A stretch of DNA of 64,000 bases. It comes from a virus. Its lineage: Duplodnaviria; Caudoviricetes. The stretch spans positions 26,840 to 90,839 of IMG/VR virus record IMGVR_UViG_3300032303_002515, one strand, 5' to 3'. The notes below the pieces were generated by a model, which saw only the letters and a program-made list of their open reading frames with translations, made no database searches and had not been told where the DNA came from. Below are positions 1 to 64,000 of this stretch, piece by piece; the stretch's first letter is position 1; each line of letters opens with the position of its first letter. The position numbers and the translations under genes were made by a program.

Positions 1-5
1 AGGCA

Positions 6-3000
6 ATGCGAACCGCAGACGCTATGGCGCGTGCTGCCATGTCGCAAAACCGCACCGGAGCGATGGCATTTAGAAATGCTGGTCGCTCTGGTAGCGGGTC
101 GTTTGGTCGCGGTGGCTCTGGAACTGGGGCCGCAGGAACGCGCGGCGCCCGCTCCTCACTAGACGATTCCGGGGCGGCTGCCCGCTCTATACCCAGCATA
201 GCAAGCATATCAAGGGCCGCGCTTGGCCTGGAGCTGTCTAAGCGCTCTGGCATGCGCAAGGCAGGCATTAGCTCGCGAAACAGACAAAGAGGAACGCCGC
301 TTGCTGCTTCAGATAGAAGCCTAATAGGACTGCCATCTGAGAAGGCATTGGATTACCGCCTGTCTTCGCGCGAGCTAGGTCGATACCTTTCTAGACTTAT
401 TGCATCGGAAACTGGCGACGTTTCATATCCATCTGAGCCGTTAGACCTTAGGAATTTTGCTTTCCGTGGCAATCGCTTTGGTCCGCCAAGGTCAAAACGG
501 AGGTCTGGCCGCTATGGCGCCCAGCAGGCAGACCTAGATCTCTTTGAGAAGGCAATAGAGCGTCAAGACATTTCTCTTCTTGAATCGGCCATTAGGGCTC
601 CGCAAGGCCGCATGAGGGAAGATATTCGGCGTCTTCCAAACTATTTGCAAACATTAATTCAGCAGGCCAGAATGGATCGCCGGCGAAGCAGCAGATTCTT
701 CCCGCAGTCCCAACCTGGCAAGCCAATGTCAGTTCACGTCCCGGGTCGTGGCTTAATGGAGTTTTCTAAGAAGTCAGGCAGGGGCGGCAGCGGCGGCAAC
801 AAAGACATTGACCGAATAGTTGGTCAAATTCTTGGCCAGGGATGGAAATTTGAAAAGCGCAAAGGCGGCCACAATGCCGTCGTTGCTCCTTCTGGTCAAA
901 AGGTATTTTACCCATCATCAGCATCAGACCGCAGGGCATTGCAAAATTTCATTTCCGAGTTGCGAAAAAAAGGTGCAATTGTTGATGGCCGAGGGTACGG
1001 CGGAAAAGAGGGCAAGGGCGGTCCGCGCGAAATGTCACGACGCTCTGGTGGCAGGTCTGTCGCCGAGACTGCATTTGGCTTTGTTCCAGACCGTCGAATC
1101 CTGGAAGCAATGCGCCGTGGTGACATGTCATTTGGCCAAGAGATTGGCGCTCAACGTCTAAACACAAAAAGACTATCCACCACTGTTTCTATGGGGACAG
1201 GAAGAAATCGAGTTCGGGGCACAGCTATTGCCATGTTCCCAGAAAACGACAGGGGGCTCAGGGGCCAATCAGGAAGAGAGGTTGGGAGAAACCTTGGTCA
1301 GGGAGACAGAAAAACTAAAAGAACTAAACTTTCTCCATATAGCCCAATGGCAGAAAAAGTATACGAGGTCCTTGGTGGAATGCTTGGGGCACCAACCCCT
1401 GCAGTTGTCAGGAGAAGGCTAACACCATTAGAGCAGCAACTGGCCACTGGCGGAAGACTGCCGCAAGTTGGCTCTTCGGCTAAGACAAACATTGGCGCAA
1501 CCCGCAGAGTCGCCTCCGGAAGATTTGAAAACCCACAAGTCCGTCAACGCCGGCCACTAAGCCGCAATGCATGGATGATCCCTTGGCTTGACGATTTTGA
1601 GCCAATGAAACGCGTACTTCGCGGTCACCCACAATTTGACGACGAAGTTAGAACGCAAGCAACTAGGCAGCTTGGCTCAACACGAGACATGCGACGCATC
1701 ATGCTCCTTGACCAAATACTTGGCCAGACAGATCGACACGGCTCAAACATGATGGTTGGAAAGGGACGAAGCGGGAAGCGAAGAATTCTTGGAATTGATA
1801 ACGAGCATGCGTTTAGCATGGGCGGCCTTAATAGGCCTATCTCTGACCTTAATAGGCAGCTAAATAATACGCCGCAATTCTCTTCATTCTCTGCGCGATA
1901 TATGCCGCGAGATGTCCCTCAGGGCAGCAGCACATTGCTGCCGTGGATGACAAACAAGGGTGGCTCTGGCCTTGCAAGAATTAAATTAACAAAGCAGGAG
2001 CAAGACGCATCTGCGCGTGAAGCAAAAGTCCTAAGGGGAATCCTTGGCGGCAAGAGGTCAATGAAGATTGTTGAAGAGTCTTTCTTGACTGCTGGCTACT
2101 CCAAGAGGGACACAGATAAGTACATGGAGACTCTGCGCACACGGCTAGAAGCTGCGGCGATTACAAGAGAAGCAGAGGCATCTTCTGGGCATAGCGACGC
2201 CGGAGATTATCGGCAAATGTTGCAAATGTCGCGCCGCTCTGGTGCGCAGAGAAGGCTTGCCGCAAGAACCAGGGCAACTGGGCGCGGGGTTATGCTTCCA
2301 CAAGACCTTCGCAGCGGAGATTTTGCTGAGTTGCCGAGACCGATTCGACTGCTTGGAGAAATGCTGCAAAGCAAAGACAGGGGAAGAAGAGCCCGCCCAA
2401 TAGAAATGGACGATGAAACCAGGGTCTCTTTGGTTTCAGGAAAAGAAATTATTCCTGGACGAGCAAGCAGAGGCTCTAAGCCTTTAATCCCGCAAAACCT
2501 TGCCGGCCGAAGCCCAGAACAAATTTTTGCTGAAGCGCTTGTGGCATCCCACAACGCCGGTGTGCGGGTTCGGGAGATCGCACCAGACCCTGATCGACTC
2601 ATTAAGGCGCAGCTTCGCGCCATGGGCGTTGGGGACCCATATGACGTTGGCGGAAAAAGGATTACTTCACGATCAGATCAAATGGCCGCAGCTCGTGCGT
2701 ATCAATTGCTTAGGCGTCAGCGATTGGGAATGGGCTCAATTGCCTCGCTGGCGCCTGGATCAGTTAACGCAAGCTCATGGTTAATGCAAATGGGCGGAGA
2801 TCAGGGCTCACGTCAGGATCTTCTTGGTGGCGCCCTTGATGAGATGAGTGGCTTTGATGCGTTTAGAGAGTTGAGCGCGGGCACCGCTGGGGCACGAAGG
2901 GATAGAAGAGCTGGTCAAAGCGGGAATCGCCGCATTGGGCTTAAGGGCGGGTTTATCGCCACTGTTCCTAATAGATTCCATGTCCCAGGCATGGGAGACG

Positions 3001-6000
3001 CTGCTGGGTTAAGAAATTTTGTTGTAGGGGCAATGACTCACAGAATGCCAGGAACGCATGAACAGGGCAAGCTTGGCGCCCTAGCCGGTCTTGGGGCTCC
3101 AGGTGTTGGAACTAGCCTTATGGCCCACGAGCTGCGTCGTCACGCGCGGGCAATCATGGAGGCCCGAAGAAGGTACCCGGCCGCCCTTGCCGCAAAATAT
3201 GGCGTATCAGTTGACGATCTTGCCGGACTCAATATGGGCGGTCGCACAGCTGCGGGTCTCAGCTTAAAAGCCAGCAACTCAGGAATGGGCCTGTACGAAG
3301 CGCTTGGATTTGAATTTAGCGATCCAAACAACATGGAAAACCGCTTTATGTCTATGGGCGGAGACAAAGTTGTTGACATGTACGGAAGAATCCGCGCAGA
3401 GATTAAAAGAGTAGAGGCCCGCCTTGCGGAGCAGGGCATTGCGTACAGCCCAATGGAGTTTGCACGTAAGTCTGGTAGCAAATCTTACCCAATGCAAGAA
3501 AAACTTGTTAGAAGGATGGGTCCAGGAGACCCAAATTATCTAGGGCAAACCGCTTTTAGATTAGGCGAAGAAGATTTGCTTGGGCCATTTACGCGCGGAA
3601 CAAGATTCTACCCCCAGAACGAAACGTATGTAGCTGGACCCCGCAAAGGACAGCCAATCCCAAGGCCAGCAGGGCACCGAGGCATTCCGTATTACCAAGT
3701 AGTGACACCTAGCGGCCTGAGAATTGACAATGTGCCGGCTGATGCTCACCGAGGGCGACTGCAAGAAATTATTGCAACTGTAGAAAGCTTCTACAAGAAG
3801 TATCCAGAACAAATGCAAGAGCTTGCTGGCCCAAGAAGTACCGGGATACGGTTTTCATACGCAAAATTGCATGGGGGCGCTACAGGCACGGCATCAATCG
3901 GTTCTGGACCAGTAAATCTAATGGATTATCTACTTACGCCAGATTCAACACACGACAAGACTGGATACTACCACGACTACTACAATTCAAAGAATCCTCG
4001 CTTTGCGGGCAAGGATGGCTTTGCTGGCAGGGCAAATAGCATACACGGCATCTTTGCTCATGAGCTCGGTCACGTAATGGCTGTTGACAAATATCAAGAA
4101 GCAATGAAGCAAAAAGGTATTGGTTTTTACGGTTATAAGCCATATGATGAGTTTGTACACGGAAGCAGAAGAGATGGCATGGGTCGCGGCGTCAGGGGCT
4201 TCCATTATGACTACAAAAAGGGCATGGCGCAGATGGCCGCGCTTGCAAATGTTGAAGAGACTACTGGCGGAAGATTAAAGCCAGAAGATTTCTATTTGCC
4301 TGGCGAAATGGACGGCAAAAGCAACGTGAACGGCGGCGTTTACAGCGGCTTTTTCCATCCTGGCAGTAAGAAACAAAAAACGATGTATGGAAGTAATAAA
4401 TTAGATTTTATGCCGGATGATGCTACCGAGCAAATCCAAATGCGGAAAATTGGCGAAATGATGTTGATGGGAAAGCAAGGACCGCTTGCCAGCGTCCTTC
4501 CAAAGCAATATAAAAATATTGATGAAGCAATGCAGGCATTGTGGAAAATTGGCGGATATGGCTCCATTAGGGGGCGAATGCATGTTGGTTCCGAGTGGAT
4601 GTCCCAAATGTTTGCAAAATGGAGCAGTCGCGCATGGGGGGCGCCAGACGCTGCCCTTGGCGGGCATCCCAATGTAGACGCAAAAAATAAACTTGGCTAT
4701 CGGGTTGCGCGCATTTTGGCAAGAAACAACCAATGGGCTGAATACAGCAAGCGCTCGGGTGGCATCGGCGGGATGCTTGGCGGTCTCTTTGGTAAGGGCA
4801 GGCCAAACATCATGCAGCAGATTACTGGCGGACAAACCTATGGGATGACGCTGCAGGACTTGCTGGGCGGAGACATTACCGGCATGGGCTCGCACAGCAT
4901 CGGCCACTGGTCTGGAGGATCTGGAAAAGAAATCCTCAACCTAAAGACTATGGCTGGAGAAATTAGACAAGTTCTTGCACAGCCGATTGGTGGGGATGCA
5001 TCGCAAGGTGGTCGATTTCCAAACAAGGCAATGGAGATCCTTGCTGGACTTCTTGGGGTGGAGACCCCGACAATTCTGGAGCGCAGCATTGGCGGCAGGA
5101 GAATGGCGATTCAGCCAATGGCTCCAGGAGAAACCGCAATTGACTTTATTAACAGATTAAGTGCTCCGCCATCAACACGAGTTCCAGTATGGGAAGACGA
5201 CCAGATCATCGGTCACTTCTCTCGGCCACTTGGTTCTGGATCAGTCGACCCAGCATTGGCACAGCAGCCCTGGCTTGCAAGCAGGGGCGGAAGGCGCATG
5301 CAGATCCTTGATCATCTTGCGCAGACATACGACCGACACGGACTTAACTACCTTCTCAATTTAGTTGACCCCAAGGGCGGCGTAGGCTCGCCTGGAAATT
5401 ATCGCGTTACTGCTATTGACCACGATCTTGCCCTTCGCCCACCAGGCAAGGGCGGAAGAAGAGTCATTGGTGGTGGCGCTGGGCCAATTGGTGTTCCCGG
5501 ACAGTTCCAAGAACACCAGATAAAACTTGCAAGGGAAGAAGCCGCTACCCTTGCGGGCATTGTAACGCGGCGCAAAGTTATAGAGCCGCAATTGCTTGAA
5601 GCATTGCGAGCAGGAGGATATAGTGAGCAAGAAGCACTCGCAACAGTCGATGCTATCTTCAGACGCGCACGTGAAGCGTTTAGGAGTCGCATGGCTGAAT
5701 CGCGGGGCGCAGCCCACCCGTCTGGGTGGGAACTCTCACGAAGGTCAGGAGGTGTCGGTATGAACGGCCTGACAAACCCCTTTGCCCAATACAGCAAGCG
5801 CAGCGGTGGAGCTGCTACTGGCACCCCATACACATCCCTGCAGACCGCCTTTGAGCAGGTAACTCTTACCGCCATCAAGAACCTGAAGGTATCTCTTGCT
5901 GGCCAAAAGATGAACCCACAGCTATTCCGCAGAAGCATTGAGTCCTTCCAGAAGACTATTCTTGACGCAGCTACGGGCCAGGGAGAGTTTGCTGGCGGTT

Positions 6001-9000
6001 CAATGCAGAAGGCGTTGAAGGGCATTGCGCCAAAAGCGCGCAAGTCCCTGATGGGCATGTTCAGCGGCATCTTGAAGGACATTGAAGACACTGGCACTGC
6101 TGCATTTGGCCGTGGCGACCTGAAAGGCATTCCTCTTCGCAAGGTGCTGTTCAGCATGCTTGGTCAAGTCCCTTCGGTCTATGCGCCAGACATTGCGCAA
6201 ATTGCCGCAAATCCAGCGTTGCAAAAGAAGAGACCAAGCGGACAAAGAGACAGAATCCCAAGCATTCGCACAATCCAATATGGCGAATCTAACCTTGCAA
6301 CCCTTGGCGGCGTTGGCATTGCCCCAGGCATGAGGCTTGCTGGATCGGCAACACTTGCCTCCCACTTGACTGACCAAGGCTATGATCCAAAGGCTTACGG
6401 CAATCTTGCCGGAATTCTGACCGACATGGCACAGAAATACTTCCCGTCCGGCATCAGAGGCGGCGGGCTATCGTTTGGTCACCCCCTAGCTAATGCAGGT
6501 GCATGGGCATACTACGAGCCACAGCGCCCAGGATATAACGTACAAAACCCTGGCCAAATTACTATGGACCTTGGCGGAGCGGGTAAGGGCGGCGTTGTAA
6601 CTATTGGCAAGGCCATGGCAACAATGGCTCACGAAATCACGCACGCCATGGTAGACGCTTCCGAGATGGAAATAGCAAAGCTTTCAGTTGGCGTAACTGA
6701 TCAAACGCAACTGCAAAAGATTCGCAAGGAAGTTGAGGCAAGACGAGGAGTTCCGTCAGCAGACAAATACCGTGCCTACTCGGGAATTTCCGGGGAATAC
6801 ATGTTTGTTCCAAAGGGCAAGCAGATTGGCGCAAAAACCATTCCGCTGGGAACCCCAGATAATCCAGAAGGTTTTAGCTATTTTGATTTGCCGAAAGGAT
6901 CAATTACAGAAAGTGAATACAAAAAGCTTAATCCGAAGGCCAGGGCGGCATACGAAAAGGCCTATGTCACTGCGGCACAAGCTGCAGCCATAGATCCAAA
7001 TGCACAGGGTCAGCATATTAATGTTCCTGGGCACTTTGGCCCGCAGGTTCGTATTCTTGAAGATGCGCAGGCAGGACTTGCCGAGTATGCGCAGATGCTT
7101 GCTGCTTCAACAAGAGTATTGCAGCCAGGAGAAACGCAGAAAAGCTTGATGCTCTCAACCCGGCAAATGAATGCCGGCGCTCGTGCAAACGCAACGGATA
7201 TTGGTGCGGTCATGCCTGGCGTTGCCGGAATTGCCAATCCGTATCAAGGCGGATTGCTTAAAGCAATGGATCTCTCGGAAACTCTTGGCGGGAAACTTCG
7301 TCCAATTGCGGAATTTGCCGCGCGCATTCAGAGAAACATGGCCGGTCAGATGGTGTCTGCTCAGGCAGCAGGTGGTCTTGACGCTCGTGACCTTGGTGGA
7401 ATGTTTGCAAAGGCTCTTGGCACGGCTATTGAGGCTACGCCAAAGACACAGCGCGCAAGCGTTCTTGAAGCCATTAGGCCAGACCGCATTCTTGATGCCG
7501 CAGTAGTTCTTGACTCTATTGGAAGAGCAAAGAATATTCCGGCTTTGACAAGAATGCTTGCGAATGCAACTGGCGCCACTGGCGCCGCGATTGTCTCTCA
7601 TGGCGTTGTTGCTTCGGACCTTAATACCGCAGGGGATGTTCAAGCTGTTGCAGAGGCAATGGGCAAGAAGCGTGGGAAGAAGCCTGCTGAGCCACCACAG
7701 CCAGCTGGCCCAGTCCAGCCAAGCCCGCAGGTTGCAGCCATTGCGCCAAAGGGCTATGACTTGTTAACGCAATTAACAGAGATTCTTTCACTTGGTGTGG
7801 TTGGCGGCGGCAAAGAAAATATTACCTTGCGCAATCAAGTAAGGGCTCAGGCCGGTCTCCCAAATAGGCCGCTGGCGGGAACGCAACTTGCTGCAAGTAG
7901 CCTAACAGGCTCAGCAATTGCCGCACTCGCCGCACAGTATCCAGAGCTTTTGCCATTTGTTCGCGAGTACAGACCGGATCATCCGCTTCTTGGCGCGCAA
8001 CCAGGAACAAAAGTTCCAGCAACAAAGCGCGGACGTCGCGGCGGACCAGTGGGGCCAACTGTCTCCGGGTCAACAGGCGTACAGCCATATGCCGACACAG
8101 CAAGCAACGATTATTACCAAAATATTGCAGATAGCATCTTTGCTTCACGCGTTGAGGACGCATTTAAGATGTTTGGCGGTTCCGGTGGATTTGGCTATAA
8201 CGCACGTGGTCTTGGAAACCGCATGAACGTTTTGCGAGATGTTATGCCAGAAGATCAACTACAGGGCGGAATTGACAAGCTAAAGCAATTTGGCTCAACC
8301 ATGAAAGATGCCTTCCTGAATTCAAAGCCAGTCGTTGGGTTGTTGCAAGACTTTGACGATGCAATGCTCAGGGCTGCGGACGGATCGCTGGACTTTAGCA
8401 AATCACTTGATGCGGCAACCGCGAGTAGCGGTGGGTTGGTAAATCAACTGAAAGAAACGGTAAAACTTGCCGTTGCATTCGTTCTTACACAAAACGCAGC
8501 TAATGCTATTTACCGATCTATTAGCCACCTTTCTTCAGGCTTTATTCAGTTCAACCAAGCGCTTGAAGACGCCAAGGTAGGTTTCTCAACACTGTTCTAC
8601 AACGCAGGCGATTCTATGGGCGTTGCCGAGGGTCGCGCAACCGGAATGATTGAACGTTTGAAGGAATTTGCTAACGTCACGCCGTTTTACTTCACGCAGC
8701 TGCAAGAAGCAGCTGTCCGAATGCAAGCGTTTGGCCTTGACATTGGGCAAGTTCTGCAAAGAGACCCAAATACGGGCGAGCTTGTTGGTTACATTAAAAA
8801 CATTGGAGACGCGGTTGCCGCACTTGGCGGTGGCGACGAAAAGATCATGCGCATTACGTATGCGCTTGGTCAGATGAACTCTGCTGGTCGCGTATATCAA
8901 AACGACATGATGCAGCTGGCAAACGCCGGTATTGCTGGATACGAAATCCTTGCTGAAGCTCTTATTAATGAGCTTGAAGCAAAAGGCAAGGATATGACTA

Positions 9001-12000
9001 ACGATGATAAGAAAATTCTTAATGATTTGTACACAAATCGCGTAGAGGCAATTAGAAAACTTACAACTTCGGGAAGAATCTCTGGTAAGGCCTCAGCCGC
9101 TGCAATTCTTTCTGGGCTTGGCGAAAAATACGGCGGCGGAATGGAGCGGCTGTCAAAGACAATGACTGGTGCGCTAAGCACAGTCTCAGACATGTCTCAG
9201 TCACTTGTAGCAACAATGACTGGACCGCTTTATAACGCAATACGAGACCTTGTTGTTCAATTTGCCGGAGTTCTACAAGATCCAAAAACAAGCGCAATGT
9301 TTGTCGAAATGGGCCAAAAGTTGCACGGATTTGCTGCAACAATTAAAGAAGCGATTCCTGCAACAATAGCAACGATTGTTAATGCATTTACGTACCTTGG
9401 TGGAATTATTGCCAAGGTATTTGGCGGATCCGGAACAAAGAGCGCTATAGATCTACTAAGATCTGGTTTGCAAACTGTTGGAGATTTGCTGTCTAATAAC
9501 GTAGTGCGAGCGGCGTTGCTTGCAAGCGTTGCGCTAAAAGCAATGATGTCAGTTGTTTCTGCAAACCCGCTGGTTGCAACAGTTGGCGTTGTTCTTGCCG
9601 CACTTGGCGCGCTACGCCAAGCGTACGAAACAAATTTCCTTGGTTTTGCTGATACCGTTGACAACGCAATGGCTCCATTGCAAAAAATGGGTCCAGATAT
9701 TGCCGAATCTATCATTCCTGCATTAAAAGAACTTATTGCAGCCGCAGCCCAAGTAATTGGTGGCGGATTAGTCATAGCCCTAAAAGCAGCCCTTCCAATC
9801 ATCTCAGCATTGGCTGGTGCGCTAGGCGGAATGGCCGGAATTCTTGAAAAACTAGCTCCGCTTATTGGCGCATTTATGGGTGCATGGATTGTTAAAAAGG
9901 TTGCCATTGAAGGTATGGCTATCTTGTTTACTAAACTGCAAAACGCAGCAGCCTCTGCAGCGATGTCTGCTGGAGTTGCTGGCGTCAAGATGGGTGCATG
10001 GGGGAAGCAGGGCGCCTCATATTATTCTCAAAGAATTCCAGTACGGCAAACAGAAGTTCAAACACCATTTGGCCCAATGAACGTCTGGCAGTCTGCCGCG
10101 CCAGAGCAAGGCGCGGGAGCGGTAATGGGATCTGCGCCCGGGGTAAAAATTGGCGACGCAGAAAAAGCAAGAGGCGTTATGCCTCAGCCATTCCAAAAGG
10201 TATATACAGTACCAGAACATTTAAGAAACATTCCGCTTCCATACTACACAAACCCAGGAGTTTTGTCTCCAGAAACTGGTGGCCTTCTTGGTCTTGACCC
10301 AGAATCTGGAACGGCCATTGGCGCAAGACCTGAGAACATGGTGCTGCGCACCAGGACTCTTGGCGAGCTTGCGGCTATGCAGGGTGGCGGACTTCAGCCA
10401 GAGCAAATAGTTCATGCCCAAAGAGCGGCAAAAGCGCTTACCGGCCTGCAGCAAGCAGACCTTGTAACAATGGATGAAAGCGGAACAATTACCGCAACCG
10501 AAAAGGGCAAAAAGCTTTTGCGCGACAAGATGGAAAATGCGCGAGCACGGCGAGCATTGGAAAACGATATTTCAGTTCAAGAGCAAATAAAAAGAGATCA
10601 GGAAGAAGTTGCAAGAATCAAGCAAGCCAACAAAGAAGGCAAAAAGGTTATTGGCTATGTCCCTCGCGGAATTCCTGACTATGCCAGAACACCAGCACAG
10701 CTTTCCCCAACAGAAGAAGTGCAAATGCTTCAGGGAATGCGAAGTCAAACATTTGGACAAGCGTTTGATTACAACTACACGGAAGAACTTGCCAAGAGGC
10801 ATGCACAAGCCAGAGCGGCTGGAAGATTTAGAACCGGTCTTGATGGATCAGAAATAACAAACATTGGGCTTACTGGAAGATTGCGAGCGCGCGGTTCGGC
10901 AACTATTCAGACAATAAAAGACATGTTTGCCATGGGCGGCAAAACAGAAATGGCTGGAAACGTTGCCGATAAATTTAGCGGTCTTACAATGGCAGCAAGC
11001 GGTCTAATGATGGGTTTTGAAGCCCTTGGATCAGCCGTAGGAATTAATACAAAAGACCTTCAAACGTTCTCAATGGTGCTAATGGGCTTGTCCATTGTCT
11101 CCAAAGCTGTTGCTGCTGCTATGGCAGCAATTAGTGCGGCGGGTGGGGTAAAGCAAGCCCTTAGCGGTTTAGTGAGTTCAATTGGTGGCCCTGTTGGGGC
11201 CGCAATTGCAGCAGCTATGGCTGCGGCAATATTTGTTTTTAGTGAAGTTTCTAAGCACGATGCGGAAGCTCAAAAGTATCGCGATCAGAGAAAAGCGGAC
11301 AAGGATCGAGAGCGAGCAATCAAACTTGGCTGGAGCGACAGCGGTCTTGGGTATATGGCTCCAAAGGTAATTGGCGGACAGGCTCAATACGATTTGTACG
11401 GTTTCTCAAATGGAAAAACCCTTGGTGGAAATGTTGACCAAGCAAAAATTGATGAAATGGTTTCTCAGGGGCTATTTAAGAAAGAAACAACAGCCCTTCC
11501 AGGAAAGTTTACATATACGCCAACCGAGGCGGGAAGGGCCGCTGGATACATTAGCGCAAGGGGCGTAACTCAGGCGGTTGTTCCAACTTTTACAAAGGCA
11601 CCAACTGCCGTTGTCCAAAGGGTGGACAATCTTATGACCAGCTCTACTGGCGGTTTACTTGAAGCACCCCCAGCGGAAAGAATGGGCCAAACAAATGCAG
11701 ATCAGTTGCAAACCCTAGCAAGCCTTGGGGTTGTAAGCGAAGATTTTGTCACGCAACTTGTAAAAGATATTAGGGCTGAGGACAATAGGGGTTTTAATGC
11801 CATGATTCCACTTGTTGGAATGGCATGGAGAAACCCAAGCGATGTCCTTACGCAACGATATGGTTCGTCGTATACAAACGCTATTGACAACAATATGGGT
11901 GTTAATACGCTAAATCCAGAAAAACTGCTAGGTAATCTCCTTTCTTCAAATAATGTTGGCAGAGCAATTCTTGATTCTACTGGTCTTGGCAAATATTCAT

Positions 12001-15000
12001 TCACGGGAACTTATGCAAAAGAAGGCGTTCCAAACGAGGCAATATTCTCTACTTCTGAATCGTTAAAACTTCTTAATGATAGTTTAGATGACGCAAGCAA
12101 AGCACTAGATGAAGCTAAGAAAAAACTTGCCAAGCTATTTGATCCATTTGCTACCGCTTTTGATCAACTTATGGGCAGGGCAAAAGAGCTTTTGCAAAAA
12201 GAATTTGACCTTGAACAGCAACAGCTTAATGCAGAAATGCAAGACGCTTTGTATAACGTTGATGCGCTATACAACGGCGAAACTATGCGTCTTGGAGTTC
12301 TTGAAGAGCAATATGGATTGCTGCAAGAACAGCGAGCGGAGCAAGAAAAGCTTAACGCTCTTAATGACGCGCAGGAAAATGCTGCACGGGCAACGCTTGG
12401 TTTGTTTGACGCTCAGCAAGACCCGATTCAAGCTGCGATTGCAGCTCGCGAAGCTGCTCAAAAATTGCAAAAAGAAGAACAAAACTATCAGATGCAACAA
12501 ATGGCCGAGGCTATCGACCAGGCAAAAAATAGTGTTCAATATCAGCAAACAACAACGTATTACGATGAAAAGAAAGCTACGCTTACCGCTGACCAGCAGG
12601 AGCGATCTCGCCGCCTAGAGGAACGCGCGCAGCAACTCCTTAAGGACATCCAAGAGGGAAAGATTACTGTTCAAGCAGCGCAAGAAGAGTTTATGGCAAT
12701 GTTTGGCGATGCTGGCTTGCCACTCGACTCAATTCTTGAAACTGGTCAGTTCCAAGGTCAAGCACTTGCGGATATTATGGGCACTGCATTTGCTACAAGG
12801 TTCCAAGAGCTTGGCGACATTATTTCTACCACAATGGCAGACGTTGTTAAGGCTGGTATTGCGGCGGCGGCAGCAGAAGCAAACGTTGACGCTATCGTAG
12901 AGCAGATTGACAAAATTGAAAACAAGAAAGACAAGATTAAAAAGAAAGACGTTGAGGCTGAGCGAGAAAGATTAAAGCAAGTCCTTAACACTTCTCGCGC
13001 ATCACTCCTTGAATACGCAACAAGAAAAGATGTTATTGGGACAGATGCATCGACCAAGGCTATTGGCGCTGCAAACAGCATGGAAAAATACATTCAAGAT
13101 TTGCAGGCAATGGATTTTTCAAAATATGGAGATTTCCTTACCCGTGCTCAATTCGGCACAGAGTTTGATGCTATTTATAAACTATTTGATAGCGTTTACA
13201 GCGAATTTGGTGCACTGCAAACAGTTGCTCTTACTTTGACCGACAGCTTTGACAGAAATCCAACATCGCCTGTTATTCGACCCAGAAAGCCAAAGCCAAC
13301 ATCTCCACCAGCTGGATATACCAACGACACAGGAGCCTGGTACGAAAGGGGCGATAATTGGGTTTGGTATGACCTTATGGGCAACGCAATTACCTCTGTG
13401 CCAGCGCGCGCAAAGGGCGGACCAGTTGGTGCTGGCCAGTATCTCGTCGGGGAGCGTGGGCCAGAAATGCTCACCATGTTCCCAGACGGTGGTGGCTATG
13501 TCACGCCAAACCACGAGCTTCCAAGTAGCGTTCAATCCTCTGCTGGCGCACTTAAGGCGGGCAAGCAGGGACGATACTACGGCGGCCTGGTTGGTGTAAC
13601 TGGTCGAGCTGACGGCGGCTACGTCGGTATAAATCGAGACCCCTGGAACTATGACGCCCCATCAGAAAGCTTCACAAGAAGCCTGGGCTTCATTGGCGAC
13701 CCTATGGGCTTCCAGCAGCACTCGTTCAACGATTTTATGAATAGCCAGATCAACACAAAGACTCAGAAGAATGAACTAGCTCGTAGGTTCCCAAAGCTAT
13801 ACGCTCGCTATGTAGCAGGCAATATTCGCAGTAACGGGCCAAGGGGTTGGAGCCCAGTCAGGGGTCGAGCCGATGGCGGATATCTTGGGGGATGGGATTC
13901 TTGGGATAGGCCACAGCCAACCGAGACGCCAATTCCGGACACAACGGGTGGCCACGGAATAGATAGCTGGGGCGCGCCAATCGCAGACGAAAATCTTGTT
14001 AAGGGCATCCCCTCGGGAAGGGTTCATTTCCTCGGCGACCTAGACCCTATTCAAAAAATTTGGAACAAACTTGGCCCAAACAGTGGGAAGGTTGGCGGAA
14101 GCGGAAATAAAATTCGTTTTGACTGGGGCGACGTAATTATCTCAGATGATTACGCAAGGACCGGTCAGACGGTTGACCTAGCAGCCCTATCGGAAGCTGC
14201 AAGGTTAAGCCTTGCCGCAGCGCCGGAAAACATGTTTGACCCAAGCGATAGAACAAAAAGAGTCACAATCGTTGTTGTGCCAGATTTAGGGGATGGGGTA
14301 GTGGGTCGAGTAAAATACCCGACCGGACCAAGAAAAAACCACATTTACCTTAGCCCTCAGGGGACCAGCTCTCAGGGTCAATCATGGGATTTTAACAAGC
14401 GAGGAGATGCCAACACTAGCGGGTATTTAGAAACAATTGCCCACGAAACCGGCCATTTAGTTCATTCAAGAAAACACGGGACGCCGCTACTCAGGGGGCG
14501 AGGAATCTTTTCTCCGCTTGTTAGCTTGTTGAGCCTTGGAACACAGGGCGGCATAGGCTTGCCTATGGGAATCATAGAGAGAGTTGAAAAGAAAAATCCA
14601 ACCCTAGCGTTAGCGCTGGCAAAGATGTTCCGACTTCCCGGGCTTGCGGTAAATACTCAGGGCCGGCTTGCTGACCTGAATAGGGACGCTTTTGTGCGGT
14701 CGGCGGCGGACCAAGGCAGAGATGTTCTAAATTGGGCAGAGTTTTCTGGAAAGAGTCCTGCTGTAAGTTTCTATGGAATGGGTTCGCCAGCAGAAAATTA
14801 CGCAGATTCATTTAAGTATCACGTATTGGATCAAGCTCCGGGGAGGCATGGGGAAACCCTTGGGGAATCCCTTCTTGGTTCCGAGCCCCGCCTGGACGAA
14901 CCAAGATTCAAGTCTGGAACCGGATGGGATCAGGTTCAAATAAATGACCCAGAAGCACAATATAAAAAAGATTTGCTGGAATGGAGAAAAAGAAGAGCCG

Positions 15001-15941
15001 TTGCCGGAACTTCTAAAATCTTAGCAGTAAGAGAGGGATGGCAAAACATTCACGACAGCATAAACAGAAAGTCAACTTTCTCCGTTGACGGAAAAGACGC
15101 TGCGTATAGGGATGTGGCTGGCGGACAGCGGCCCGATTCCTTTACGCCAACCTATAGGTCTAGCTCGGGATCTAGCGCAATAGGCGCTGGGTTGCAAGTT
15201 TTTGACAAAAATATGAACACAAAGAAAGGCAACGTCATTGCTTCTATTGCTGCTGATATTGGCCAAATGGCAGCATCTGGCCAGTGGGATTTTGGCAGAC
15301 TTATCTTTAACAGAATCTTTGATTTGCTTGGCGCGATACCAATAATTGGCGGCAAGCTTTCGATGATTGCTGGTCTTGCTACAACGCTACTTAGCGGTGG
15401 CGACGTTGGCCGAGCCGGAGTCGGCATGATTGGCTCTTTGCTTGGCGAATTCCTTGGGTCCATGGCGCTTGCCCCAATTGGCATGCCGTGGCTTGGCGGA
15501 TTTGTAGGCAGCATGATTGGCGGCTTCTTGGCTGACGCGATTTATACTAATATTATAAATCCAGCTGCAGCCTCAAAGCCAAACGTAATGGTTGGCGGCG
15601 GCAAATATGGTGTATATAACCCTGGTCCGAACATGCCGTTTGCACCAGGGCGGGCTTTTGGTGGGTCAATTGGCAAGAACATGCCATACCTTGTTGGTGA
15701 GCGTGGGCCAGAGCTCATGATCCCTGACAGCAGTGGCTACATGTTGCCAAATACTGGCTTGCGGGCGTTGCAGGCTCCAGGGGACTTGCGAATGGCTGGC
15801 GGAGGCGCGACAATCAATGCGTCCGTCACCATTAACAACCCTGTTGTGTCGGATGCCGCAGATATTGATAAACTTGCCGAGAAGGTAAGTTCGGCACAGG
15901 TACGCACCCTCCGTGCGGCAGGCTTCATGAGGCCAAGTTGA
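6..15941 (+). CDS. Giant tape measure protein with N- and C-terminal enzymatic modules (5,311 aa; possibly 5'-truncated by window edge)
   Basis: TMP N-terminal-type motif (FNQALEDAKVGF...LKEFANVTPF...IGDAVAALGGG...YALGQMNSAGRV...QLANAGI) at ~8.54-9.25 kb; Ala/Gly-rich amphipathic and coiled-coil core to ~13.2 kb; typical TMP C-terminal RAxGG...LVGERGPE motifs; lies directly upstream of tail-tip genes. The frame is open upstream of the ATG at 6. Confidence 0.9.
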   Translation: MRTADAMARAAMSQNRTGAMAFRNAGRSGSGSFGRGGSGTGAAGTRGARSSLDDSGAAARSIPSIASISRAALGLELSKRSGMRKAGISSRNRQRGTPLAASDRSLIGLPSEKALDYRLSSRELGRYLSRLIASETGDVSYPSEPLDLRNFAFRGNRFGPPRSKRRSGRYGAQQADLDLFEKAIERQDISLLESAIRAPQGRMREDIRRLPNYLQTLIQQARMDRRRSSRFFPQSQPGKPMSVHVPGRGLMEFSKKSGRGGSGGNKDIDRIVGQILGQGWKFEKRKGGHNAVVAPSGQKVFYPSSASDRRALQNFISELRKKGAIVDGRGYGGKEGKGGPREMSRRSGGRSVAETAFGFVPDRRILEAMRRGDMSFGQEIGAQRLNTKRLSTTVSMGTGRNRVRGTAIAMFPENDRGLRGQSGREVGRNLGQGDRKTKRTKLSPYSPMAEKVYEVLGGMLGAPTPAVVRRRLTPLEQQLATGGRLPQVGSSAKTNIGATRRVASGRFENPQVRQRRPLSRNAWMIPWLDDFEPMKRVLRGHPQFDDEVRTQATRQLGSTRDMRRIMLLDQILGQTDRHGSNMMVGKGRSGKRRILGIDNEHAFSMGGLNRPISDLNRQLNNTPQFSSFSARYMPRDVPQGSSTLLPWMTNKGGSGLARIKLTKQEQDASAREAKVLRGILGGKRSMKIVEESFLTAGYSKRDTDKYMETLRTRLEAAAITREAEASSGHSDAGDYRQMLQMSRRSGAQRRLAARTRATGRGVMLPQDLRSGDFAELPRPIRLLGEMLQSKDRGRRARPIEMDDETRVSLVSGKEIIPGRASRGSKPLIPQNLAGRSPEQIFAEALVASHNAGVRVREIAPDPDRLIKAQLRAMGVGDPYDVGGKRITSRSDQMAAARAYQLLRRQRLGMGSIASLAPGSVNASSWLMQMGGDQGSRQDLLGGALDEMSGFDAFRELSAGTAGARRDRRAGQSGNRRIGLKGGFIATVPNRFHVPGMGDAAGLRNFVVGAMTHRMPGTHEQGKLGALAGLGAPGVGTSLMAHELRRHARAIMEARRRYPAALAAKYGVSVDDLAGLNMGGRTAAGLSLKASNSGMGLYEALGFEFSDPNNMENRFMSMGGDKVVDMYGRIRAEIKRVEARLAEQGIAYSPMEFARKSGSKSYPMQEKLVRRMGPGDPNYLGQTAFRLGEEDLLGPFTRGTRFYPQNETYVAGPRKGQPIPRPAGHRGIPYYQVVTPSGLRIDNVPADAHRGRLQEIIATVESFYKKYPEQMQELAGPRSTGIRFSYAKLHGGATGTASIGSGPVNLMDYLLTPDSTHDKTGYYHDYYNSKNPRFAGKDGFAGRANSIHGIFAHELGHVMAVDKYQEAMKQKGIGFYGYKPYDEFVHGSRRDGMGRGVRGFHYDYKKGMAQMAALANVEETTGGRLKPEDFYLPGEMDGKSNVNGGVYSGFFHPGSKKQKTMYGSNKLDFMPDDATEQIQMRKIGEMMLMGKQGPLASVLPKQYKNIDEAMQALWKIGGYGSIRGRMHVGSEWMSQMFAKWSSRAWGAPDAALGGHPNVDAKNKLGYRVARILARNNQWAEYSKRSGGIGGMLGGLFGKGRPNIMQQITGGQTYGMTLQDLLGGDITGMGSHSIGHWSGGSGKEILNLKTMAGEIRQVLAQPIGGDASQGGRFPNKAMEILAGLLGVETPTILERSIGGRRMAIQPMAPGETAIDFINRLSAPPSTRVPVWEDDQIIGHFSRPLGSGSVDPALAQQPWLASRGGRRMQILDHLAQTYDRHGLNYLLNLVDPKGGVGSPGNYRVTAIDHDLALRPPGKGGRRVIGGGAGPIGVPGQFQEHQIKLAREEAATLAGIVTRRKVIEPQLLEALRAGGYSEQEALATVDAIFRRAREAFRSRMAESRGAAHPSGWELSRRSGGVGMNGLTNPFAQYSKRSGGAATGTPYTSLQTAFEQVTLTAIKNLKVSLAGQKMNPQLFRRSIESFQKTILDAATGQGEFAGGSMQKALKGIAPKARKSLMGMFSGILKDIEDTGTAAFGRGDLKGIPLRKVLFSMLGQVPSVYAPDIAQIAANPALQKKRPSGQRDRIPSIRTIQYGESNLATLGGVGIAPGMRLAGSATLASHLTDQGYDPKAYGNLAGILTDMAQKYFPSGIRGGGLSFGHPLANAGAWAYYEPQRPGYNVQNPGQITMDLGGAGKGGVVTIGKAMATMAHEITHAMVDASEMEIAKLSVGVTDQTQLQKIRKEVEARRGVPSADKYRAYSGISGEYMFVPKGKQIGAKTIPLGTPDNPEGFSYFDLPKGSITESEYKKLNPKARAAYEKAYVTAAQAAAIDPNAQGQHINVPGHFGPQVRILEDAQAGLAEYAQMLAASTRVLQPGETQKSLMLSTRQMNAGARANATDIGAVMPGVAGIANPYQGGLLKAMDLSETLGGKLRPIAEFAARIQRNMAGQMVSAQAAGGLDARDLGGMFAKALGTAIEATPKTQRASVLEAIRPDRILDAAVVLDSIGRAKNIPALTRMLANATGATGAAIVSHGVVASDLNTAGDVQAVAEAMGKKRGKKPAEPPQPAGPVQPSPQVAAIAPKGYDLLTQLTEILSLGVVGGGKENITLRNQVRAQAGLPNRPLAGTQLAASSLTGSAIAALAAQYPELLPFVREYRPDHPLLGAQPGTKVPATKRGRRGGPVGPTVSGSTGVQPYADTASNDYYQNIADSIFASRVEDAFKMFGGSGGFGYNARGLGNRMNVLRDVMPEDQLQGGIDKLKQFGSTMKDAFLNSKPVVGLLQDFDDAMLRAADGSLDFSKSLDAATASSGGLVNQLKETVKLAVAFVLTQNAANAIYRSISHLSSGFIQFNQALEDAKVGFSTLFYNAGDSMGVAEGRATGMIERLKEFANVTPFYFTQLQEAAVRMQAFGLDIGQVLQRDPNTGELVGYIKNIGDAVAALGGGDEKIMRITYALGQMNSAGRVYQNDMMQLANAGIAGYEILAEALINELEAKGKDMTNDDKKILNDLYTNRVEAIRKLTTSGRISGKASAAAILSGLGEKYGGGMERLSKTMTGALSTVSDMSQSLVATMTGPLYNAIRDLVVQFAGVLQDPKTSAMFVEMGQKLHGFAATIKEAIPATIATIVNAFTYLGGIIAKVFGGSGTKSAIDLLRSGLQTVGDLLSNNVVRAALLASVALKAMMSVVSANPLVATVGVVLAALGALRQAYETNFLGFADTVDNAMAPLQKMGPDIAESIIPALKELIAAAAQVIGGGLVIALKAALPIISALAGALGGMAGILEKLAPLIGAFMGAWIVKKVAIEGMAILFTKLQNAAASAAMSAGVAGVKMGAWGKQGASYYSQRIPVRQTEVQTPFGPMNVWQSAAPEQGAGAVMGSAPGVKIGDAEKARGVMPQPFQKVYTVPEHLRNIPLPYYTNPGVLSPETGGLLGLDPESGTAIGARPENMVLRTRTLGELAAMQGGGLQPEQIVHAQRAAKALTGLQQADLVTMDESGTITATEKGKKLLRDKMENARARRALENDISVQEQIKRDQEEVARIKQANKEGKKVIGYVPRGIPDYARTPAQLSPTEEVQMLQGMRSQTFGQAFDYNYTEELAKRHAQARAAGRFRTGLDGSEITNIGLTGRLRARGSATIQTIKDMFAMGGKTEMAGNVADKFSGLTMAASGLMMGFEALGSAVGINTKDLQTFSMVLMGLSIVSKAVAAAMAAISAAGGVKQALSGLVSSIGGPVGAAIAAAMAAAIFVFSEVSKHDAEAQKYRDQRKADKDRERAIKLGWSDSGLGYMAPKVIGGQAQYDLYGFSNGKTLGGNVDQAKIDEMVSQGLFKKETTALPGKFTYTPTEAGRAAGYISARGVTQAVVPTFTKAPTAVVQRVDNLMTSSTGGLLEAPPAERMGQTNADQLQTLASLGVVSEDFVTQLVKDIRAEDNRGFNAMIPLVGMAWRNPSDVLTQRYGSSYTNAIDNNMGVNTLNPEKLLGNLLSSNNVGRAILDSTGLGKYSFTGTYAKEGVPNEAIFSTSESLKLLNDSLDDASKALDEAKKKLAKLFDPFATAFDQLMGRAKELLQKEFDLEQQQLNAEMQDALYNVDALYNGETMRLGVLEEQYGLLQEQRAEQEKLNALNDAQENAARATLGLFDAQQDPIQAAIAAREAAQKLQKEEQNYQMQQMAEAIDQAKNSVQYQQTTTYYDEKKATLTADQQERSRRLEERAQQLLKDIQEGKITVQAAQEEFMAMFGDAGLPLDSILETGQFQGQALADIMGTAFATRFQELGDIISTTMADVVKAGIAAAAAEANVDAIVEQIDKIENKKDKIKKKDVEAERERLKQVLNTSRASLLEYATRKDVIGTDASTKAIGAANSMEKYIQDLQAMDFSKYGDFLTRAQFGTEFDAIYKLFDSVYSEFGALQTVALTLTDSFDRNPTSPVIRPRKPKPTSPPAGYTNDTGAWYERGDNWVWYDLMGNAITSVPARAKGGPVGAGQYLVGERGPEMLTMFPDGGGYVTPNHELPSSVQSSAGALKAGKQGRYYGGLVGVTGRADGGYVGINRDPWNYDAPSESFTRSLGFIGDPMGFQQHSFNDFMNSQINTKTQKNELARRFPKLYARYVAGNIRSNGPRGWSPVRGRADGGYLGGWDSWDRPQPTETPIPDTTGGHGIDSWGAPIADENLVKGIPSGRVHFLGDLDPIQKIWNKLGPNSGKVGGSGNKIRFDWGDVIISDDYARTGQTVDLAALSEAARLSLAAAPENMFDPSDRTKRVTIVVVPDLGDGVVGRVKYPTGPRKNHIYLSPQGTSSQGQSWDFNKRGDANTSGYLETIAHETGHLVHSRKHGTPLLRGRGIFSPLVSLLSLGTQGGIGLPMGIIERVEKKNPTLALALAKMFRLPGLAVNTQGRLADLNRDAFVRSAADQGRDVLNWAEFSGKSPAVSFYGMGSPAENYADSFKYHVLDQAPGRHGETLGESLLGSEPRLDEPRFKSGTGWDQVQINDPEAQYKKDLLEWRKRRAVAGTSKILAVREGWQNIHDSINRKSTFSVDGKDAAYRDVAGGQRPDSFTPTYRSSSGSSAIGAGLQVFDKNMNTKKGNVIASIAADIGQMAASGQWDFGRLIFNRIFDLLGAIPIIGGKLSMIAGLATTLLSGGDVGRAGVGMIGSLLGEFLGSMALAPIGMPWLGGFVGSMIGGFLADAIYTNIINPAAASKPNVMVGGGKYGVYNPGPNMPFAPGRAFGGSIGKNMPYLVGERGPELMIPDSSGYMLPNTGLRALQAPGDLRMAGGGATINASVTINNPVVSDAADIDKLAEKVSSAQVRTLRAAGFMRPS
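780..1028 (+). other. HicA-like RNase domain inside TMP
   Basis: DIDRIVGQILGQGWKFEKRKGGHNAVVAPSGQKVFYPSSASDRRALQNFISELRKKG matches the HicA pattern (GW..R..G.H, V..P...SD.RA..N...L...G); His at 870-872. Confidence 0.7.
1050..2222 (+). other. HipA/PI3K-PI4K-like kinase domain 1 inside TMP
   Basis: AEKVYEVLGGMLGAPTP; LLDQILGQTDRHGSNMMV (DRH 1731-1739); IDNEHAF (1794-1814). Confidence 0.75.
2244..3455 (+). other. GNAT acetyltransferase-like module inside TMP
   Basis: Acetyl-CoA loop GVGTSLM (3102-3122) and motif B LSLKASNSGMGLYEALGF (LYEALGF 3291-3311). Confidence 0.6.
3477..4739 (+). other. Zincin metallopeptidase module 1 inside TMP
   Basis: IFAHELGHVM (HELGH 4059-4073), downstream SEWMSQMF as possible third-ligand helix. 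Confidence 0.6.
4761..5729 (+). other. HipA/PI3K-PI4K-like kinase domain 2 inside TMP
   Basis: NKAMEILAGLLGVETP; ILDHLAQTYDRHGLNYLL (DRH 5331-5339); IDHDLAL (from 5415); C-terminal helices resemble kinase 1. Confidence 0.75.
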
Positions 15942-18900
15942 TGAATATAACAAAAGACCTGAAAGTAGAAATACAGCCCAGGTTTGAAGGTGCTACCGAC
16001 CCGTTGGCGTTTTACGACGTCACGGGTCGAGTAGACGCCGACGCTTTTGAATTTACATCAAGTGCCGACGGATCAACTGCCAATGCGGACATTGGCCTGT
16101 ATACGCTATTTCCCTTTTCCGGCAAGCGCTGGAACGAGTACGCCGCAACTGAAGCTAAGTCTATTGCCGAAGCGCTGCTAGACCCAACGTTTAGGTTTGA
16201 GATCCCGCTACGCAGCGAGATAAAGATATCTCAGTCGTATGGCGACTTATCTAAGTACTACGCAGTAACGCACTACAGCCAAAGCGGAACTACAGTAACG
16301 CTTACACTTAACAAAGCTCATACGCTTACCGTTGGAAAATCAATTGTTGTTACCTTGGCCGGCAATACATCTCGCTCTCCAAACCCATTGACGCTGGGCG
16401 GGCAGCGCACCATTATCGCCGTTACCAGCACCACCATTAGCTACGCGGAAACCACATCCAGAACCATCTCCCAGACCGCTGTTGCTTCTGGTATCAATAC
16501 CGCAATACTTTATGTTCAGGTAACCGAACTGCTCTTCGGTGGCGTGATGATGTCCGTGGAGGAAAAACGCGCCGGCGGGGTAATCTTGCAGCAGCTTACG
16601 TGTGCGGACTACACCGCCCTGCTGGACGAGCGCGTTATTGATCGCTACCGCGTCCCACAAAACACCTACGGCTGGGAGCTTATTACTGGTGGTGACTCGT
16701 ATGAGGCGGGAAAGATTGGCGCTAATAAAATTACTATTAGTCCGTCTGATGTTCCCTCGTACACGTTTACCCAAATAGAATATGACGCTGATACACAGGT
16801 AAGCAAGGCAAGCGTTAAGGGCCCCCACAACCTTAGAAGAAACGAGCGGTTCATCTACGAGGATGCCTCTAGATACGAGTATCAAGTGGTTGGCCTTTGC
16901 GAGGACATAACCTCTTACGAAATAACGCACTACAGACGAAGCGGCACTACGGTAACGCTTACGCTAAATCAGCCCCACACGTTTATTGTCGGCGACTCTC
17001 TCAAAATTATCTTAGACGATGATGCCTCCCGCTCCCCCGACCCCCTGACGCTTGGGGGGCAGCAAACCGTTACTGCTGTTACTAGCACAACGATCAGCTA
17101 CGTTGTAACGGCTTCTGGCACCATATCCCAAATTGCAGTAAGCGCCGGAATCAACTCTGCAATACTTTACACATCAGGAATTTACTACAAGGTTTGCAAC
17201 GGCAGCCCGCAGCCAATTACCACAAACGGCCAGCAGTTTAAGATTTGGAATCACCAGGTATCTGTGGATAGCGCAGTAGATCACCAGCTACAAATCGGTC
17301 AAGCCATAATGGCAAATAACGAGTGGAGCGGGGCTACTGGCCTTTGGAATGGCATAGCAAAACTTTATAGCACGCAATACATTGTTGACCTTATTGAGAA
17401 CTCGCGGAAGTTCTTCTTTGTCCATCGGGCCGCAACTCCTGTTGGGACCGGTTCGAGCCCAATGACTAGTGGGAACATTGTTTCACCATTCCTTGCCTCT
17501 GGCTATAACCCAGTAGGAAGAAAAGAGAGCACCACTGTTGCAACATTTACCACTAACGTTGCGCACGGTCTTTCGAGCGGCAGCACTGTGCTCATCTCTT
17601 CTGTTACGTATGCGCAACTTGCCCCGTGGACTGGTGGATTTTCTGCCGTAACGAACGTTGACGGTACCTGGTACACCGCAACGGTATCCGATATCCCAGA
17701 CGCGTATAACTTTCAAGTTTTGTACTCTAGCTCTGGCGGAGAGGCGGAGTCAAGGATTCTTTATTACGATGACGGCTATCCGCTGGAGATTCAAGCGATT
17801 ACTACATCAATCTTTGAAGCAATACGTTCAACCGATCCGTATAACGAAAAGTATGATCCGCTTGGGGTTAAATATCTTGAAAACATTCAAAAAGTTGAGA
17901 CGGTTCGATACAATCCGATTCTCCGGTCCTGGGCCCCTGGATACCCAGAGAACGCCTACGAGGACAAAGACGCCCTGGATCGAATCACTACGGTTGCTGA
18001 TTTTTGGGCTGAGCTTTCCCCAACAACCAACGCATATGCGTTTGACCCAATTGTTTCTACCACCACAAGCAATGTAAAGCACGTTCCCAAAGTTGCAATA
18101 AACGCCGGAAGACAGAAGCAGCACCGACTGCAAAATACGTTCCGCGCTGACATTGACATTGTTTCGGGAGAGCTTATTGTCACTGTCGCCAATAACTTTG
18201 TTGAAGGAGACTCGTTTTATTTGAGGAAGATTGAAGGGCTTGCAAGCGGTCAAAGCCCCGCGTTTAAGACGTATGAGGTAAACGAAAACACTACATCTTC
18301 TGCGATACACGCAGACATAAACGCCGAAGACGCCGTGTTTACCCTTAGCGCCTCTGCCACAGCAGAGATTGTTATGCTGCCAACCCACGACGAGAACACC
18401 GGAACCGTTCGGGTGTACACCAGCAGGCACCATGCAATTCAGCCAGGGGATTCCATTAAGCTAAACAACTTTAAAATAAAAAACCCCGACGAATTTGACG
18501 GCGGGGCGCAGGATAACGAGTTTATAGTTGAAAGCATTAACAGCAAGCTAAATAATAACAGCATTAATTTTAGCAGCATCAACCTTAGCGTTGGCGCGGA
18601 AGACCCTGGACTTACGCTTTACCCAAGCCAAGACACACCAAGTGAGGTCACCACCTTTGAGGAGGGCGCCCAGTTCCTGACGACTAGGACAAAGCGCTAC
18701 CGAATAATACACGCAAGAAAAGAGAGCGGCATTGTTGAGCTCACTTCTGTTATCGCAGAGGTAATTGTTGGGTATGAAATTGTTGATAGCAACAAGATTA
18801 AGCTAACTCTAAGCGTTGAGGCAGACTCATACTCAACAAACCAAGTTGTGCGCATCTTGGGCATGATCCCGCCGTTCTCTGGTCTGTACTCCGTATATGC

Positions 18901-21900
18901 CGTTAGCGGAAAAACCGTTACGCTAAAGTCATACGGGAGTGCAAATATCTTCCTTTCGAAGAGCGCAGCGGTTTCTGGCACCCCAACCTGGAACGCAGCG
19001 ACCAAGGGGCTAACGGTAACTGCCACAGCACATCCATTCGCTGTCGGTGATTACGTTACTGTTTATTACGGCACTGGGTACGGTTCTGTGGTTTACCGAG
19101 AAAAGATTCTCTCAAAGACCGCCAACACATTTACGGTTGGCTTGCTAACCCAACCAAGCGCCGGATCATGGGCCGGCTACCGAGCGGCAACTGGGTACTC
19201 TTCTGCGTTTACTGCAAAGTCTTACACTTCTGCTGGCGGCGGAAGGGCAACATACACAGCAGCGTCTCATTCATTCTCGCAAGGAGACAGGGTTTCTGTC
19301 GCCAACGACATTGATGCGTGCGAGGTTGTATCCGTATCAAAAGATACCGTAGAGGTAATCGTCGGAGCAAACCCAATCAACGCCACTGGCACACTCGTTC
19401 TTGGGAAAGTTGACCAGCAGATACAAATTAACGATGTCTTAAGATATAGCACCGGCGGATCTTACGTTAAGGGGGTTGACTATGTTCTGCAGATTTCCGC
19501 ACTCAATCACGGATTTGTCAGAAACCCAAATTCTCTTATTGATATTATTCCAATAGACGTATTGCCAGAACTTGAACCCGAGGGCGGTGTTGCTAAAATT
19601 ATTAACGTGCTAAGCGCTGGGTCATTCTGGGTTGCCGCCGACGGACCAAGTGCGGCAACTTCTAAATATCAGATTACCCACTATAGCCAAAGCGGCACAA
19701 CAATAACGCTAACGCTAAGCCAATCGCACACAATGATTGTTGGAAATTCCGTACAGGTTGTCTTGGCCGGATCGGCGGCCCGATCCCCTAATCCTATAAC
19801 CCTTGGTGGGGAAAAAAAGATTACCGCAATCACCAGCACAACAATTAGCTACCTTGACAACACCTCTAGAACCATTGCGCAAATTGCAGTCGCAACGGGG
19901 ACAAACTCCGCAAGCCCCCTGCCGTTTGACATGGTTACCGACAGGGCGTTTGGTAACTTTTCCACAGAAACATCCTCTGCCCTGGGCGTCCTGATGTCAA
20001 GAATAGATGAAGGCCTTGTAGAGCATGAGGCAATTACCGTCAGTGGCGTTGGTGGCTCCCTGTACGACAGCACCGTCCCGCAAAGAGTTGGCGGCATTAA
20101 GCACTACGGCACCTCAACGTCAGAAAACCCTATGTCAATTTACTGGGAAACAAGCGGTCTTACCACGTTGTATTTTGCTGAAACGCTTTCTGAAGAGCTG
20201 TCTGCAGCGTTTGCAGAAGGAAGATCACTATACCTAGACATCAGCACTACCAATGTTGGGTACGAGCATAAGTTTGCCGGAATCCGAACCATCCTTAACT
20301 CCAGTGCGGTTACAAGTAACGACACGCACAATGATGACCGTGGAAAAACAGCTGGGCAGCCGTACATCCAATGGGTACAGGATAAGGCTCCAGCAAACGG
20401 CGCGTACACGGTTGCAGCGGGATCGGTAGTAAGCGCAGACATTATTCAATACGTAGACACGTCAAAAGCAACCGACTCCGAGCCGTATAGAATCTCTCAA
20501 CCAACACCCAAAAACAGAGTTCTTGGAAAGTTTAGTCAGAGTAAGCTTACCCATTGGGGATATCAAAATGGCGTGTTTCGATTTACTACACTAAAAAAGC
20601 ATGGCAGGGCAGCGGGTACAAAAGTTTACTTTGCCTCTATTGGGGAAATGATTCGGGCCAGTGCATGGAATTTTAATAACCTTGCACCAACTACATCTAA
20701 AAAGCCAATTAAGCTTGTTGGGAACGACGGCACGCAATTTACAATTACTGTAGGAGATGGCTCTTACAAGATTAAATCAATCCGCTGTACAAACCCGACA
20801 ACGGACAGAGATGCCTTTGAGGTAGAGCTATCAGAAGATTGCGCAGAGCTATACTTTCCAACACTTGGTTTTACCCTAAAGGGCACACTGGGAAGCCTGA
20901 TGAACAACACTAGCCTTTCTGGCATTGGTAGAATTAACGCAAGAAAGTTTACTTTTGAAACACAGTTTTCTGTTTCTGGAATTCTTGCAGGAGGGAAAGT
21001 TTTTGTAAGCGCCACGGCAAGCATTAATTTTAAAGAAGAGCCAAAAACCGCTTTTGCCACATACCCAACTGCCAGCTTTACAAACCAGGTCACAACAGGC
21101 ACCGTTCTCGATATTTGGTCCTCTGATTCCATTAAAACCCCTTTTGCCAAGAAGACAGGCGCGGAGGGAGTTTCAGACAGAAACTACGTAATGGACCTAA
21201 AGATCCCTAAGGGCGACGGCGGGGCTCTGGCAGAAATGTATTACTACGAATACCTTGCCCGGAATAGGAGTGGCTCGTACACTTGTAGCGCTGGGAGCTA
21301 CACGGTAACAACCGTCGAGCCGCACAACCTTGGTGATCGTCAGCCGGGTGTTGTCTTTACGCCAACGGGTGGTAGCCCAATCAACGTAAGCGCTATTGAC
21401 GACCCAGCAAAGCAACTAACAGTTACTGGCCCAAACAGCTTTACGTTTGTTCAAAACACTGCCACGGTAACAGCCTCAGCTGGTTGTGTGATTCAGACAA
21501 GGGCAGCATACGTCCCAAGCGCGACTACCCCGACCATGCCAAGAAATCCAAACGTCTACATTGGCGGAAGGTCCGCCCTTAACTTTGTAAAAGACAAGTG
21601 GAATCTTTTGCGGACTGATAAGTTTTACCCTTCCTTTGTTGCAGATGCCGTTGGGGACACAAGTGTAAATTACTACCAGTGGTGGACATTTATGATTCGC
21701 CCAAACACAGTAACTTCGGATATGAAGATATTGCAACGGGGCGGATACGACGGAACCTACATGGCGTTCGGGATTAATTCCTCTGGCCATCCTTTCGTTG
21801 AGTTAATTAGAGACTCTACCGGTGTTCCGGTAAAATATCCAATAAACAGTATAACTATTGAGGAAGAGGAAGAATGCGTACTGCAATTCATTGTCTCTAT

Positions 21901-24376
21901 TGACCCAACGTCTAGGGTTGCACAAATTGAAGCGCACAAAAACTTTGACGAAACCGGCACTACAACCAGCAATGCCGTTTTCTCGGCCGCTGGGGTCTCT
22001 ACCGACTTCCTGAACATTGAAGTAAACGGCAAGGGTCCGGGAACGGTTGTTGTTGGGGCTGGGGCAAGTGACGTTAACACCTACGAGGAGCCGTTTGATG
22101 GATACATTGCAGAGATTATCGGGTTTGACCGCCTTCCTATCTCTAGCCCAGAAAAAGAGGCGGAGCGTATGCGCGCTTGGCTGCTCCACAAGTATGGCCT
22201 TGCTTCGCTAATTGACCCCGACTATGAGCCAGACTACAGGGACATTAACAACGTTCCGAACATTAAACTTCCTGATTCTAAGCAGACCAAGAACGTAGAG
22301 TTTAGCGGTAGGACACTTCGCCAGGTTCTGGACTATATTTCGCAGAACAGCGGCGCTCAATTTTGGGTAGACAAAAACAAGCAATTGCATTACGCAAAAA
22401 TCTCTACCTCTAACCTTATTGAAAACCCAATGTTTGAAAACGACCGAGGCACCGGAACGATTAAGCATTGGAACGGAGCCAGCGATAATCACACCTTGGC
22501 AAAAGACGGCGCGGGTAAGTTTGATCGCACTGCTGGGCCATGGGGCTATGGTTATGCAATGAAGGCAAGCGGAACATCTGCCAGCTCTGTTTACTCAGAT
22601 TTTATTGTTGAGGGCCCGTCCGAAGAGGAGATTGTGGCCAATGACTTGTTCTTTGTTTCTGCTTACGTAAAGTCAAGCGACCCAACGCGTATGGCTGTCC
22701 GCGCTCATTTTTACTCGGCGGCAACCAATACGGTCGGTGCTGGCTATTCAAATAGCTCTGAGGATTTGTACGACGGCTGGTGCAACGTTGATGAATGGAG
22801 AAGGATCTGGAAGATTATTAAGGTTCCAGCTGGGAGCACTAAATTTACTATTGGGCTTCTTGCGCTTGCTGGCGCCACTTCCCAAACGCATTACTGGACA
22901 GACATCCGTGTGGTAAAAATCACAGGCGAGTTTGGTTTTGCCGACGAAGGAAACTACAGTCCGAATTCTTTGCTGTTAAACAGCGGGGAAACAAACTCGG
23001 ACATGCCGGTGCCTACCTATCCGTTTGAGTCTCCTGACAACATTCGAAGCGCTGGCGCTGCGGCAAACCGACTATATCTCTACACCACAATCCCAAACTC
23101 TGACGAAAATGGAATTACCACAACGGCAATTTCCGCAAACCAGGAAGTTCTGGAGTACACGTTTGATCACGTTCAGGGTGTTTGGAATTCTCACGGAAAA
23201 ATTGTTGAGGGCAGCAAGGCGGAAGAGGCAGCAAAAACTTTAAAGGAAGTTTCTGGTAAGGCGTCTGCCTTCTTTGCCGAAAGCGGACAGGCCTCTGCAA
23301 GCTATCAGTTTGAGCACCCAAACAACGGCATTCCTGGCTTGCTAACCCCAGGTTCGGTTGTTCCGTATCTGTGGTCTGAGGTTGATATCTGGGAGCCAAT
23401 GATTGTTAAAAGCCAAAGCACAAAGCTGATTGGCCCAGAGATGTATCACACGGTTACATTGCAGCAAGAGCCGGACTATCAGAAAAACGCGCTAGTGTTG
23501 ATTGGTAGAAGGCGCATTGCTGTTGACCTTGCTTCTGCTTCGCCGGCCACAGAGAGGCCTCCTGCGCCGCAAAGATTTATCGTTGAACCAAAAGACCCAG
23601 ACGGGCAGTCTGGCGGCGCGGTGGACACAGTCTTTGATATCCAATGGGCTTATCCGTTCGGGGACGCGGCGACTTCCGGCGTTGAGGCTGGCGGGTTTGA
23701 GATTCAAGTGCGTACGCGTGGGCGAAAGTTAATGACAATTAATAAGAAAAAGGCTGGTATTCTTAATACCAAGAAGGCAGTTGTTTGGTCGGAATCTGGC
23801 GGGAACCCACAGACACTCGTTTCTATCTTTGGAAAATATCCAGGCCTTGCGGCTGGTTCCGTTGTTCAAATTAGCGGCATACCCGAAGCCGCATCTAATA
23901 AGTTGATTACCACGGGCGTGACAATGAACGGCATATACAGAGTTCAAGAAGTGATTACAAGCGGGACAACTGTGATAGGATTTAGATACTACGTTATGAC
24001 CCCAGATGAATCTACCGAAGAGTCTGAGGAGCAATTTAAGCTTACCCCAGCCGGATACCTGCTTGGCAAGGCCATCCCTGCAGGTTTTATAGTCACATAC
24101 AGAAAAAAGCAGGGTGGCGCGTTTGGTAAGTGGCTTACCAGCACGGAGAAAACAATAGAAACCAAGGGTATCAATACAAGAGTCACATGGGACCCTGCGG
24201 AGCTTGCCACAGACGTTGCAACTGGCGATAAGGGAATAGACCAAGACTACCAATTCCGCATTCGCGCCATCGCAAAAGCCGGTGCAGAAAAAGCAGCAGT
24301 GTATAATTACTCAGATTGGACGCAGTACCCAATGGCGGACGATTACGTTTCCGTAGGCCTGGAGGCAACAACTTAA
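15938..24376 (+). CDS. Giant tail hub/tail-tip (minor tail) protein, 2,812 aa
   Basis: Follows TMP. Hub-like motifs (LFGGV...LTCADYTALLD; TLRQVLDYISQNSGAQFWVDKNKQLHY), many TAHxxxxGDxV beta-repeats, LamG-like region (~21.65-22.2 kb), CBM-like region (NLIENPMFE...YWTDIRVV), FN3-like C-terminus (PPAP...YQFRIRA...YSDW). Confidence 0.8.
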   Translation: MMNITKDLKVEIQPRFEGATDPLAFYDVTGRVDADAFEFTSSADGSTANADIGLYTLFPFSGKRWNEYAATEAKSIAEALLDPTFRFEIPLRSEIKISQSYGDLSKYYAVTHYSQSGTTVTLTLNKAHTLTVGKSIVVTLAGNTSRSPNPLTLGGQRTIIAVTSTTISYAETTSRTISQTAVASGINTAILYVQVTELLFGGVMMSVEEKRAGGVILQQLTCADYTALLDERVIDRYRVPQNTYGWELITGGDSYEAGKIGANKITISPSDVPSYTFTQIEYDADTQVSKASVKGPHNLRRNERFIYEDASRYEYQVVGLCEDITSYEITHYRRSGTTVTLTLNQPHTFIVGDSLKIILDDDASRSPDPLTLGGQQTVTAVTSTTISYVVTASGTISQIAVSAGINSAILYTSGIYYKVCNGSPQPITTNGQQFKIWNHQVSVDSAVDHQLQIGQAIMANNEWSGATGLWNGIAKLYSTQYIVDLIENSRKFFFVHRAATPVGTGSSPMTSGNIVSPFLASGYNPVGRKESTTVATFTTNVAHGLSSGSTVLISSVTYAQLAPWTGGFSAVTNVDGTWYTATVSDIPDAYNFQVLYSSSGGEAESRILYYDDGYPLEIQAITTSIFEAIRSTDPYNEKYDPLGVKYLENIQKVETVRYNPILRSWAPGYPENAYEDKDALDRITTVADFWAELSPTTNAYAFDPIVSTTTSNVKHVPKVAINAGRQKQHRLQNTFRADIDIVSGELIVTVANNFVEGDSFYLRKIEGLASGQSPAFKTYEVNENTTSSAIHADINAEDAVFTLSASATAEIVMLPTHDENTGTVRVYTSRHHAIQPGDSIKLNNFKIKNPDEFDGGAQDNEFIVESINSKLNNNSINFSSINLSVGAEDPGLTLYPSQDTPSEVTTFEEGAQFLTTRTKRYRIIHARKESGIVELTSVIAEVIVGYEIVDSNKIKLTLSVEADSYSTNQVVRILGMIPPFSGLYSVYAVSGKTVTLKSYGSANIFLSKSAAVSGTPTWNAATKGLTVTATAHPFAVGDYVTVYYGTGYGSVVYREKILSKTANTFTVGLLTQPSAGSWAGYRAATGYSSAFTAKSYTSAGGGRATYTAASHSFSQGDRVSVANDIDACEVVSVSKDTVEVIVGANPINATGTLVLGKVDQQIQINDVLRYSTGGSYVKGVDYVLQISALNHGFVRNPNSLIDIIPIDVLPELEPEGGVAKIINVLSAGSFWVAADGPSAATSKYQITHYSQSGTTITLTLSQSHTMIVGNSVQVVLAGSAARSPNPITLGGEKKITAITSTTISYLDNTSRTIAQIAVATGTNSASPLPFDMVTDRAFGNFSTETSSALGVLMSRIDEGLVEHEAITVSGVGGSLYDSTVPQRVGGIKHYGTSTSENPMSIYWETSGLTTLYFAETLSEELSAAFAEGRSLYLDISTTNVGYEHKFAGIRTILNSSAVTSNDTHNDDRGKTAGQPYIQWVQDKAPANGAYTVAAGSVVSADIIQYVDTSKATDSEPYRISQPTPKNRVLGKFSQSKLTHWGYQNGVFRFTTLKKHGRAAGTKVYFASIGEMIRASAWNFNNLAPTTSKKPIKLVGNDGTQFTITVGDGSYKIKSIRCTNPTTDRDAFEVELSEDCAELYFPTLGFTLKGTLGSLMNNTSLSGIGRINARKFTFETQFSVSGILAGGKVFVSATASINFKEEPKTAFATYPTASFTNQVTTGTVLDIWSSDSIKTPFAKKTGAEGVSDRNYVMDLKIPKGDGGALAEMYYYEYLARNRSGSYTCSAGSYTVTTVEPHNLGDRQPGVVFTPTGGSPINVSAIDDPAKQLTVTGPNSFTFVQNTATVTASAGCVIQTRAAYVPSATTPTMPRNPNVYIGGRSALNFVKDKWNLLRTDKFYPSFVADAVGDTSVNYYQWWTFMIRPNTVTSDMKILQRGGYDGTYMAFGINSSGHPFVELIRDSTGVPVKYPINSITIEEEEECVLQFIVSIDPTSRVAQIEAHKNFDETGTTTSNAVFSAAGVSTDFLNIEVNGKGPGTVVVGAGASDVNTYEEPFDGYIAEIIGFDRLPISSPEKEAERMRAWLLHKYGLASLIDPDYEPDYRDINNVPNIKLPDSKQTKNVEFSGRTLRQVLDYISQNSGAQFWVDKNKQLHYAKISTSNLIENPMFENDRGTGTIKHWNGASDNHTLAKDGAGKFDRTAGPWGYGYAMKASGTSASSVYSDFIVEGPSEEEIVANDLFFVSAYVKSSDPTRMAVRAHFYSAATNTVGAGYSNSSEDLYDGWCNVDEWRRIWKIIKVPAGSTKFTIGLLALAGATSQTHYWTDIRVVKITGEFGFADEGNYSPNSLLLNSGETNSDMPVPTYPFESPDNIRSAGAAANRLYLYTTIPNSDENGITTTAISANQEVLEYTFDHVQGVWNSHGKIVEGSKAEEAAKTLKEVSGKASAFFAESGQASASYQFEHPNNGIPGLLTPGSVVPYLWSEVDIWEPMIVKSQSTKLIGPEMYHTVTLQQEPDYQKNALVLIGRRRIAVDLASASPATERPPAPQRFIVEPKDPDGQSGGAVDTVFDIQWAYPFGDAATSGVEAGGFEIQVRTRGRKLMTINKKKAGILNTKKAVVWSESGGNPQTLVSIFGKYPGLAAGSVVQISGIPEAASNKLITTGVTMNGIYRVQEVITSGTTVIGFRYYVMTPDESTEESEEQFKLTPAGYLLGKAIPAGFIVTYRKKQGGAFGKWLTSTEKTIETKGINTRVTWDPAELATDVATGDKGIDQDYQFRIRAIAKAGAEKAAVYNYSDWTQYPMADDYVSVGLEATT
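16259..19921 (+). repeat. Three dispersed ~85-aa repeats in hub protein
   Basis: YxxTHYxxSGTTxTLTLxxxHTxxVGxSxxxxL...RSPxPxTLGGxxxxxAxTSTTISY starting at ~16259, ~16916, ~19667. Confidence 0.9.
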
Positions 24377-24377
24377 T

Positions 24378-27300
24378 ATGGTAATGCAAAGAATATCTGG
24401 AAAGAAGAAGCGGACAGTTTTCCGCAGTGACCCCGTGTCCTCTGCTGGTCAGTCTGTTTCTGGCCTATCAATAGACGGGCCAAATATAACCATTGTTAAC
24501 CCTGCGCCAACGCAGGACTCATCAGGAAAAGTTGTCTCTGCTGGCACCCCCATCCTTTCAGTTGGCGTCAACGAGGCAACCATTAACGCCTCTTACATTA
24601 AGACAGGCGTGCTCGACGCAAACCTAATGCGCACAGGGCAGATACAAACTATTGCATCGTGGAACAGCCGCTCCTACGGCTCTGACCTTGATGCCATTGA
24701 GGCCCAGCAAGGCTTTACTGGCGGCTATGTGTACCTACAGGACTGGTCAACGGTCTCGGAAAACACGGTCTATGCAGAGTTTGCCCCGTGGGGAACCTAC
24801 GAGTCTGGCACCACTACCGCCACCGTTGGGGCAAGCACAATGTTTTCGGTTGGCGATTATGTTCGAGTCACGGGCGCATACTTTGGTGATCCCGACCAGC
24901 TGACTAGGTCTGTTGGCTTTAACGCAAACGTTGGAATCATTGATCAGCAGGATGGCCCACTCGGCTACGGAGAAATTGTTGCGGTAGATACGGTAGGAAC
25001 CGGCGTCACCTACACGGTAACGAGCACCAGTAAGTCCACGCTTGACTCAGGCCTGGTGGCCAAGAGCCAGCAGTACATCCCGACTATGTCCAAGGCAAAC
25101 CAAATTCTCTCAATTGATGCGCAGAGAATATCTGGACCAAACCCAGCAGGAATTTACTCTGTATTTGTTACAACATCCATGCCACATGACTTTGTTGTGG
25201 GCGATTACATTGAGCTCGCTTCGTGTGGCCCTGTATACTCTGGCGTTTGGTACGTTGTCAGCACCCCGTCTAACAATACGTTTGTCTTCCGTCATCGCTT
25301 TAACCTTGACTTTGGTGCGGTCATCTCCTCCGAGTCGCTTCCGTCCATTGACGCCCCCGTGGCGATCCGCGTGCGCAAGGCATACTCCGTCACGTCAAAC
25401 GGCGACCTGACCTCTGCCTCATTAAACATCCGCACGGCCAAGACCCAGGATGGCGGCGAGCCGGTCTTCCAGGTGCTCAATGACAGCATTGTTATCCGCA
25501 AGCCAGACGGAAGCATTCTCCTTGGGGTAACCGCTGGCGGTTCGTTTATTGACATTGGCACAGTAACTGCGGACGAGGTTATTGTGGGCGGAGACATCAA
25601 TGCAAACCAGGTTGTGCGCGCCGGCAACTACCCAAACGCTATCTCCCCAACGTTCCAGGGTATCTGGGCAGGAAATGCCACACCGGCCTCCGCAGAGTTC
25701 TCCGTTGACCTTGACGGCAATCTTGTCGCAAGCAACGCAAACATTACAGGAACGGTTCGCGCATCCTCTGGTCAGATTGGCGGCTTCACCATTGGGGCGA
25801 CTGCCCTAACCGCCACCAACATCGTGGCAAACAGCTCTGGTTACGTTAGCGTTGGCTCTGGCAATAACGTGGCGGTGATGAGCGGGGCAGATGCTAACTA
25901 TCGCTTCTGGGCTGGCAACTCAAACGCCGCTACGGCAAACTTCGTGGTGGACAAGGCTGGAAACATTACCGCGCGTTCTTTCAGCCTGACAGGCATTGGA
26001 AGCATTAGCGCCATTAACGCCATTACCGTATCCGATGTTCTTGGTGCGGGAGTAGTCACTAACGCAAAAATTGCTACTGTTTCTGCTGATAAGATCCAAA
26101 CTAATACCCTGACCCTAAGCGGCCTTAGTGCCGCAGCAATCACATCAACAAATTTTGTTGTTACCAATACTGGTTCGGTAACTGCTTCTGACATAACCTT
26201 AAGCAACTCAGACTCTGTGACTGTTGGCGCCTCTCAGGTTGGCTCTATTAACGTTAAGCCGCAACCAGTCGGCAGCACAAACGTTGGTGGCGCGCTATTT
26301 ACTGTTTGGTCTAATGCTAAGCAAAACTCTGCGGTAAATACTGTTTCTTATTCTTCTTTTAACATTAGCACTATTACCGGCGGAACAACTGTTGGCGCAA
26401 CCTGGACCGTCACAACAACAACTGCTCACGATATTGGGGTAGGCCAATACGTATCATTTACCGGCCTATCTGGTGGAACAGGACTCAGCGCCTGGTCTCA
26501 GGTTTGTACTCAAAATGGAGCGGTTCGAGTCACTGCTTCATCTAGCAGCACGACATTCCAATTTAAGTCCCCATACGCTTTTGCTGCACCAACAACTTCA
26601 CAACCAAAAGTCTATGGATACAAAACATTAACCCTTGTTGCTCCAGGTGGCGTATTTATCGCTGATGCAATTAATTCAACACTAAGCCCCGGCATGATTG
26701 GCGTTGGGTCTATTGCGCTTGGTTCCAACTTTGAAAGCATTGGCGGCGACTCAGCTACGTCTGGCATTGATGGAACACCAAAGCCCGCAGATGGAGAAAT
26801 AGTTTTCACCTCTGCAACAACAAATCCAATATACGACGGCGGGGGAAACTTGTATTCCTCTGACGGAGCAACCACCATAAACACAAGCGGGGCATTTACT
26901 GCCGGTTCTCATATTACGGGCGACCGTTTATATGCTAACGGATATCTTTACACTTATCACGGTGGTTTGTATCTGCGTGGCGGAACCGTAAACCCAACAA
27001 TTTATTTTAGAAACTCAGCAAATACGGATTTAGGAAACATTACGCATAACGGTACATATTTACAGGTTAGCGACAGGATGGATGTTGCTGGGGCTTTGAA
27101 CTCTAGCAGCACAGGAAACTTTAGTGGTTTGATTACCGCAACTGGCGGAGTTACCGCTAACGGGGTGACGCTCAATGGTACCTACGACTTAAACGCTTAT
27201 GGCTCAGGAAGCTCTATTTATATCAATCAAACAGCGGGCATTTACTTTACTGACACTTCAAAAAACGTTCAAAGCAACTTGTACTACGTTACTGGTTCCG

Positions 27301-27749
27301 CTGCTGGCTGGCGACTTACTGGCGTGCAAGCAGTGGGAACTGTTGCGGCATATTGGAGCGCCAACGCAACAACTGCGTATCTTGGCCGCCTAAGCTCTTC
27401 GCGTAGGTATAAAGAGAATATTTCTTATACCGATTTTGACATTGAGGACATTGTAAAGTTGCGCCCAGCAAACTTCACAGTCAAAGAAGAATTTAGAGCC
27501 AACATAGAAGACGAAGACGGTAATCCAACTGGCGAAAAGGAACCGGCAAAAACCAAACTGGGTATTATTGCAGAAGATGGCGAAGATAATCCTGCTTGGG
27601 AAGATCTTGTTATCAAAAACGAAGATGGTCAAACAGATTCATGGGCCTACCAGCACATGGGCGTTGTGCTCCTTTCGGCAGTGCGCACTCTTTACGCCCA
27701 AAACAAGGCGTTAGAGGCCCGAATCGCAGAACTAGAGGCGCGTGAATAA
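24378..27749 (+). CDS. Tail fibre/receptor-binding protein with C-terminal intramolecular chaperone (peptidase S74-like)
   Basis: Beta-rich Gly/Thr/Ser body; C-terminal SSRRYKENI...LRP...LGIIAED...LLSAVRTLYAQNKALEARIAELE. Confidence 0.85.
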   Translation: MVMQRISGKKKRTVFRSDPVSSAGQSVSGLSIDGPNITIVNPAPTQDSSGKVVSAGTPILSVGVNEATINASYIKTGVLDANLMRTGQIQTIASWNSRSYGSDLDAIEAQQGFTGGYVYLQDWSTVSENTVYAEFAPWGTYESGTTTATVGASTMFSVGDYVRVTGAYFGDPDQLTRSVGFNANVGIIDQQDGPLGYGEIVAVDTVGTGVTYTVTSTSKSTLDSGLVAKSQQYIPTMSKANQILSIDAQRISGPNPAGIYSVFVTTSMPHDFVVGDYIELASCGPVYSGVWYVVSTPSNNTFVFRHRFNLDFGAVISSESLPSIDAPVAIRVRKAYSVTSNGDLTSASLNIRTAKTQDGGEPVFQVLNDSIVIRKPDGSILLGVTAGGSFIDIGTVTADEVIVGGDINANQVVRAGNYPNAISPTFQGIWAGNATPASAEFSVDLDGNLVASNANITGTVRASSGQIGGFTIGATALTATNIVANSSGYVSVGSGNNVAVMSGADANYRFWAGNSNAATANFVVDKAGNITARSFSLTGIGSISAINAITVSDVLGAGVVTNAKIATVSADKIQTNTLTLSGLSAAAITSTNFVVTNTGSVTASDITLSNSDSVTVGASQVGSINVKPQPVGSTNVGGALFTVWSNAKQNSAVNTVSYSSFNISTITGGTTVGATWTVTTTTAHDIGVGQYVSFTGLSGGTGLSAWSQVCTQNGAVRVTASSSSTTFQFKSPYAFAAPTTSQPKVYGYKTLTLVAPGGVFIADAINSTLSPGMIGVGSIALGSNFESIGGDSATSGIDGTPKPADGEIVFTSATTNPIYDGGGNLYSSDGATTINTSGAFTAGSHITGDRLYANGYLYTYHGGLYLRGGTVNPTIYFRNSANTDLGNITHNGTYLQVSDRMDVAGALNSSSTGNFSGLITATGGVTANGVTLNGTYDLNAYGSGSSIYINQTAGIYFTDTSKNVQSNLYYVTGSAAGWRLTGVQAVGTVAAYWSANATTAYLGRLSSSRRYKENISYTDFDIEDIVKLRPANFTVKEEFRANIEDEDGNPTGEKEPAKTKLGIIAEDGEDNPAWEDLVIKNEDGQTDSWAYQHMGVVLLSAVRTLYAQNKALEARIAELEARE

Positions 27750-27811
27750 ATAACAACCTCCAGGTAAAATACTGTAAGCCCAAGAGAGGGCAATTCAGTA
27801 TGGAGGTTCTT

Positions 27812-28549
27812 ATGGGAGTTCAGTTTAGGGTTAAGTCACAGCTTGACCACGAGGAAAAGGGCGGCATTCTTGATGACTGCGGTCCATCGTCTATAGCAGC
27901 ATGCGTTTCCTGGGTGAACAAGTATGCCCCAGGCGGAGACTTTTCCGCAGGAGATGGCATTGCCGCCAAGGCAAAGGCTACTGGGTTTGTTGAGAAGCAG
28001 GGCGTAAGCGACAACGGCTCTACCCTTGGCGATCTTATTCTCACAGCACGTCAGCTTGGCGCAAAGGCGCGCTGGGCCAAGGACTGGAACGACGTCATTA
28101 CTAGCGCCAAGAAGGGTGCTGCAATTGGCGTCTGGGTTGAGCAGCCATTTGGCTACCCAAAGGACCTTGAAGTGTCCGAGTGGCATGCAAAGTGGCAGCG
28201 TTGGTGGTGGGTCAAGCAGAAGCAGCCTACCCGAACCTACGGTCACATGACTGCCGCAGTATGGGATGCAGAGCTTGGATGGCAGTGGGCATGCCCAACG
28301 CGATCCGGCAAGGGCAAGGAGCAGTTCGGCGTGCGCATCAGCGAGGAGACCCTGCTGAAGCTTTGCGACAGCAAGCGCCTCTCAAAGAAGCACGTTGCCC
28401 CAGCATTCAAGCACACCATCATCATTGAGGCGGGCACCGTTGTGGCTGCTGCGCCAGTACCAACTCCAGCACCAACCCCAGCGCCTGCGCCAGTTCCGGT
28501 TAAGCCGGTTCCTTGCCCAGCCTGCGGCGGCACTGGCATCAAGAAGTAA
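27812..28549 (+). CDS. Putative endolysin, peptidase C39-like
   Basis: SQL...DDCGPSSIA catalytic Cys, YGHM His; next to holin; GGAGG RBS before ATG 27812. Confidence 0.65.
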   Translation: MGVQFRVKSQLDHEEKGGILDDCGPSSIAACVSWVNKYAPGGDFSAGDGIAAKAKATGFVEKQGVSDNGSTLGDLILTARQLGAKARWAKDWNDVITSAKKGAAIGVWVEQPFGYPKDLEVSEWHAKWQRWWWVKQKQPTRTYGHMTAAVWDAELGWQWACPTRSGKGKEQFGVRISEETLLKLCDSKRLSKKHVAPAFKHTIIIEAGTVVAAAPVPTPAPTPAPAPVPVKPVPCPACGGTGIKK

Positions 28550-28563
28550 TTAGGAGGTTCATT

Positions 28564-28944
28564 ATGAGCGCAATTGGCACAAAGATTAAGTGGATTTTTG
28601 ACAACACGGGTGTAGACGAAGCGCTTCTTGAAGCGTTCCGCGTTGGACTTGCTACCGGCATTGCCGTGATGCTTGCCACCGGCGCCCCAATCCTTGACAT
28701 GAGCAACGACGACTTCCGAACTGTTGCCTCGGGTGCCATTGCGGCAACCCTCCAGGTGATCGTCCGAGCCCTCAACCCAGAGGACACAAAGTTTGGCGTC
28801 GGCAAGGTAAAGGTTGCCCGCGAAGAGGCAGCAAGCACCGCGCACATCCAGGGGTCAGCAATTGACACCGACGGCGATGGCATCCCTGATGAGCTTGCTG
28901 GCACCCTTGCTGGCGAGACGTGGGACGAAGAGGCCGCAAAGTAA
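28564..28944 (+). CDS. Putative holin
   Basis: Two hydrophobic segments, VRALNPEDTKFG motif as in actinophage-type holins, follows endolysin; RBS GGAGG. Confidence 0.6.
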   Translation: MSAIGTKIKWIFDNTGVDEALLEAFRVGLATGIAVMLATGAPILDMSNDDFRTVASGAIAATLQVIVRALNPEDTKFGVGKVKVAREEAASTAHIQGSAIDTDGDGIPDELAGTLAGETWDEEAAK

Positions 28945-28995
28945 TGTGGTATACTTGCCTCACGGCAAAAAGCCGCAAGTACAAGGAGGCCAGTA

Positions 28996-29205
28996 ATGGT
29001 CAAGGATAATAAGGTGGCCCCAAAGGCCCCAGTTAAGCCGGCTGCAAAGCCTGCTGTGAAGCCTGCTGCAAAGCCTGCTGCGAAGCCTGCCCCTAAGGTA
29101 GCTGCAAAGCCGGCAAAGAAGGCTCCTGCCAAGAAGGCCGTTGTGGCCCCAAAGGCTGAAAAGAAGTCCCTTCTTGGGAAGGTCGGGTCCTGGTTTAAGC
29201 GTTAA
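28996..29205 (+). CDS. Lys/Ala/Pro-rich histone H1-like small basic protein
   Basis: KPAAKPAVKPAAKPAAKP repeats; RBS AGGAGG. Confidence 0.6.
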   Translation: MVKDNKVAPKAPVKPAAKPAVKPAAKPAAKPAPKVAAKPAKKAPAKKAVVAPKAEKKSLLGKVGSWFKR

Positions 29206-29228
29206 CGCCAACTAGGACGGCTGATACG

Positions 29229-29260
29229 GAGAGCGCCCCGCATGTGCGGGGCGTTTCTCT
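29229..29260. terminator. Bidirectional intrinsic terminator
   Basis: CGCCCCGCA-TG-TGCGGGGCG hairpin followed by TTTCTCT, between convergent operons. Confidence 0.75.
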
Positions 29261-29464
29261 TTAGTCAAGATAAATGTCGGTGCCTGTGCCCCTGCGGTCG
29301 ATCTTCGACCAACCTTCTCCCTTAAACACAACACCGCTAAGAGAAATCATTTTGCGCATGGCGCGTTCGCAGCGCGGGCAGGGATGCTCCGACTCATCGG
29401 ACATGGGGTGAACGATCTCCACCACAACCTTGCACTCTTTGCATGCGTAATCATATGTCGCCAT
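29261..29464 (-). CDS. FmdB-family zinc-ribbon protein
   Basis: MATYDYACKEC...CPRC...ISLSGVVFKGEGW. Confidence 0.8.
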   Translation of the reverse strand: MATYDYACKECKVVVEIVHPMSDESEHPCPRCERAMRKMISLSGVVFKGEGWSKIDRRGTGTDIYLD

Positions 29465-29478
29465 ACGGCGATTATACA

Positions 29479-29679
29479 CTACTCTTCGTCGTCAAAGGAC
29501 ACACGAAGCGGCATGGTGACTGCCCAGGCAAGCGTTAGGACTCCAAGGGTTGCCCCTACAAAGTTTCGCGTCTCGCCGTCTGGCAGAACAATCCAGCCAA
29601 CCAGAAGACCAAAGATAGTCCACGACTGGCTTACCACATCGTTAATTGCCTGCGCTAACAGGTTCTTCCACTTGCTCAT
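29479..29679 (-). CDS. Small two-TM membrane protein
   Basis: 66 aa, two hydrophobic helices, coupled to upstream gene. Confidence 0.6.
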   Translation of the reverse strand: MSKWKNLLAQAINDVVSQSWTIFGLLVGWIVLPDGETRNFVGATLGVLTLAWAVTMPLRVSFDDEE

Positions 29680-31214
29680 TTTACAATTCTCCTCTGCCCG
29701 TTTTGGGCCGCCTTAGTTTGTTGCGGCTTAGGTCCGCCGGATCGCTTTGCCCCTTGGCGGCGACCACCCGCTTTTCCTTTGCCCTTACCACCACCGTCCC
29801 CGCCGCCCCCAAAGCCACCGCCGCCGGAGTTTGAGCTCCCGCGCGTGGCGGCTGCTGCAGCCTGCGCAATGGTCGTCATGATTACGGCAGGCCCAACAAC
29901 TGCGCGGGCCTCTTCTTTTTCTGCTGGCGTAATATCATTACCAAGATTGGCAACAGTGTCAATAGCAGCGCTTACTGCTTTCCCAACTGCCGCAACAGCC
30001 TCTCCCACGGCTTCCGTAACAGCCTCTACTGCAGCGCCCGGATCAATTGGTCCAGGTGTGTCAATAGGTACAGGGCTGGGATTAGGAGAAGGGGTTGGAG
30101 ACTCCGTAGGGGTGGCCGTTGGCTCGGCCGTCGGCTCGGGTGTGGCAGTCGGGTTCGGTGTTGGCTCATTTGTTACCTCCGGGGTTGGCGTCGGTGTTGG
30201 CACCGGCGACGGGCTTACAGAAGGCTCTGGCGTGGGCGTAGGAGCCACGCTGGGGCTTGGTGTTGGTGGTTCTGGTGTTGGAGTAGGGGTTGGCTCAGGG
30301 GTGGGCTCTGGGGTCGGCGTAGGGGTTGGTTCTGGCGTTGGGCTTGGGGTTGGTGGCGGAGGTGCAGGAACAAACACAGAAACCGGCGCCGACGAGGGCG
30401 AATAAACGCCAAGGGTATCATTGTCAGCACGAATCCAGAATGTGTAATTTGCGTCAACACCACCGGTCTGAATAAACACATTGTTAGAAATTGTCATGTT
30501 TGTTTCAAGTGATGCGGCCCCCCAACCGAGCGCGTCTCCGGTGTTCCAGGAGACAGCGTATCTCTCAACATCCGTACCGCTTGCTTCTGGTGCATTCCAA
30601 ATGAGGGAAACACTGCCGTCGCTGTAAACAGTTACCAGCAGGCCAGTTGGGGCGTTTAGGTATGGGTCTGGAACGGGCGTTGGGGTTGGCTCTGGTGTTG
30701 GGGTTGGGGTTGGCTCAGGGGTTGGCGTAGGCGTTGGTTGTGGGGTTGGAGTCCAAGTTGCTGATGGCGTGCCTGGAGCAAGTTCTGCTTCAAAATTGCT
30801 GATCATGTAGTAGTGATTGCCGTAGAAGCGGTCGGCCGTTGGGTCACCACAGCACACGCCCGCGCGAACACGATAATTGCCCGCAGGGACAGAGACGCGG
30901 ATTGTTGAGGCAAGGGAGTGTCCGCCGGTGTGGTCCGTGTAGGAGTCATCGTTGGCGGCAATAAGCGTGCCATTGCTGTCGTACAGCCACAGCATGGAAT
31001 CAACAATGCCTCCGCACCAACCGCTGTTTGTGTTATCACATAGGTCGGTCCAAATATGCAGCAAGCTTTGCTCTGGAACGGTAATCCAGAAATCTTGCGT
31101 GCGATCTACGTAACTATTTTGACTTCCGGCAACTGAGTTGACCACGAAACCATATGCAAACGTAGTAATAATAAGCCAAATAGTTGCAAGGACTGTAATA
31201 AATTTAGTATTCAT
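29676..31214 (-). CDS. Secreted/membrane-anchored protein: PPC-like domain, FN3 domain, Pro-Thr linkers
   Basis: N-terminal hydrophobic helix; DSMLWLYDSNGTLIAANDD (PPC-like); APTGL...LIWNAP...YAVSW...WIRA (FN3); long (PT/PE)n runs; ATG overlaps upstream TGA. Confidence 0.7.
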   Translation of the reverse strand: MNTKFITVLATIWLIITTFAYGFVVNSVAGSQNSYVDRTQDFWITVPEQSLLHIWTDLCDNTNSGWCGGIVDSMLWLYDSNGTLIAANDDSYTDHTGGHSLASTIRVSVPAGNYRVRAGVCCGDPTADRFYGNHYYMISNFEAELAPGTPSATWTPTPQPTPTPTPEPTPTPTPEPTPTPVPDPYLNAPTGLLVTVYSDGSVSLIWNAPEASGTDVERYAVSWNTGDALGWGAASLETNMTISNNVFIQTGGVDANYTFWIRADNDTLGVYSPSSAPVSVFVPAPPPPTPSPTPEPTPTPTPEPTPEPTPTPTPEPPTPSPSVAPTPTPEPSVSPSPVPTPTPTPEVTNEPTPNPTATPEPTAEPTATPTESPTPSPNPSPVPIDTPGPIDPGAAVEAVTEAVGEAVAAVGKAVSAAIDTVANLGNDITPAEKEEARAVVGPAVIMTTIAQAAAAATRGSSNSGGGGFGGGGDGGGKGKGKAGGRRQGAKRSGGPKPQQTKAAQNGQRRIVK

Positions 31215-31396
31215 TTTCCCTGCCCCGATAGCCATGTAACAAGTCCGCCAACTCCTGAAAGGCCGAGAATTGCAAGGACAAACTTCGCAAGACGAAAAGC
31301 CCCCCTCGTTTCGGCCATTTCGTTTTTAAGCGCGTCAAGGTCTTGTTGAATGCGGTCGAGTCTATCGAGAATGATCTCTGCTTGGCTTTTTGTCAT
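31211..31396 (-). CDS. Small coiled-coil plus C-terminal TM protein
   Basis: LDRLDRIQQDLDALK coil then FVLAILGLSGVGGLVTWL; RBS GGAGGG. Confidence 0.6.
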   Translation of the reverse strand: MTKSQAEIILDRLDRIQQDLDALKNEMAETRGAFRLAKFVLAILGLSGVGGLVTWLSGQGK

Positions 31397-31437
31397 GCGC
31401 CCTCCATCTCCTTGGTGACGCATTGATTATCTCAAAT

Positions 31438-31466
31438 AAAAAACGCAATTGCATTAGCAATTGCGT
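31438..31466 (-). terminator. Intrinsic terminator
   Basis: ACGCAATTGC-TAAT-GCAATTGCGT followed by a T-run on the minus strand. Confidence 0.7.
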
Positions 31467-31491
31467 CTACGAAAAAAAGATTATGTTTGTA

Positions 31492-31635
31492 TTATTCTGG
31501 TTGAACGTTCTCACTAACTGGTTCAGGCATACGCTCGTTCTTGCCGATGATCTCGCCAGTTTCTGCATTGCGGACAATTTCAACAAGTAGACCAGTCTCA
31601 GCATCTAGATATGGTGGTTCAATGATAACTGACAT
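31492..31635 (-). CDS. Small hypothetical protein, 47 aa (not in ORF track)
   Basis: MSVIIEPPYLDAETGLLVEIVRNAETGEIIGKNER...; TAATG coupling to upstream gene. Confidence 0.55.
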   Translation of the reverse strand: MSVIIEPPYLDAETGLLVEIVRNAETGEIIGKNERMPEPVSENVQPE

Positions 31636-33533
31636 TAGGATACCTCAATATAATGGACAACGGTTGATCCAGCAGTGCCTGTAAGAGTTGTTGGCAAATC
31701 AGTTTCCGAGGTTTTTTGATACGTCGTAAATCCAAAAATTGCACCGCCAGCACTTGGAGTGCTTAAGGTGGTATGAGATAAAACAGTTGGCATAGTAGTT
31801 CCAGTAAAGATAAAACCAACCCAGTATTCGCTTCCAGCCGTCATTGCGTATGTTGCTGGATACCCACCAGTAGTGCTTAGCGCTCGTGTATACTTCGTAC
31901 TTGAAGTATTACCAATAGTTGTATCTGAATTCGTGCGTGCTACTAAAGTAAAAGTTGTGCTACTGCGGGTATAAATACCAAACCGCGCTAATGTCAATCC
32001 ACTAGAACTAACTGCAGCAGTTCCAATTGCAATGTTGCTAACAGTTATGCTCTTCCAAGGGACTATCCTCATTAATTTCACCGTACCAGCCACTGCTGAG
32101 GAGTTTGCAATTGCAGCATAATGAGGAATATTACCAATAATATTGCTACTATAGAAAGATGGTGCAAAATTCCATGCTGCAATACCTGAAACCGATGATT
32201 CGTACGCTGTTTTTGCGCTATTTGCTGTAGCCGCTGTGGTCGTGCTGGTGCTACTGACAGAATCAGTTAATTGCACCACACCAGCAGCGCTCGTTGAGGC
32301 TGCGGTGACGCTGATGTCTGGCGTCGTGCCGCCGCTTGAAACAATCGGCGCGGTACCAGTGACGCTGAAAACACCGCCGCCGCTTGGGGCAGCCCATTTA
32401 ATACCGTTTGTAGCAGTTGAATCTGCCGTCAAAACATAGTTGTTGGTGCCAACGCCAAGACGTGCTACTGCTGCATTTCCTGAGGCAACAATTACATCGC
32501 CTTTTGTTGTAACGGTTGATTTTGGAACTGCAGCATTTGCAAGATCATACGCAGATTTTACGGCAGTTGATGTTGCAGCGATGGCACTGCTTGTTAAATT
32601 GGTTTGATCACTGAGTGTAACAATGCCTTTTTTGTTTGCAGTATTTGCCTCTGGGAATGGAAGAATTTCTGTTTCTATTCCAGCGATGTTAAACACTAGC
32701 CGCGAATACTCATCTAGCCTATAGGCGATCTCTCCCTCAACCGTACCACTTCCAAAAGGGTCTTCTCCTGTAAGTTTTAGGCGCTTGAACTGTGGTGTAC
32801 TGGTTGTGGCAATAGATTGCGGAAGGCTGAGCGTTACCGCTCCAGTACTTGCACTTGCAACCACCTGATTTGCAGTGCCAGTGACGCTTGTGACTCCGCC
32901 GTGGGAGTGACCAGAAAGACTTACTGCTGTGCCACCCTGTGAGAGTGTCCCAGATGTTACGTCAAGACCAGTCGTAGCAATAGTTGCCCGCTCTGTTCCG
33001 CCAATATCAAATGACAATGTGTCGTCAGAGGTAATGTAGTTTTTTCCTGCTTGCCCAAGAAGTTCTAGCTCAGCAAATCCCGACCCGCCAGCACTAGCTC
33101 CAATTGTTACGCTCGCTGGACCAACTACTTCAAGTTGATGGGATGGTGCGTTAGTTCCGATGCCAAACTTACCAGCTGGAGTAATACGCGCTCGTTCTGC
33201 ACCACCTGTGCCAAGCACAAGAGCACCGTTGGTCTCTGCGTTCCACAAATATCCGACATTGGTATCTGCCATAAGCAGGTACATACCGTCTTCGGTTCCA
33301 GAGCCAGATGTGGTGTTCAGAAGCTGAACTTTGGAATCTGCCTTATTGATTTGGAGGTTATTTGCAAACGATGTGTGCGTGTGCCCTGATGCCCCAAGTT
33401 CAACCCATTCCGTGCCGTTGTAGGTAAACGGCTTATTGGATGTGGTGTCGTAATACGTATCACCGGAAACAGGGGAGGGCGGCGCAGCAGAGAGCTTCGG
33501 GAAGGTGATGCTATTGCCTACGAACTTTGTCAT
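31635..33533 (-). CDS. Fibre/virion-decoration protein
   Basis: Phage_fiber_2-like repeats (KGIVTLSD...AATSTAVKSAYDLA; GVVQLTDS...AATANSAKTAY), ERARITPAGKFGIGT fibre motif. Confidence 0.7.
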   Translation of the reverse strand: MTKFVGNSITFPKLSAAPPSPVSGDTYYDTTSNKPFTYNGTEWVELGASGHTHTSFANNLQINKADSKVQLLNTTSGSGTEDGMYLLMADTNVGYLWNAETNGALVLGTGGAERARITPAGKFGIGTNAPSHQLEVVGPASVTIGASAGGSGFAELELLGQAGKNYITSDDTLSFDIGGTERATIATTGLDVTSGTLSQGGTAVSLSGHSHGGVTSVTGTANQVVASASTGAVTLSLPQSIATTSTPQFKRLKLTGEDPFGSGTVEGEIAYRLDEYSRLVFNIAGIETEILPFPEANTANKKGIVTLSDQTNLTSSAIAATSTAVKSAYDLANAAVPKSTVTTKGDVIVASGNAAVARLGVGTNNYVLTADSTATNGIKWAAPSGGGVFSVTGTAPIVSSGGTTPDISVTAASTSAAGVVQLTDSVSSTSTTTAATANSAKTAYESSVSGIAAWNFAPSFYSSNIIGNIPHYAAIANSSAVAGTVKLMRIVPWKSITVSNIAIGTAAVSSSGLTLARFGIYTRSSTTFTLVARTNSDTTIGNTSSTKYTRALSTTGGYPATYAMTAGSEYWVGFIFTGTTMPTVLSHTTLSTPSAGGAIFGFTTYQKTSETDLPTTLTGTAGSTVVHYIEVS

Positions 33534-33542
33534 AAGCCTATC

Positions 33543-35831
33543 TTACCCGATAACGACGACTCTGTACGTCCCCGCAAGGCTGATTGTGACAGTCAGGGTG
33601 TTGGTCGTCGCGGTTACCACGTCGCAGAACACCAAAGCATCGCCGGAATCGTACACAGAAACCGAAACGGCCTTTGTTCCAAGGCTGTGGGTAATGGTCT
33701 TTGCTTCGCCTGCGGTCCAGGTTGCGCTTGTGTTGTAACGAAGCGCTCCGCCGTAGGTCGAGGCAATTGCCGTACCCTGCCACGTGCCAGCAGAGATTGT
33801 GCCGACGGTGACAATGTCATTGTCGCCAGCATATGTCCCAGCAGCCACTGAGGCAAGGGTTGCGTTGTATGCCTGAACGTCCGTGCCAATCGCAAGACCA
33901 AGCGAGGTGCGTGCAGTTGATGCGCTGGTTCCACCAGTACCACCGTTGGTAAGGCCCAACGTTCCAGTGATCTTTGTTCCAGCAAGGTCAACAGCGTTAA
34001 GGGCAAGTTTGGCGGCAGTGATACCGGCATCCTTGACGCGCAACGCATCGGCGCTGACTTCAATTGTTGAGCCATCAACAGCAACATCAAGCGTGTTGCC
34101 GGTCTTTGTAAGGGCTTCTCCCGCAGTGATCTGACCAGCGCCAGAGAACTGCACAAAGGCAAGGGCAGTCGTTCCAACCGTAATTGGATTCTCTGTCTGA
34201 AGAATGTAGCCGCTGTCTGCGTTTGCGGTACCCTCCTCAACAAAGGTGAACAAGCCAGAAGTTACTTCTGCATCGGTGTCTGCATCTGTTGCGCGGTTCC
34301 ATGCGCCAGCAGCGGCAACGTAAATGCCGTTCTGCGAAGCGGTGGACTGATTCTTTACGAGGACTCGGTTACCAGCAATGACGGCAACACCGTCAATTGT
34401 TTGCGTTCCGCTCAGGGTAATGTTTGCGGTGGTTGCTGCTCGGACCGAAGCCTTGACGTCAAGGCCGGTGGCAACGCCGTCAACATATGCTTGCGTGGCA
34501 AGGGTTCCTGAGGTTGGAAGCGTAAGCGCAGTTGTGCCGGTTGCGGTGAGCGTGACGCCGTATGCGCCGGAGGTTGCAAGCGTGCTGCCATCAGCAAGCG
34601 CAAGAGTTGCGCTTGTTGCAGGAGCCGTAATGGCTACCTTGTTGACGGACGTTGCGGTCGCAACGCCAATTGTTGGCGTAACAAGCGTTGGGGTATTAGC
34701 AAATACCAGCGCGCCAGTTCCGGTCTCGTCGGTAATGGCAGAGATAAGGTTTGCCGACGATGGCGTGGCAAGGAACGTGGCAACGCCAGTTCCAAGGCCA
34801 GAAACACCAGTGCTGATTGGCAAACCGGTTGCGTTAGTAAGCGTGACGCTTGAAGGCGTCCCAAGAGCAGGAGTAATAAGCGTTGGGCTATTAGCAAACA
34901 ACAAGGCGCCAGTTCCAGTTTCATCGGTAATGGCAGAAACAAGGTTTGCCGAAGACGGAGTTGCAAGGAACGTTGCTACGCCAGTTCCTAGTCCAGATAC
35001 ACCTGTGCTGATTGGTAGACCAGTCGCATTGGTCAATACGCCGCTTGCTGGGGTTCCAAGTGCTGGAGTAGTAAGCGTCGGGCTTGTCAGGGTTTTATTA
35101 GTGAGTGTTTGTGACGCTGATGTAGTTACAACATCAACGCCTTCTACGGCAATAATTCCTGCTGCTGATCGGGTAAGGGTAGTATCGCTGGCATGACCAA
35201 GATTAATGCTTCCAACACCAATTACAGTGCTCGTGGAAGCGTAAAAAGATCCAAGGGCATGGTTTAGAGTCGCGACTGTACCAGTGACGGATGGAAGTGT
35301 AAGAACAGTAGTTCCAGCGGTACCCGTTGCAAGCATTTGTACTGTTCCAGAAGTTGATCCAGGGAACGTTACGCTCGAAATTCCTGTTAGATCAAGGTTT
35401 GCAGAGGCTCGGTTAAGAGCAACTGCAGTCGTACCAACATAATGCGTATCGCCTGGGTTAGCCTTTCCATTAGCAAGATCATAGGCAGCCTTGACCGCAG
35501 TAGGAGTTGCAGCAAGCACACTGCTTGTCGTGCTGGTGGAGTCGCTAAGCTGAACGGCACCGACAACGGACGTTGTGGCGGCGGCAATGGTGATGTTTGG
35601 CGTGGTGCCGCCGGACGAGGAGATCGCTCCCGAGCCCGTAACGGAAGTGACGGTTCCAGCGCCGGTTGAAAGAGATACCCACGCCGTACCGTTATATACC
35701 TTGATTAAATTAGAAACAGTGTTGTAATAAATCTGACCCGCAATAGGCGTGCCCGGATCGGTAGCAAGATTCTGGATTGAAGCATTCTGCAACTCATTTT
35801 TTTGGAGGTCAAGATTGGCTAAAAACTTCAT
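33543..35831 (-). CDS. Fibre/virion-decoration protein
   Basis: AVQLSDS...[14 protein letters not shown] repeat; [10 protein letters not shown]...GNRVLVKNQ...NGIYV motif; internal 65-aa tandem duplication. Confidence 0.75.
34665..35084 (-). repeat. 195-bp (65-aa) tandem repeat, ~2.2 copies
   Basis: SPTL/TPTL unit starts at 35084, 34889, 34694. Confidence 0.9.
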
Positions 35832-35840
35832 TTCTCTCTC

Positions 35841-36374
35841 CTAGTTTAAATATGCTTTGCCGCCAAACGCAGCAACAAAGCTGACAGTCAGGCTATTATT
35901 ATCTATGTACGAGATATCGCCAATGACTAGCGTTCCTGCGCTATCAACAATTTCTACTGATGGAAAACACGCCAAGTTGTGCGTGATTGTCCACGTTGCT
36001 GAGGCGGAGTTCTGCGTGAAGACGTAGGTTGAGTGGGAAGCGCCGCTGCCTTGCGCCCCTTGCGGCCCGGTAGATCCAGTTGGCCCCTGCACGCCTTGCG
36101 GACCTTGCGGGCCTTGCGGGCCTTGCGGGCCGGTTGAGCCAGTAGCGCCAGTGGCGCCCGTCGATCCGTTTGAGCCAGTTGGTCCAGTTGCCCCGGTGGG
36201 ACCCTGCGGACCAGTGGGCCCCTGGAGGCCCTGCACTGTGCCGCCGCTGGCGCTGGTAATACTTAGCGTTGGCGCACTTACCGAGATTGAAACAGGGCTG
36301 GTTGTTGCCGTAACGCTATTGCTTTGCTGCGTAACGTTAATAGTTCGCGCTTGCTCGGAAACCTCAACGGTCAT
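35841..36374 (-). CDS. Collagen-like (G-X-Y) fibre protein
   Basis: [13 protein letters not shown]...GPQGPQ repeats; C-terminal WTITHNL...PSV motif. Confidence 0.8.
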
Positions 36375-36727
36375 CTGGTCACTTCTCCGGCCACTGTAAA
36401 CAGGCCAGAGATGAGCTTCACCATGGCGCCGCCAACAGGGTTAACTTCAAGGTCGTAGACATACGTCCCTGGAGCGATGAGGCTCAGGGCTTCGTCAGAG
36501 ATGTAGATAGTTACCGCCCCGGTCGTGGCTCCAAGCACGATGCCGGTCGTAGTGCCGTTTGTGCTGGACAACCTGAGGAAAGCTTCTTGCGCACCCTGCC
36601 TTCTCCGAACATGCATGGATGCGGTGGCGCCAGTTAGGTTCACCAGGCTGTTTGCTGCGTCTCTGTATACAAGGCTAATGGTTAAGAAACTGCCTTGTTC
36701 CGCCGTAATATCGTAGGTTGTAGACAT
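36371..36727 (-). CDS. Fibre adaptor/BppU-like structural protein
   Basis: YDITAEQG...[14 protein letters not shown]...YVYDLEV...LISGLFTV pattern typical of fibre attachment proteins. Confidence 0.55.
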
Positions 36728-36814
36728 AGGAATCCCCCTTGCGCGCATTTTAAGATGCTGAACGATAAATGACCAGAACGGTAGTTTCTACGATTGGTAT
36801 GTTATCATTGTTAC

Positions 36815-37327
36815 ATGGCAAGACCAGGCCGCATGCCGGCAGAACAACTAGCAGCACTCAGGGAGCGCATTAAAATGTTGATGCTCCAGGGTGTTTCCCT
36901 GTCCGAAATTGCAGGAATTGTCAGCCTTAGCGAAGAAACAGTGCGAAAGCACAGCTACGTCATCAAGAAATCATGGGTTGACCCAAACCCAGACCCCGCT
37001 ACAAACAAGGGTGAGCTCATTGAGCGGGCGAACCTTGTGTCCAAGATGGCTGCTGCGGCGGCTGCCCGCGCTAAGGGGACCAGCAATGAGGCCCAGTTCC
37101 TAAAGATTCAACTTGAAGTAATTGATCGTATAGCCAGACTGACTGGCGCCTACGAGCCAGACCGAACCGAGATTACGGGAAGGAACGGGGCGGCAATCCA
37201 GCTGTCCGCTGTCCCCCATGAAATTGACACCCTGCCCAGGGATCAACTGGCAACACGTTTGCAGGCTTGGGCGGAGGCCATGAAAGAAGAGCCTATCGAA
37301 GGCAAGGCGACGGAAATTGAGCCTTAG
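36815..37327 (+). CDS. terS: Terminase small subunit (HTH)
   Basis: N-terminal HTH (GVSLSEIAGIVSLSEETV), C-terminal RTEITGRNGAAI motif, directly upstream of TerL. Confidence 0.7.
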   Translation: MARPGRMPAEQLAALRERIKMLMLQGVSLSEIAGIVSLSEETVRKHSYVIKKSWVDPNPDPATNKGELIERANLVSKMAAAAAARAKGTSNEAQFLKIQLEVIDRIARLTGAYEPDRTEITGRNGAAIQLSAVPHEIDTLPRDQLATRLQAWAEAMKEEPIEGKATEIEP

Positions 37328-38744
37328 TATTAGCAACAGCGAATACCGAGATTGGCTACGCAAGAAGGCCGCAACCTCAGATGCGGCATTTGCCGAGTAC
37401 ATGAGCGGCTTAGTATTTCCTAGGCACTTGCGGGAGATGGAAAAGTTTATGGACAACCATGACCGCGCACTAGTGCTCATGCCACGTGGACATGCAAAGA
37501 CTACTGCTTTAATCTTCCGTGCTGCGCGAATCATTGGCATGACCAAGGGAAACATTCGTATCGGCATCCTTACAGCCGTTCTTGCAGACTCCATGTCAAG
37601 ATCCCGCGCTATCAAGACCCTTATAGAGAGCCCGCTCTTCGCCGAAGTTTTCCCTTGGGCGGCGGATGGTGTGGTCGGCAACAAGTGGACAGATGAAACA
37701 TGGACAATCAAGGGCGTAAACATGGGTAAAGATGCCACATGCTTTGCTGATGGCCTTGGGTCTATTAAGCCAGGAGCCCGCCTTGACTTGCTGTTTGCAG
37801 ACGACATGGTTGGCATGAAAGAGAACGCTACTGCTGGGCAACGACAAAAGGCCTCAGATACGTACTGGCAAGTTGTTGACCCAATGCTTGTTCCTGGTTC
37901 AAAGAAGTGGTACGTGGGTACGCGCTGGCACGAAGATGACTTCTATGCCGAGCTTATGCGCAAGGGGATTCAGGAGTACCAGCGTAGGGCTATCGAAGAC
38001 GATCAGCCTCTTTGGCCAGAGATGTACACGATTGAGGCGTTAAACCAAAAGAAAGAGGAGCTTGGGACGCCTATTTTCATGTTGCAGTTCCAGAATGACG
38101 TTACCTCTATGGGTGGAAATATCTTCCGGCACGAATGGTTTCAGCGCACAGATAAGCTTCCGGAAGGCGCCAGAAGAATTGGCGTTGACCTTGCTTCTTC
38201 TATTAGCGAACGCAGCGACTACACCACGGCAGTGGAAGTGCTTGAAGACGAAGACCATAACCTGTATGTAGTTGGCGCCTGGAAAGAGCGAATCAACGAA
38301 GGCCACCAGGAATGGCTTACTGGCATTACCCGCAATGGGGATATCGGAAATGCAAAGGGGCCCAAGATTCTTTGGCCGCAACGCATGCTCAGCCTGCGCG
38401 GCTTGAACTATGATGCAGAGGAGCCACGGTTTATTGAGTCGCTAAACATTGAGGCCGTACAACATCAGAGCACGTTTGTTCGGGAAATCCTTGGCACAAC
38501 AAGCCTTCCTGCTCGCGCAATCCGCCCAGACAAAGACAAAGTAAGCCGAAGCCGAGCCCTTGCCGCGCGATACGAAGCAGGAAAAGTCTTTCACTTAAAC
38601 GGTGCTCCTGGGATTGACAGCCTGGAGCACGAGATGCTTTCTTTCCCCAACGGGGAGCACGATGACTTGGTAGACGCGCTCGTGTACGCAGCGGACCTAA
38701 GCGGAAACTCTTTCTACTTTACTTCTGGCAAAAGGTTCTTCTAG
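37317..38744 (+). CDS. terL: Terminase large subunit
   Basis: Walker A MPRGHAKT, Walker B LLFADD, GTRWHEDD, nuclease IGVDLA and FPNGEHDDLVDAL. Confidence 0.92.
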   Translation: MSLSISNSEYRDWLRKKAATSDAAFAEYMSGLVFPRHLREMEKFMDNHDRALVLMPRGHAKTTALIFRAARIIGMTKGNIRIGILTAVLADSMSRSRAIKTLIESPLFAEVFPWAADGVVGNKWTDETWTIKGVNMGKDATCFADGLGSIKPGARLDLLFADDMVGMKENATAGQRQKASDTYWQVVDPMLVPGSKKWYVGTRWHEDDFYAELMRKGIQEYQRRAIEDDQPLWPEMYTIEALNQKKEELGTPIFMLQFQNDVTSMGGNIFRHEWFQRTDKLPEGARRIGVDLASSISERSDYTTAVEVLEDEDHNLYVVGAWKERINEGHQEWLTGITRNGDIGNAKGPKILWPQRMLSLRGLNYDAEEPRFIESLNIEAVQHQSTFVREILGTTSLPARAIRPDKDKVSRSRALAARYEAGKVFHLNGAPGIDSLEHEMLSFPNGEHDDLVDALVYAADLSGNSFYFTSGKRFF

Positions 38745-39673
38745 TCCCACCAGTCAGCCCACCACTCTCCGTCACTGACGTTGTACAAGTCAGTATTGAG
38801 GTAGAGCAGGTCACTTGAAGTGGTGCGGTATCCGCAGCAAATTGCCCCAGCAGTTGATCCGTAGAACAGCACGGTCATTGCGTCGTATGTTTCAAGGCCA
38901 TACATAGATGCAGTTGCAGCGATGGCGCCGCTTACAAACGCCGCAGCACCAGAGGTACCAGTTTGCTTCATCTGCCCGTTGATAGGGTGATACACGGTAA
39001 TATTTTCTCCAGGGGCATACAAAGAAATGCATGGGCCAGTGTTGCTGTTCCTAGATCGCAAGTCAAGTCGAGTAGAAGCGCCAATTGTAAGCGCCCCATC
39101 GGCTCGACCTGGGCTATAACGGCAAGCATCTCGCCCGTCGTTCCCAGCGGCAACAACTACTGGGAAGCCAGCGTCAACCATCTCGTTTACCTTGTCGTCA
39201 AGCGACTGCGTCGCCGCGCCGCTAACTGACATGTTTACTACGGATGTGGACGGGTCGGCATTTTGTGAAATCCAATCAAGTCCAGCAATGATGTTTGTTG
39301 GGTTGCCCTTGCCGGCACATGTCATCACTCGGACAGATACAATTTTTGCCTTTTGCGCAAGGCCAATGTTCCGAGCGGCAATAATGGACGCAATCATGCT
39401 GCCGTGATAAGTTCCGCACGCAACCTTCCCGTCAGAGAATGCGCTAAAGCCCTGCGCTACGCCACCATTAAACATCCCAGAGTCGTATACCCCGCTATCT
39501 ACCACGTAGACGGTAATACCAGCGCCATAATCTTTTCCGTTCCAACTCTTTCCGTCCATGATGTGGCCGCGTTGGTTGACGCGGTCGTGCTCCCAACCAG
39601 CGACGGAGAACTGGTTTGGGTCAACGGTGTTTGGAACCGCCAGAAGCGCTGCGGCAAGAATGAATCGAATCAC
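38741..39673 (-). CDS. Secreted subtilisin-like serine protease (S8A, proteinase K-like)
   Basis: VYVVDSG (Asp), HGSMIASIIA (His), VVAAGND (oxyanion Asn), GTSGAA (Ser); signal peptide after GTG at 39673 overlapping upstream TGA. Confidence 0.85.
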   Translation of the reverse strand: MIRFILAAALLAVPNTVDPNQFSVAGWEHDRVNQRGHIMDGKSWNGKDYGAGITVYVVDSGVYDSGMFNGGVAQGFSAFSDGKVACGTYHGSMIASIIAARNIGLAQKAKIVSVRVMTCAGKGNPTNIIAGLDWISQNADPSTSVVNMSVSGAATQSLDDKVNEMVDAGFPVVVAAGNDGRDACRYSPGRADGALTIGASTRLDLRSRNSNTGPCISLYAPGENITVYHPINGQMKQTGTSGAAAFVSGAIAATASMYGLETYDAMTVLFYGSTAGAICCGYRTTSSDLLYLNTDLYNVSDGEWWADWWD

Positions 39674-40005
39674 GCTAGATGCTCGTTGATAATTTCTGGC
39701 GTGTTGGCATCTTCGTCCACAAAGACGGGTGTTGATTCGCCCACCCAAGCACCTTGGATATTGAACGAGAAGTATTCCTCTGCCTCGGCAAAGAAGTCTC
39801 GATCCCCACGGTAGGCATCGTTGTCGTCAAATTCCTTATTGTCATGGGCGTCTGCTGCAAATTGATTAACAAGCTTAGCCAGGATCTTGTTCTTGCTATA
39901 GACAATAAGGGGCTTGTTGAACTGCCACCCTAGGCCAATAATGCAGTCGTCCCAGCCGTCTGCCAGGAGAACATCGTATGCAGGAACGCTAGACTTCTCG
40001 CTCAT
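39670..40005 (-). CDS. Conserved phage hypothetical protein
   Basis: LADGWDDCIIG...YS...EEYFSFNIQGAWVGESTP pattern; in operon. Confidence 0.65.
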   Translation of the reverse strand: MSEKSSVPAYDVLLADGWDDCIIGLGWQFNKPLIVYSKNKILAKLVNQFAADAHDNKEFDDNDAYRGDRDFFAEAEEYFSFNIQGAWVGESTPVFVDEDANTPEIINEHLA

Positions 40006-40213
40006 CTTCCCTCCTTTTTACGCGAAACAGCCGCGTACTCCGGCACACCACACAGAAGGCGTGCTTAAAATCTTGATGCAGCGTGTTGCCTGGGACCGCT
40101 TGAACCGCTTCGCTTTGTCGGTCGTCTCCGCAAATTGCGCAAACCCAAACTTCTTGTGGCTGTTTATAGCCGTACTGGATTGTGTCACTCTTCTTCGACA
40201 AGGCGAGCCTCAC
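39989..40213 (-). CDS. Possible small zinc-finger protein
   Basis: CAIC...CVVC; overlaps both neighbours, start uncertain. Confidence 0.35.
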   Translation of the reverse strand: MRLALSKKSDTIQYGYKQPQEVWVCAICGDDRQSEAVQAVPGNTLHQDFKHAFCVVCRSTRLFRVKRREDEREV

Positions 40214-40493
40214 AGGTATTCAACCACATAGATACAGGGGCAATCTTGTCGTTCCTTGTTTGCAGTACACCCTTGGTGACGAGTTGGCGAACCAGCTCTT
40301 CGTTTTCGCTCCACCACTTCAACCAAAACCAACCTTCAATTGGCTTTTGCTTTTCAATCACACAAGAGATACGCGCATACGGCTCGCCAGTGTCTGCGGC
40401 AACAGCAACACAAGAGTCTTCGTCCTGCGTAATCTTTAGCAATGCATCGCCAGCCTTTTCGTCTACGTATTGAAAAATCCGCTCAATCGCCAT
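40185..40493 (-). CDS. Hypothetical protein
   Basis: 102-aa ORF in tightly packed operon, RBS GGAG. Confidence 0.6.
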   Translation of the reverse strand: MAIERIFQYVDEKAGDALLKITQDEDSCVAVAADTGEPYARISCVIEKQKPIEGWFWLKWWSENEELVRQLVTKGVLQTRNDKIAPVSMWLNTCEARLVEEE

Positions 40494-40896
40494 GCTTCTG
40501 CTCCTTAGCTTTCTTTCCTGCCTGCGCCTTTCGCGCTACGACATGATTGGCCCACGCTCCTGCTGCTTCAATAAGACCAGCAGCGTTGTTTGCGCTAACC
40601 ATACAGGTAAACGGAATCTTGTTCAACTTGACAACTGCAATAAATCGCCAATTTGAATGCCCCTCTGACGGGGGAAGAATTGCCCCTTCAATTTCGCACT
40701 TATCGTAATTAGCGATAAGCAAAATATCTGCAATGTTTTGGGTAATTTCATCTTCTAATGCCGACTCAGCCCCTGGCGTCCACCGCTCTGGAAGAAGCCC
40801 AAGAGTTCGAGCCGTTGAGCTGTACGCAGCATTAAGCCAGCCACGTTGCCAGTCGTGGTCAGGTTCCTGGTTCATCTTGGCCTTTTTCTTGGTCAC
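40483..40896 (-). CDS. Hypothetical protein
   Basis: 137-aa ORF in operon. Confidence 0.6.
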   Translation of the reverse strand: MTKKKAKMNQEPDHDWQRGWLNAAYSSTARTLGLLPERWTPGAESALEDEITQNIADILLIANYDKCEIEGAILPPSEGHSNWRFIAVVKLNKIPFTCMVSANNAAGLIEAAGAWANHVVARKAQAGKKAKEQKHGD

Positions 40897-41095
40897 GTAG
40901 CACGTATCCTTCCATTAATAACGGGGATTCCGATACATACTTAACAAACGATAGGAGCCGCTCCGTCTCTGCGTAGACCTTCTCCGTTTCTCCTGCCTTG
41001 ACAGACCCAATGACCATCATTGTTTCGCTGTCGTACACTTCTGCTGCGCACTTGCCATCTTCTAACGTTGTGTAGACGGCTGGAAACCAGAGCAT
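40859..41095 (-). CDS. Hypothetical protein
   Basis: 78-aa ORF, TAATG-coupled. Confidence 0.55.
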   Translation of the reverse strand: MLWFPAVYTTLEDGKCAAEVYDSETMMVIGSVKAGETEKVYAETERLLSFVKYVSESPLLMEGYVLRDQEKGQDEPGT

Positions 41096-41598
41096 TACAT
41101 CCTCTTTGCGTTTGATGAAAGACGCATGTCGCTATATTCTCGCAATGGGCAATTGCTCCAATGGCAGTAACTATCCTTGTTATCCGCAGAGCCGCCCACG
41201 CAATCTTCGCACATCTTTCGAATTGCCAGCAACATGCCGGCAGCCTGCGTCGCCCCTTGCAACTTGTTTACGGACTTTTCAATCTTGTCAACTGCTTCGG
41301 TTAGCGAATCAATCTTAGAGAGCACGCCGCTAACTTCATTGCCGCTGTCCTCTTCTGCCTCAGCAATAATTTCTACCATTTCTGGATGATTGTTCTTAAC
41401 ATACTCAATTACCGCAACAGAATAATCGGCCGGGATTGCCCGCTGATTGCTGGCATATGCCTCTACCGTTCGTGGTGAACGACGGTTTTCTGGCGCCAAC
41501 GAATCGTTCATCCGTTGCGCCAAAAGCTTAGCCGCACTTCCGCGAGAGTTGCTTGGAAAAACAGTTTGCGCAATCTGCGCCAAAAGATCAGCCCGCAT
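41095..41598 (-). CDS. Putative DNA-binding protein (HTH plus coiled coil plus Cys cluster)
   Basis: Helical N-terminus, IDSLTEAVDKIEKSVNKL coil, CEDC...CHWSNCPL; RBS AAGGAGA. Confidence 0.5.
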   Translation of the reverse strand: MRADLLAQIAQTVFPSNSRGSAAKLLAQRMNDSLAPENRRSPRTVEAYASNQRAIPADYSVAVIEYVKNNHPEMVEIIAEAEEDSGNEVSGVLSKIDSLTEAVDKIEKSVNKLQGATQAAGMLLAIRKMCEDCVGGSADNKDSYCHWSNCPLREYSDMRLSSNAKRM

Positions 41599-42424
41599 TT
41601 GCCTTCTCCTTTGCTGCCATAAATTCTGTAATGGTTTCCGCAATGCCCTTCCAGTTAAACTCAATAGCCAGTTGGCCGTGGTGCTTTGTCTTGGCTGCGA
41701 CTAGCAGGTCTACTTCCCCGCCAAGCTTGCGCCATGTGTTGCAGAAGGTGTAGTCCTCTCCGTATTGTGTCTTTGTTTCGTCGTCCTGGGAATAACTAAA
41801 GAACTGGTAGAGCTTTCCCTGCGTTGTGTTAAAGAAATTGTCAGGGTTCTCTGCAATTATCTTCTCAAACACTTCTCGCTTTACCATCATGGCACCCGTG
41901 CCCACCTTTAGCACCTTGGCAAAGCCAAACTCGTCTACGTTAAACACCTCTTCCTCTGTGGAAAAGTTTCCTTCTGCAATAAGCGCTGGGTACAACTCCA
42001 AACTGGTGTTTGGGTACGCATTGATAAATTCCCCAAGGCGGTCCCACAGCACTTCTCGCTTCGAGCACGGCAGCGCGCTTAGCATTCGGTCATGCCCAAG
42101 CAAATACAAGATGTGTCGTGGGTCTACCTGAATGTCGCTGTCGATCATAAACAAGTGCGTTGCTTTTGTTTCAAGGAATTGCTTGGTCAATTCGTTTCGA
42201 GCAAGCGGAAGGATTGAGTTGCCAGCAAGCACTTTCCACGTAAACGAGATGCCTTCTTCAATGCACAACTTTTGCAACTGCATAACAGTAGCCACGCACC
42301 CAGCGTGAAGGCGACCGTCAAGCGTTGGGGTTGCAACGCAAATTCCTACGTTCCTCTCTGGCGCCTTGATGGCACTAGCATCAAATGGCTTTGGGTTTCT
42401 TGCTCGCTTTGACTTCTTGCTCAC
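41588..42424 (-). CDS. GT-A fold glycosyltransferase-like protein
   Basis: ARNEL...THLFMIDSDI (DxD), VGTGAMMVKREVF, YGEDYTFC. Confidence 0.75.
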   Translation of the reverse strand: MSKKSKRARNPKPFDASAIKAPERNVGICVATPTLDGRLHAGCVATVMQLQKLCIEEGISFTWKVLAGNSILPLARNELTKQFLETKATHLFMIDSDIQVDPRHILYLLGHDRMLSALPCSKREVLWDRLGEFINAYPNTSLELYPALIAEGNFSTEEEVFNVDEFGFAKVLKVGTGAMMVKREVFEKIIAENPDNFFNTTQGKLYQFFSYSQDDETKTQYGEDYTFCNTWRKLGGEVDLLVAAKTKHHGQLAIEFNWKGIAETITEFMAAKEKANAG

Positions 42425-42888
42425 TTCTTCTTTGCTCCCATCACATTCACCCGAAGATTTGCCAGCGATAGATTGGGTGCATCAGTTCGCTGCGCTTTTA
42501 CTTCCTGCTCAAATCGGTGCAACTCTGCTGGGCGACCATCCAGTGGCCTGCCCCACTTGCCACGTTGTAGTGCAACGGTGATTAGTGCGTAGTTTGCAAT
42601 GTCTAGCATGGTGTCTACCAGAGATTCGTCACCGCCATCTGGCAATGGATCAAGGATGACCTCGCCGTCGGCAACTTTACCGTTCAGGAATCGCTTAGCG
42701 CGTTCAATCTTGTCGTAAGCAATACGGCTAATGACGCCGTGAATGCCAAGCTGTTGAATGTTTGAATCTCCGTATCGCTCTTGCTTTCGCACCAAGAGGG
42801 CGAACGCTTCAGAGTAAATCTCTGCAAACGTTGTTTCAAAACTTTGCTCTGCCGAGGCTACAACCCGGCCCTTTGTTGGATTAGCCAA
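42421..42888 (-). CDS. DUF1599 / nucleotide-modification-associated domain 1 protein
   Basis: LLVRKQERYGDSNI...RIAYDKIER...DESLVDTMLDIANYALI. Confidence 0.75.
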   Translation of the reverse strand: MANPTKGRVVASAEQSFETTFAEIYSEAFALLVRKQERYGDSNIQQLGIHGVISRIAYDKIERAKRFLNGKVADGEVILDPLPDGGDESLVDTMLDIANYALITVALQRGKWGRPLDGRPAELHRFEQEVKAQRTDAPNLSLANLRVNVMGAKKK

Positions 42889-43070
42889 TTTGCCTCCTTC
42901 TCCGTGACTCGCATAAGCACGGCTGCATCAATGTGCTGGCCACAGATTACCAGATACGGCTCATCGTCGTCTTCGGAGCGGGGCTCCAGGGTAAGGGTAA
43001 TCGGATTGTCCTGCGACCAGAGAATCCAGATAGCCCGTGCTCGTTGGCTGGGGTACGAATGACTTTCCAT
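42858..43070 (-). CDS. Hypothetical protein
   Basis: 70-aa ORF; start uncertain. Confidence 0.4.
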   Translation of the reverse strand: MESHSYPSQRARAIWILWSQDNPITLTLEPRSEDDDEPYLVICGQHIDAAVLMRVTEKEANWLIQQRAGL

Positions 43071-43141
43071 TGGCGCAGTATGGCAGATTTTTCAAGAGTC
43101 CACAAGTCTTATAAGAGCATGATAGTATGTAATTTGTCGTC

Positions 43142-43306
43142 CCTCCTCAATGGGCGACAGCTCGCCGGCGGTATGGTCGGCTAGGGCGGGAAGGTTAACG
43201 AGGCTTTGAGGGCCTCATGAAACGGTGTTGGCGGCCGCGCGAGCCGACGGGCTGCGTCGCATCCAGGCGTTCCTCCGTTGCCTTCCCGCCGACCTATTGA
43301 TAGAGG
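43142..43306 (+). ncRNA. Candidate structured RNA
   Basis: Nested complementarity, including perfect GGCGGGAAGG (43185-43194) / CCTTCCCGCC (43281-43290); family not identified, strand not certain. Confidence 0.4.
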
Positions 43307-43311
43307 TGTTT

Positions 43312-43497
43312 ATGGCCGGTAAGAAAACTCTTGCAAAGAACAAAGGCGACAAGAAGGCTGACGTTTTGACAAAGCGCATGTGCGCCGTTTGCCAGCAGCC
43401 AATGCTTGCCAGTCAAATACGTGCTAAATACGAGATTAGTTTTGTTGGCGCAAAGAGCAGCTCACGCCTTGTCCATCACCACGCTAAGTGCGCCTAA
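43312..43497 (+). CDS. Small basic Cys/His protein
   Basis: CAVC...HHHAKC, GAGGTG RBS; lone plus-strand gene. Confidence 0.55.
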   Translation: MAGKKTLAKNKGDKKADVLTKRMCAVCQQPMLASQIRAKYEISFVGAKSSSRLVHHHAKCA

Positions 43498-44009
43498 CCC
43501 CACAAGCCGTCGTCTAATGACTTCGGCGGAATGTATCCAGGAAGCGTTGTGATGTCATGAAGGTGGGCCTTTGGTACAAAATACAGCGCCTTGTCTTCGT
43601 GGTAATACTTCTCCTCCATGCCTTCCTTCGCAGAAATCCAGCCAACTACCTCAAAGATAAAGTTTCGCATGTCGGCAGGCAGGACCAGAACGTAGATTGA
43701 CTTCTTGCTGTCGCCCTTGCGGATAGACAAGTCTTGGTAGTGCCCAGGGCGGAACCGAACTTGAACGTTGTCGCCAACATCTGCGCCCTTAAAGGTGTCA
43801 ATGTCCTCCCCAGTCCACGGCAGCCCCGTGGCGACAGACGCAGCAACCTCGCCCATTGCCCCCTCAATGTGCTGCTTCCAGCCGTCGCGCTCCCAGTTAT
43901 ATCGGTCCTTCAAGTTGTCACGAATAGCACGAAGCTCTCGAAGCGCTCCGGCAATCACCGCTCGCTCTATCTGCTTCTGACTTAACTGCACCATTACTGA
44001 GTTTGTCAC
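43494..44009 (-). CDS. Hypothetical protein, possible PD-(D/E)xK-like nuclease fold
   Basis: GEVAAS...ADVGDNVQVR...YVLV pattern; weak. Confidence 0.4.
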   Translation of the reverse strand: MTNSVMVQLSQKQIERAVIAGALRELRAIRDNLKDRYNWERDGWKQHIEGAMGEVAASVATGLPWTGEDIDTFKGADVGDNVQVRFRPGHYQDLSIRKGDSKKSIYVLVLPADMRNFIFEVVGWISAKEGMEEKYYHEDKALYFVPKAHLHDITTLPGYIPPKSLDDGLWG

Positions 44010-44557
44010 TGCTTTGCCACCTCTGCATAACTAAGTTCTACAACCGTTTCTCTTCCAAAAAACGATAGCGTTACCTTAAGCCGCTGCCGCTGGTCGTCCG
44101 CTGCAAATACCATGCCGTTCATATCAGAAAACGGCCCAGAGACAATCTTTACGGTATCACCGTTGCCAAAAATGTTTGTCGGCTTAGGCACTTTCTTTTC
44201 CCCAACCCCAAGAATGACATTCATCTCTGCCTCTGTGATAGGAGATGGATCGTTTCTATGGTTCTGCAATGAGTTGTTGTTGGCAAACCCTGCAATAGAC
44301 GGCGTACCCTTGACCACAAAGAAACTTTCTGGACTCATAACCATTTCAATAAAAATATAGCCAGGGTAAATGCACTCATCAACTTTGTGTTTCTTGCCAC
44401 CGCTCCACTTTGTTATCTCCCGCCTAGGAATAAAAACCGTACGGAACAAATCTTCCATGCCCATAGAGGTGATTCGTTGCTCCAGCAATCGCTTGGCTCG
44501 TTCTTCTCTACCAGGCATGCAATAGGCTCCATACCAAGAAAACTTTACATCGCTCAT
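44006..44557 (-). CDS. nusG: Transcription termination/antitermination factor NusG
   Basis: NGN (WY...PGREER...IYPGYIFIEM...VKGTPSIAGF) plus KOW (GDTVKIVSGPF...G.V...LKVTLSFFGRETVVEL). Confidence 0.9.
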   Translation of the reverse strand: MSDVKFSWYGAYCMPGREERAKRLLEQRITSMGMEDLFRTVFIPRREITKWSGGKKHKVDECIYPGYIFIEMVMSPESFFVVKGTPSIAGFANNNSLQNHRNDPSPITEAEMNVILGVGEKKVPKPTNIFGNGDTVKIVSGPFSDMNGMVFAADDQRQRLKVTLSFFGRETVVELSYAEVAKQ

Positions 44558-44925
44558 CCGCGAACCTTTCTATTCAGGATTTCCTTTTTCATGTTACTAA
44601 AGTGCTCTGCTGCCTGCTTAAATGCCGCAATGTTTGCGTCAATAGCGGCAACAAGGTCGGACTGGGACTGGTCAATCAGCCTCCAGGCGGACTCCTCGTA
44701 CCTGCGCATGTCCTCAATGTCAGAAGACATAACCTTGTAGGCCTTGCTCTTATTGCTGATGCCCTGATACGCATAGCAGCGCATGGTCTCAGGGCTAAGG
44801 TCATACTTCATTGCGGCTGCATACGCGCCGTCTGTTAGCGACTTTGACTCTGGGAACTTCCACATGATGAGTTGCTGGATTTCCAGCGCGCTCACCAGAA
44901 TGCTATTTGGCCTCTTAGCTGCCAT
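44554..44925 (-). CDS. Hypothetical protein (HTH-like plus coil)
   Basis: 123-aa ORF coupled to nusG. Confidence 0.55.
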   Translation of the reverse strand: MAAKRPNSILVSALEIQQLIMWKFPESKSLTDGAYAAAMKYDLSPETMRCYAYQGISNKSKAYKVMSSDIEDMRRYEESAWRLIDQSQSDLVAAIDANIAAFKQAAEHFSNMKKEILNRKVRG

Positions 44926-45193
44926 TGTGTTGCTCCAGTAGCTCTTTCATCTTGTCCATGGCAATGGCTGGCGTTGCACCAATTGAACGGACCTTCTTGC
45001 CATCGGGGCTGGCCACCTCAATAGCCCAGCCATTTAGCAAGAAGTATAGCCTGTCAAACCACCAGCCCTCTGGGATGACGGCGTGGACTTCGTTCCATGC
45101 ACAGTGAATGCAGCGAGGGTCCGATGGGTTTTGCGCAAACCCGATTAGGTTTGTTGCAAGGAATCCATTCTCCTCGCCATGAAGGCAGTCCAT
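44915..45193 (-). CDS. Hypothetical protein
   Basis: 92-aa ORF with RBS. Confidence 0.55.
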   Translation of the reverse strand: MDCLHGEENGFLATNLIGFAQNPSDPRCIHCAWNEVHAVIPEGWWFDRLYFLLNGWAIEVASPDGKKVRSIGATPAIAMDKMKELLEQHNGS

Positions 45194-45244
45194 GTTCTTT
45201 CCCTTCTCTATCCACAGTTCTAGGGCGTCTGGGTCTATTTGTGT

Positions 45245-45273
45245 ACCCTAAGGCCCAAGGCGTGGATTGTCAA
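45245..45273 (-). promoter_or_regulatory. Sigma70-type promoter
   Basis: TTGACA-17-TAGGGT immediately 3' of tRNA-Ile. Confidence 0.55.
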
Positions 45274-45274
45274 G

Positions 45275-45350
45275 TGGTGGGGGAACCTGGACTCGAACCA
45301 GGAGCCACCAAGATATAAGCTTGGCGCTCTAACCTTTGAGCTATTCCCCC
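45275..45350 (-). tRNA. tRNA-Ile (anticodon UAU), CCA encoded
   Basis: GGGGGAA-TA-GCTC..GAGC-G-CCAAG-CT TAT AT-CTTGG..CCTGG-TTCGAGT-CCAGG-TTCCCCC-A-CCA. Confidence 0.93.
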
Positions 45351-45619
45351 TAGTTTACTTTCTTGCCAAGCTTTGACTTGGGTCGCTCGCCTGGCTCTGG
45401 CTGCCCTGCAACCTCTGGGGCGGGGTTGGCAGCGGTGTCCATCGGGGCAAGGCCAAGGCCTACGCGCACGTCATTGGCGCCAAACCACCAGCCACGACGA
45501 AACTCAAACGCCGACTTAGCCTTTTCCTGCTCAATCTGGACCCTGCTACCGGCACCAGCCAGGGATGCCCCGACTACAAATCCTAGCACAAAAAGCAGTA
45601 TAAAACCTAGGAAATCCAT
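45350..45619 (-). CDS. Small membrane-anchored protein
   Basis: N-terminal hydrophobic helix FLGFILLFVLGFVVGASL. Confidence 0.55.
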   Translation of the reverse strand: MDFLGFILLFVLGFVVGASLAGAGSRVQIEQEKAKSAFEFRRGWWFGANDVRVGLGLAPMDTAANPAPEVAGQPEPGERPKSKLGKKVN

Positions 45620-45691
45620 ACAACAAATCCTCCTCTGGACTATTGGCTAACTGCCGCCTAGAATAACACGTCAGCCAGCCCAGGAGGTACC

Positions 45692-46204
45692 ATGGACACA
45701 AAGCGCAGGACACCAAGACCGGGAACGGTGCGCATTGTTTACGACCCCGAGGCGCCCTTTTCCGAAAAGCAGCGGTGGCGCCCGTTCACCTCGCTTATCC
45801 GCAAGGTTTGCGCAGAGCAAGACATTCGCCTTGGCCGCGTGCACCTGCATTACCACCCAGACGGAGTTCATACGCTTCCCGATAGCCACCCCCATGGAGA
45901 GGCGGAATATTGGGGCAAGACAATTTTCCTTTGCACCGCCGACGCGGACACCGCGCTGCACGAAATAGCGCATGTGTGGACAAAAAGCTGGCATACCCCT
46001 AAATGGGCAGAGGCTTACCTTTATCTGTGTGAGCAATACATGGGTAGAAAAGAATTTATTGAAAATATTAAAAGGAATTCTTCAAAGTATGCGGTTGTTC
46101 GGCACGCCCTGAAGCGCGTCTACGGCATCACGGTAAAAGATTTGACTAAGGAAAGCCCGCCAAAGTCCTCTGAACAAAAAGCTGGCGGTCGTGTTCGTAG
46201 TTAG
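45692..46204 (+). CDS. Small zincin (SprT-like) metallopeptidase
   Basis: TALHEIAHVW...H...W motif; AGGAGG RBS. Confidence 0.6.
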   Translation: MDTKRRTPRPGTVRIVYDPEAPFSEKQRWRPFTSLIRKVCAEQDIRLGRVHLHYHPDGVHTLPDSHPHGEAEYWGKTIFLCTADADTALHEIAHVWTKSWHTPKWAEAYLYLCEQYMGRKEFIENIKRNSSKYAVVRHALKRVYGITVKDLTKESPPKSSEQKAGGRVRS

Positions 46205-46826
46205 CCAGGCTTTCATTGCGGTCGCATAGCGCGTCTCGCCCGTTAGTCCCAACCCACTTGTGCTCAACAAGGCGATCTGGCACCTTGCGAATCTTGTCGT
46301 ACGACAGGGCTACGTCGGTGTATTCATTGTCGCAATACACAGACTTGTATCCTGGGTGGTAGATGTATTGAAATCGCTCATACCACTGCCTGCCCATAAT
46401 CACTACCGTAGAAGTAGTTGGACTATTCCCATAGCCATCGGGTGGCCAGATGCAACCGTCTAGATCGGGAAAGCTACCAAACACGAGGTTAAGCATCCGC
46501 TCATCCCAGTCTTGAACGATTGGCAGCATGTCGTCTTGCGCTAGGTAGAGAACCTCCCAGCCGGCGCTGGCTTTGTCCATGTCGGCGTTCATTGCCTCGA
46601 TTTTTGTCTTGTTAGGCCCGTAAAAGTATTTAATGTCTTGGCCCATGGCAATCAACTTATCAAAAGTTTCTTTGACTTCCGGATTGTTCATTTCCAGGTC
46701 GTCTTGGTCCATGGAGATGACCCACTCAATGTGGTGGCGGTTTGATGCAAGCTGCATATAGCTTGCAAAGACCTCAAAGAAACGCTTCTGGCGCTGACGC
46801 GTTGGAAACTTAACCAGCAAATGCAT
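46146..46826 (-). CDS. Glycosyltransferase family 2-like
   Basis: FPTRQR...ISMDQDD...AQDDMLP...YCDNEYT. Confidence 0.75.
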   Translation of the reverse strand: MHLLVKFPTRQRQKRFFEVFASYMQLASNRHHIEWVISMDQDDLEMNNPEVKETFDKLIAMGQDIKYFYGPNKTKIEAMNADMDKASAGWEVLYLAQDDMLPIVQDWDERMLNLVFGSFPDLDGCIWPPDGYGNSPTTSTVVIMGRQWYERFQYIYHPGYKSVYCDNEYTDVALSYDKIRKVPDRLVEHKWVGTNGRDALCDRNESLANYEHDRQLFVQRTLAGFP

Positions 46827-47413
46827 TAATACCCCTTGCTTGGATAATAGTAGTAAATCTCTCCAGGTATGCGCGTTTCTTTCCTGAGGAACGGGCGAAC
46901 CTTGTCAGAAAACTTTTTGTCTTCACCAAAATTAATGTCTTCAAAGATTACCTTGTTTGCAATAGACCTTTTGATTGCATTCAAGTGGTTTGGACTTCGG
47001 TAGTATACCCCGTCCGCCCCCGTAGACCATTCTTGGTGCTCTGTTGAGTGGTCAAAAAGTGCTGACTTACCACCAGCAAAGTAGATGATGCCAGTAAGGC
47101 TGGCGCAATCTGGGTCGGAGTCCAGGGCAGTTAAAACTTTTTCTACATAGTCGTCACTAACCATGTCGTCGTCGTCCACAAAGGCAACGTAATCTCCCAG
47201 CGCCGCCTCCATAAGCTCGTTTCTTTTTCTGCCAATACTTGCCTCACCATTGTCCACGTGGGTCAACACTTCAACTTCAACGGTAAGCTGCGGGGTAAGC
47301 ACGTCCATGAGGCGCTCCAGCTTGTCTGCGCGTGATTCCAGCGAGCAGATAAGGATAGAAAGTCTCTTATCCCCCCGCTCTTCTGCGCCGTTTCCTTGCG
47401 TTACCCAGCCCAT
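46826..47413 (-). CDS. Glycosyltransferase family 2-like
   Basis: LSILICSL...IGRKRN...YVAFVDDDD...FGED. Confidence 0.8.
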   Translation of the reverse strand: MGWVTQGNGAEERGDKRLSILICSLESRADKLERLMDVLTPQLTVEVEVLTHVDNGEASIGRKRNELMEAALGDYVAFVDDDDMVSDDYVEKVLTALDSDPDCASLTGIIYFAGGKSALFDHSTEHQEWSTGADGVYYRSPNHLNAIKRSIANKVIFEDINFGEDKKFSDKVRPFLRKETRIPGEIYYYYPSKGY

Positions 47414-47415
47414 AA

Positions 47416-48345
47416 CTACCTCATGCTTGCATACGTTCGTGCTAAACCTTCATCCAGGCTAATCGCTGGCTTCCAGCCTAACAAGTCGTTGGCTCTCTGC
47501 GCATTAACTGACCTTCGTGGCTGACCATCTGGTTTTGACCTATCCCAAACGATTCTTCCTGTATAGCCGACGATTCCCCTGATTTTTTCTGCCAGGTCGG
47601 CAATGGAAATCTCCTCTCCGCGACCAAGGTTGAGCGGCAAATCAGAAGAATATTGGGCAGCCGCCCTGGAAATTGCTTCTGCGGCATCGTCAACGTAGAG
47701 GAATTCCCTGCTTGCAGAGCCAGAGCCCCAAAGGGAAACTTCTTCTACGCCGTTCTGCTTGGCATCAATAAACTTTCGCATAATGGCTGGGATAACGTGC
47801 GACGTTTCCGGGTTGTCGTTGTCCATGGGCCCGTAAAGATTAGTCGGGATAAGGTAGATAATATTGCTACCGTACTGCTGCCGGTACGCCTGAGCCTGAA
47901 CCAACAGCAGCTTCTTTGCCACGCCATACGGAGCGTTGGTTTCCTCTGGATACCCGTTCCAAATGTCTTCTTCTTTAAACGGCGGCGTGGCGTACTTAGG
48001 GTATGAGCACACCGTTCCAACCAGCACCACTTTCTCCACGGTGGGGAACTTGCGCGCCTCTTCAATAACGTTTAGGCCCATCATTGCGTTGGCATATAGG
48101 AATCGACCAGGCGATTTCATATTGGCGCCAATTCCGCCAACCTCGGCGGCAGCATGGATGATAATGTCTGGAAGAAACTCGCTAATCATTTCTTCAGTTT
48201 CTTTTTGGCTAGTCAGGTCCCACTCGTAGCTTCTTGGGACAATGACATCCTCTGGATTGCGCAGGCTTAGGCGATCCACAATCTTGCGCCCCAGGAATCC
48301 AGCTCCACCAGTAACAAGAACTCGTTTACCGCTGACCTGGTTCAC
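47416..48345 (-). CDS. fcl: GDP-L-fucose synthase
   Basis: [72 protein letters not shown]. Confidence 0.92.
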
Positions 48346-49331
48346 TTGATTGTCTCCATGTCTGCGTCAATCATTATCTTTACCAGCTCTTTGAACTTTA
48401 CTTTTGGCTCCCATCCAAGGATGCTCTTGGCGCGCGTTGCGTCACCGAGGAGTTGGTCAACCTCCGCTGGTCGGTAGTACCGCTCATCTGTTCGTACATA
48501 CTTGTTCCAATCGAGCCCAACGTAGTCAAATGCTTCCTGCACAAACTCCCGAACAGTGTGCATCTCCCCTGTTGCAATGACGTAGTCTCCTGGCTTCTCT
48601 TGCTGAAGAATGAGCCACATGGCTTCAACGTATTCCGGTGCGTACCCCCAGTCCCTTTTGGCGTCTAGGTTTCCCAGCACCAGTTCGTGCCTTCGCCCGC
48701 GTACAATTTCCGTAACTGCCCGCGTAATTTTATGCGTGACAAAGGTGTTGCCCCGCCGTGGTGACTCATGGTTAAACAAGATGCCGTTTGATGCGTGCAG
48801 CAGGTAGGCGTTCCGGTACAGCTGCACCATGTTGTGGGCATAGACTTTCGACATGGCATACGGGCTTTGAGGGTTGAATGGGGTTGACTCCCGCTGTGGC
48901 ACTTCTAGCACCTTGCCAAACATCTCGCTGCTGCCTGCTTGATAGTACCGAATGCCGCCTGACGAGCTTCGGATAGCCTCTAAAATGCGCAAAGAGCCAA
49001 GGGCATCAACCTGCGTCGTGAACTCTGGGATCTCAAAGCTTACCTTGACATGGCTCTGGGCAGCAAGATTGTAAATTTCATCTGGTCGAGTTTTAGCAAT
49101 GACGCTGTTGACAGAGCTACCATCGGTCACGTCGCCGTAATGCAAGGCAAATGGAATGTCTCCTTGCTCAATCAAATGATCTATCCTGCCAGTGTTAAAG
49201 CTGGAGGCGCGGCGAATGACGCCATGGACCTCGTACCCCTTGCCAAGTAATAGCTCGGCAAGGTACGATCCGTCCTGGCCAGTAATGCCAAAGATCAAGG
49301 CTCGCTTTCCCATGCGGGGGAGTATACACAA
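48342..49331 (-). CDS. gmd: GDP-mannose 4,6-dehydratase
   Basis: [66 protein letters not shown]. Confidence 0.95.
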
Positions 49332-49383
49332 CGCCTAACAGGCTAAACACAAAAGTAAAGCAACACAAAAACTGCGAGGGTCA

Positions 49384-49542
49384 ATGCAAGACGATTCCAC
49401 ACCACAGAACGAAGCTGAGATTACAATAGACCCAGAACAGGTTATACTGACTTGTCTGAACTGCGGGGCGAAAATGAGCCAACGAGCCTGCAAGTTGATT
49501 TGTGAATGCGGCTATTACGCGTCCTGTTCAGATTATTATTAA
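49384..49542 (+). CDS. Small zinc-ribbon protein, 52 aa (not in ORF track)
   Basis: CLNCGA...CKLICECGYYASCSDYY. Confidence 0.6.
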   Translation: MQDDSTPQNEAEITIDPEQVILTCLNCGAKMSQRACKLICECGYYASCSDYY

Positions 49543-49551
49543 AGGAGTTAT

Positions 49552-50106
49552 ATGGTAGCGGATCTAACGATCATTACGGCAACCATCAATGGCCGCGAGG
49601 AGCTTTTCGAGCGCGCGGTTGCTTCAGTGCGCAATCAATCCCTCATGCCCCGCGCCCACTTGCAAATGCTTGACGGCGAGCGAAAAGGTGGTGCAATTAC
49701 TAAGAATCGGTTGATCGATTTTGCCGATACTGAATGGCTGATGATTCTAGACGACGACGACACACTTCTTCCGAACCACATTGAGGCGCTTTACAGTCGG
49801 CGCGACGAAGCAGACATTATTTACTCTTATGCAGATGGCGACAATCGATACAACCGACCGTTTAGCCCAGAAGGCTTGATGGCAGAATCAATTGTTTCCC
49901 ACACAGCGCTATTCCGCCGCTCCATGTTTTACGACCTTGGCCGGTTTGAGGAGAAGCCTGGGTACGACTGGCTGCTGTGGAAGAAAGCACACACGCACGG
50001 CTACACTTTCTTGTCCATCCCCGACATTACTTGGCACTACGACCTTGCCCCTGGGCGGCCACACGAAAGCCTTGGGGGGTTGCCATGGGCGGCTGGGACA
50101 GATTAG
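49552..50106 (+). CDS. Glycosyltransferase family 2-like
   Basis: TIITATI...WLMILDDDD...YDWLLW; AAGGAG RBS. Confidence 0.75.
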   Translation: MVADLTIITATINGREELFERAVASVRNQSLMPRAHLQMLDGERKGGAITKNRLIDFADTEWLMILDDDDTLLPNHIEALYSRRDEADIIYSYADGDNRYNRPFSPEGLMAESIVSHTALFRRSMFYDLGRFEEKPGYDWLLWKKAHTHGYTFLSIPDITWHYDLAPGRPHESLGGLPWAAGTD

Positions 50107-50717
50107 TTATTCTTTCTGCTGGTAAAGCCACTAGGCTAGAAGGAAAGAACAAACTGCTTGTTGAAGCAGACGGCATACCCGTGCATGAGTGGCATCGCCG
50201 AGCCAGGCAAAGCCTTATTACTGACGTTGTTGTTCACGAGCGTGACTGGCTTGCCGTCAATGCTGCCGTTGAGCGTTGGGTTTCTCGCGTAATGTTGCAT
50301 GACGAGTACGATGGCCCAGGCGGAGCACTCCGTCGTTATGTAAACGATACGTGGCACGAAGGCGGACTAGTTGTTCTTTTTGCCGACACGCTGCTGACCC
50401 ACATACCCGCGAACACTGGGTCGTGGGCTGGGGTTGCCCCTGGCCCCTGGAGAGTGTGGGACTACCCAGACCCATACAAAGGATGGAATCGCGGTGAGCC
50501 GCAATTTAATGTGTGCTGCGGGGTCTATAGATTTAACGATATAGACAAGCTCCGAGCGGCGTTCCGGCGGCTGCCAATCGGAGACCCCCTTGACATGGTG
50601 GATGTGCTCAACATGTATGAGACAATAGAGCGGGTTGAATTACTGGATGTGAAAGGCTGGCAAGACGCCGGCGATCCAGTTGCCCTAAGCCGAGTCAAAA
50701 ACCCTTGGAGTAAATAA
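50085..50717 (+). CDS. Sugar-phosphate nucleotidyltransferase-like protein
   Basis: ILSAGKATRL...K signature, LFADTL, WQDAGDP. Confidence 0.7.
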   Translation: MGGWDRLVILSAGKATRLEGKNKLLVEADGIPVHEWHRRARQSLITDVVVHERDWLAVNAAVERWVSRVMLHDEYDGPGGALRRYVNDTWHEGGLVVLFADTLLTHIPANTGSWAGVAPGPWRVWDYPDPYKGWNRGEPQFNVCCGVYRFNDIDKLRAAFRRLPIGDPLDMVDVLNMYETIERVELLDVKGWQDAGDPVALSRVKNPWSK

Positions 50718-51463
50718 TGTCTTATGCTCTTGCCAATATCCCGCCAGTTTCCTGTTACGTGCGCAAAGAATACCTGCGCGACCTGCAGGACGGCCACGGG
50801 GAATTCACCCCAGCATATTGGGTCACCGTTAAGGCCATCCGCCACCGTGCCTTGTATATTGAGGCGTTCTTGCCAGAGTATGGTGCCCTCTACGATAAGC
50901 TTCCCCTGAGCGCTTACGTGTGGAAACCAGAAACTCCTAAACTCGACCTACCCCTTGGAGACCTGCAGCTTTGGGATGCCAACTCCCCACAAATGAGTGT
51001 CATTGAAAAAGCGGTTTTAAAAAACATGCGGTGCAAATACCGAACATCGGCAGGAATTTGGAACGAGGGTCACTACATGTTTACAGTTGACATGGTTCAT
51101 AGCGACCCAAATGAGATTGACGCAAATTGGGCAAGGCTGCCAGCAGAGCATAAGTCGTATAACTTTATCCGCTTGGACAATGGGCAGTTTGCCGCCCAGC
51201 CAAACAACAGAGTGCTGTGGCTAGACGAAGCGCTTGTCTACAAGGAAACCAAGATGCCGGACTTTAAGGTTTCCACAAAGGAGTTCTCAGCGGAGGGGGG
51301 TCGGTGGAAACTTGGTGATAGCGATGCCTGGGGCTACGACAACCAAGACAAGAAAGCTGAAATTAAATTTGTTCAGCCAATTGATCAGGACCCAATTAAG
51401 GCCATGGCAAAAACGTTAGGTGCCATGAAGAAAAATTTGCGCACGGGGTCGATTTCTGATTAG
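50717..51463 (+). CDS. Conserved phage hypothetical protein
   Basis: 248-aa ORF, TAATG-coupled; no function recognised. Confidence 0.65.
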   Translation: MSYALANIPPVSCYVRKEYLRDLQDGHGEFTPAYWVTVKAIRHRALYIEAFLPEYGALYDKLPLSAYVWKPETPKLDLPLGDLQLWDANSPQMSVIEKAVLKNMRCKYRTSAGIWNEGHYMFTVDMVHSDPNEIDANWARLPAEHKSYNFIRLDNGQFAAQPNNRVLWLDEALVYKETKMPDFKVSTKEFSAEGGRWKLGDSDAWGYDNQDKKAEIKFVQPIDQDPIKAMAKTLGAMKKNLRTGSISD

Positions 51464-51527
51464 TGCCGTCGAGCAGGAAAGGAGTTAACTACCCGACGGC
51501 TATTTGATTATACGGAAATTCGTACCA

Positions 51528-51806
51528 TTATTGGTGGCTGCAGCAATTTCCTTCACTGCAACCAATGCATGCGCACAAGAAACAATCAACCTGGTAGGGC
51601 GGATTCATTTCCTTTCGCATATCTGCGTGGGCACTATTAAAGCAATGCTCGCCGCTGGCGTTGCCGCACTCGCACTCCAGATACTTTGCGGCATAAATTG
51701 CAAGTAGTGGGCGCAGATTACCGTCTTTAAACGACTGGTACGCCTGCTCCAGGGACATGCTCTCTACCCTGTGTGCTTCCATGCCAGCCTCCAATGCTCC
51801 CCACAT
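51528..51806 (-). CDS. Cys-rich hypothetical protein
   Basis: CECG...HCF...CFLCACIGC. Confidence 0.5.
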   Translation of the reverse strand: MWGALEAGMEAHRVESMSLEQAYQSFKDGNLRPLLAIYAAKYLECECGNASGEHCFNSAHADMRKEMNPPYQVDCFLCACIGCSEGNCCSHQ

Positions 51807-51807
51807 G

Positions 51808-52110
51808 TCACTTAGTCTTTTTCATGTGTTCCGCATGGAGATTGATGCGGCACGCAGCAATAGCCTGATACATGTTATTTCCGCGACCGTAAGCACGGTT
51901 ATAGAGCTGTGGTTCGTGGCCGTTTTCCGCGTACGAAATATAGTCGGCGTTTTCCTCTACCACGGAGCATGACCAAACGCCATCTTGGTTTTGCTCAATA
52001 AGCCAAACGCGCTCGCCGTTCTTTAGCTCCTTGTTAAGCCGCATAAGCGCATCGTTAATGCACTCTGGCTCGTTGCAGCGGTTTACGCTTTCAATACTCA
52101 CGCTACTCAC
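51808..52110 (-). CDS. Hypothetical protein
   Basis: GTG start after GGAAAGGAA; in operon. Confidence 0.5.
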   Translation of the reverse strand: MSSVSIESVNRCNEPECINDALMRLNKELKNGERVWLIEQNQDGVWSCSVVEENADYISYAENGHEPQLYNRAYGRGNNMYQAIAACRINLHAEHMKKTK

Positions 52111-52363
52111 CTTCCTTTCCTGACCACGCCGCCTTGTGGCCCTGTGGAGTAATAACAATACTACGGGCAATCTGCTTCCGCCGCGTTACCCAGCCGTTGC
52201 GCTCCATGGCTGCAAGCGCACGTTGCACGGTGCTCCTGCCGCAATCCAACTGGTCGCAGAGTTCCGTAATAGTCGGGGACTGGTTCCACCGCTCAACATA
52301 ATTGCGAATCTCTCGCAGCACTTCCTGCACCTGCGGTGCCCCCTCTGGCCTTCGTGCCCTCAT
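52103..52363 (-). CDS. LexA-like winged-HTH repressor (DNA-binding domain only)
   Basis: VLREIRNYV...SPTITELCDQL...STVQRALAAMERNGWVTR...ARSIVI. Confidence 0.75.
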   Translation of the reverse strand: MRARRPEGAPQVQEVLREIRNYVERWNQSPTITELCDQLDCGRSTVQRALAAMERNGWVTRRKQIARSIVITPQGHKAAWSGKEGE

Positions 52364-52438
52364 GTTGCGCTCCTTTCCGCTATGCCCGCCCAAAATTTTT
52401 TGAGAGGTCTTTTAGTTTAATGGTACAACTATACCATA

Positions 52439-52693
52439 CTACACTGCGTTCTTTTTCCCCTTTAGCTGACGCCTGTAGGCCTTCTTGCGCGCCCGTTCGT
52501 TTTCGGCAAGCCTGCGTTGCTCTTGCTCCGCCTTGGGCAGTGCAGCAAATCGCTCCTTTGCCTTTCGCTTATGTGCTTGACGCGCCTCAAACTGGCAGGC
52601 AAGGCAGTTCAGCGCGTTTGGCTTGTAAAACTCCGCGTCATTTGGCCAGCTCTCATTGCAACGGCGGCAAATCTTTTCTTTCATTACTCCCAA
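52439..52693 (-). CDS. Zinc-finger protein (paralog A)
   Basis: CRRCNESWPNDAEFY...CLACQFE then basic helix. Confidence 0.6.
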   Translation of the reverse strand: MGVMKEKICRRCNESWPNDAEFYKPNALNCLACQFEARQAHKRKAKERFAALPKAEQEQRRLAENERARKKAYRRQLKGKKNAV

Positions 52694-53145
52694 AAGTCCC
52701 TATCCCAGTTATCCACAAGATCCATCTCTTGCGCAATACGCCACAGCGGCCACTCTGGATGCGCAGCGGCGATTCGCTCTGCAGCCATGCGGAATCCTGG
52801 TGCATTCTTACGGTCAGCGGCGGAATACGCCCACAGGCACTTTGCCGACCACGAATGATCCATCACCAAGTCCTGTCGCATACGGCGTCGCTCCATTGCG
52901 CGTTCCTCATGCTTAAACATCTTTTCCGTGAGCAGCTTTACCTTGTCGCTGTCGCCATTGGTGCGGTATTCGCTATAGGCTTCACTAGCGCGGGAGATCG
53001 CCTTGTTCCAAGAGCGCACCTCCTCATGCCCCATCTCGCCCCGTTCGATTTCCAACATTTTCGTGTAATACGTTAGGCGCCCATTGAGGAATCCCTCTAA
53101 TAGCCCGTTGGTATAAAACACGCCTGACTCGTTCTGATCGGTCAC
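52684..53145 (-). CDS. Hypothetical protein
   Basis: GTGA-coupled, AAGGAG RBS. Confidence 0.55.
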   Translation of the reverse strand: MTDQNESGVFYTNGLLEGFLNGRLTYYTKMLEIERGEMGHEEVRSWNKAISRASEAYSEYRTNGDSDKVKLLTEKMFKHEERAMERRRMRQDLVMDHSWSAKCLWAYSAADRKNAPGFRMAAERIAAAHPEWPLWRIAQEMDLVDNWDRDFWE

Positions 53146-53381
53146 GCAATGCTCCTTGCTGTGCACTGTGCGTCAAGCACATCGCCCTCCACGTTGTCGT
53201 GGCTTGGTAGCGGGTTTAGGTAGATCGCCACACCCATGCCGCACAGTTGGCAGGACGCCGTGCTGCGTGCATGAATGCCAATACCATTAATTGGGCTAAA
53301 CCGACCCATCTGGTGCTGCTTCTTCTTTGCTACGGCACGCGCGTGCTTTCGCAGGGGGGCCGCCTTAAATAGTGCTTTCAT
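53142..53381 (-). CDS. Small Cys/His hypothetical protein
   Basis: ATGA-coupled; H...CQLC...C. Confidence 0.5.
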   Translation of the reverse strand: MKALFKAAPLRKHARAVAKKKQHQMGRFSPINGIGIHARSTASCQLCGMGVAIYLNPLPSHDNVEGDVLDAQCTARSIA

Positions 53382-53581
53382 TTGGCTCCTTCTTTCTGAT
53401 GCTTTTCCCACGCCTTCTGGCGATTCTCGCCACAGGCCCTGCACAGCGGGACAGTGTCCCACTGGTCAATCCAAACGATCTCCGCAGGGACAAAGCACGA
53501 TGAGCACGGCGGACGATTTTTTCGGTGGGAGTCGAACCCACATAACGCCGTCTCAGGTGGCTCAATAATTATCGGGTTCAT
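53378..53581 (-). CDS. Small Cys-rich hypothetical protein
   Basis: CSSC...LCRAC; GGAAGGAG RBS. Confidence 0.5.
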   Translation of the reverse strand: MNPIIIEPPETALCGFDSHRKNRPPCSSCFVPAEIVWIDQWDTVPLCRACGENRQKAWEKHQKEGAK

Positions 53582-53704
53582 GCGCCGCTCCTTCCAACTA
53601 GTGCCCCGCTGAGTTATGGCAAACCGCAACACTTCCGAGCAAAGAGATCCCACATGGTCCTTCTTTTCCCGACGACATCGCTGTTTCCCAGCGGGGCAAA
53701 GCCC

Positions 53705-53733
53705 ATGGTACTCCTATATGAAACGCACGTCAA
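53705..53733 (-). promoter_or_regulatory. Sigma70-type promoter
   Basis: TTGACG-17-TACCAT downstream of tRNA pair. Confidence 0.55.
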
Positions 53734-53759
53734 GTGGGTTCTCCACGATCTCCACAATG

Positions 53760-53835
53760 TGGCGACCCCGGCAGGAGTCGAACCTGCGACCAACTGCTTA
53801 GAAGGCAGCTGCTCTATCCCCTGAGCTACGGGGCC
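53760..53835 (-). tRNA. tRNA-Arg (anticodon UCU), CCA encoded
   Basis: GGCCCCG..GCTC..GAGC-A-GCTGC-CT TCT AA-GCAGT..GCAGG-TTCGACT-CCTGC-CGGGGTC-G-CCA. Confidence 0.93.
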
Positions 53836-53836
53836 G

Positions 53837-53922
53837 TGGTACCGAAGGTGGGAGTCGAACCCACACGACCTTGCGGTCAGCCGATTTTAAGTCGGACGCG
53901 TCTGCCGTTCCGCCACTTCGGC
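53837..53922 (-). tRNA. tRNA-Leu (anticodon UAA), long variable arm, CCA encoded
   Basis: GCCGAAG..TCCGA-CT TAA AA-TCGGC..variable arm..GTGGG-TTCGACT-CCCAC-CTTCGGT-A-CCA. Confidence 0.93.
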
Positions 53923-54147
53923 TTAGGAGGTTGCTTTTTGTCGTTCTTTGTACGCCTTATTTTGTGCCAGTTTCCTGGCGCGGAGTTCAGGGTTTGCCTG
54001 CTCACGGGCCGTGCGCTCCAGGCGTTGTTCGTACTGGCAGGCTCGGCATATGGTGTCGGTTTTGCGCCAGTAGAACTCGGTATCAGGTGGCCAGTCCTCT
54101 TTGCAGCGTCGGCAGACCTTCCCGCCAGTGAGCAGATTTTCTGTCAT
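53923..54147 (-). CDS. Zinc-finger protein (paralog B)
   Basis: CRRCKEDWPPDTEFY...CRACQYE then basic helix. Confidence 0.6.
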   Translation of the reverse strand: MTENLLTGGKVCRRCKEDWPPDTEFYWRKTDTICRACQYEQRLERTAREQANPELRARKLAQNKAYKERQKATS

Positions 54148-54334
54148 TGGGTGACCTTTCTGCCTACGGGAGTGAGGTTAATCCTATCCACAATCCGTAC
54201 AGCAGGAGGAGAATACCAGACCCAACGATCAGACCTCCTACAATCTCCGCCAGTGGGCCTCGGGTTCGACCCGAAAACGCCGTAGGCGGTTGAGCCGTGA
54301 GGCGAGGGCCACGGTGCCGTGAGGCAGGCGCCAC

Positions 54335-54427
54335 TTACTCTTCGTCCTCAGGCTCACACCACCCACAGTAGTTATCATCGCCTACTGAGCCAGTAAACTC
54401 ATACCCACAGACGATACAGGCGCTCAT
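54335..54427 (-). CDS. 30-aa micro zinc-finger ORF (not in ORF track)
   Basis: MSACIVCGYEF...YCGWCEPEDEE; ATGA-coupled to upstream gene. Confidence 0.5.
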   Translation of the reverse strand: MSACIVCGYEFTGSVGDDNYCGWCEPEDEE

Positions 54428-55071
54428 GGCAGATACTCCACCGTAATCCAGTTGGTGTGCCACTGTCGCCCATCTGCATGCATCACGCCTCCTTGACCGT
54501 TATAGACTCGTCCTAGGGCTTCCCACGTCTCAGGACTCAGATCTACCAGTGGATGAATCTTCTTGTTGTCTACTACGGCATATCCTGTGCAGGCGCAGTA
54601 GTCAGCAATCCAGACTTCCACGGAGCGCCCAGACTCCAGCGAGGTGATGCGAAGCGTATGGGTAGGGATGGTGTGCCAGCGTGGCATCTGGTCTGCAATA
54701 ACCTTCCGTAGAACAGGACCAAGTGCGGCATACAAGTTATTGAGGGTGCTTGACCATGGTCGGACCAAGCTGCCATCGTGCCAAAAACAACCTGCAATCT
54801 TGGTACAGGCAGCAGAGGATGTATAGACCCAGGTGTTGGAATCGTCGTACCACGAACGTGCTTTTTCATAGGCATCGTAGGTGGTGGCATAACCCGTGAG
54901 GGTCACGGCGTCAGCCCAGGGATCAACGATGACGGACTCTGGGGTCTCATGTGCCCAGTCGTCTCGTTGGTTATACGGCAGTGCATGAATCGGTGTTCCT
55001 GTCGATACGCTTGTTGAGACTAGAACTGCTGTCCATACGGCGGTAAGAATCTTGGTGATCATTGCTGTCAC
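54424..55071 (-). CDS. Secreted RlpA-like double-psi beta-barrel protein
   Basis: Signal peptide; GYATTY...AALGP...LRITSLESGRSVEVWIADYCAC...VDLSPETWEALG. Confidence 0.65.
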   Translation of the reverse strand: MTAMITKILTAVWTAVLVSTSVSTGTPIHALPYNQRDDWAHETPESVIVDPWADAVTLTGYATTYDAYEKARSWYDDSNTWVYTSSAACTKIAGCFWHDGSLVRPWSSTLNNLYAALGPVLRKVIADQMPRWHTIPTHTLRITSLESGRSVEVWIADYCACTGYAVVDNKKIHPLVDLSPETWEALGRVYNGQGGVMHADGRQWHTNWITVEYLP

Positions 55072-55141
55072 CTCCTTCTGGTTGTAAGGGTACCACGTGC
55101 TTACAACGGCTTGTCAAGTGGTAGTTTTCTAAACGACCTGC

Positions 55142-55545
55142 GGGGGGTGGTGGTTATTTGTGGGGGAGAATGGGGTGAAGGGGGAAGGTACGGGGTTATG
55201 GGGGGAAGATGATAGAAAATTAGTAGGATTGGGGGTGGTCGGAAATGGCGCCAACCTGCCCCGCATTCAGACCTCTTAACAAAAACCCCACCCCAAGCTA
55301 CATAACCCAGTTATTATGCATAAAATATCCACAAACCCCTGTCAAGTTATGCATATATCCCAGTTATTCCGGGGTTATGACCCCTAGTTATGCCAGTTAT
55401 GGAGGTATTCCAGTTATGTTATGCAGAATATTGTAAAATATGCACGAGATATGCAGATATTTGGTGAATATTCGCAGAATAGTGCGAAATCTTTATAAAC
55501 AGGGGGTTGCGGGGTTATTTGGGGTGTGATAGGCTTGGGGTACCC
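55142..55545. repeat. Non-coding strand-switch region: G-run clusters and GTTAT iterons
   Basis: G4-G6 runs at 55162-55205 and 55502-55540; GTTAT at 55310, 55346, 55363, 55374, 55387, 55396, 55413, 55418 (also 55153, 55195, 55514). Confidence 0.8.
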
Positions 55546-55891
55546 CTTATGGGGTATAGATGGAAAGGAGTACCTCTCTATGACGGAGAACTTAGAGCAG
55601 GAGGGTCGTTCGGAAGACCCCGCGAAGTGTCCGAATAACAGCCGACACGGCTACCTCATCCCGTATGCCCTCGGTGGCTTCTATTGTGAGGAGTGCCGCG
55701 AGAAGCTGGAAGGAACCCGTGCGCGAGAGTCGTGGCGGTTTGCACGACCCCACGCTTGACAAGATAATACTGGCGGCTTTATGATGGGTCGGCAGGTCAA
55801 GAGATAGGAGGAAGTAATGGAAGTGTTCCGTTTTCTGGTTTGGCTGACCATTTGGATTGCGGTATTTGATTTGTTTGTATAGGAGGATGGA

Positions 55892-56218
55892 ATGACTTAC
55901 ATTCATAAGTGCTACATCACCCCCGAAGGGGAATGGGACGAAGCGGCTGGCGGTCTACCGATTGAGGTACTGGCAGTCGTTCCAGCAACGCTCCGTGGCA
56001 CGACTTTCAATAGTCGGAGCTTTTGGATTGCGTCGGATGCCGACATCCACGAGGATGCCGCTGGCGTGTCCGTCTCCTCAATTTATTGTTCGGGCTGCGA
56101 GAAGTTCGTTGTGGACTTCAACAGCGATTATGTGAACGGGCGCGACCTTGTCTCCGTGGAGGATGGTCTCCTTGACGGCGAGTTTGAGTCCGATGGAATT
56201 GTTTGGGTGGAGGAGTAA
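55892..56218 (+). CDS. Acidic hypothetical protein
   Basis: AGGAGG RBS, 108 aa. Confidence 0.7.
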   Translation: MTYIHKCYITPEGEWDEAAGGLPIEVLAVVPATLRGTTFNSRSFWIASDADIHEDAAGVSVSSIYCSGCEKFVVDFNSDYVNGRDLVSVEDGLLDGEFESDGIVWVEE

Positions 56219-56220
56219 TT

Positions 56221-56400
56221 ATGGCTCGCACATACCTAGTTAGTTTGCGCCTAGAGGTAGATGAGCGCGGAGACGACCCAGTCTATTGGGATTGGGCCAC
56301 TCTGCTCGATATGCCGTTCACGGGTGGTGTCGAGGTGCTCTACAGCGGCGAGCTGAAGGCACTTGACGAGATGACATCGCCTAATGTAGAGTCCGAGTAG
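56221..56400 (+). CDS. Small hypothetical protein
   Basis: GAGGAG RBS before ATG 56221. Confidence 0.6.
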   Translation: MARTYLVSLRLEVDERGDDPVYWDWATLLDMPFTGGVEVLYSGELKALDEMTSPNVESE

Positions 56401-56433
56401 CGGGTTTCCGTTGTTAGGTAAGTAGGAGGACAT

Positions 56434-56901
56434 ATGGGTCAGTACCACGGACTTTTCAATCTGGACAAGAAGGAGATGCTGTTCCCCCACGAACTTGGGT
56501 TCGGGGCAAAGCAGTGGGAGCATACGGGCTTCAGCGGCTCGCTCTCCGATGTGCTGTACGCGCTGACGGCGTTCAAGGATCGTCGGGGTGGCGGCGACTT
56601 CGCTGACGATGACGGCAGCTTCAAGGGGCGTTGGCACGGCGACCGCGTTGCGGTAGTTGGGGATTACGCCCAGTTCGGAGATTTGCCTGAGGCGTGGAAC
56701 GATGCCTTTGTAGAGATTACGGACTACAACGGCAATCGTGCGCAGGTATTCAATATGGTGCGCACGGCTGAGGACGGCACGGAGCCGTTCTTTCACAACA
56801 TTGCCGATGAGGTGCGCCCACATATCGCAACCCTCTGGGAGCGTGCGGCGGCTGACTTGGAAGCCCTTCGCAACAAGTATCCTGTGGCAGTGCGCGATTG
56901 A
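56434..56901 (+). CDS. Conserved phage hypothetical protein
   Basis: MGQYH...NLDKKE...GRWHGDRVAVVGDY pattern; AGGAGGACATATG. Confidence 0.75.
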   Translation: MGQYHGLFNLDKKEMLFPHELGFGAKQWEHTGFSGSLSDVLYALTAFKDRRGGGDFADDDGSFKGRWHGDRVAVVGDYAQFGDLPEAWNDAFVEITDYNGNRAQVFNMVRTAEDGTEPFFHNIADEVRPHIATLWERAAADLEALRNKYPVAVRD

Positions 56902-56968
56902 CAGGATGATACTGGGGTTGTATAGTCTCTTTGTGGGGGCTTCCCCAGATAGGTAATAGGAGGACACA

Positions 56969-57337
56969 ATGGCAAAGCACACGGACACTCGGCGGTACAT
57001 CGGTAAGTTCGGGGTTGACTCTGGGCAGGTGCTCATTGGCGACCCGTGCTATCTCGGCGACTTCGTCAATGACGACTTTGAGCCGCACAAGCAATCCGAG
57101 GACTTCACCTATTCGTACAGCGGGGCTTGCAATCGCACCCTGACTGACGATAGGGCTGGCGGCATCGGCAAGTTCGGCTCAATGGCGGTCGTCTCCTCAA
57201 CTGGGTATGGCGATGGGGTCTACCCTGTCTACGCTACCTACAACGAGGATGGTCGCATCGTCAAGCTGGAAATCTTGTTTGAGGATGACGGAACCGACGC
57301 AATGGAAGGCGACGACGAGGAGGAGGACAATGCGTAA
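56969..57337 (+). CDS. DUF4241-like protein
   Basis: FGVDSGQVLIGDP...STGYGDGVYPVY...IVKLEI. Confidence 0.7.
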   Translation: MAKHTDTRRYIGKFGVDSGQVLIGDPCYLGDFVNDDFEPHKQSEDFTYSYSGACNRTLTDDRAGGIGKFGSMAVVSSTGYGDGVYPVYATYNEDGRIVKLEILFEDDGTDAMEGDDEEEDNA

Positions 57338-57623
57338 GGTACTCGCCCATAAGGGCTGCGAGCACCGAGGGGACAACCCACGCGGCGTCTATGCCTACAC
57401 CAAGCTGTACGCTTCTGCGAATCCAGAAATCTCTAGCACTGGTGAAGTGGTCTGGGAGACTGGAGCCCCTTGGGAGGGCCCGCTGTATGCGTATGAACTT
57501 GTCTGTTTTGATTGCGACACCACCATCCTGTTGATGGAGGAGATTGAGACCTACAAGTTGAGCTATGCGGTTGAGCATTACCCAACCGACTACAATGTCG
57601 AGGTAATCGAAGTTAGCGATTAG
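57330..57623 (+). CDS. Hypothetical protein
   Basis: AGGAGGACAATG start at 57330. Confidence 0.65.
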   Translation: MRKVLAHKGCEHRGDNPRGVYAYTKLYASANPEISSTGEVVWETGAPWEGPLYAYELVCFDCDTTILLMEEIETYKLSYAVEHYPTDYNVEVIEVSD

Positions 57624-57721
57624 GCAAGACGCTTGACCCGCAGGACACCCCACTTAGGGGTCGCGGGAAACTATGGGGCGGATTTGGTGTCCTCCAGTCC
57701 GCCCCTACTTAGGAGTGGCGC

Positions 57722-57937
57722 GTGATTATCAACCCTGATGAGCAGCTACCGAAGCTTCACCTGAGCGTGAAGAAGGGCGCGCTGGTCATCCGTTTTCCGC
57801 TTGAACCTTTGAACGCCATCGTTCGAGCTACCACCCTGATGCAGACAGGAGAGTTTGCTGAGGTGGCGAACCGCGTCATCAAGACAGGCGTAGCTGAGGT
57901 GCTGGACATTCCCCGATACCCCGAATGGGGGTATTGA
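57722..57937 (+). CDS. Hypothetical protein
   Basis: AGGAG RBS, GTG start. Confidence 0.55.
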   Translation: MIINPDEQLPKLHLSVKKGALVIRFPLEPLNAIVRATTLMQTGEFAEVANRVIKTGVAEVLDIPRYPEWGY

Positions 57938-58005
57938 CAAGATGATACGAGGTGTTGTAAGGTTCAGTAGTGCGGGGCTTCCCGCGTAGGACATAGGAGG
58001 ACACG

Positions 58006-58803
58006 ATGCCAAACTGGTGCGTAAACCAACTGGATGTTCAGGGCGACGAGGTAGAGGTCGCACGGCTTATCGAACTGGTCAAGGGCGACCAAGACGCATT
58101 CGACTTTGCCGAGATTGTGCCGATTCCCGACAGCCCTTACTACGCAGTCAACGAGGGTCAGAACGATTTCCTCTGTGGCTGTAAGAAGGTCTGGGTTGAG
58201 ACAAAGGCGCAGGTCGGCAAGTACGACGAGGTAGGCTACGAGAAGGCTGAAGGACATTGGGAGGCGAACGGCTTGCCTATTGTCAAGGAAGTGCTAGACA
58301 ACGGCACGATTCGCGATTCCGTTGCGGCAATGTTCGGCGGCTCAGAAGTCTGCCCAGTCCACAAGGTCGGACAGATTTCGGCGCAGCCTGACTGGTGGTA
58401 CAACTGGAATGTTGCCAACTGGGGAACCAAGTGGAACTGCCACGATGTTTGGCACGACCGCGACGACGATTCGGTTGTTGAGGGCAAGACCTCGTACAAC
58501 TTTGATACGGCGTGGAGTCCTGCGAGTCCTGTGATTCACGCGCTCTCTGGGCTGTTCCCAACGCTCACTCTTACGCATCGCTATTGCGAAGGCGGTATGG
58601 GGTTTGCGGGTGAGGTGATGTATCACTCAGGCAACGAAATCTCGCACCAAGAGTACGACGGCGACACCGATAAGTTGCCAGATGACGCCTACCTTCTCAA
58701 CGCAGATGGCGAGCGTGGGTACGACAGGGACTACGACAAGGTTCCGATGACCGCGTTTGAGTCCTTCTGCGACGAGCACTTCGGCGGAGTCGTCGGGGGC
58801 TGA
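58006..58803 (+). CDS. DUF1281/YubB ferredoxin-like domain protein
   Basis: MPNWCVNQL...FDF..IVPIP...WYNWNVANWGTKWN...FDTAWSP...Y.EGGMGFAG. Confidence 0.85.
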   Translation: MPNWCVNQLDVQGDEVEVARLIELVKGDQDAFDFAEIVPIPDSPYYAVNEGQNDFLCGCKKVWVETKAQVGKYDEVGYEKAEGHWEANGLPIVKEVLDNGTIRDSVAAMFGGSEVCPVHKVGQISAQPDWWYNWNVANWGTKWNCHDVWHDRDDDSVVEGKTSYNFDTAWSPASPVIHALSGLFPTLTLTHRYCEGGMGFAGEVMYHSGNEISHQEYDGDTDKLPDDAYLLNADGERGYDRDYDKVPMTAFESFCDEHFGGVVGG

Positions 58804-58991
58804 GTTATCAGTCGTGGCTACGGCAGCGCGCCTAATGCGCTACTGCGACAAGCCTCTTGCGTCTTGACCTGCGTAAGAGGGCCGCTACGACAGGGGGGAG
58901 TGTCAGCTCGATGCTCCCCCCACTTGACAATCTAATACTGAGGTCTTAGTATTCTAGGTACGGGGCTTCCCGTGGAGCAAAGGAGGACATA

Positions 58992-59378
58992 ATGGCAACA
59001 GGATGGAATCTGGTACACGATGAGTCGCTGCGGTCTGACCGCGTGCTGACGATTTGGCGCAACGAGAGCACCGACCGCACGCTGTTTGAGGTCAATCGTG
59101 AGGGGCTATACATTATGTATTACTTTACGGCTGCCGACGCACTCAACAACGACAATCAAGCCGCAAACATTTGCTACGGCTGGGACTTGTTGATGTCCGA
59201 GGGCGATGACGCAGTACGCGGCGCGTGGATGAATCGGGTTGCCGACAACATTGGCAACGATGTGATGACCTGCGAGCACGGCGTAGAGCCTTGCGAGCGG
59301 ATGTTCCACGCGGCTCAGGTGATTCTGGGCAATGAGGATGAGGACAACTGCGCCCTTTGCGTGGAGGTGAACAAGTGA
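58992..59378 (+). CDS. Hypothetical protein
   Basis: AGGAGGACATAATG; C-terminal Cys cluster. Confidence 0.7.
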   Translation: MATGWNLVHDESLRSDRVLTIWRNESTDRTLFEVNREGLYIMYYFTAADALNNDNQAANICYGWDLLMSEGDDAVRGAWMNRVADNIGNDVMTCEHGVEPCERMFHAAQVILGNEDEDNCALCVEVNK

Positions 59379-59845
59379 GCGGACAACTAGACCCCTGCGT
59401 ATCCTGTAAGGAAGTTCTGTTCTACGCCGACGAGAAGGTCGTCGGTACTTGGAACGGCGAGCCAAACACGCGCTTTGATGTGTTGGACTTTGACCAGTAC
59501 GCCGATGGCGTGCCAGAGGGCTATCAGGTCTATTGCTTGGACTGCGCCCCTTGCGAGTGCGAGTTCCACCCACCATTCATGTCGGACAATCAAGCCGCTG
59601 CCGATGGTTGGTGCTTCCTGCCTGACTGCCCGTTTGCGCTGAACCGCGATGGCGATGCTAACTGGCACCGACACTACAACGACATCCCACGGGAGTCGGC
59701 AAGCGAGTGCCTGTGCCGTGATGTGGATTACGCCCCGTGCGGCTTGTGCGACCCAGACGAAGGCGTGGACACGGGCGACAACCCAGAGGGCTGCTCTGCC
59801 CCAGTCTGTATGGCTTGTGGGTACACCACAAACCAGATTCAGTAG
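59375..59845 (+). CDS. Cys-rich acidic hypothetical protein
   Basis: GTGA-coupled; several CxxC motifs. Confidence 0.6.
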   Translation: MSGQLDPCVSCKEVLFYADEKVVGTWNGEPNTRFDVLDFDQYADGVPEGYQVYCLDCAPCECEFHPPFMSDNQAAADGWCFLPDCPFALNRDGDANWHRHYNDIPRESASECLCRDVDYAPCGLCDPDEGVDTGDNPEGCSAPVCMACGYTTNQIQ

Positions 59846-59893
59846 TGTATAGTTAGGTTGCGGGCGTACGCCCGTTCTAGCTAGGAGGGTTGT

Positions 59894-60202
59894 ATGACCT
59901 ATCGAAACGAAAAGGGCTATCTCACTTACGGAGGTCTCGCAGTCGAGCGTGCGTTGGCAGCGGCTAACTCACACACGGGCCAGCCAGACCAAGAGGCACT
60001 CGCGGCTATTGCCGACCTCGTCATCCGTGGCAAGCAGGAGGATTCGAACCTTCAGGCTGCTGCGCGATTCGAAGCGGCACTTGGCGAGCTACTTGCTGAC
60101 CTGCTCTGGACAGCAGACGCGGCCTCGGTCTCCTTTGACGCGGCACTTGCCTTCGCGAAGACGAAGTTCGAGTCCGAGAAGAAGCTCGACGCAGCCAAGT
60201 AA
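59894..60202 (+). CDS. Helical hypothetical protein
   Basis: AGGAGG RBS; ELLADLL...FDAALAFA. Confidence 0.65.
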   Translation: MTYRNEKGYLTYGGLAVERALAAANSHTGQPDQEALAAIADLVIRGKQEDSNLQAAARFEAALGELLADLLWTADAASVSFDAALAFAKTKFESEKKLDAAK

Positions 60203-60295
60203 TCTCTGCCCCTAGGGGGCTTGACAATCTAATACCTGTGGCTTTATGATGCCCCTAGTGGCATTTGCCACAGGTATTTTTTGTAGGAGGACACA

Positions 60296-60547
60296 ATGGC
60301 ATTGGTCAATCACGATGCTCTCCTCGCTGAGCGCAAGGGGATGAGCCTAGAGGAGTCGGAAACCCATTACATCAAGACGGAGATGCTTGACCCGCTTGTT
60401 GGCGGCGTCATCGTTGGCGGCTTTGTAGACAGCGACTTCCCTGTGCTCCGCGTAATGATCAAGGGTAAGGTCTATCAAGTCGTCGTCTCTATGGATGACG
60501 AGATGAACGGCGGCGGTCGCCTGATGATTGACGAGGAGATTGCCTGA
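60296..60547 (+). CDS. Hypothetical protein
   Basis: AGGAGGACACAATG. Confidence 0.7.
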   Translation: MALVNHDALLAERKGMSLEESETHYIKTEMLDPLVGGVIVGGFVDSDFPVLRVMIKGKVYQVVVSMDDEMNGGGRLMIDEEIA

Positions 60548-60912
60548 TGGAAAGCCACGCAGTTCTGATTCGCGCCAACGGAGAAGTTGCGTTCCCTGTC
60601 TACAAGGACTTTGCGGGTCTTCGCGAGGAGGTCTCGTACAAGTGGTTTGAGGTGGCACGACGCGGTCGAGCTGGAGACCCAGACGATCGGATGGTTCCTG
60701 TCCTGATGCTGTGCGACGAAGACGGGCTGACCAACGCGCCCCACGACACCAATGTGCTTGCGTCGAAGATTGCTGAACAGCACATCGTTGGCGATGTCTT
60801 TATCCTCTGCGATGCTGGAGAAGACTTGCGTGGATTTACTGCTGACGAGTTGGCGATTGTTCGCGCAACAATGTTGGAAACCCTTTCCACAATGGACAGC
60901 CTAGAGGTCTAG
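60547..60912 (+). CDS. DUF3846-like protein
   Basis: VLIRANG...LREEV...MLCDEDG...NVLAS...IVGDVFI. Confidence 0.65.
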   Translation: MESHAVLIRANGEVAFPVYKDFAGLREEVSYKWFEVARRGRAGDPDDRMVPVLMLCDEDGLTNAPHDTNVLASKIAEQHIVGDVFILCDAGEDLRGFTADELAIVRATMLETLSTMDSLEV

Positions 60913-60932
60913 GACTATCCACAAATAGGGGT

Positions 60933-61512
60933 CAAACTATCCACGAATGGGTTTGAGGGGTGTCAAGCCCCCTACCCGTGCTCCCAGCTACCAAATGTGA
61001 TACGGTTTTGCCCATTTTCGGGGCTAGGAGCGATGGTACTTTGCTGGGTAATACCAAGACACCACTTTGGGGTTTCTTATGGCCCAGCGTTGCGCAAATC
61101 TGGCAGTTCGACCCATTGCCAGGGTGGACTGCCGACCCCCCTTTTCTGAAACCCCCGGTATAGGGTTCTCTAGGAACTAACTGAAGCTCCCTAGCTTCAA
61201 ATAAGAACATTCACAACACTAGAAATAAGATAATTGGCTGGAGTTCTGAATGAACGTAGTGAATGAAGAACTACCAGCACCGTAAGGTTAGACCAATCCC
61301 TAGGTGAATAGAGACTTTCTAAGCGTATGAAGATAGAGCTAGGGTTCTCATTTATTCCTAACAACTGAAATAACTATAACTCCTAGATATATATATATAT
61401 TCCTATTCGGCGGCTCCACCGCAGTGTACCACAGCCAAAAGAAGAGAGTCGGCACAGCAAAAGAAAATACTGCATTTGTAAAAGAACAGATGTTCTAATC
61501 GTGGATAGTTTG
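60933..61512. repeat. 14-bp perfect inverted repeat flanking AT-rich non-coding segment
   Basis: CAAACTATCCACGA (60933-60946) and TCGTGGATAGTTTG (61499-61512); extra ACTATCCACA at 60914. Confidence 0.85.
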
Positions 61513-61626
61513 TGCGTAAATCGAATGTAACAAATCAGGGGTGGCACAAAGTTTGACAGACACAACATCGTCGGCTATTCTCTGGGCAAGAGAGGTTGAT
61601 TCTTCTCCACAGGTCATAGTGAAAGG

Positions 61627-62154
61627 ATGAGGAAGATGGAAGTACAGCAGGTACAAGCGTCGCTGCGCGCAGCGTTGGGCGACCGCAACAGCCAGATGGC
61701 AACGGACTATTTGGAGGGCAAGATGTCGCTCTCGCAGTTGGCAGGCAAGTACAACCTGAGCCGCCAGCGCATTAGCCAGTTGTTCAAGAAGATGGGCATT
61801 GAGACGCGACCAAGCTCGGTGGCATCCCAGTACCGCCTTCCTGCGCGGGATTATGTAGCTATTGCTGCTCGTGCGGTTGAGTTGGGTTCCGCCCGTGCCG
61901 CTGCTGAGGAGTTTGCCTTGACCCTTGGTCAGGTGAACTATGCGCTTCAGAAGACGGAGCAGTCTGTCTATCAGCAGAAGTTCCGTGAGCCAAAGGTGAT
62001 TGCTGAGATTCTGGCGGCGTATACCGACGGAGTTTTGACACTTAGGGAAATCGGCGAGAAGTACGGAACAAGCGCGCAGTATGTCAATACGATTCTTCGC
62101 CGCAACGGCGTGGTCGGTGGGCGTAAGCGCGGTCGTCGCCCAAAGGCGAAGTGA
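61627..62154 (+). CDS. Tandem triple-HTH DNA-binding protein (sigma region 4-like)
   Basis: SLSQLAGKYNLSRQRISQLF; SARAAAEEFALTLGQVNYAL; TLREIGEKYGTSAQYVNTIL. Confidence 0.75.
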   Translation: MRKMEVQQVQASLRAALGDRNSQMATDYLEGKMSLSQLAGKYNLSRQRISQLFKKMGIETRPSSVASQYRLPARDYVAIAARAVELGSARAAAEEFALTLGQVNYALQKTEQSVYQQKFREPKVIAEILAAYTDGVLTLREIGEKYGTSAQYVNTILRRNGVVGGRKRGRRPKAK

Positions 62155-62238
62155 GCGATAGGGGGCTTGACAACAGGCTCCCTATCCATTACCTTTGTAG
62201 TTGCCCCACTTGGGGTTGTTAGGAAATAGGAGGACACG

Positions 62239-62682
62239 ATGGGCTACTATGTGAACGGCGAGGGCAGCCTCACCATCAAGAACGCGAATCTCCCTGCGGC
62301 GTATGCGGCGCTGATGGCGCTCCAAGACGCACCAGACGAGGCAAAGCACGGCGGCTCGTTCAGCGCAACGGAAACCCGTTTCTGGTATTCGTGGATGCCA
62401 GAGGACTTGCGAACTATCCCAACCGTTCAGGATGTATTCCGCGAGTTGGGCTTTGAGGTTGAGGTAGACGGCGATACGGGCGATGTCCTTATCGGTCGCT
62501 ACGATTCCAAGATGGGGCAAGAGGAAGTGTTCTTTGCCGCCGCTGCGCCGTTCATTGAGAGCGGTGAGTACGAGTGGAAGGGCGAGGATGGCGAGTTTTG
62601 GAAGTGGTCGTTTACGGATGGCAAGATGTTCCATCTGAACGGAACGCGCTCCTACGGACACGCTTCTATCGTTTTGGTCTAG
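62239..62682 (+). CDS. Conserved phage hypothetical protein
   Basis: MGYYVNGEGSL...YDSKMGQEE...APFIESG..EWKGEDGEFWKW; AGGAGGACACGATG. Confidence 0.75.
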   Translation: MGYYVNGEGSLTIKNANLPAAYAALMALQDAPDEAKHGGSFSATETRFWYSWMPEDLRTIPTVQDVFRELGFEVEVDGDTGDVLIGRYDSKMGQEEVFFAAAAPFIESGEYEWKGEDGEFWKWSFTDGKMFHLNGTRSYGHASIVLV

Positions 62683-62755
62683 GCACTTGACGGGGTTGCG
62701 GCTATCGTTTATGATTGTCGCAGCCCCGTTGGGCTATTGAGAGAAGGAGGACACG

Positions 62756-62977
62756 ATGACTTTGGCAGCAGCAGCAGGGATGCGGAACTGCGTAATGTGC
62801 CGCGTGCTTACCGACGATTGGTATGTGGCAGACAACAACGAGTCGGGCGTGAAGCATACCTATTGCTCCAAGTGCGAGGAGCGTCGCTCGGAGAAGTACG
62901 GCTGCGCAATGATGCTCTCAGAAGGAGCAACTTGCGATAGCGGCGCGTGCGGCTGCGGCGGAGAGGGGGTCTACTAA
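62756..62977 (+). CDS. Cys-rich small protein
   Basis: CVMC...CSKC...CDSGACGC. Confidence 0.65.
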   Translation: MTLAAAAGMRNCVMCRVLTDDWYVADNNESGVKHTYCSKCEERRSEKYGCAMMLSEGATCDSGACGCGGEGVY

Positions 62978-63114
62978 TGAGCACGATGGTTTGGTGCGAC
63001 GACTGCAAGCGCAATGAGGTTGTTTGCGAGTGCGTGGACAATCCCGTTCGGGATAATGCGTGCTACGAGTTGGAGCAGTCGGAGAAGTGTACGCATAAGG
63101 AGAAGGCAGGATGA
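62977..63114 (+). CDS. 45-aa Cys-rich micro-ORF (not in ORF track)
   Basis: MSTMVWCDDCKRNEVVCEC...; coupled at both ends. Confidence 0.5.
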   Translation: MSTMVWCDDCKRNEVVCECVDNPVRDNACYELEQSEKCTHKEKAG

Positions 63115-63401
63115 CCTCTTATCCACCACGCAGTAATAAGTTTGCGCTACGAGCTCATCGGGGGCACATCCTTACGATTGCGACATACGGCGCGTTATTC
63201 GGTAAGCGCGACCCTGAGCAGCGGCCAAGCGTGTTATCCAGCGCGCGAAGTCGTGAGGAGATTGCTAACTTAGCCTTAGAGTGCGAAGACTGCTTTGAAA
63301 CCCTGCTGGACTTTGATGTGAACGACGAGGAGGAACTCCTCCGAGCAGAGAAGGCGTGCGGCGACGCAATGAAGTACTTGACGGCTGCTAAGACTTCGTA
63401 G
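63111..63401 (+). CDS. Hypothetical protein
   Basis: HRGHILTIATYG...LECEDCFETL. Confidence 0.65.
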   Translation: MTSYPPRSNKFALRAHRGHILTIATYGALFGKRDPEQRPSVLSSARSREEIANLALECEDCFETLLDFDVNDEEELLRAEKACGDAMKYLTAAKTS

Positions 63402-63446
63402 TAAGATTGCTTTGCCCCACTTGGGGTGAGCGTAAAGGAGGACACA

Positions 63447-63716
63447 ATGAGCGACGAGCAGCAGACCGAGAAGTTGTACGAGGTTCATGTTTCTAGCGTT
63501 TCCGACTTTGTTGCGTATGTCCGTGCCAAGAACGCGATTGACGCAGCCCACGATGCGACGGAGCAGGGCATCGGCGATTGGAACTTTGAGCAGACCGAGC
63601 ACATCGCCAACTCTGTTGCGTACATTGACGAGGTGAGCGATGAGCGTTTCCCAGAGTGGGAGAATCCAAAGGGCTTGGGCTACTGCCCATCGTGCGCCCA
63701 TTGTAATCAGTTGTAG
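63447..63716 (+). CDS. Acidic hypothetical protein
   Basis: AGGAGGACACAATG; terminal CPSCAHC. Confidence 0.65.
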   Translation: MSDEQQTEKLYEVHVSSVSDFVAYVRAKNAIDAAHDATEQGIGDWNFEQTEHIANSVAYIDEVSDERFPEWENPKGLGYCPSCAHCNQL

Positions 63717-63724
63717 GAGGGGCT

Positions 63725-64000
63725 ATGGCAAGTATCAAGTTGTCCCAGATTCAGGACTTTGCGTTAGGGCAACACCTTAGCGAGTGGGGCGGTAAGTCCT
63801 ACGACGAGGTGATGGCCGCAATGCGGGGTGCGGATAGCCCAGAGGTGGATTTTGCTGATTGGTCGGCCACGGGCGTGGTTCCGTGGGAGCCGTTTGAGAA
63901 CGAGTTGCCGCGATACTTGGTATCGTGGATTGGCAACACGGTGTACATCCTTCGCGGACTCTTTGAGTCGGCAGGTGTAGAAGTAGTTGAGTGGGAGTAA
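63725..64000 (+). CDS. Hypothetical protein
   Basis: AGGAGG RBS; stop at the window end. Confidence 0.6.
   Translation: MASIKLSQIQDFALGQHLSEWGGKSYDEVMAAMRGADSPEVDFADWSATGVVPWEPFENELPRYLVSWIGNTVYILRGLFESAGVEVVEWE

Follow-up and report, generated by a model that had tools for sequence, protein, structure and literature searches.

The nearest published concept to the arrangement described here is that of the polyvalent proteins of phages and conjugative elements, and the idea of multi-enzyme phage proteins, for which processing by zincin-like metallopeptidases has been proposed, is already in the literature (Iyer et al. 2017, PMC5512222). Tape measure proteins (TMPs) are absent from the text of that study (the word 'tape' occurs 0 times), which describes no conserved inter-domain peptide. 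Cleavage in the virion and ejection of the resulting fragments are on record for the TMPs of phages lambda and T5 (PMC12617516). In addition, a contractile injection system (CIS) of Streptomyces davawensis is reported to load a TMP-related effector (PMC11126660).

Layout of the tape measure protein

The array analysed here belongs to an uncultured long-tailed phage represented by a 90.8-kb contig, of which a stretch of 64,000 nucleotides (the window) was examined. The open reading frame is open at window position 1 and its start codon lies 366 nt upstream of the window edge; the full gene (locus L005, contig 26473-42780) encodes 5,435 aa (P0002), and a database protein is 100% identical to P0002 over 5,435 aa. 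The initial annotation had taken it for a TMP, which is borne out: P0002 matches Pfam TMP_3 above the cut-off (43.3 bits vs 41) as well as TMP PHROGs, and its neighbourhood follows siphovirus tail gene order. Judged from these features, P0002 is a true TMP.

P0002 has three parts, namely an N-terminal anchor of ~190 aa, a fast-evolving module array and the TMP proper. Because the gene begins upstream of the window and the array stands behind the conserved anchor, the array is an internal insertion; its interpretation as an N-terminal extension was rejected, since the conserved segment precedes it in the full-length protein. The array consists of seven or eight modules, all strongly basic (net charge +7 to +31), and every module terminates in a hydrophobic residue, a small residue, [KR][KR] and Ser-Gly, after which a variable Gly/Ser-rich linker follows. 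The strict form of this motif was defined as [EQ][LFMY][SA][KR][KR]SG and its 5-residue core as [SA][KR][KR]SG; copies were located by regular expression on the translated reading frame. The features are, in window coordinates:

1..15941, + strand: TMP gene, 5'-truncated by the window
1..230, + strand: second part of the N-terminal anchor (module C, P0002 aa 1-204), 63-68% identical to sister-clade TMPs with differing arrays
231..251, + strand: motif copy 1, ELSKRSG
246..773, + strand: module D, 176 aa, net charge +17, split by the degenerate site into two small units
492-509, + strand: degenerate site SKRRSG inside module D, its RRSG retained in all relatives
759..779, + strand: motif copy 2, EFSKKSG
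774..1043, + strand: module E, 90 aa, small alpha-beta3-alpha domain, HicA-like at best (phrog_2089)
1029..1049, + strand: motif copy 3, EMSRRSG
1044..2237, + strand: module F, 398 aa, kinase-like, with a DRHxxN ... IDNEH catalytic-loop pattern (PI3_PI4_kinase)
2223..2243, + strand: motif copy 4, QMSRRSG
2238..3470, + strand: module A, 411 aa, putative GNAT-fold core in the C-terminal two thirds (predicted fold, BLASTP)
3456..3476, + strand: motif copy 5, EFARKSG, after which the HExxH-module alleles diverge
3471..4754, + strand: module G, 428 aa, HExxH (HELGH) module, three alleles, HExxH kept in all
4740..4760, + strand: motif copy 6, EYSKRSG
4755..5744, + strand: module H, 330 aa, second kinase-like module (DRHGLN ... 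IDHD), similar to module F
5730..5750, + strand: motif copy 7, ELSRRSG
5745..5801, + strand: unit I, conserved 19-residue spacer between motif copies 7 and 8
5787..5807, + strand: motif copy 8, QYSKRSG, last boundary, directly after which cross-clade TMP conservation restarts
5802..15938, + strand: TMP proper (module B, 3,379 aa), with TMP_3 core, TMP PHROGs and cross-clade conservation

In BLASTP searches, residues 1-186 of the anchor align to residues 1-179 of P0008-P0013, and the N-termini of the more distant TMPs P0015 and P0016 are similar to it as well. The TMP proper, with a predicted helical bundle that sets in at P0002 residue ~2059, carries a conserved HEI[TE]H site (6630-6644) and the TMP_3 core (about 8619-9218); at its C-terminus, a duplicated RAxGG...GERGPE signature flanks an insert with a third HExxH.

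Identity of the array modules

Apart from the kinase-like pair F/H, the array modules are without detectable sequence similarity to each other. The initial annotation had assigned one recognisable enzyme to each interval between motifs, and this stands best for the GNAT of module A, identified by its predicted fold; the other names are weaker. Structural searches with the low-confidence model of module A retrieved mostly GNATs among the top 50 VIA-align matches (7byy, Z 8.9; AtaT 6gtp, Z 8.4), and Foldseek likewise pointed to AtaT (prob 0.97). The model thus supports a GNAT fold, the nearest relatives probably being tRNA-acetylating toxins.

The first kinase (module F) is a borderline match to PI3_PI4_kinase, scoring 29.3 bits in a long fragment and 24.7 bits as a module alone (cut-off 27.1), with an alignment that covers only the catalytic loop (profile positions 131-173 of 241). 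The second (module H), which alone has no Pfam match, is 25% identical to module F in an alignment of 164 residues (E 5e-6). For the HicA-like interval (module E), searches of Pfam and PDB profiles were empty, and the a-bbb-a fold predicted for it (pLDDT 56-67) gave a weak Foldseek match to HicA (6g26_F, prob 0.89, TM 0.57, E 0.71). Module E is also the array module most widely common to other TMP clades, with homologues in L021, L022, L025, L026, L028, L030, L031 and L036. What had been called a zincin (module G) shows HExxH as its only zincin hallmark, and has no Pfam match.

Occurrence and conservation of the motif

All eight strict copies reported earlier were recovered at exactly the same coordinates, as was the degenerate SKRRSG at nt 492. 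They fall in P0002 aa 200-2058; the remaining 3,379 residues of the TMP hold 0 strict copies, again as claimed, and the 366 nt of the gene upstream of the window hold no further copy. Among the ORFs of at least 150 aa on the contig, the strict motif occurs only in the TMP, and a six-frame scan of the window found the 5-residue core just three more times, each in another frame or ORF. From the composition of the protein, 0.002 strict copies would be expected vs the 8 observed, and when residues 1-2,060 were shuffled 20,000 times, a single shuffle produced as many as 4 copies of the core. The relaxed 5-mer is found 8 times in the array of ~1,860 residues vs 4 times in 64,002 residues of other open frames.

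The codons differ between copies, in agreement with the earlier claim that the conservation lies at the protein level. All relatives at 67-95% identity retain the motif at every site. Comparison with six relatives revealed 13 motif codons varying synonymously only and 6 changing the residue, always inside the allowed classes; the corresponding split in the flanks is 19 to 20. The motif is more conserved than its flanks, and it is conserved as protein, not as DNA. This conservation carries limited weight, given the small number and close kinship of the clades that bear the motif.

The motif as a module boundary

Related TMPs exchange alleles of the HExxH module. Alignments and sliding identity show that module G exists as three ~40%-identical alleles, swapped at motifs 5 and 6 between TMPs that are otherwise 90-100% identical. 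The alleles diverge from the first residues past motif 5, with linkers of differing length, and reconverge ~25 aa ahead of motif 6. Among 34 indels, three begin within 2 residues past a motif.

At a larger scale, the array is replaced in a sister clade that keeps both flanks, with conservation of anchor residues 1-186 and of the TMP beginning at residue 2059. Invariant columns restart at P0002 2059-2060, directly after motif 8 (alignment A4), supporting the view that the limits of the array, as compared with the sister clade, coincide with motifs 1 and 8. Taken together, the sequence comparisons support a role of the motif as a marker of module boundaries in evolution.

The sister-clade array is built of 3-4 GNAT-like paralogues, all of the type of module A, which is the sole array module common to both clades (27-31% identity by BLASTP). 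It carries a related motif, [FY][AND][KR][KR][GS]xL, in 3-5 copies confined to the array, most of them with Gly instead of Ser, and the kinase-like module is absent from these arrays. The substitutions between the clades (F/Y/L/M; S/A/N; K/R; S/G) appear to be of the kind tolerated by a protease subsite pattern.

Possible functions of the motif

Our preferred reading, which we hold at about even odds, is that the motif could be a protease site freeing cargo modules that are carried in the tail and enter the host before the DNA does. The site would consist of a hydrophobic P4, a small P3, a dibasic P2-P1 and Ser/Gly at P1'. Cutting of the precursor at the motifs would yield separate proteins; the modules would travel inside the tail together with the TMP and, once in the host before the DNA, might modify host targets. 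From the cut and its timing to the enzyme that makes it, the loading into the tail lumen and the entry into the host, these steps are our inference. In favour of this reading, the motif is non-random and confined to the array, conserved as protein, shared by modules of no mutual similarity other than the kinase-like pair, placed at boundaries where alleles are exchanged or arrays replaced, and paralleled by the sister-clade motif; the processing of the lambda and T5 TMPs and that proposed for polyvalent proteins are precedents. The best protease candidate may be the HEI[TE]H site of the TMP proper, which is conserved in both motif-bearing clades; HEIxH-like sites are found in motif-less TMPs too (P0015-P0017). 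A host protease or the proteinase-K-like S8 protease of the phage could act instead. The latter, rather proteinase-K-like than kexin-like, has a signal-like N-terminus, looks exported and occurs likewise in seven related phages with motif-less TMPs. A search among related phages found no protease co-varying with the motif, and none of the prohead protease substrates carries the site. The two AlphaFold models, of poor overall confidence (mean pLDDT 40 and 34), place 3 of 10 modelled motif positions (motifs 4 and 6; motif 5 in the second model) in low-confidence helices. Two considerations speak against this reading: folded domains of 40-45 kDa, present in several copies, are hard to accommodate in the tube lumen, and full cutting would part the ruler from its conserved N-terminal anchor.

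The latter difficulty does not arise if the motif forms a structural joint or cap that is never cut, namely a basic patch docking to an acidic tail-tube lumen, to tail assembly chaperones or to neighbouring TMP chains, in an intact TMP whose modules act, or merely ride, within a single chain; only without cutting does the anchor stay tethered to the ruler. The motif indeed lies at a short, fixed distance past the last predicted helix of each module, the basic charge of all modules would suit such docking, and for N4 vRNAP and polyvalent proteins of the ArdC type, transfer occurs without processing (PMC5512222). However, a mere joint or hinge would not require that four to five positions stay specified in modules unrelated to one another and in both clades, and tandem sites flanking a 19-residue spacer are hard to reconcile with docking. 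We regard a joint as a credible but rather unlikely explanation.

It is improbable, in our judgement, that the array is removed before or during tail assembly, the modules then being no virion cargo and the TMP gene a mere means of expressing late cytoplasmic enzymes in fixed ratio to the tail. Such removal would avoid fitting folded domains into the lumen, and in lambda the cutting of gpH falls between tail assembly and head joining (PMC12617516). On the other hand, having a conserved anchor ahead of the array is meaningful only when assembly involves the entire chain, GNAT toxin-like and kinase-like enzymes suit early takeover more than late functions, and the fast turnover of HExxH-module alleles suggests contact with host targets.

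Somewhat less probable still is a motif with no function of its own, left behind by module duplication or recombinational insertion. In the sister clade, where all modules are paralogues, the motif could be inherited with the domain, and copy number there shifts by unequal crossing-over within the module rather than at the motif. In P0002, however, the motif trails modules of no detectable mutual similarity and outlasts its flanks in conservation, and the differing codons offer no DNA homology to drive recombination. Finally, kinases commonly prefer basic residues upstream of Ser and two kinase-like modules reside in the array, but it is most improbable that the Ser of [KR][KR]-S-G is a phospho-acceptor by which they autoregulate the array, as the related motif of the sister clade mostly has Gly for Ser and comes with no such module.

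Comparison with known systems

Dibasic sites are cut by flavivirus NS2B-NS3, at [KR]R followed by G/S/A, and by kexin and furin, at K/R-R. The phage motif resembles these polyprotein and proprotein sites in having two basic residues and then a small one, repeated at the domain junctions of a precursor; no homologous protease is tied to it, and the parallel is one of mechanism only.

The likeness to polyvalent proteins consists in disparate enzyme domains (kinase, GNAT, zincin-like peptidase) on one polypeptide encoded among virion genes, with predicted host entry together with the DNA and a proposed cassette-like recombination. The published proteins differ in their fusion partners (MuF, portal, primase or vRNAP modules) and in being delivered from the head or by a T4SS, and Pfam searches here found none of their domain families (PMC5512222) except PF18763 in the distant relative P0015. 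In the S. davawensis CIS, a TMP-related protein is likewise the delivered effector of a tail-like tube, but a single CIS effector rather than a multi-module phage TMP.

Lambda gpH (processed to gpH* and gpHC) and T5 pb2 (to pb2* and pb2C) are, like P0002, tape measures of the tail lumen, and are ejected before the DNA. Their processing is a single cut near the C-terminus, for which in lambda both site and protease are unknown, and these TMPs, like those with peptidoglycan hydrolase domains, possess at most one enzymatic domain each. P0002, in contrast, carries eight or nine repeated sites in its N-terminal third, fencing seven or eight modules.

The tape measure gene and its neighbourhood

The window (contig bases 26840-90839; the viral contig measures 90.8 kb) opens within a very long ORF, the full gene of which begins 366 nt upstream and encodes a protein 100% identical to a 5,435-aa database entry (P0002; locus L005). 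Its initial annotation as a tape measure protein (TMP) is borne out by profile matches, gene order and a C-terminal signature. The Pfam profile TMP_3 (PF20155) scores 43.3 bits against a cut-off of 41 (E 4.5e-11; core at ~nt 8619-9218), five TMP PHROGs match P0002, and the C-terminal [RFY]AxGG...GE(R)GPE signature of TMPs is present twice:

P0002 4592: RAKGG...YLVGERGPE
P0002 5340: RAFGG...YLVGERGPE

Upstream lie, in this order, genes for the portal, an S78-Tudor-ferritin fusion, an SU10-type major capsid protein (MCP), a head-tail adaptor, and completion proteins resembling gp10 and gp17, then a 246-aa ORF and, directly before the TMP gene, one ORF of 99 aa and one of 73 aa; two long ORFs (2,812 and 1,123 aa) follow downstream, and the order around the TMP gene is the same in relatives. 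As in siphovirus tail modules, the gene comes behind the tail tube and a pair of small chaperone ORFs and ahead of large distal tail proteins, and its neighbourhood contains no sheath gene. P0002 is a siphovirus tape measure protein.

The C-terminal region (window 13400-15940 (+); P0002 aa ~4590-5435) has additional RA/YxGG copies at 4647, 4658 and 4745. Residues 4734-5327, which make up most of the sequence between both signatures, hold the third HExxH site of the protein (HETGH, aa 4937); they have no match in the sister clade of TMPs described below and partially match the distant TMPs P0015 and P0017. The region resembles another insertion site, this one C-terminal, that has a joint motif of its own.

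Other features of the contig are the following:

contig 17647-19665 (L006:4648-6666), (+): 672-aa prohead protease fusion, upstream of the window, with Peptidase_S78 (aa 48-171), Tudor-like Hva1 (191-254) and ferritin/Dps-like (286-423) domains
contig 23131-24414 (L006:10132-11415), (-): 427-aa exonuclease-like gene (phrog_284, E 3e-43)
window 15938-27749, (+): the two ORFs after the TMP gene
window 31635-35831, (-): two ORFs of 632 and 762 aa with Phage_fiber_2 repeats

The same S78-Tudor-ferritin fusion was called in the contig of a relative; if the prohead protease carried a Dps-like cargo in this tethered form, the cargo would be packaged within the capsid. The exonuclease-like gene sits amid head-tail structural genes on the opposite strand, a position kept in relatives (minus-strand ORFs of 432 and 430 aa in loci L007 and L008). 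Pfam searches with the 2,812-aa and 1,123-aa ORFs gave zero matches. The contig further encodes one ORF with collagen repeats and two that are thioredoxin-like.

A dibasic motif confined to an internal array

P0002 consists, in order, of modules C (N-terminal anchor), D, E (HicA-like), F (kinase-like), A (GNAT-like), G (HExxH module), H (kinase-like), I (a 19-residue spacer) and B (TMP proper). The motif [EQ][LFMY][SA][KR][KR]SG fences these modules in exactly eight strict copies:

Strict motif copies (number; window nt; first residue in P0002; module that follows)
1; nt 231; aa 200; D
2; nt 759; aa 376; E
3; nt 1029; aa 466; F
4; nt 2223; aa 864; A
5; nt 3456; aa 1275; G
6; nt 4740; aa 1703; H
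7; nt 5730; aa 2033; I
8; nt 5787; aa 2052; B

The initial annotation had reported these eight copies, a degenerate SKRRSG at nt 492 and none in the rest of the TMP, a count that our regular-expression search reproduced. The strict motif occurs neither in the remaining 3,379 residues of the TMP, nor in the 124 residues encoded upstream of the window, nor in any other contig ORF of at least 150 aa; among the long ORFs of the phage, it is confined to the TMP array. The only correction to the first reading is that the array is internal in P0002 and not N-terminal. Composition predicts 0.002 copies, against the eight observed, and four copies of the five-residue core were reached once in 20,000 shuffles.

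The codons differ among the eight copies, in agreement with the earlier claim that conservation acts at the protein level. Searches added five members to the clade of P0002 (67-95% identity; P0003-P0005 and loci L001-L004, L009, L010 and L041), and they keep every site, with substitutions staying within the residue classes of the motif. Across six genomes, 13 codons of the motif differ only synonymously and 6 alter the residue, compared with 19 and 20 in the flanks.

Anchor, array and tape measure proper

With the post-array region as query, 24 additional giant TMPs were retrieved. Among them, a sister clade (P0007-P0014; loci L007, L008 and L013-L016) shares 63-68% identity with P0002 over the first 186 residues and ~40% from residue 2093 on; between these, the only similarity is that of P0002 869-1279 to the repeated modules of the sister proteins (27-31% identity). 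In the joint alignment, invariant columns restart at P0002 2059-2060, right behind motif 8. Since the sister clade is conserved at both ends and not between them, P0002 is, judging from the alignments, a three-part protein, with a conserved N-terminal anchor, a replaceable array that runs from motif 1 to motif 8, and the TMP proper.

Segmentation at the motifs followed by clustering yielded C|D|E|F|A|G|H|I|B for the clade of P0002 versus C|A|A|(A)|A|B for the sister clade. In the latter, every array module terminates in a similar peptide, [VI]x[FY][AND][KR][KR][GS]xL, present in 3-5 copies and in the array only (for example VKFAKKGML, IRFAKRGKL, VRFAKRSSL and QYARRGSL). Both clades follow one grammar: a residue that is aromatic or large and hydrophobic, then a small one, then a dibasic pair, and then Ser or Gly. 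The distant clades (P0015-P0030; L021-L032) are without such a motif; in one of them, Tyr-Ala-Gly-Gly-Gly precedes its copy of module E.

Sister TMPs (L007, L008 and L013-L016) carry three or four tandem GNAT-like paralogous modules, and copy number varies by exactly one unit of ~350 aa with breakpoints within the repeat, which looks like the outcome of unequal crossing-over inside the repeat. For P0015, a 3,600-aa TMP of a distant clade, precomputed Pfam annotation gives PF18763 beside TMP_3. We take PF18763 to be a ParB-like domain originally described from polyvalent proteins; if this identity holds, P0015 would link TMPs directly to the published domain set of those proteins. A distant-mode blastn search of the GenBank phage collection with nt 1-6000 returned no match. 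No host is inferred, because a scan of GTDB genomes for prophage relatives confirmed no locus.

Module exchange at the motif

Sliding-window identity between L001 and the window falls to ~40% in the HExxH module (P0002 1282-1700), with both flanks at 90-100%. Residue-level alignments resolve three alleles of this module: that of the window, P0003 and L004; that of L001, P0004 and L003; and that of L010. Divergence among the alleles sets in immediately behind motif 5, where the linkers differ by up to ~25 residues, and the sequences reconverge ~25 residues before motif 6. Over the whole array alignment, 3 of the 34 indels begin at most two residues after a motif, compared with ~0.4 expected by our own estimate.

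For the sister clade, we rejected the idea that modules are gained or lost precisely at the motif: the one-module indel there keeps the register, but its breakpoints fall within the repeat. The motif is real, conserved at the protein level, specific to the array, and acts as an evolutionary boundary.

Identity of the array modules

A phmmer search with P0002 aa 864-2060 against 1.84 billion representative proteins recovered only the clade of P0002 itself, and the N-terminal 2,800 aa retrieved nothing relevant from the PDB. Pfam searches per module, with E-values up to 5, detected only a kinase catalytic loop, and an ESM Atlas feature search with module A gave no usable match. By sequence, the array modules are orphans. 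All of them are strongly basic (net charge +7 to +31).

The names proposed for the modules in the initial annotation stand to different degrees. For A, the fold agrees with the name; VIA-align matched it best to GNAT-fold tRNA-acetylating toxins (7byy, Z 8.9 over 150 aa, rmsd 3.6; AtaT 6gtp, Z 8.4; TacT3, Z 7.5), with dozens of GNATs ranking next and GNATs accounting for most of the top 50, and the top Foldseek match was AtaT (6ajm_B; prob 0.97, E 0.065). Module A is thus predicted to have a GNAT acyltransferase fold, in a model with pLDDT of 40-77 there and with no Pfam match. For F, PI3_PI4_kinase (PF00454) scored 29.3 bits with a long fragment but 24.7 with the module alone, below the cut-off of 27.1, and the match covers 43 of 241 profile positions, in the catalytic loop only. 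H is 25% identical to F and shares its DRHxxN...D pattern, with no Pfam match. For G, the basis of the zincin name is HExxH only, which is present in all three alleles; Pfam gave no match.

Module E is predicted to be alpha-beta3-alpha (pLDDT 56-67), and its resemblance to HicA (6g26_F) is a weak Foldseek match (prob 0.89, TM 0.57, E 0.71, rank 33); HicA was found neither by Pfam nor by a PDB profile search with seven E homologues, in which G-G/K-H is invariant. E is also the sole module of the array that recurs in several TMP clades besides these (L021, L022, L025, L026, L028, L030, L031 and L036), always within the first ~350 residues; G-H, D-x-R and N are invariant among its residues, and no dibasic motif flanks it in these distant clades.

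AlphaFold2 models of P0002 aa 190-1290 and 1270-2420, built with the available alignments, reached mean pLDDT of 40.3 and 34.0, respectively, with values of 55-77 only in the small E domain, part of the GNAT core and a helical bundle after motif 8. In these poor models (mean pLDDT 40 and 34), 7 of 10 modelled motif positions lie in coil and 3 of 10 in low-confidence helices.

Candidate proteases

The prohead protease was rejected as the enzyme acting on the motif, as no dibasic site is found in the S78 fusion, MCP, portal or any other long ORF. A second candidate is encoded elsewhere in the window:

window 38744-39748, (-): S8 subtilase, 335 aa, stand-alone, proteinase-K/aqualysin-like (best PDB match E 5.7e-46)
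window 37317-38741: terminase large subunit gene, convergent with the S8 gene

The S8 subtilase has a hydrophobic, signal-like N-terminus. Every motif-bearing genome of sufficient completeness (G000, G001, G002 and G013) encodes it; it is conserved in the clade of P0002, in the sister clade and in seven related phages with motif-less TMPs, and is absent from more distant complete genomes. Because it is found equally in the seven related phages whose TMPs have no motif, it shows no specific co-variation with the motif, and we rejected it as a motif-specific protease.

Of the three HExxH sites of P0002, the HEITH of the TMP proper (aa 2333) is the only one conserved in both motif-bearing clades, module G and the C-terminal insert being absent from the sister clade. 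For this reason it is the best internal protease candidate, though no candidate is singled out, and HEITH-like sites also occur in motif-less TMPs.

Proposed processing of the array and its alternatives

We infer that the motif is probably a cleavage site, because four to five specified positions persist in two clades and behind modules unrelated to one another, the tolerated substitutions look like a protease subsite pattern, the variable linkers come after the site, and tandem sites flank the 19-residue spacer at the junction between array and TMP. That the motif serves for processing and that the modules are cargo delivered to the host is, in our estimate, close to an even bet. Two alternatives are serious rivals: the same conserved peptide at module boundaries could be a docking or joint element that is never cleaved, or the modules could be released before assembly. 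A third, that the Ser of the motif is a phospho-acceptor, is weakened by the sister clade, which has no kinase module and mostly Gly where the Ser stands.

Returning to cleavage and delivery, we tentatively propose, as a possibility that we hold somewhat doubtful, that this siphovirus tail is a multi-effector injection device. The TMP would be made as a ~580-kDa precursor, the internal array of which would be cut at the clade-specific dibasic code, possibly by the conserved HEIxH peptidase of the TMP itself. Cutting would free a changeable host-takeover or anti-defence set (a tRNA-acetylating-toxin-like GNAT, kinases, an RNase-like domain and a peptidase), and these injected enzymes would exit the tail lumen ahead of the DNA, with the N-terminal anchor and TMP proper providing the assembly and ejection functions.

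If true, the tail lumen of long-tailed phages would be a protein-delivery compartment in addition to a ruler and DNA channel, a tail-borne counterpart to head-packaged ejection proteins and polyvalent proteins, and the dibasic peptide would be a readable code for splitting a giant virion protein into separate injected enzymes. This would explain why some TMPs are far longer than any plausible ruler requires, and repeated short linkers in TMPs would become a simple handle to find new host-takeover or anti-defence enzymes.

Comparison with known systems

In the literature that we searched, no TMP polyprotein and no effector array within a TMP was described. Cleavage in virions has been shown only for the TMPs of lambda and T5, and for lambda both the cut site and the protease are unknown (PMC12617516); the array described here thus touches on the mechanism and purpose of TMP cleavage, a question unanswered even for lambda (PMC12617516). 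The nearest published concept is that of polyvalent proteins (Iyer et al. 2017; PMC5512222), multi-enzyme and virion-associated proteins for which zincin-mediated processing and cassette-like recombination were proposed. That study, unlike the present case, names no tape measure proteins and no inter-domain peptide code (PMC5512222). Like polyvalent proteins, P0002 combines at least two disparate enzyme domains in one polypeptide among virion genes, as judged from a kinase-like catalytic loop, a GNAT fold and three HExxH sites, all in one virion gene. We regard P0002 as a polyvalent, possibly processed virion protein built into the tape measure, and the interpretation given in the initial annotation as partly supported.

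Follow-up and report, generated by a model that had tools for sequence, protein, structure and literature searches.

The stretch of DNA analyzed here (the window, 64,000 nucleotides) comes from the genome of an uncultured phage and opens within the gene for a giant tape measure protein (TMP). The ORF list reads this gene from an ATG at position 6 (Table 1); the true start is a GTG at window coordinate -366, 372 nt 5′ of position 6 and beyond the window, which is served by a GAGGGAA ribosome-binding site and yields a full TMP of 5,435 aa in a genomic open frame of 5,438 aa. The ORF is a real tape measure protein: it matches Pfam TMP_3 (44.8 bits, cut-off 41) and PHROG tape-measure families, and the genes 5′ of it encode a head protease, a major head protein, an adaptor, and a tail protein. 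An earlier note on this DNA had placed two kinase-like modules within one TMP, and both do lie in this single ORF.

Each module is bordered by a linker peptide with the consensus [EQ]-hydrophobic-[SA]-[KR]-[KR]-S-G, of which the first 1,940 aa of the TMP contain eight copies (0.002 expected from shuffles) and every other ORF of the 90.8-kb genome none. The modules are thus linker-bounded, as had been proposed, and are two of about eight linker-fenced cassettes in an array that sits between the N-terminal helical part of the TMP and its length-measuring core. The same TMP also holds a HicA-like segment (matching phrog_2089) and zincin-like HExxH modules.

Table 1. Features of the TMP gene and its two kinase-like modules (window coordinates)
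Feature	Position	Strand	Details
Giant TMP gene	1..15941	+	ORF list; 6..15941 = 5,311 aa from ATG at position 6
Linker EMSRRSG	1029..1049	+	upstream border of module 1
Kinase-like module 1	1035..2243	+	aa 344-746; linker SRRSG to linker SRRSG
AEKVYEVLGGMLGAPTP	1350..1400	+	module 1, aa 449-465; candidate helix-C / "LG" junction, N-lobe
DRHGSN	1731..1748	+	module 1 catalytic loop (D576, N581) within LLDQILGQTDRHGSN; D576 codon at nt 1731
IDN	1794..1802	+	module 1 D598, equivalent of metal-binding DFG Asp; within GIDNEHA, aa 597
GYS	2094..2102	+	module 1 C-terminal helices (AGYS at aa 697)
Linker QMSRRSG	2223..2243	+	downstream border of module 1
Linker EYSKRSG	4740..4760	+	upstream border of module 2
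Kinase-like module 2	4746..5750	+	aa 1581-1915; linker SKRSG to linker SRRSG
AMEILAGLLGVETP	5028..5069	+	module 2, aa 1675-1688; candidate helix-C / "LG" junction
DRHGLN	5331..5348	+	module 2 catalytic loop (D1776, N1781) within ILDHLAQTYDRHGLN; D1776 codon at nt 5331
IDH	5415..5423	+	module 2 D1805, equivalent of metal-binding Asp; within AIDHDLA, aa 1804
GYS	5616..5624	+	module 2 C-terminal helices (GGYS at aa 1871)
Linker ELSRRSG	5730..5750	+	downstream border of module 2

Homology and conservation of the two modules

The three motifs that the earlier note had described read in the same order in both modules, and pairwise alignment, which it had proposed, joins them: BLASTP returned a single segment of 164 aa at 25% identity that takes in the three motifs (E 5e-6), and hhalign of the two orthologue profiles aligned 129 columns, which begin at the catalytic loop and include the AGYS helices (E 3.4e-5). 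The GYS motifs were paired both in the alignment and by hhalign, in keeping with the similar C-terminal helices noticed before. AEKVYEVLGGMLGAPTP, a putative helix C, and AMEILAGLLGVETP both fall inside the BLASTP segment; the latter is predicted to be helical (residues 93 to 103 of the module 2 model) and is paired by hhalign with the rE...lG of the non-phage family described below. Judged by these alignments, modules 1 and 2 are homologous and strongly diverged. Whether one arose from the other in situ is neither supported nor rejected, since both form long branches in a polytomy and the AU test leaves a joint clade unrejected (p 0.445); of the proposed duplication, it is the homology that holds. 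The catalytic DRH codons do lie 3,600 nt apart (1731 and 5331), as had been pointed out, but orthologues have them 3,648, 3,663, and 3,573 nt apart. Because the distance varies from 3,573 to 3,663 nt, the exact figure carries no meaning and is a coincidence.

At least five related viral contigs retain both modules and the linkers, and the relatives keep both modules and all eight linkers at 78 to 97% identity. The D, R, H, and N of the module 1 catalytic loop are present in all orthologues. With dN/dS values of 0.10 to 0.25 in every sub-region tested (0.11 to 0.17 for module 1 and 0.10 to 0.25 for module 2), these coding sequences indicate that both modules are under purifying selection.

Assignment to the atypical kinases

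The module family is very rare, as an exhaustive phmmer search found only eight clusters among 1.84 billion representatives. Seven of them are distant and carry one to five copies each, mostly in tandem, of G[QN]xDRHxxN...ID[NH]; six of these seven pass Pfam PF00454 (PI3_PI4_kinase; 57 to 184 bits), and the single-copy relative P0007 falls short of the cut-off at 23.9 bits. With 3,000 shuffled decoys as controls, an HMM made exclusively from 23 non-phage units matched the 5,311-aa TMP solely at the two module sites, at aa 530 to 610 in module 1 (47.3 bits) and aa 1760 to 1812 in module 2 (19.5 bits), the best decoy reaching 5.6 bits. Of the 23 non-phage units, 22 to 23 keep D, R, H, and N at their places in the catalytic loop, all keep the ID column (23/23), and 22 keep the G of "LG." Alignment to these units by hhalign extended over 226 to 292 columns (module 1, 97.6%, E 1.5e-11; module 2, 92.7%, E 5.9e-8).

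PF00454 was the sole Pfam family matched by the modules, neither of which rises above its cut-off alone. Module 1 scored 24.4 bits (E 3e-5; cut-off 27.1) and, in every orthologue, 24.4 to 25.2 bits, always at profile positions 131 to 176; the module 2 orthologues matched the same profile positions faintly, at 11 to 16.4 bits (best E 0.009). A profile search of the PDB returned PI3K/PI4K-family kinases only, Tel1 first (E 0.0016), then PI4KA and Mec1. ESM look-alikes included PF00454 clusters for module 1 (0.95) and module 2 (0.93), as well as one HipA_2 cluster for module 1 (0.93), and neither module matched the HipA_C or HipA_2 Pfam families. Therefore, of the earlier label "HipA/PI4K-like kinases," the PI4K half is carried by PF00454, the unit HMM, and the fold ranks given below, while the HipA half finds no Pfam match; the HMM search proposed at the time gives a sub-threshold PF00454 hit and nothing for HipA_C.

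The AlphaFold models of the two modules are poor (pLDDT 38 and 45), the best-predicted part of module 2 being the C-terminal helices with GYS (pLDDT 76 to 84). Foldseek gave no significant match. Among Foldseek's best candidates, VIA-align placed type II PI4Ks in the top nine positions for module 2 (Z 7.2 to 8.0), and when this low-confidence model was compared with 48,161 representative chains, PI4KII-alpha came first (Z 7.5) and ranks 1 to 14 were all atypical kinases, with 130 to 200 residues aligned; Z values of 7.5 to 8.0 lie in the range that the alignment tool calls "middling." The poor module 1 model had no kinases among its structural matches, so kinases are not the default outcome of such a search. 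The structures nearest to the module 2 model are type II PI4K, followed by CotH, PI3K/PIKK, and HipA, the last lying far down the list.

Could a short motif (DRHxxN...ID) have arisen by convergence in helical TMP sequence that has no kinase fold? The short reach of the confident alignment, the poor models, and the sub-threshold Pfam scores would fit such an origin, which we nevertheless consider scarcely credible: the motif HMM sets both sites far above all decoys, hhalign extends well past the motif, the module 2 model retrieves atypical kinases, the ESM feature search independently gives the same families, and outside the catalytic loop the modules have both the LG motif and the AGYS helices in common. 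A PI3K/PI4K-like fold is very probable for module 1 and probable for module 2.

Catalytic residues and the unplaced lysine

The two lobes differ in how well they align. Both modules, in all orthologues, keep the Asp and Asn of the catalytic loop as well as the metal-binding Asp, and confident alignment is limited to this catalytic half, some 50 to 80 residues. In the non-phage relatives the N-lobe resembles that of PI4KII ([VF]KP...E...LG..[LV]P), and an HMM of this lobe alone, built from their units, finds nothing in the TMP; from sequence, the ATP-binding Lys and the helix-C Glu cannot be placed in either module. The column of the β3 Lys, which is kept in 22 of the 23 non-phage units, holds Ser in module 1 (TKLSPY; MAFFT) and Gln in module 2 (VLAQPI; MAFFT and hhalign), both in N-lobe alignments without statistical support and both identical across all orthologues. 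Because of this Ser and Gln, predicted ATP binding is unproven. The statement that both copies keep their catalytic residues accordingly holds only for the C-lobe.

If the canonical ATP-anchoring Lys is lost, it would follow that one or both modules are pseudokinases; they might also perform other chemistry on a kinase fold, as SelO (AMPylation) and SidJ (glutamylation) do, or act as binding or scaffold domains. We regard this as rather unlikely. The same non-Lys residues recur in every orthologue of modules whose non-phage relatives nearly all have the Lys, the N-lobe is too diverged for HMM detection, and purifying selection shows function, not kinase activity. However, pseudokinases as a rule have lost one or more of the three C-lobe residues retained everywhere here, and the apparent loss may be a misalignment. 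Moreover, each module has a conserved lysine close to the column (module 1, K441, two residues upstream of it; module 2, K1647, within LNLKT), and some active kinases (WNK) take their Lys from another strand. Both modules are real, if diverged, domains whose catalytic core is that of PI3K/PI4K-like atypical kinases; taken together with the function proposed below, this reading has, in our estimate, an even chance of being right.

Proposed function of the modules

It is predicted, with prospects that we put near the midpoint, that at least one module is an active phosphotransferase, and the prediction that the modules are delivered into the host is as evenly poised. The modules would move phosphate from ATP to a hydroxyl, and the target would most likely be a protein, because a bacterial host has no phosphoinositides. 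They would travel with the TMP as it exits the tail ahead of the DNA, a protease would free them at the linkers, and the two diverged copies would have two different targets. To travel with a TMP, globular domains of 330 to 400 aa would need to be unfolded or to sit outside the lumen of the tail tube.

This poor fit of such large modules to the lumen would be explained if they were active kinases that, instead of being injected, served in the cell producing the phage or on the virion, for example by phosphorylating the TMP or structural proteins of the phage at assembly. CotH, a kinase of structural proteins, ranks second among the structural matches (Z 6.7), and a head maturation protease and an S8 subtilase, both encoded by the phage, could cut the array off during assembly. 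Cargo is nonetheless better suited by the HicA-like and zincin-like HExxH cassettes of the same TMP, and the related module in P0007 follows an eCIS cargo-marker domain; we consider a role in assembly quite improbable.

Very unlikely, in our view, is a lipid or small-molecule kinase acting on envelope lipids or precursors at entry and helping the TMP to form a DNA channel. The best structural matches and the only matched Pfam family do point to lipid kinases, and siphophage TMPs insert into the envelope at ejection, as this TMP would. However, phosphoinositides are generally absent from bacteria, and the superfamily also contains many protein kinases: PIKKs, HipA, CotH, Fam20, CtkA, and actin-fragmin kinase all appear in the same list, their Z values differing by no more than 2. 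No membrane-binding element was identified in the modules.

Comparison with known systems

Type II PI4K (PI4KII-alpha/beta; PDB 4pla, 4hnd, 8a5x) resembles the modules in its D-R-x-x-x-N loop followed by a metal-binding Asp of the I-D-N/H-G type, and is what the module 2 model matches best (Z 7.5 to 8.0, about 130 residues, 3.6 to 3.9 Å). Unlike it, the modules score below the Pfam cut-off, have an N-lobe that is not alignable and a Lys that is not placed, and are set in a bacteriophage structural protein without lipid context; they share only 8 to 12% sequence identity with the solved chains. The bacterial atypical kinase CotH (PDB 5jd9/5jda) phosphorylates structural proteins in the Bacillus spore coat, but it is a stand-alone protein rather than a cassette and a weaker match than PI4KII, and the CotH Pfam family has no match in the modules. 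HipA (PDB 3dnu, 2wiu, 5k98), with a D-x-H-x-x-N catalytic loop, belongs to the same superfamily (Z 5.7 to 5.9 in the fold lists) and, as a protein kinase directed at the bacterial cell, is a plausible functional analogue, although neither its P-loop motif nor a HipB partner was seen for the modules.

Other parallels are architectural. The module 1 relative P0007 bears its kinase-like module C-terminal to eCIS_core (DUF4157) and HExxH. Geller et al. (2021; PMC8213781) describe this architecture for eCIS toxins, in which an N-terminal eCIS_core marks the cargo of phage-tail-like injection particles. No eCIS_core match is present in the phage TMP, whose cargo is part of the same polypeptide, whereas eCIS toxins are separate proteins. 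Polyvalent proteins of phages and conjugative elements carry many unrelated effector domains, including kinases, on long polypeptides that are predicted to enter along with the DNA and to modify proteins of the host (Iyer, Burroughs, Anand, de Souza, Aravind 2017; PMC5512222). Their kinases constitute a separate Ser/Thr/Tyr-type group, in which the C-terminal subdomain has been lost (PMC5512222), whereas the phage modules are PI3K/PI4K-like and keep the C-lobe catalytic core. The carrier also differs, being here a TMP with a conserved linker peptide; tape measure proteins have 0 occurrences in that paper (PMC5512222).

Our analysis found no sequence relation between the modules and gp0.7 of T7, the functional analogue suggested in the earlier note, which is of a different kinase class and is synthesized once infection has begun instead of arriving with the virion. 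Gp0.7 is a phage kinase that phosphorylates host proteins (PMC5512222). The phage studied here may bring ready-made kinases into its host.

A giant tape measure gene carries both modules

The analyzed window takes up the rightmost 64 kb of an IMG/VR virus record of 90,839 bp, which carries direct terminal repeats. No phage isolate has a terminase more than 29% identical to the one encoded here; the sequence therefore comes from an uncultivated, deeply branching tailed phage. Both kinase-like modules fall within a single open reading frame (ORF), whose frame stays open further upstream; translation probably begins 372 nt before position 6, at a GTG codon that has a ribosome-binding site (GAGGGAA), and the protein would then be 5,435 aa long. 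The earlier note had placed both modules in one tape measure protein (TMP), and this placement holds: TMP_3 was matched at 44.8 bits, above its Pfam cut-off of 41, several PHROG tape-measure families matched with E values of 1e-8 to 1e-11, and the gene occupies a tail-gene position, with genes for a head protease, the major head protein, an adaptor, and a tail protein upstream and giant ORFs and tail-fibre genes downstream. Judged by sequence, the gene carrying both modules is a real tape measure gene. The first ~200 TMP residues, ahead of the first linker peptide, are helical and TMP-like; therefore, the cassette array that follows appears to be inserted between an N-terminal segment and the core rather than added as an N-terminal extension.

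The two giant ORFs directly after the TMP gene gave no Pfam match at E 0.001 and presumably encode distal tail or baseplate proteins of unfamiliar type. Upstream, beyond the window and just ahead of the major head protein gene, a 672-aa protein matches both phrog_80 (head-maturation-protease) and phrog_3636 ("DNA binding protein," E 1e-23), an unusual fusion. On the opposite strand, adjoining genes for a GDP-mannose 4,6-dehydratase (443 bits) and an NAD-dependent epimerase look like a GDP-fucose-type sugar pathway in the phage.

Table. Positions of the TMP, its modules and motifs, and other genes discussed (window coordinates unless prefixed; L013, phage genome sequence including the upstream part; L014, metagenome contig)
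Feature	Nucleotides	Residues of TMP	Strand or size
TMP ORF, window form	6..15941		5,311 aa
Helical, TMP-like N-terminal part	-366 to 236 (L013:17474 onward)		
phrog_2089-matching module	765-1049	254-348	
Module 1	1035..2243	344-746	
Module 1 catalytic loop, DRHGSN	1731 (DRH)	576-581	
Module 1 metal-binding motif, IDN		597-599	
HELGH	4059	1352	
Module 2	4746..5750	1581-1915	
Module 2 catalytic loop, DRHGLN	5331 (DRH)	1776-1781	
Module 2 metal-binding motif, IDH		1804-1806	
HEITH	6630	2209	
HETGH	14442	4813	
Giant ORF after TMP, first	15938-24376		2,812 aa
Giant ORF after TMP, second	24378-27749		1,123 aa
Subtilase	38741-39748		(-)
GDP-mannose 4,6-dehydratase and epimerase	47416-49331		(-)
phrog_80/phrog_3636 fusion	L013:8648-10663		672 aa
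Distant relative P0008	L014:10001-14032		

The two modules share motifs and their order

All motifs listed in the earlier note, including both DRH sites, were found in place. The D-R-H-x-x-N loops of both modules are kept in all orthologues and align to the invariant columns of the wider family with a posterior of 9 or asterisk. The metal-binding Asp, equivalent to that of DFG, lies in an ID column that is invariant in the phage modules and in 23/23 non-phage units, i.e., the individual repeat copies of distant relatives, and the A.E[VI]L.G.LG..TP motif is the probable counterpart of the family's helix-C/LG junction. The shared motif order and the similar C-terminal helices were likewise borne out by pairwise comparison: BLASTP joined the modules in a single segment over all three motifs (25% identity over 164 aa, E 5e-6), and hhalign of their orthologue profiles aligned 129 columns from the catalytic loop to the AGYS helices (E 3.4e-5). 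The 3,600-nt spacing of the DRH codons is exact in the window but coincidental, as it is 3,648, 3,663, and 3,573 nt in three orthologous TMPs; a fixed repeat unit was therefore rejected as its cause.

Sequence searches place the modules beside PI3K/PI4K-like kinases

Over its catalytic and activation loop, module 1 matched PF00454 (PI3_PI4_kinase) at 24.4 bits (E 3e-5), missing the cut-off of 27.1, and scores across the window and three orthologues (24.4-25.2 bits) were all below it. No Pfam match was obtained for module 2 in the window sequence; two orthologues gave faint PF00454 matches (16.4 and 11 bits) at the same profile positions as module 1, and only as a whole protein did an orthologous TMP (P0002) pass, at 33.2 bits, the sum of both modules. 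With such scores, a chance motif has to be weighed as an explanation. An independent HMM, trained on nothing but the 23 non-phage units, hit the 5,311-aa protein at exactly two sites: aa 530-610 scored 47.3 bits and aa 1760-1812 scored 19.5 bits, with no score above 5.6 bits among 3,000 shuffled decoys. Against the same units, hhalign scored module 1 at 97.6% (E 1.5e-11) and module 2 at 92.7% (E 5.9e-8). When a profile of the two modules was run against the PDB, the only matches were PI3K/PI4K-family kinases (Tel1, E 0.0016, followed by PI4KA and Mec1), and an ESM feature search set both beside PF00454-bearing clusters (0.93-0.95), module 1 also beside a HipA_2 cluster.

The label "HipA/PI4K-like" in the earlier note thus survives in its PI4K half, through module 1 PF00454 scores just under the cut-off and the independent HMM, but not in its HipA half: neither HipA_C (PF07804) nor HipA_2 (PF20613) matched either module or any orthologue at E values up to 1-10, and HipA_2 was matched only by the distant relatives P0005 (32.6 bits) and P0006 (31.1 bits). 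Since the modules are internal to a 5,435-aa ORF, no separate HipB-type partner gene can adjoin them. By sequence comparison, the kinase-like assignment is well supported.

Relatives are very few. When module 1 was run exhaustively with phmmer against 1.84 billion cluster representatives, only eight proteins came back, one of them an orthologous TMP. The other seven (P0003-P0009; 684-3,184 aa) carry one to five copies of a G[QN]xDRHxxN...ID[NH] module; six of them (P0003-P0006, P0008, and P0009) pass PF00454 at 57-184 bits summed over copies, and the single-copy P0007 scores 23.9 bits, below the cut-off. A search with the profile of module alignment A1 retrieved only P0007 and P0010. There was no match in tblastn of module 1 against 50,697 phage records, in word-indexed protein searches with module 2 at near and longer lengths, in phmmer of module 1, module 2, and P0005 against PDB sequences, in NCBIfam, in genome-contig scans (A1 and P0008), or in a viral-contig scan (P0003).

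These relatives are metagenome proteins, mostly with 2-5 tandem copies of the PI4K-like module, and may form an undescribed family of multi-kinase effector proteins. P0006 and P0008 begin with a NUDIX domain, P0005 contains DUF4347, and P0007 combines its kinase-like module with eCIS_core and HELSH. P0008 is encoded on a 168-kb metagenome contig, where its neighbors are nearly all unannotated ORFs, along with one GGDEF protein.

Predicted fold

Alignments for AlphaFold were shallow for both modules (11-12 rows). The module 1 model (pLDDT 38) matched generic helical hairpins only. The model of module 2 (pLDDT 45, pTM 0.49) reached 50-68 in the catalytic region and 76-84 in the C-terminal helices; its top PDB chain in Foldseek was PI4KII-alpha at E 0.76, with nothing significant. 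When the Foldseek candidates were realigned with VIA-align, nine type II PI4K chains came first (Z 7.2-8.0, ~130 residues, 3.6-3.9 Å), followed by CotH, PI4KIII-beta, PI3Ks, and HipA. In a Foldseek-independent comparison with 48,161 representative chains, ranks 1-14 were all atypical kinases, namely PI4KII-alpha (7.5), CotH (6.7), PI3KC2-alpha, CtkA, Fam20, Tel1, actin-fragmin kinase, ATM, PI3K-delta, Vps34, and HipA. The Z values of both comparisons lie in the range that VIA-align terms "middling." As the poor module 1 model finds no kinases, kinase matches are not a default outcome. The position of CotH in both rankings bears on a rival explanation, a CotH-like role in assembly; type II PI4Ks stood ahead of it each time. 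Taken as model-based evidence, the fold comparisons are coherent but weak and would fit an atypical kinase.

ATP-binding residues

Here the earlier note needs its chief correction: the claim that both modules keep the catalytic residues stands for the Asp and Asn of the catalytic loop and for the metal-binding Asp, but is unconfirmed for the ATP-anchoring Lys and Glu. The N-lobe of the 23 non-phage units resembles that of PI4KII (G..N/K...[VF]KP...E...LG..[LV]P), with the beta3 Lys in 22/23 and the helix-C Glu in 19/23. In the phage modules, the catalytic half is the sole part that aligns with confidence, and an HMM of the N-lobe only gave no match to the phage protein. The best available N-lobe alignments (MAFFT alignment A4, plus hhalign for module 2), which carry no statistical support, pair the family's GG..K.I..L...[IV]VKP[YS] with RGQSGREVGRNL...TKLSPY in module 1 and with SGGSGKEILNL...VLAQPI in module 2. 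In these statistically unsupported alignments, module 1 would have Ser in the Lys column and Lys441 two residues earlier, and module 2 would have Gln there and Lys1647 twelve residues earlier. These residues, both at the column and nearby, are identical in all orthologues.

Such a pattern is where a rival explanation, a pseudokinase or altered chemistry in place of a kinase, has to be considered: the possible replacement of the ATP-anchoring Lys speaks for it, and the intact catalytic and metal-binding residues speak for the kinase reading. Together with purifying selection, this combination would make the modules well suited to probing pseudokinase or non-canonical kinase chemistry.

Conservation and origin

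At least five related viral contigs carry both modules and every linker, with 78-97% identity. Pairwise dN/dS was 0.10-0.25, and every sub-region was constrained, the N-terminal halves included; these values argue that both modules are functional proteins.

The earlier note proposed that the modules arose by duplication. In a maximum-likelihood tree of 33 units and 216 columns (alignment A2, of whole giant proteins, had been dropped because its fragments were scattered), copies group together inside each of P0003, P0005, and P0009, a sign that these three proteins gained copies by tandem duplication in situ. The phage modules have long branches, of 1.8 and 2.5, and belong to an unresolved polytomy; tandem in-situ duplication was therefore rejected as demonstrated for them, being clear only in the three relatives. 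Constraining modules 1 and 2 to a single clade lowers the log-likelihood by 0.78 (AU p 0.445), so a joint clade is compatible with the data. Duplication within the TMP is thus possible, and the common SG[RK]E[VI]..NL and AGYS motifs lead us to lean slightly toward it.

Linkers and other cassettes of the array

Each module is bordered by the linker [EQ]-hydrophobic-[SA]-[KR]-[KR]-S-G, which occurs in 8 copies in the first 1,940 aa of the TMP, against 0.002 expected by chance. This stretch holds eight linker-bounded segments; two are the kinase-like modules, one has the phrog_2089 match, and another is an HExxH module. The dibasic linker is conserved and has the look of a processing site. A search for the complete motif in the remaining phage proteome, meant to give a lead to the protease, found it nowhere outside the TMP and led to no protease assignment.

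The short phrog_2089-matching module (E 3.8e-9) also matches phrog_3655, both families carrying no assigned function, and looks HicA-like by eye from its GWKFEKRKGGHNAV...LRKKG pattern. HExxH motifs occur at three separate places in the TMP; Pfam families gave none of them a match, even at E values as high as 1, and these parts are candidates for zincin-type modules, which might process the linkers. Adjoining the terminase gene is a subtilase (Peptidase_S8, E 4e-24; phrog_3677 "protease," E 3e-44), a candidate for virion-protein processing.

Proposed mechanism and implications

In the mechanism that we propose, the TMP would exit the tail ahead of the DNA and enter the envelope, with the fused string of cassettes travelling along; the cassettes would then be freed by cleavage at the dibasic linker, and the modules would most likely pass phosphate from ATP to host proteins. 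A lipid or small-molecule kinase is the rival explanation for the last step and shares the PI4K-like assignment. Bacteria generally have no phosphoinositides, and many members of the superfamily are protein kinases; therefore, protein substrates are favored. An effector role is supported by (i) the HicA-like segment and HExxH modules in the same array and (ii) the fusion of a kinase-like module to eCIS_core/DUF4157 in P0007, the layout described for toxins that are packed into injection particles resembling phage tails (PMC8213781).

The nearest concept is that of polyvalent proteins (PMC5512222), which the TMP resembles in stringing many unrelated effector-type domains in one phage polypeptide. 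The kinases of those proteins are of the Ser/Thr/Tyr type with the C-lobe lost, whereas the phage modules match PF00454 rather than Pkinase and keep the C-lobe catalytic core; tape measure proteins are not mentioned in that paper (PMC5512222). In the literature, we found no report of a PI3K/PI4K-like kinase embedded in a TMP.

The observation of two modules in the TMP is real. We consider unlikely, as it stands, the full reading in which the TMP brings two pre-made, diverged PI4K-like kinases, released at linkers, into the cell before the genome, these belong to a rare undescribed atypical-kinase family typically found as 2-5-copy arrays in giant proteins that are secreted or injected, eCIS cargo among them, and the canonical Lys is replaced in both, giving non-canonical nucleotide binding or new chemistry. 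Eight clusters among 1.84 billion, mostly with tandem arrays, and one eCIS-cargo fusion point to a dedicated effector kinase lineage that databases have barely sampled. If the modules are active and delivered, host proteins would be modified within seconds of adsorption, ahead of phage gene expression, with the TMP as the vehicle, and the concept of polyvalent proteins would reach TMPs and a class of kinases absent from the paper that describes them (PMC5512222).
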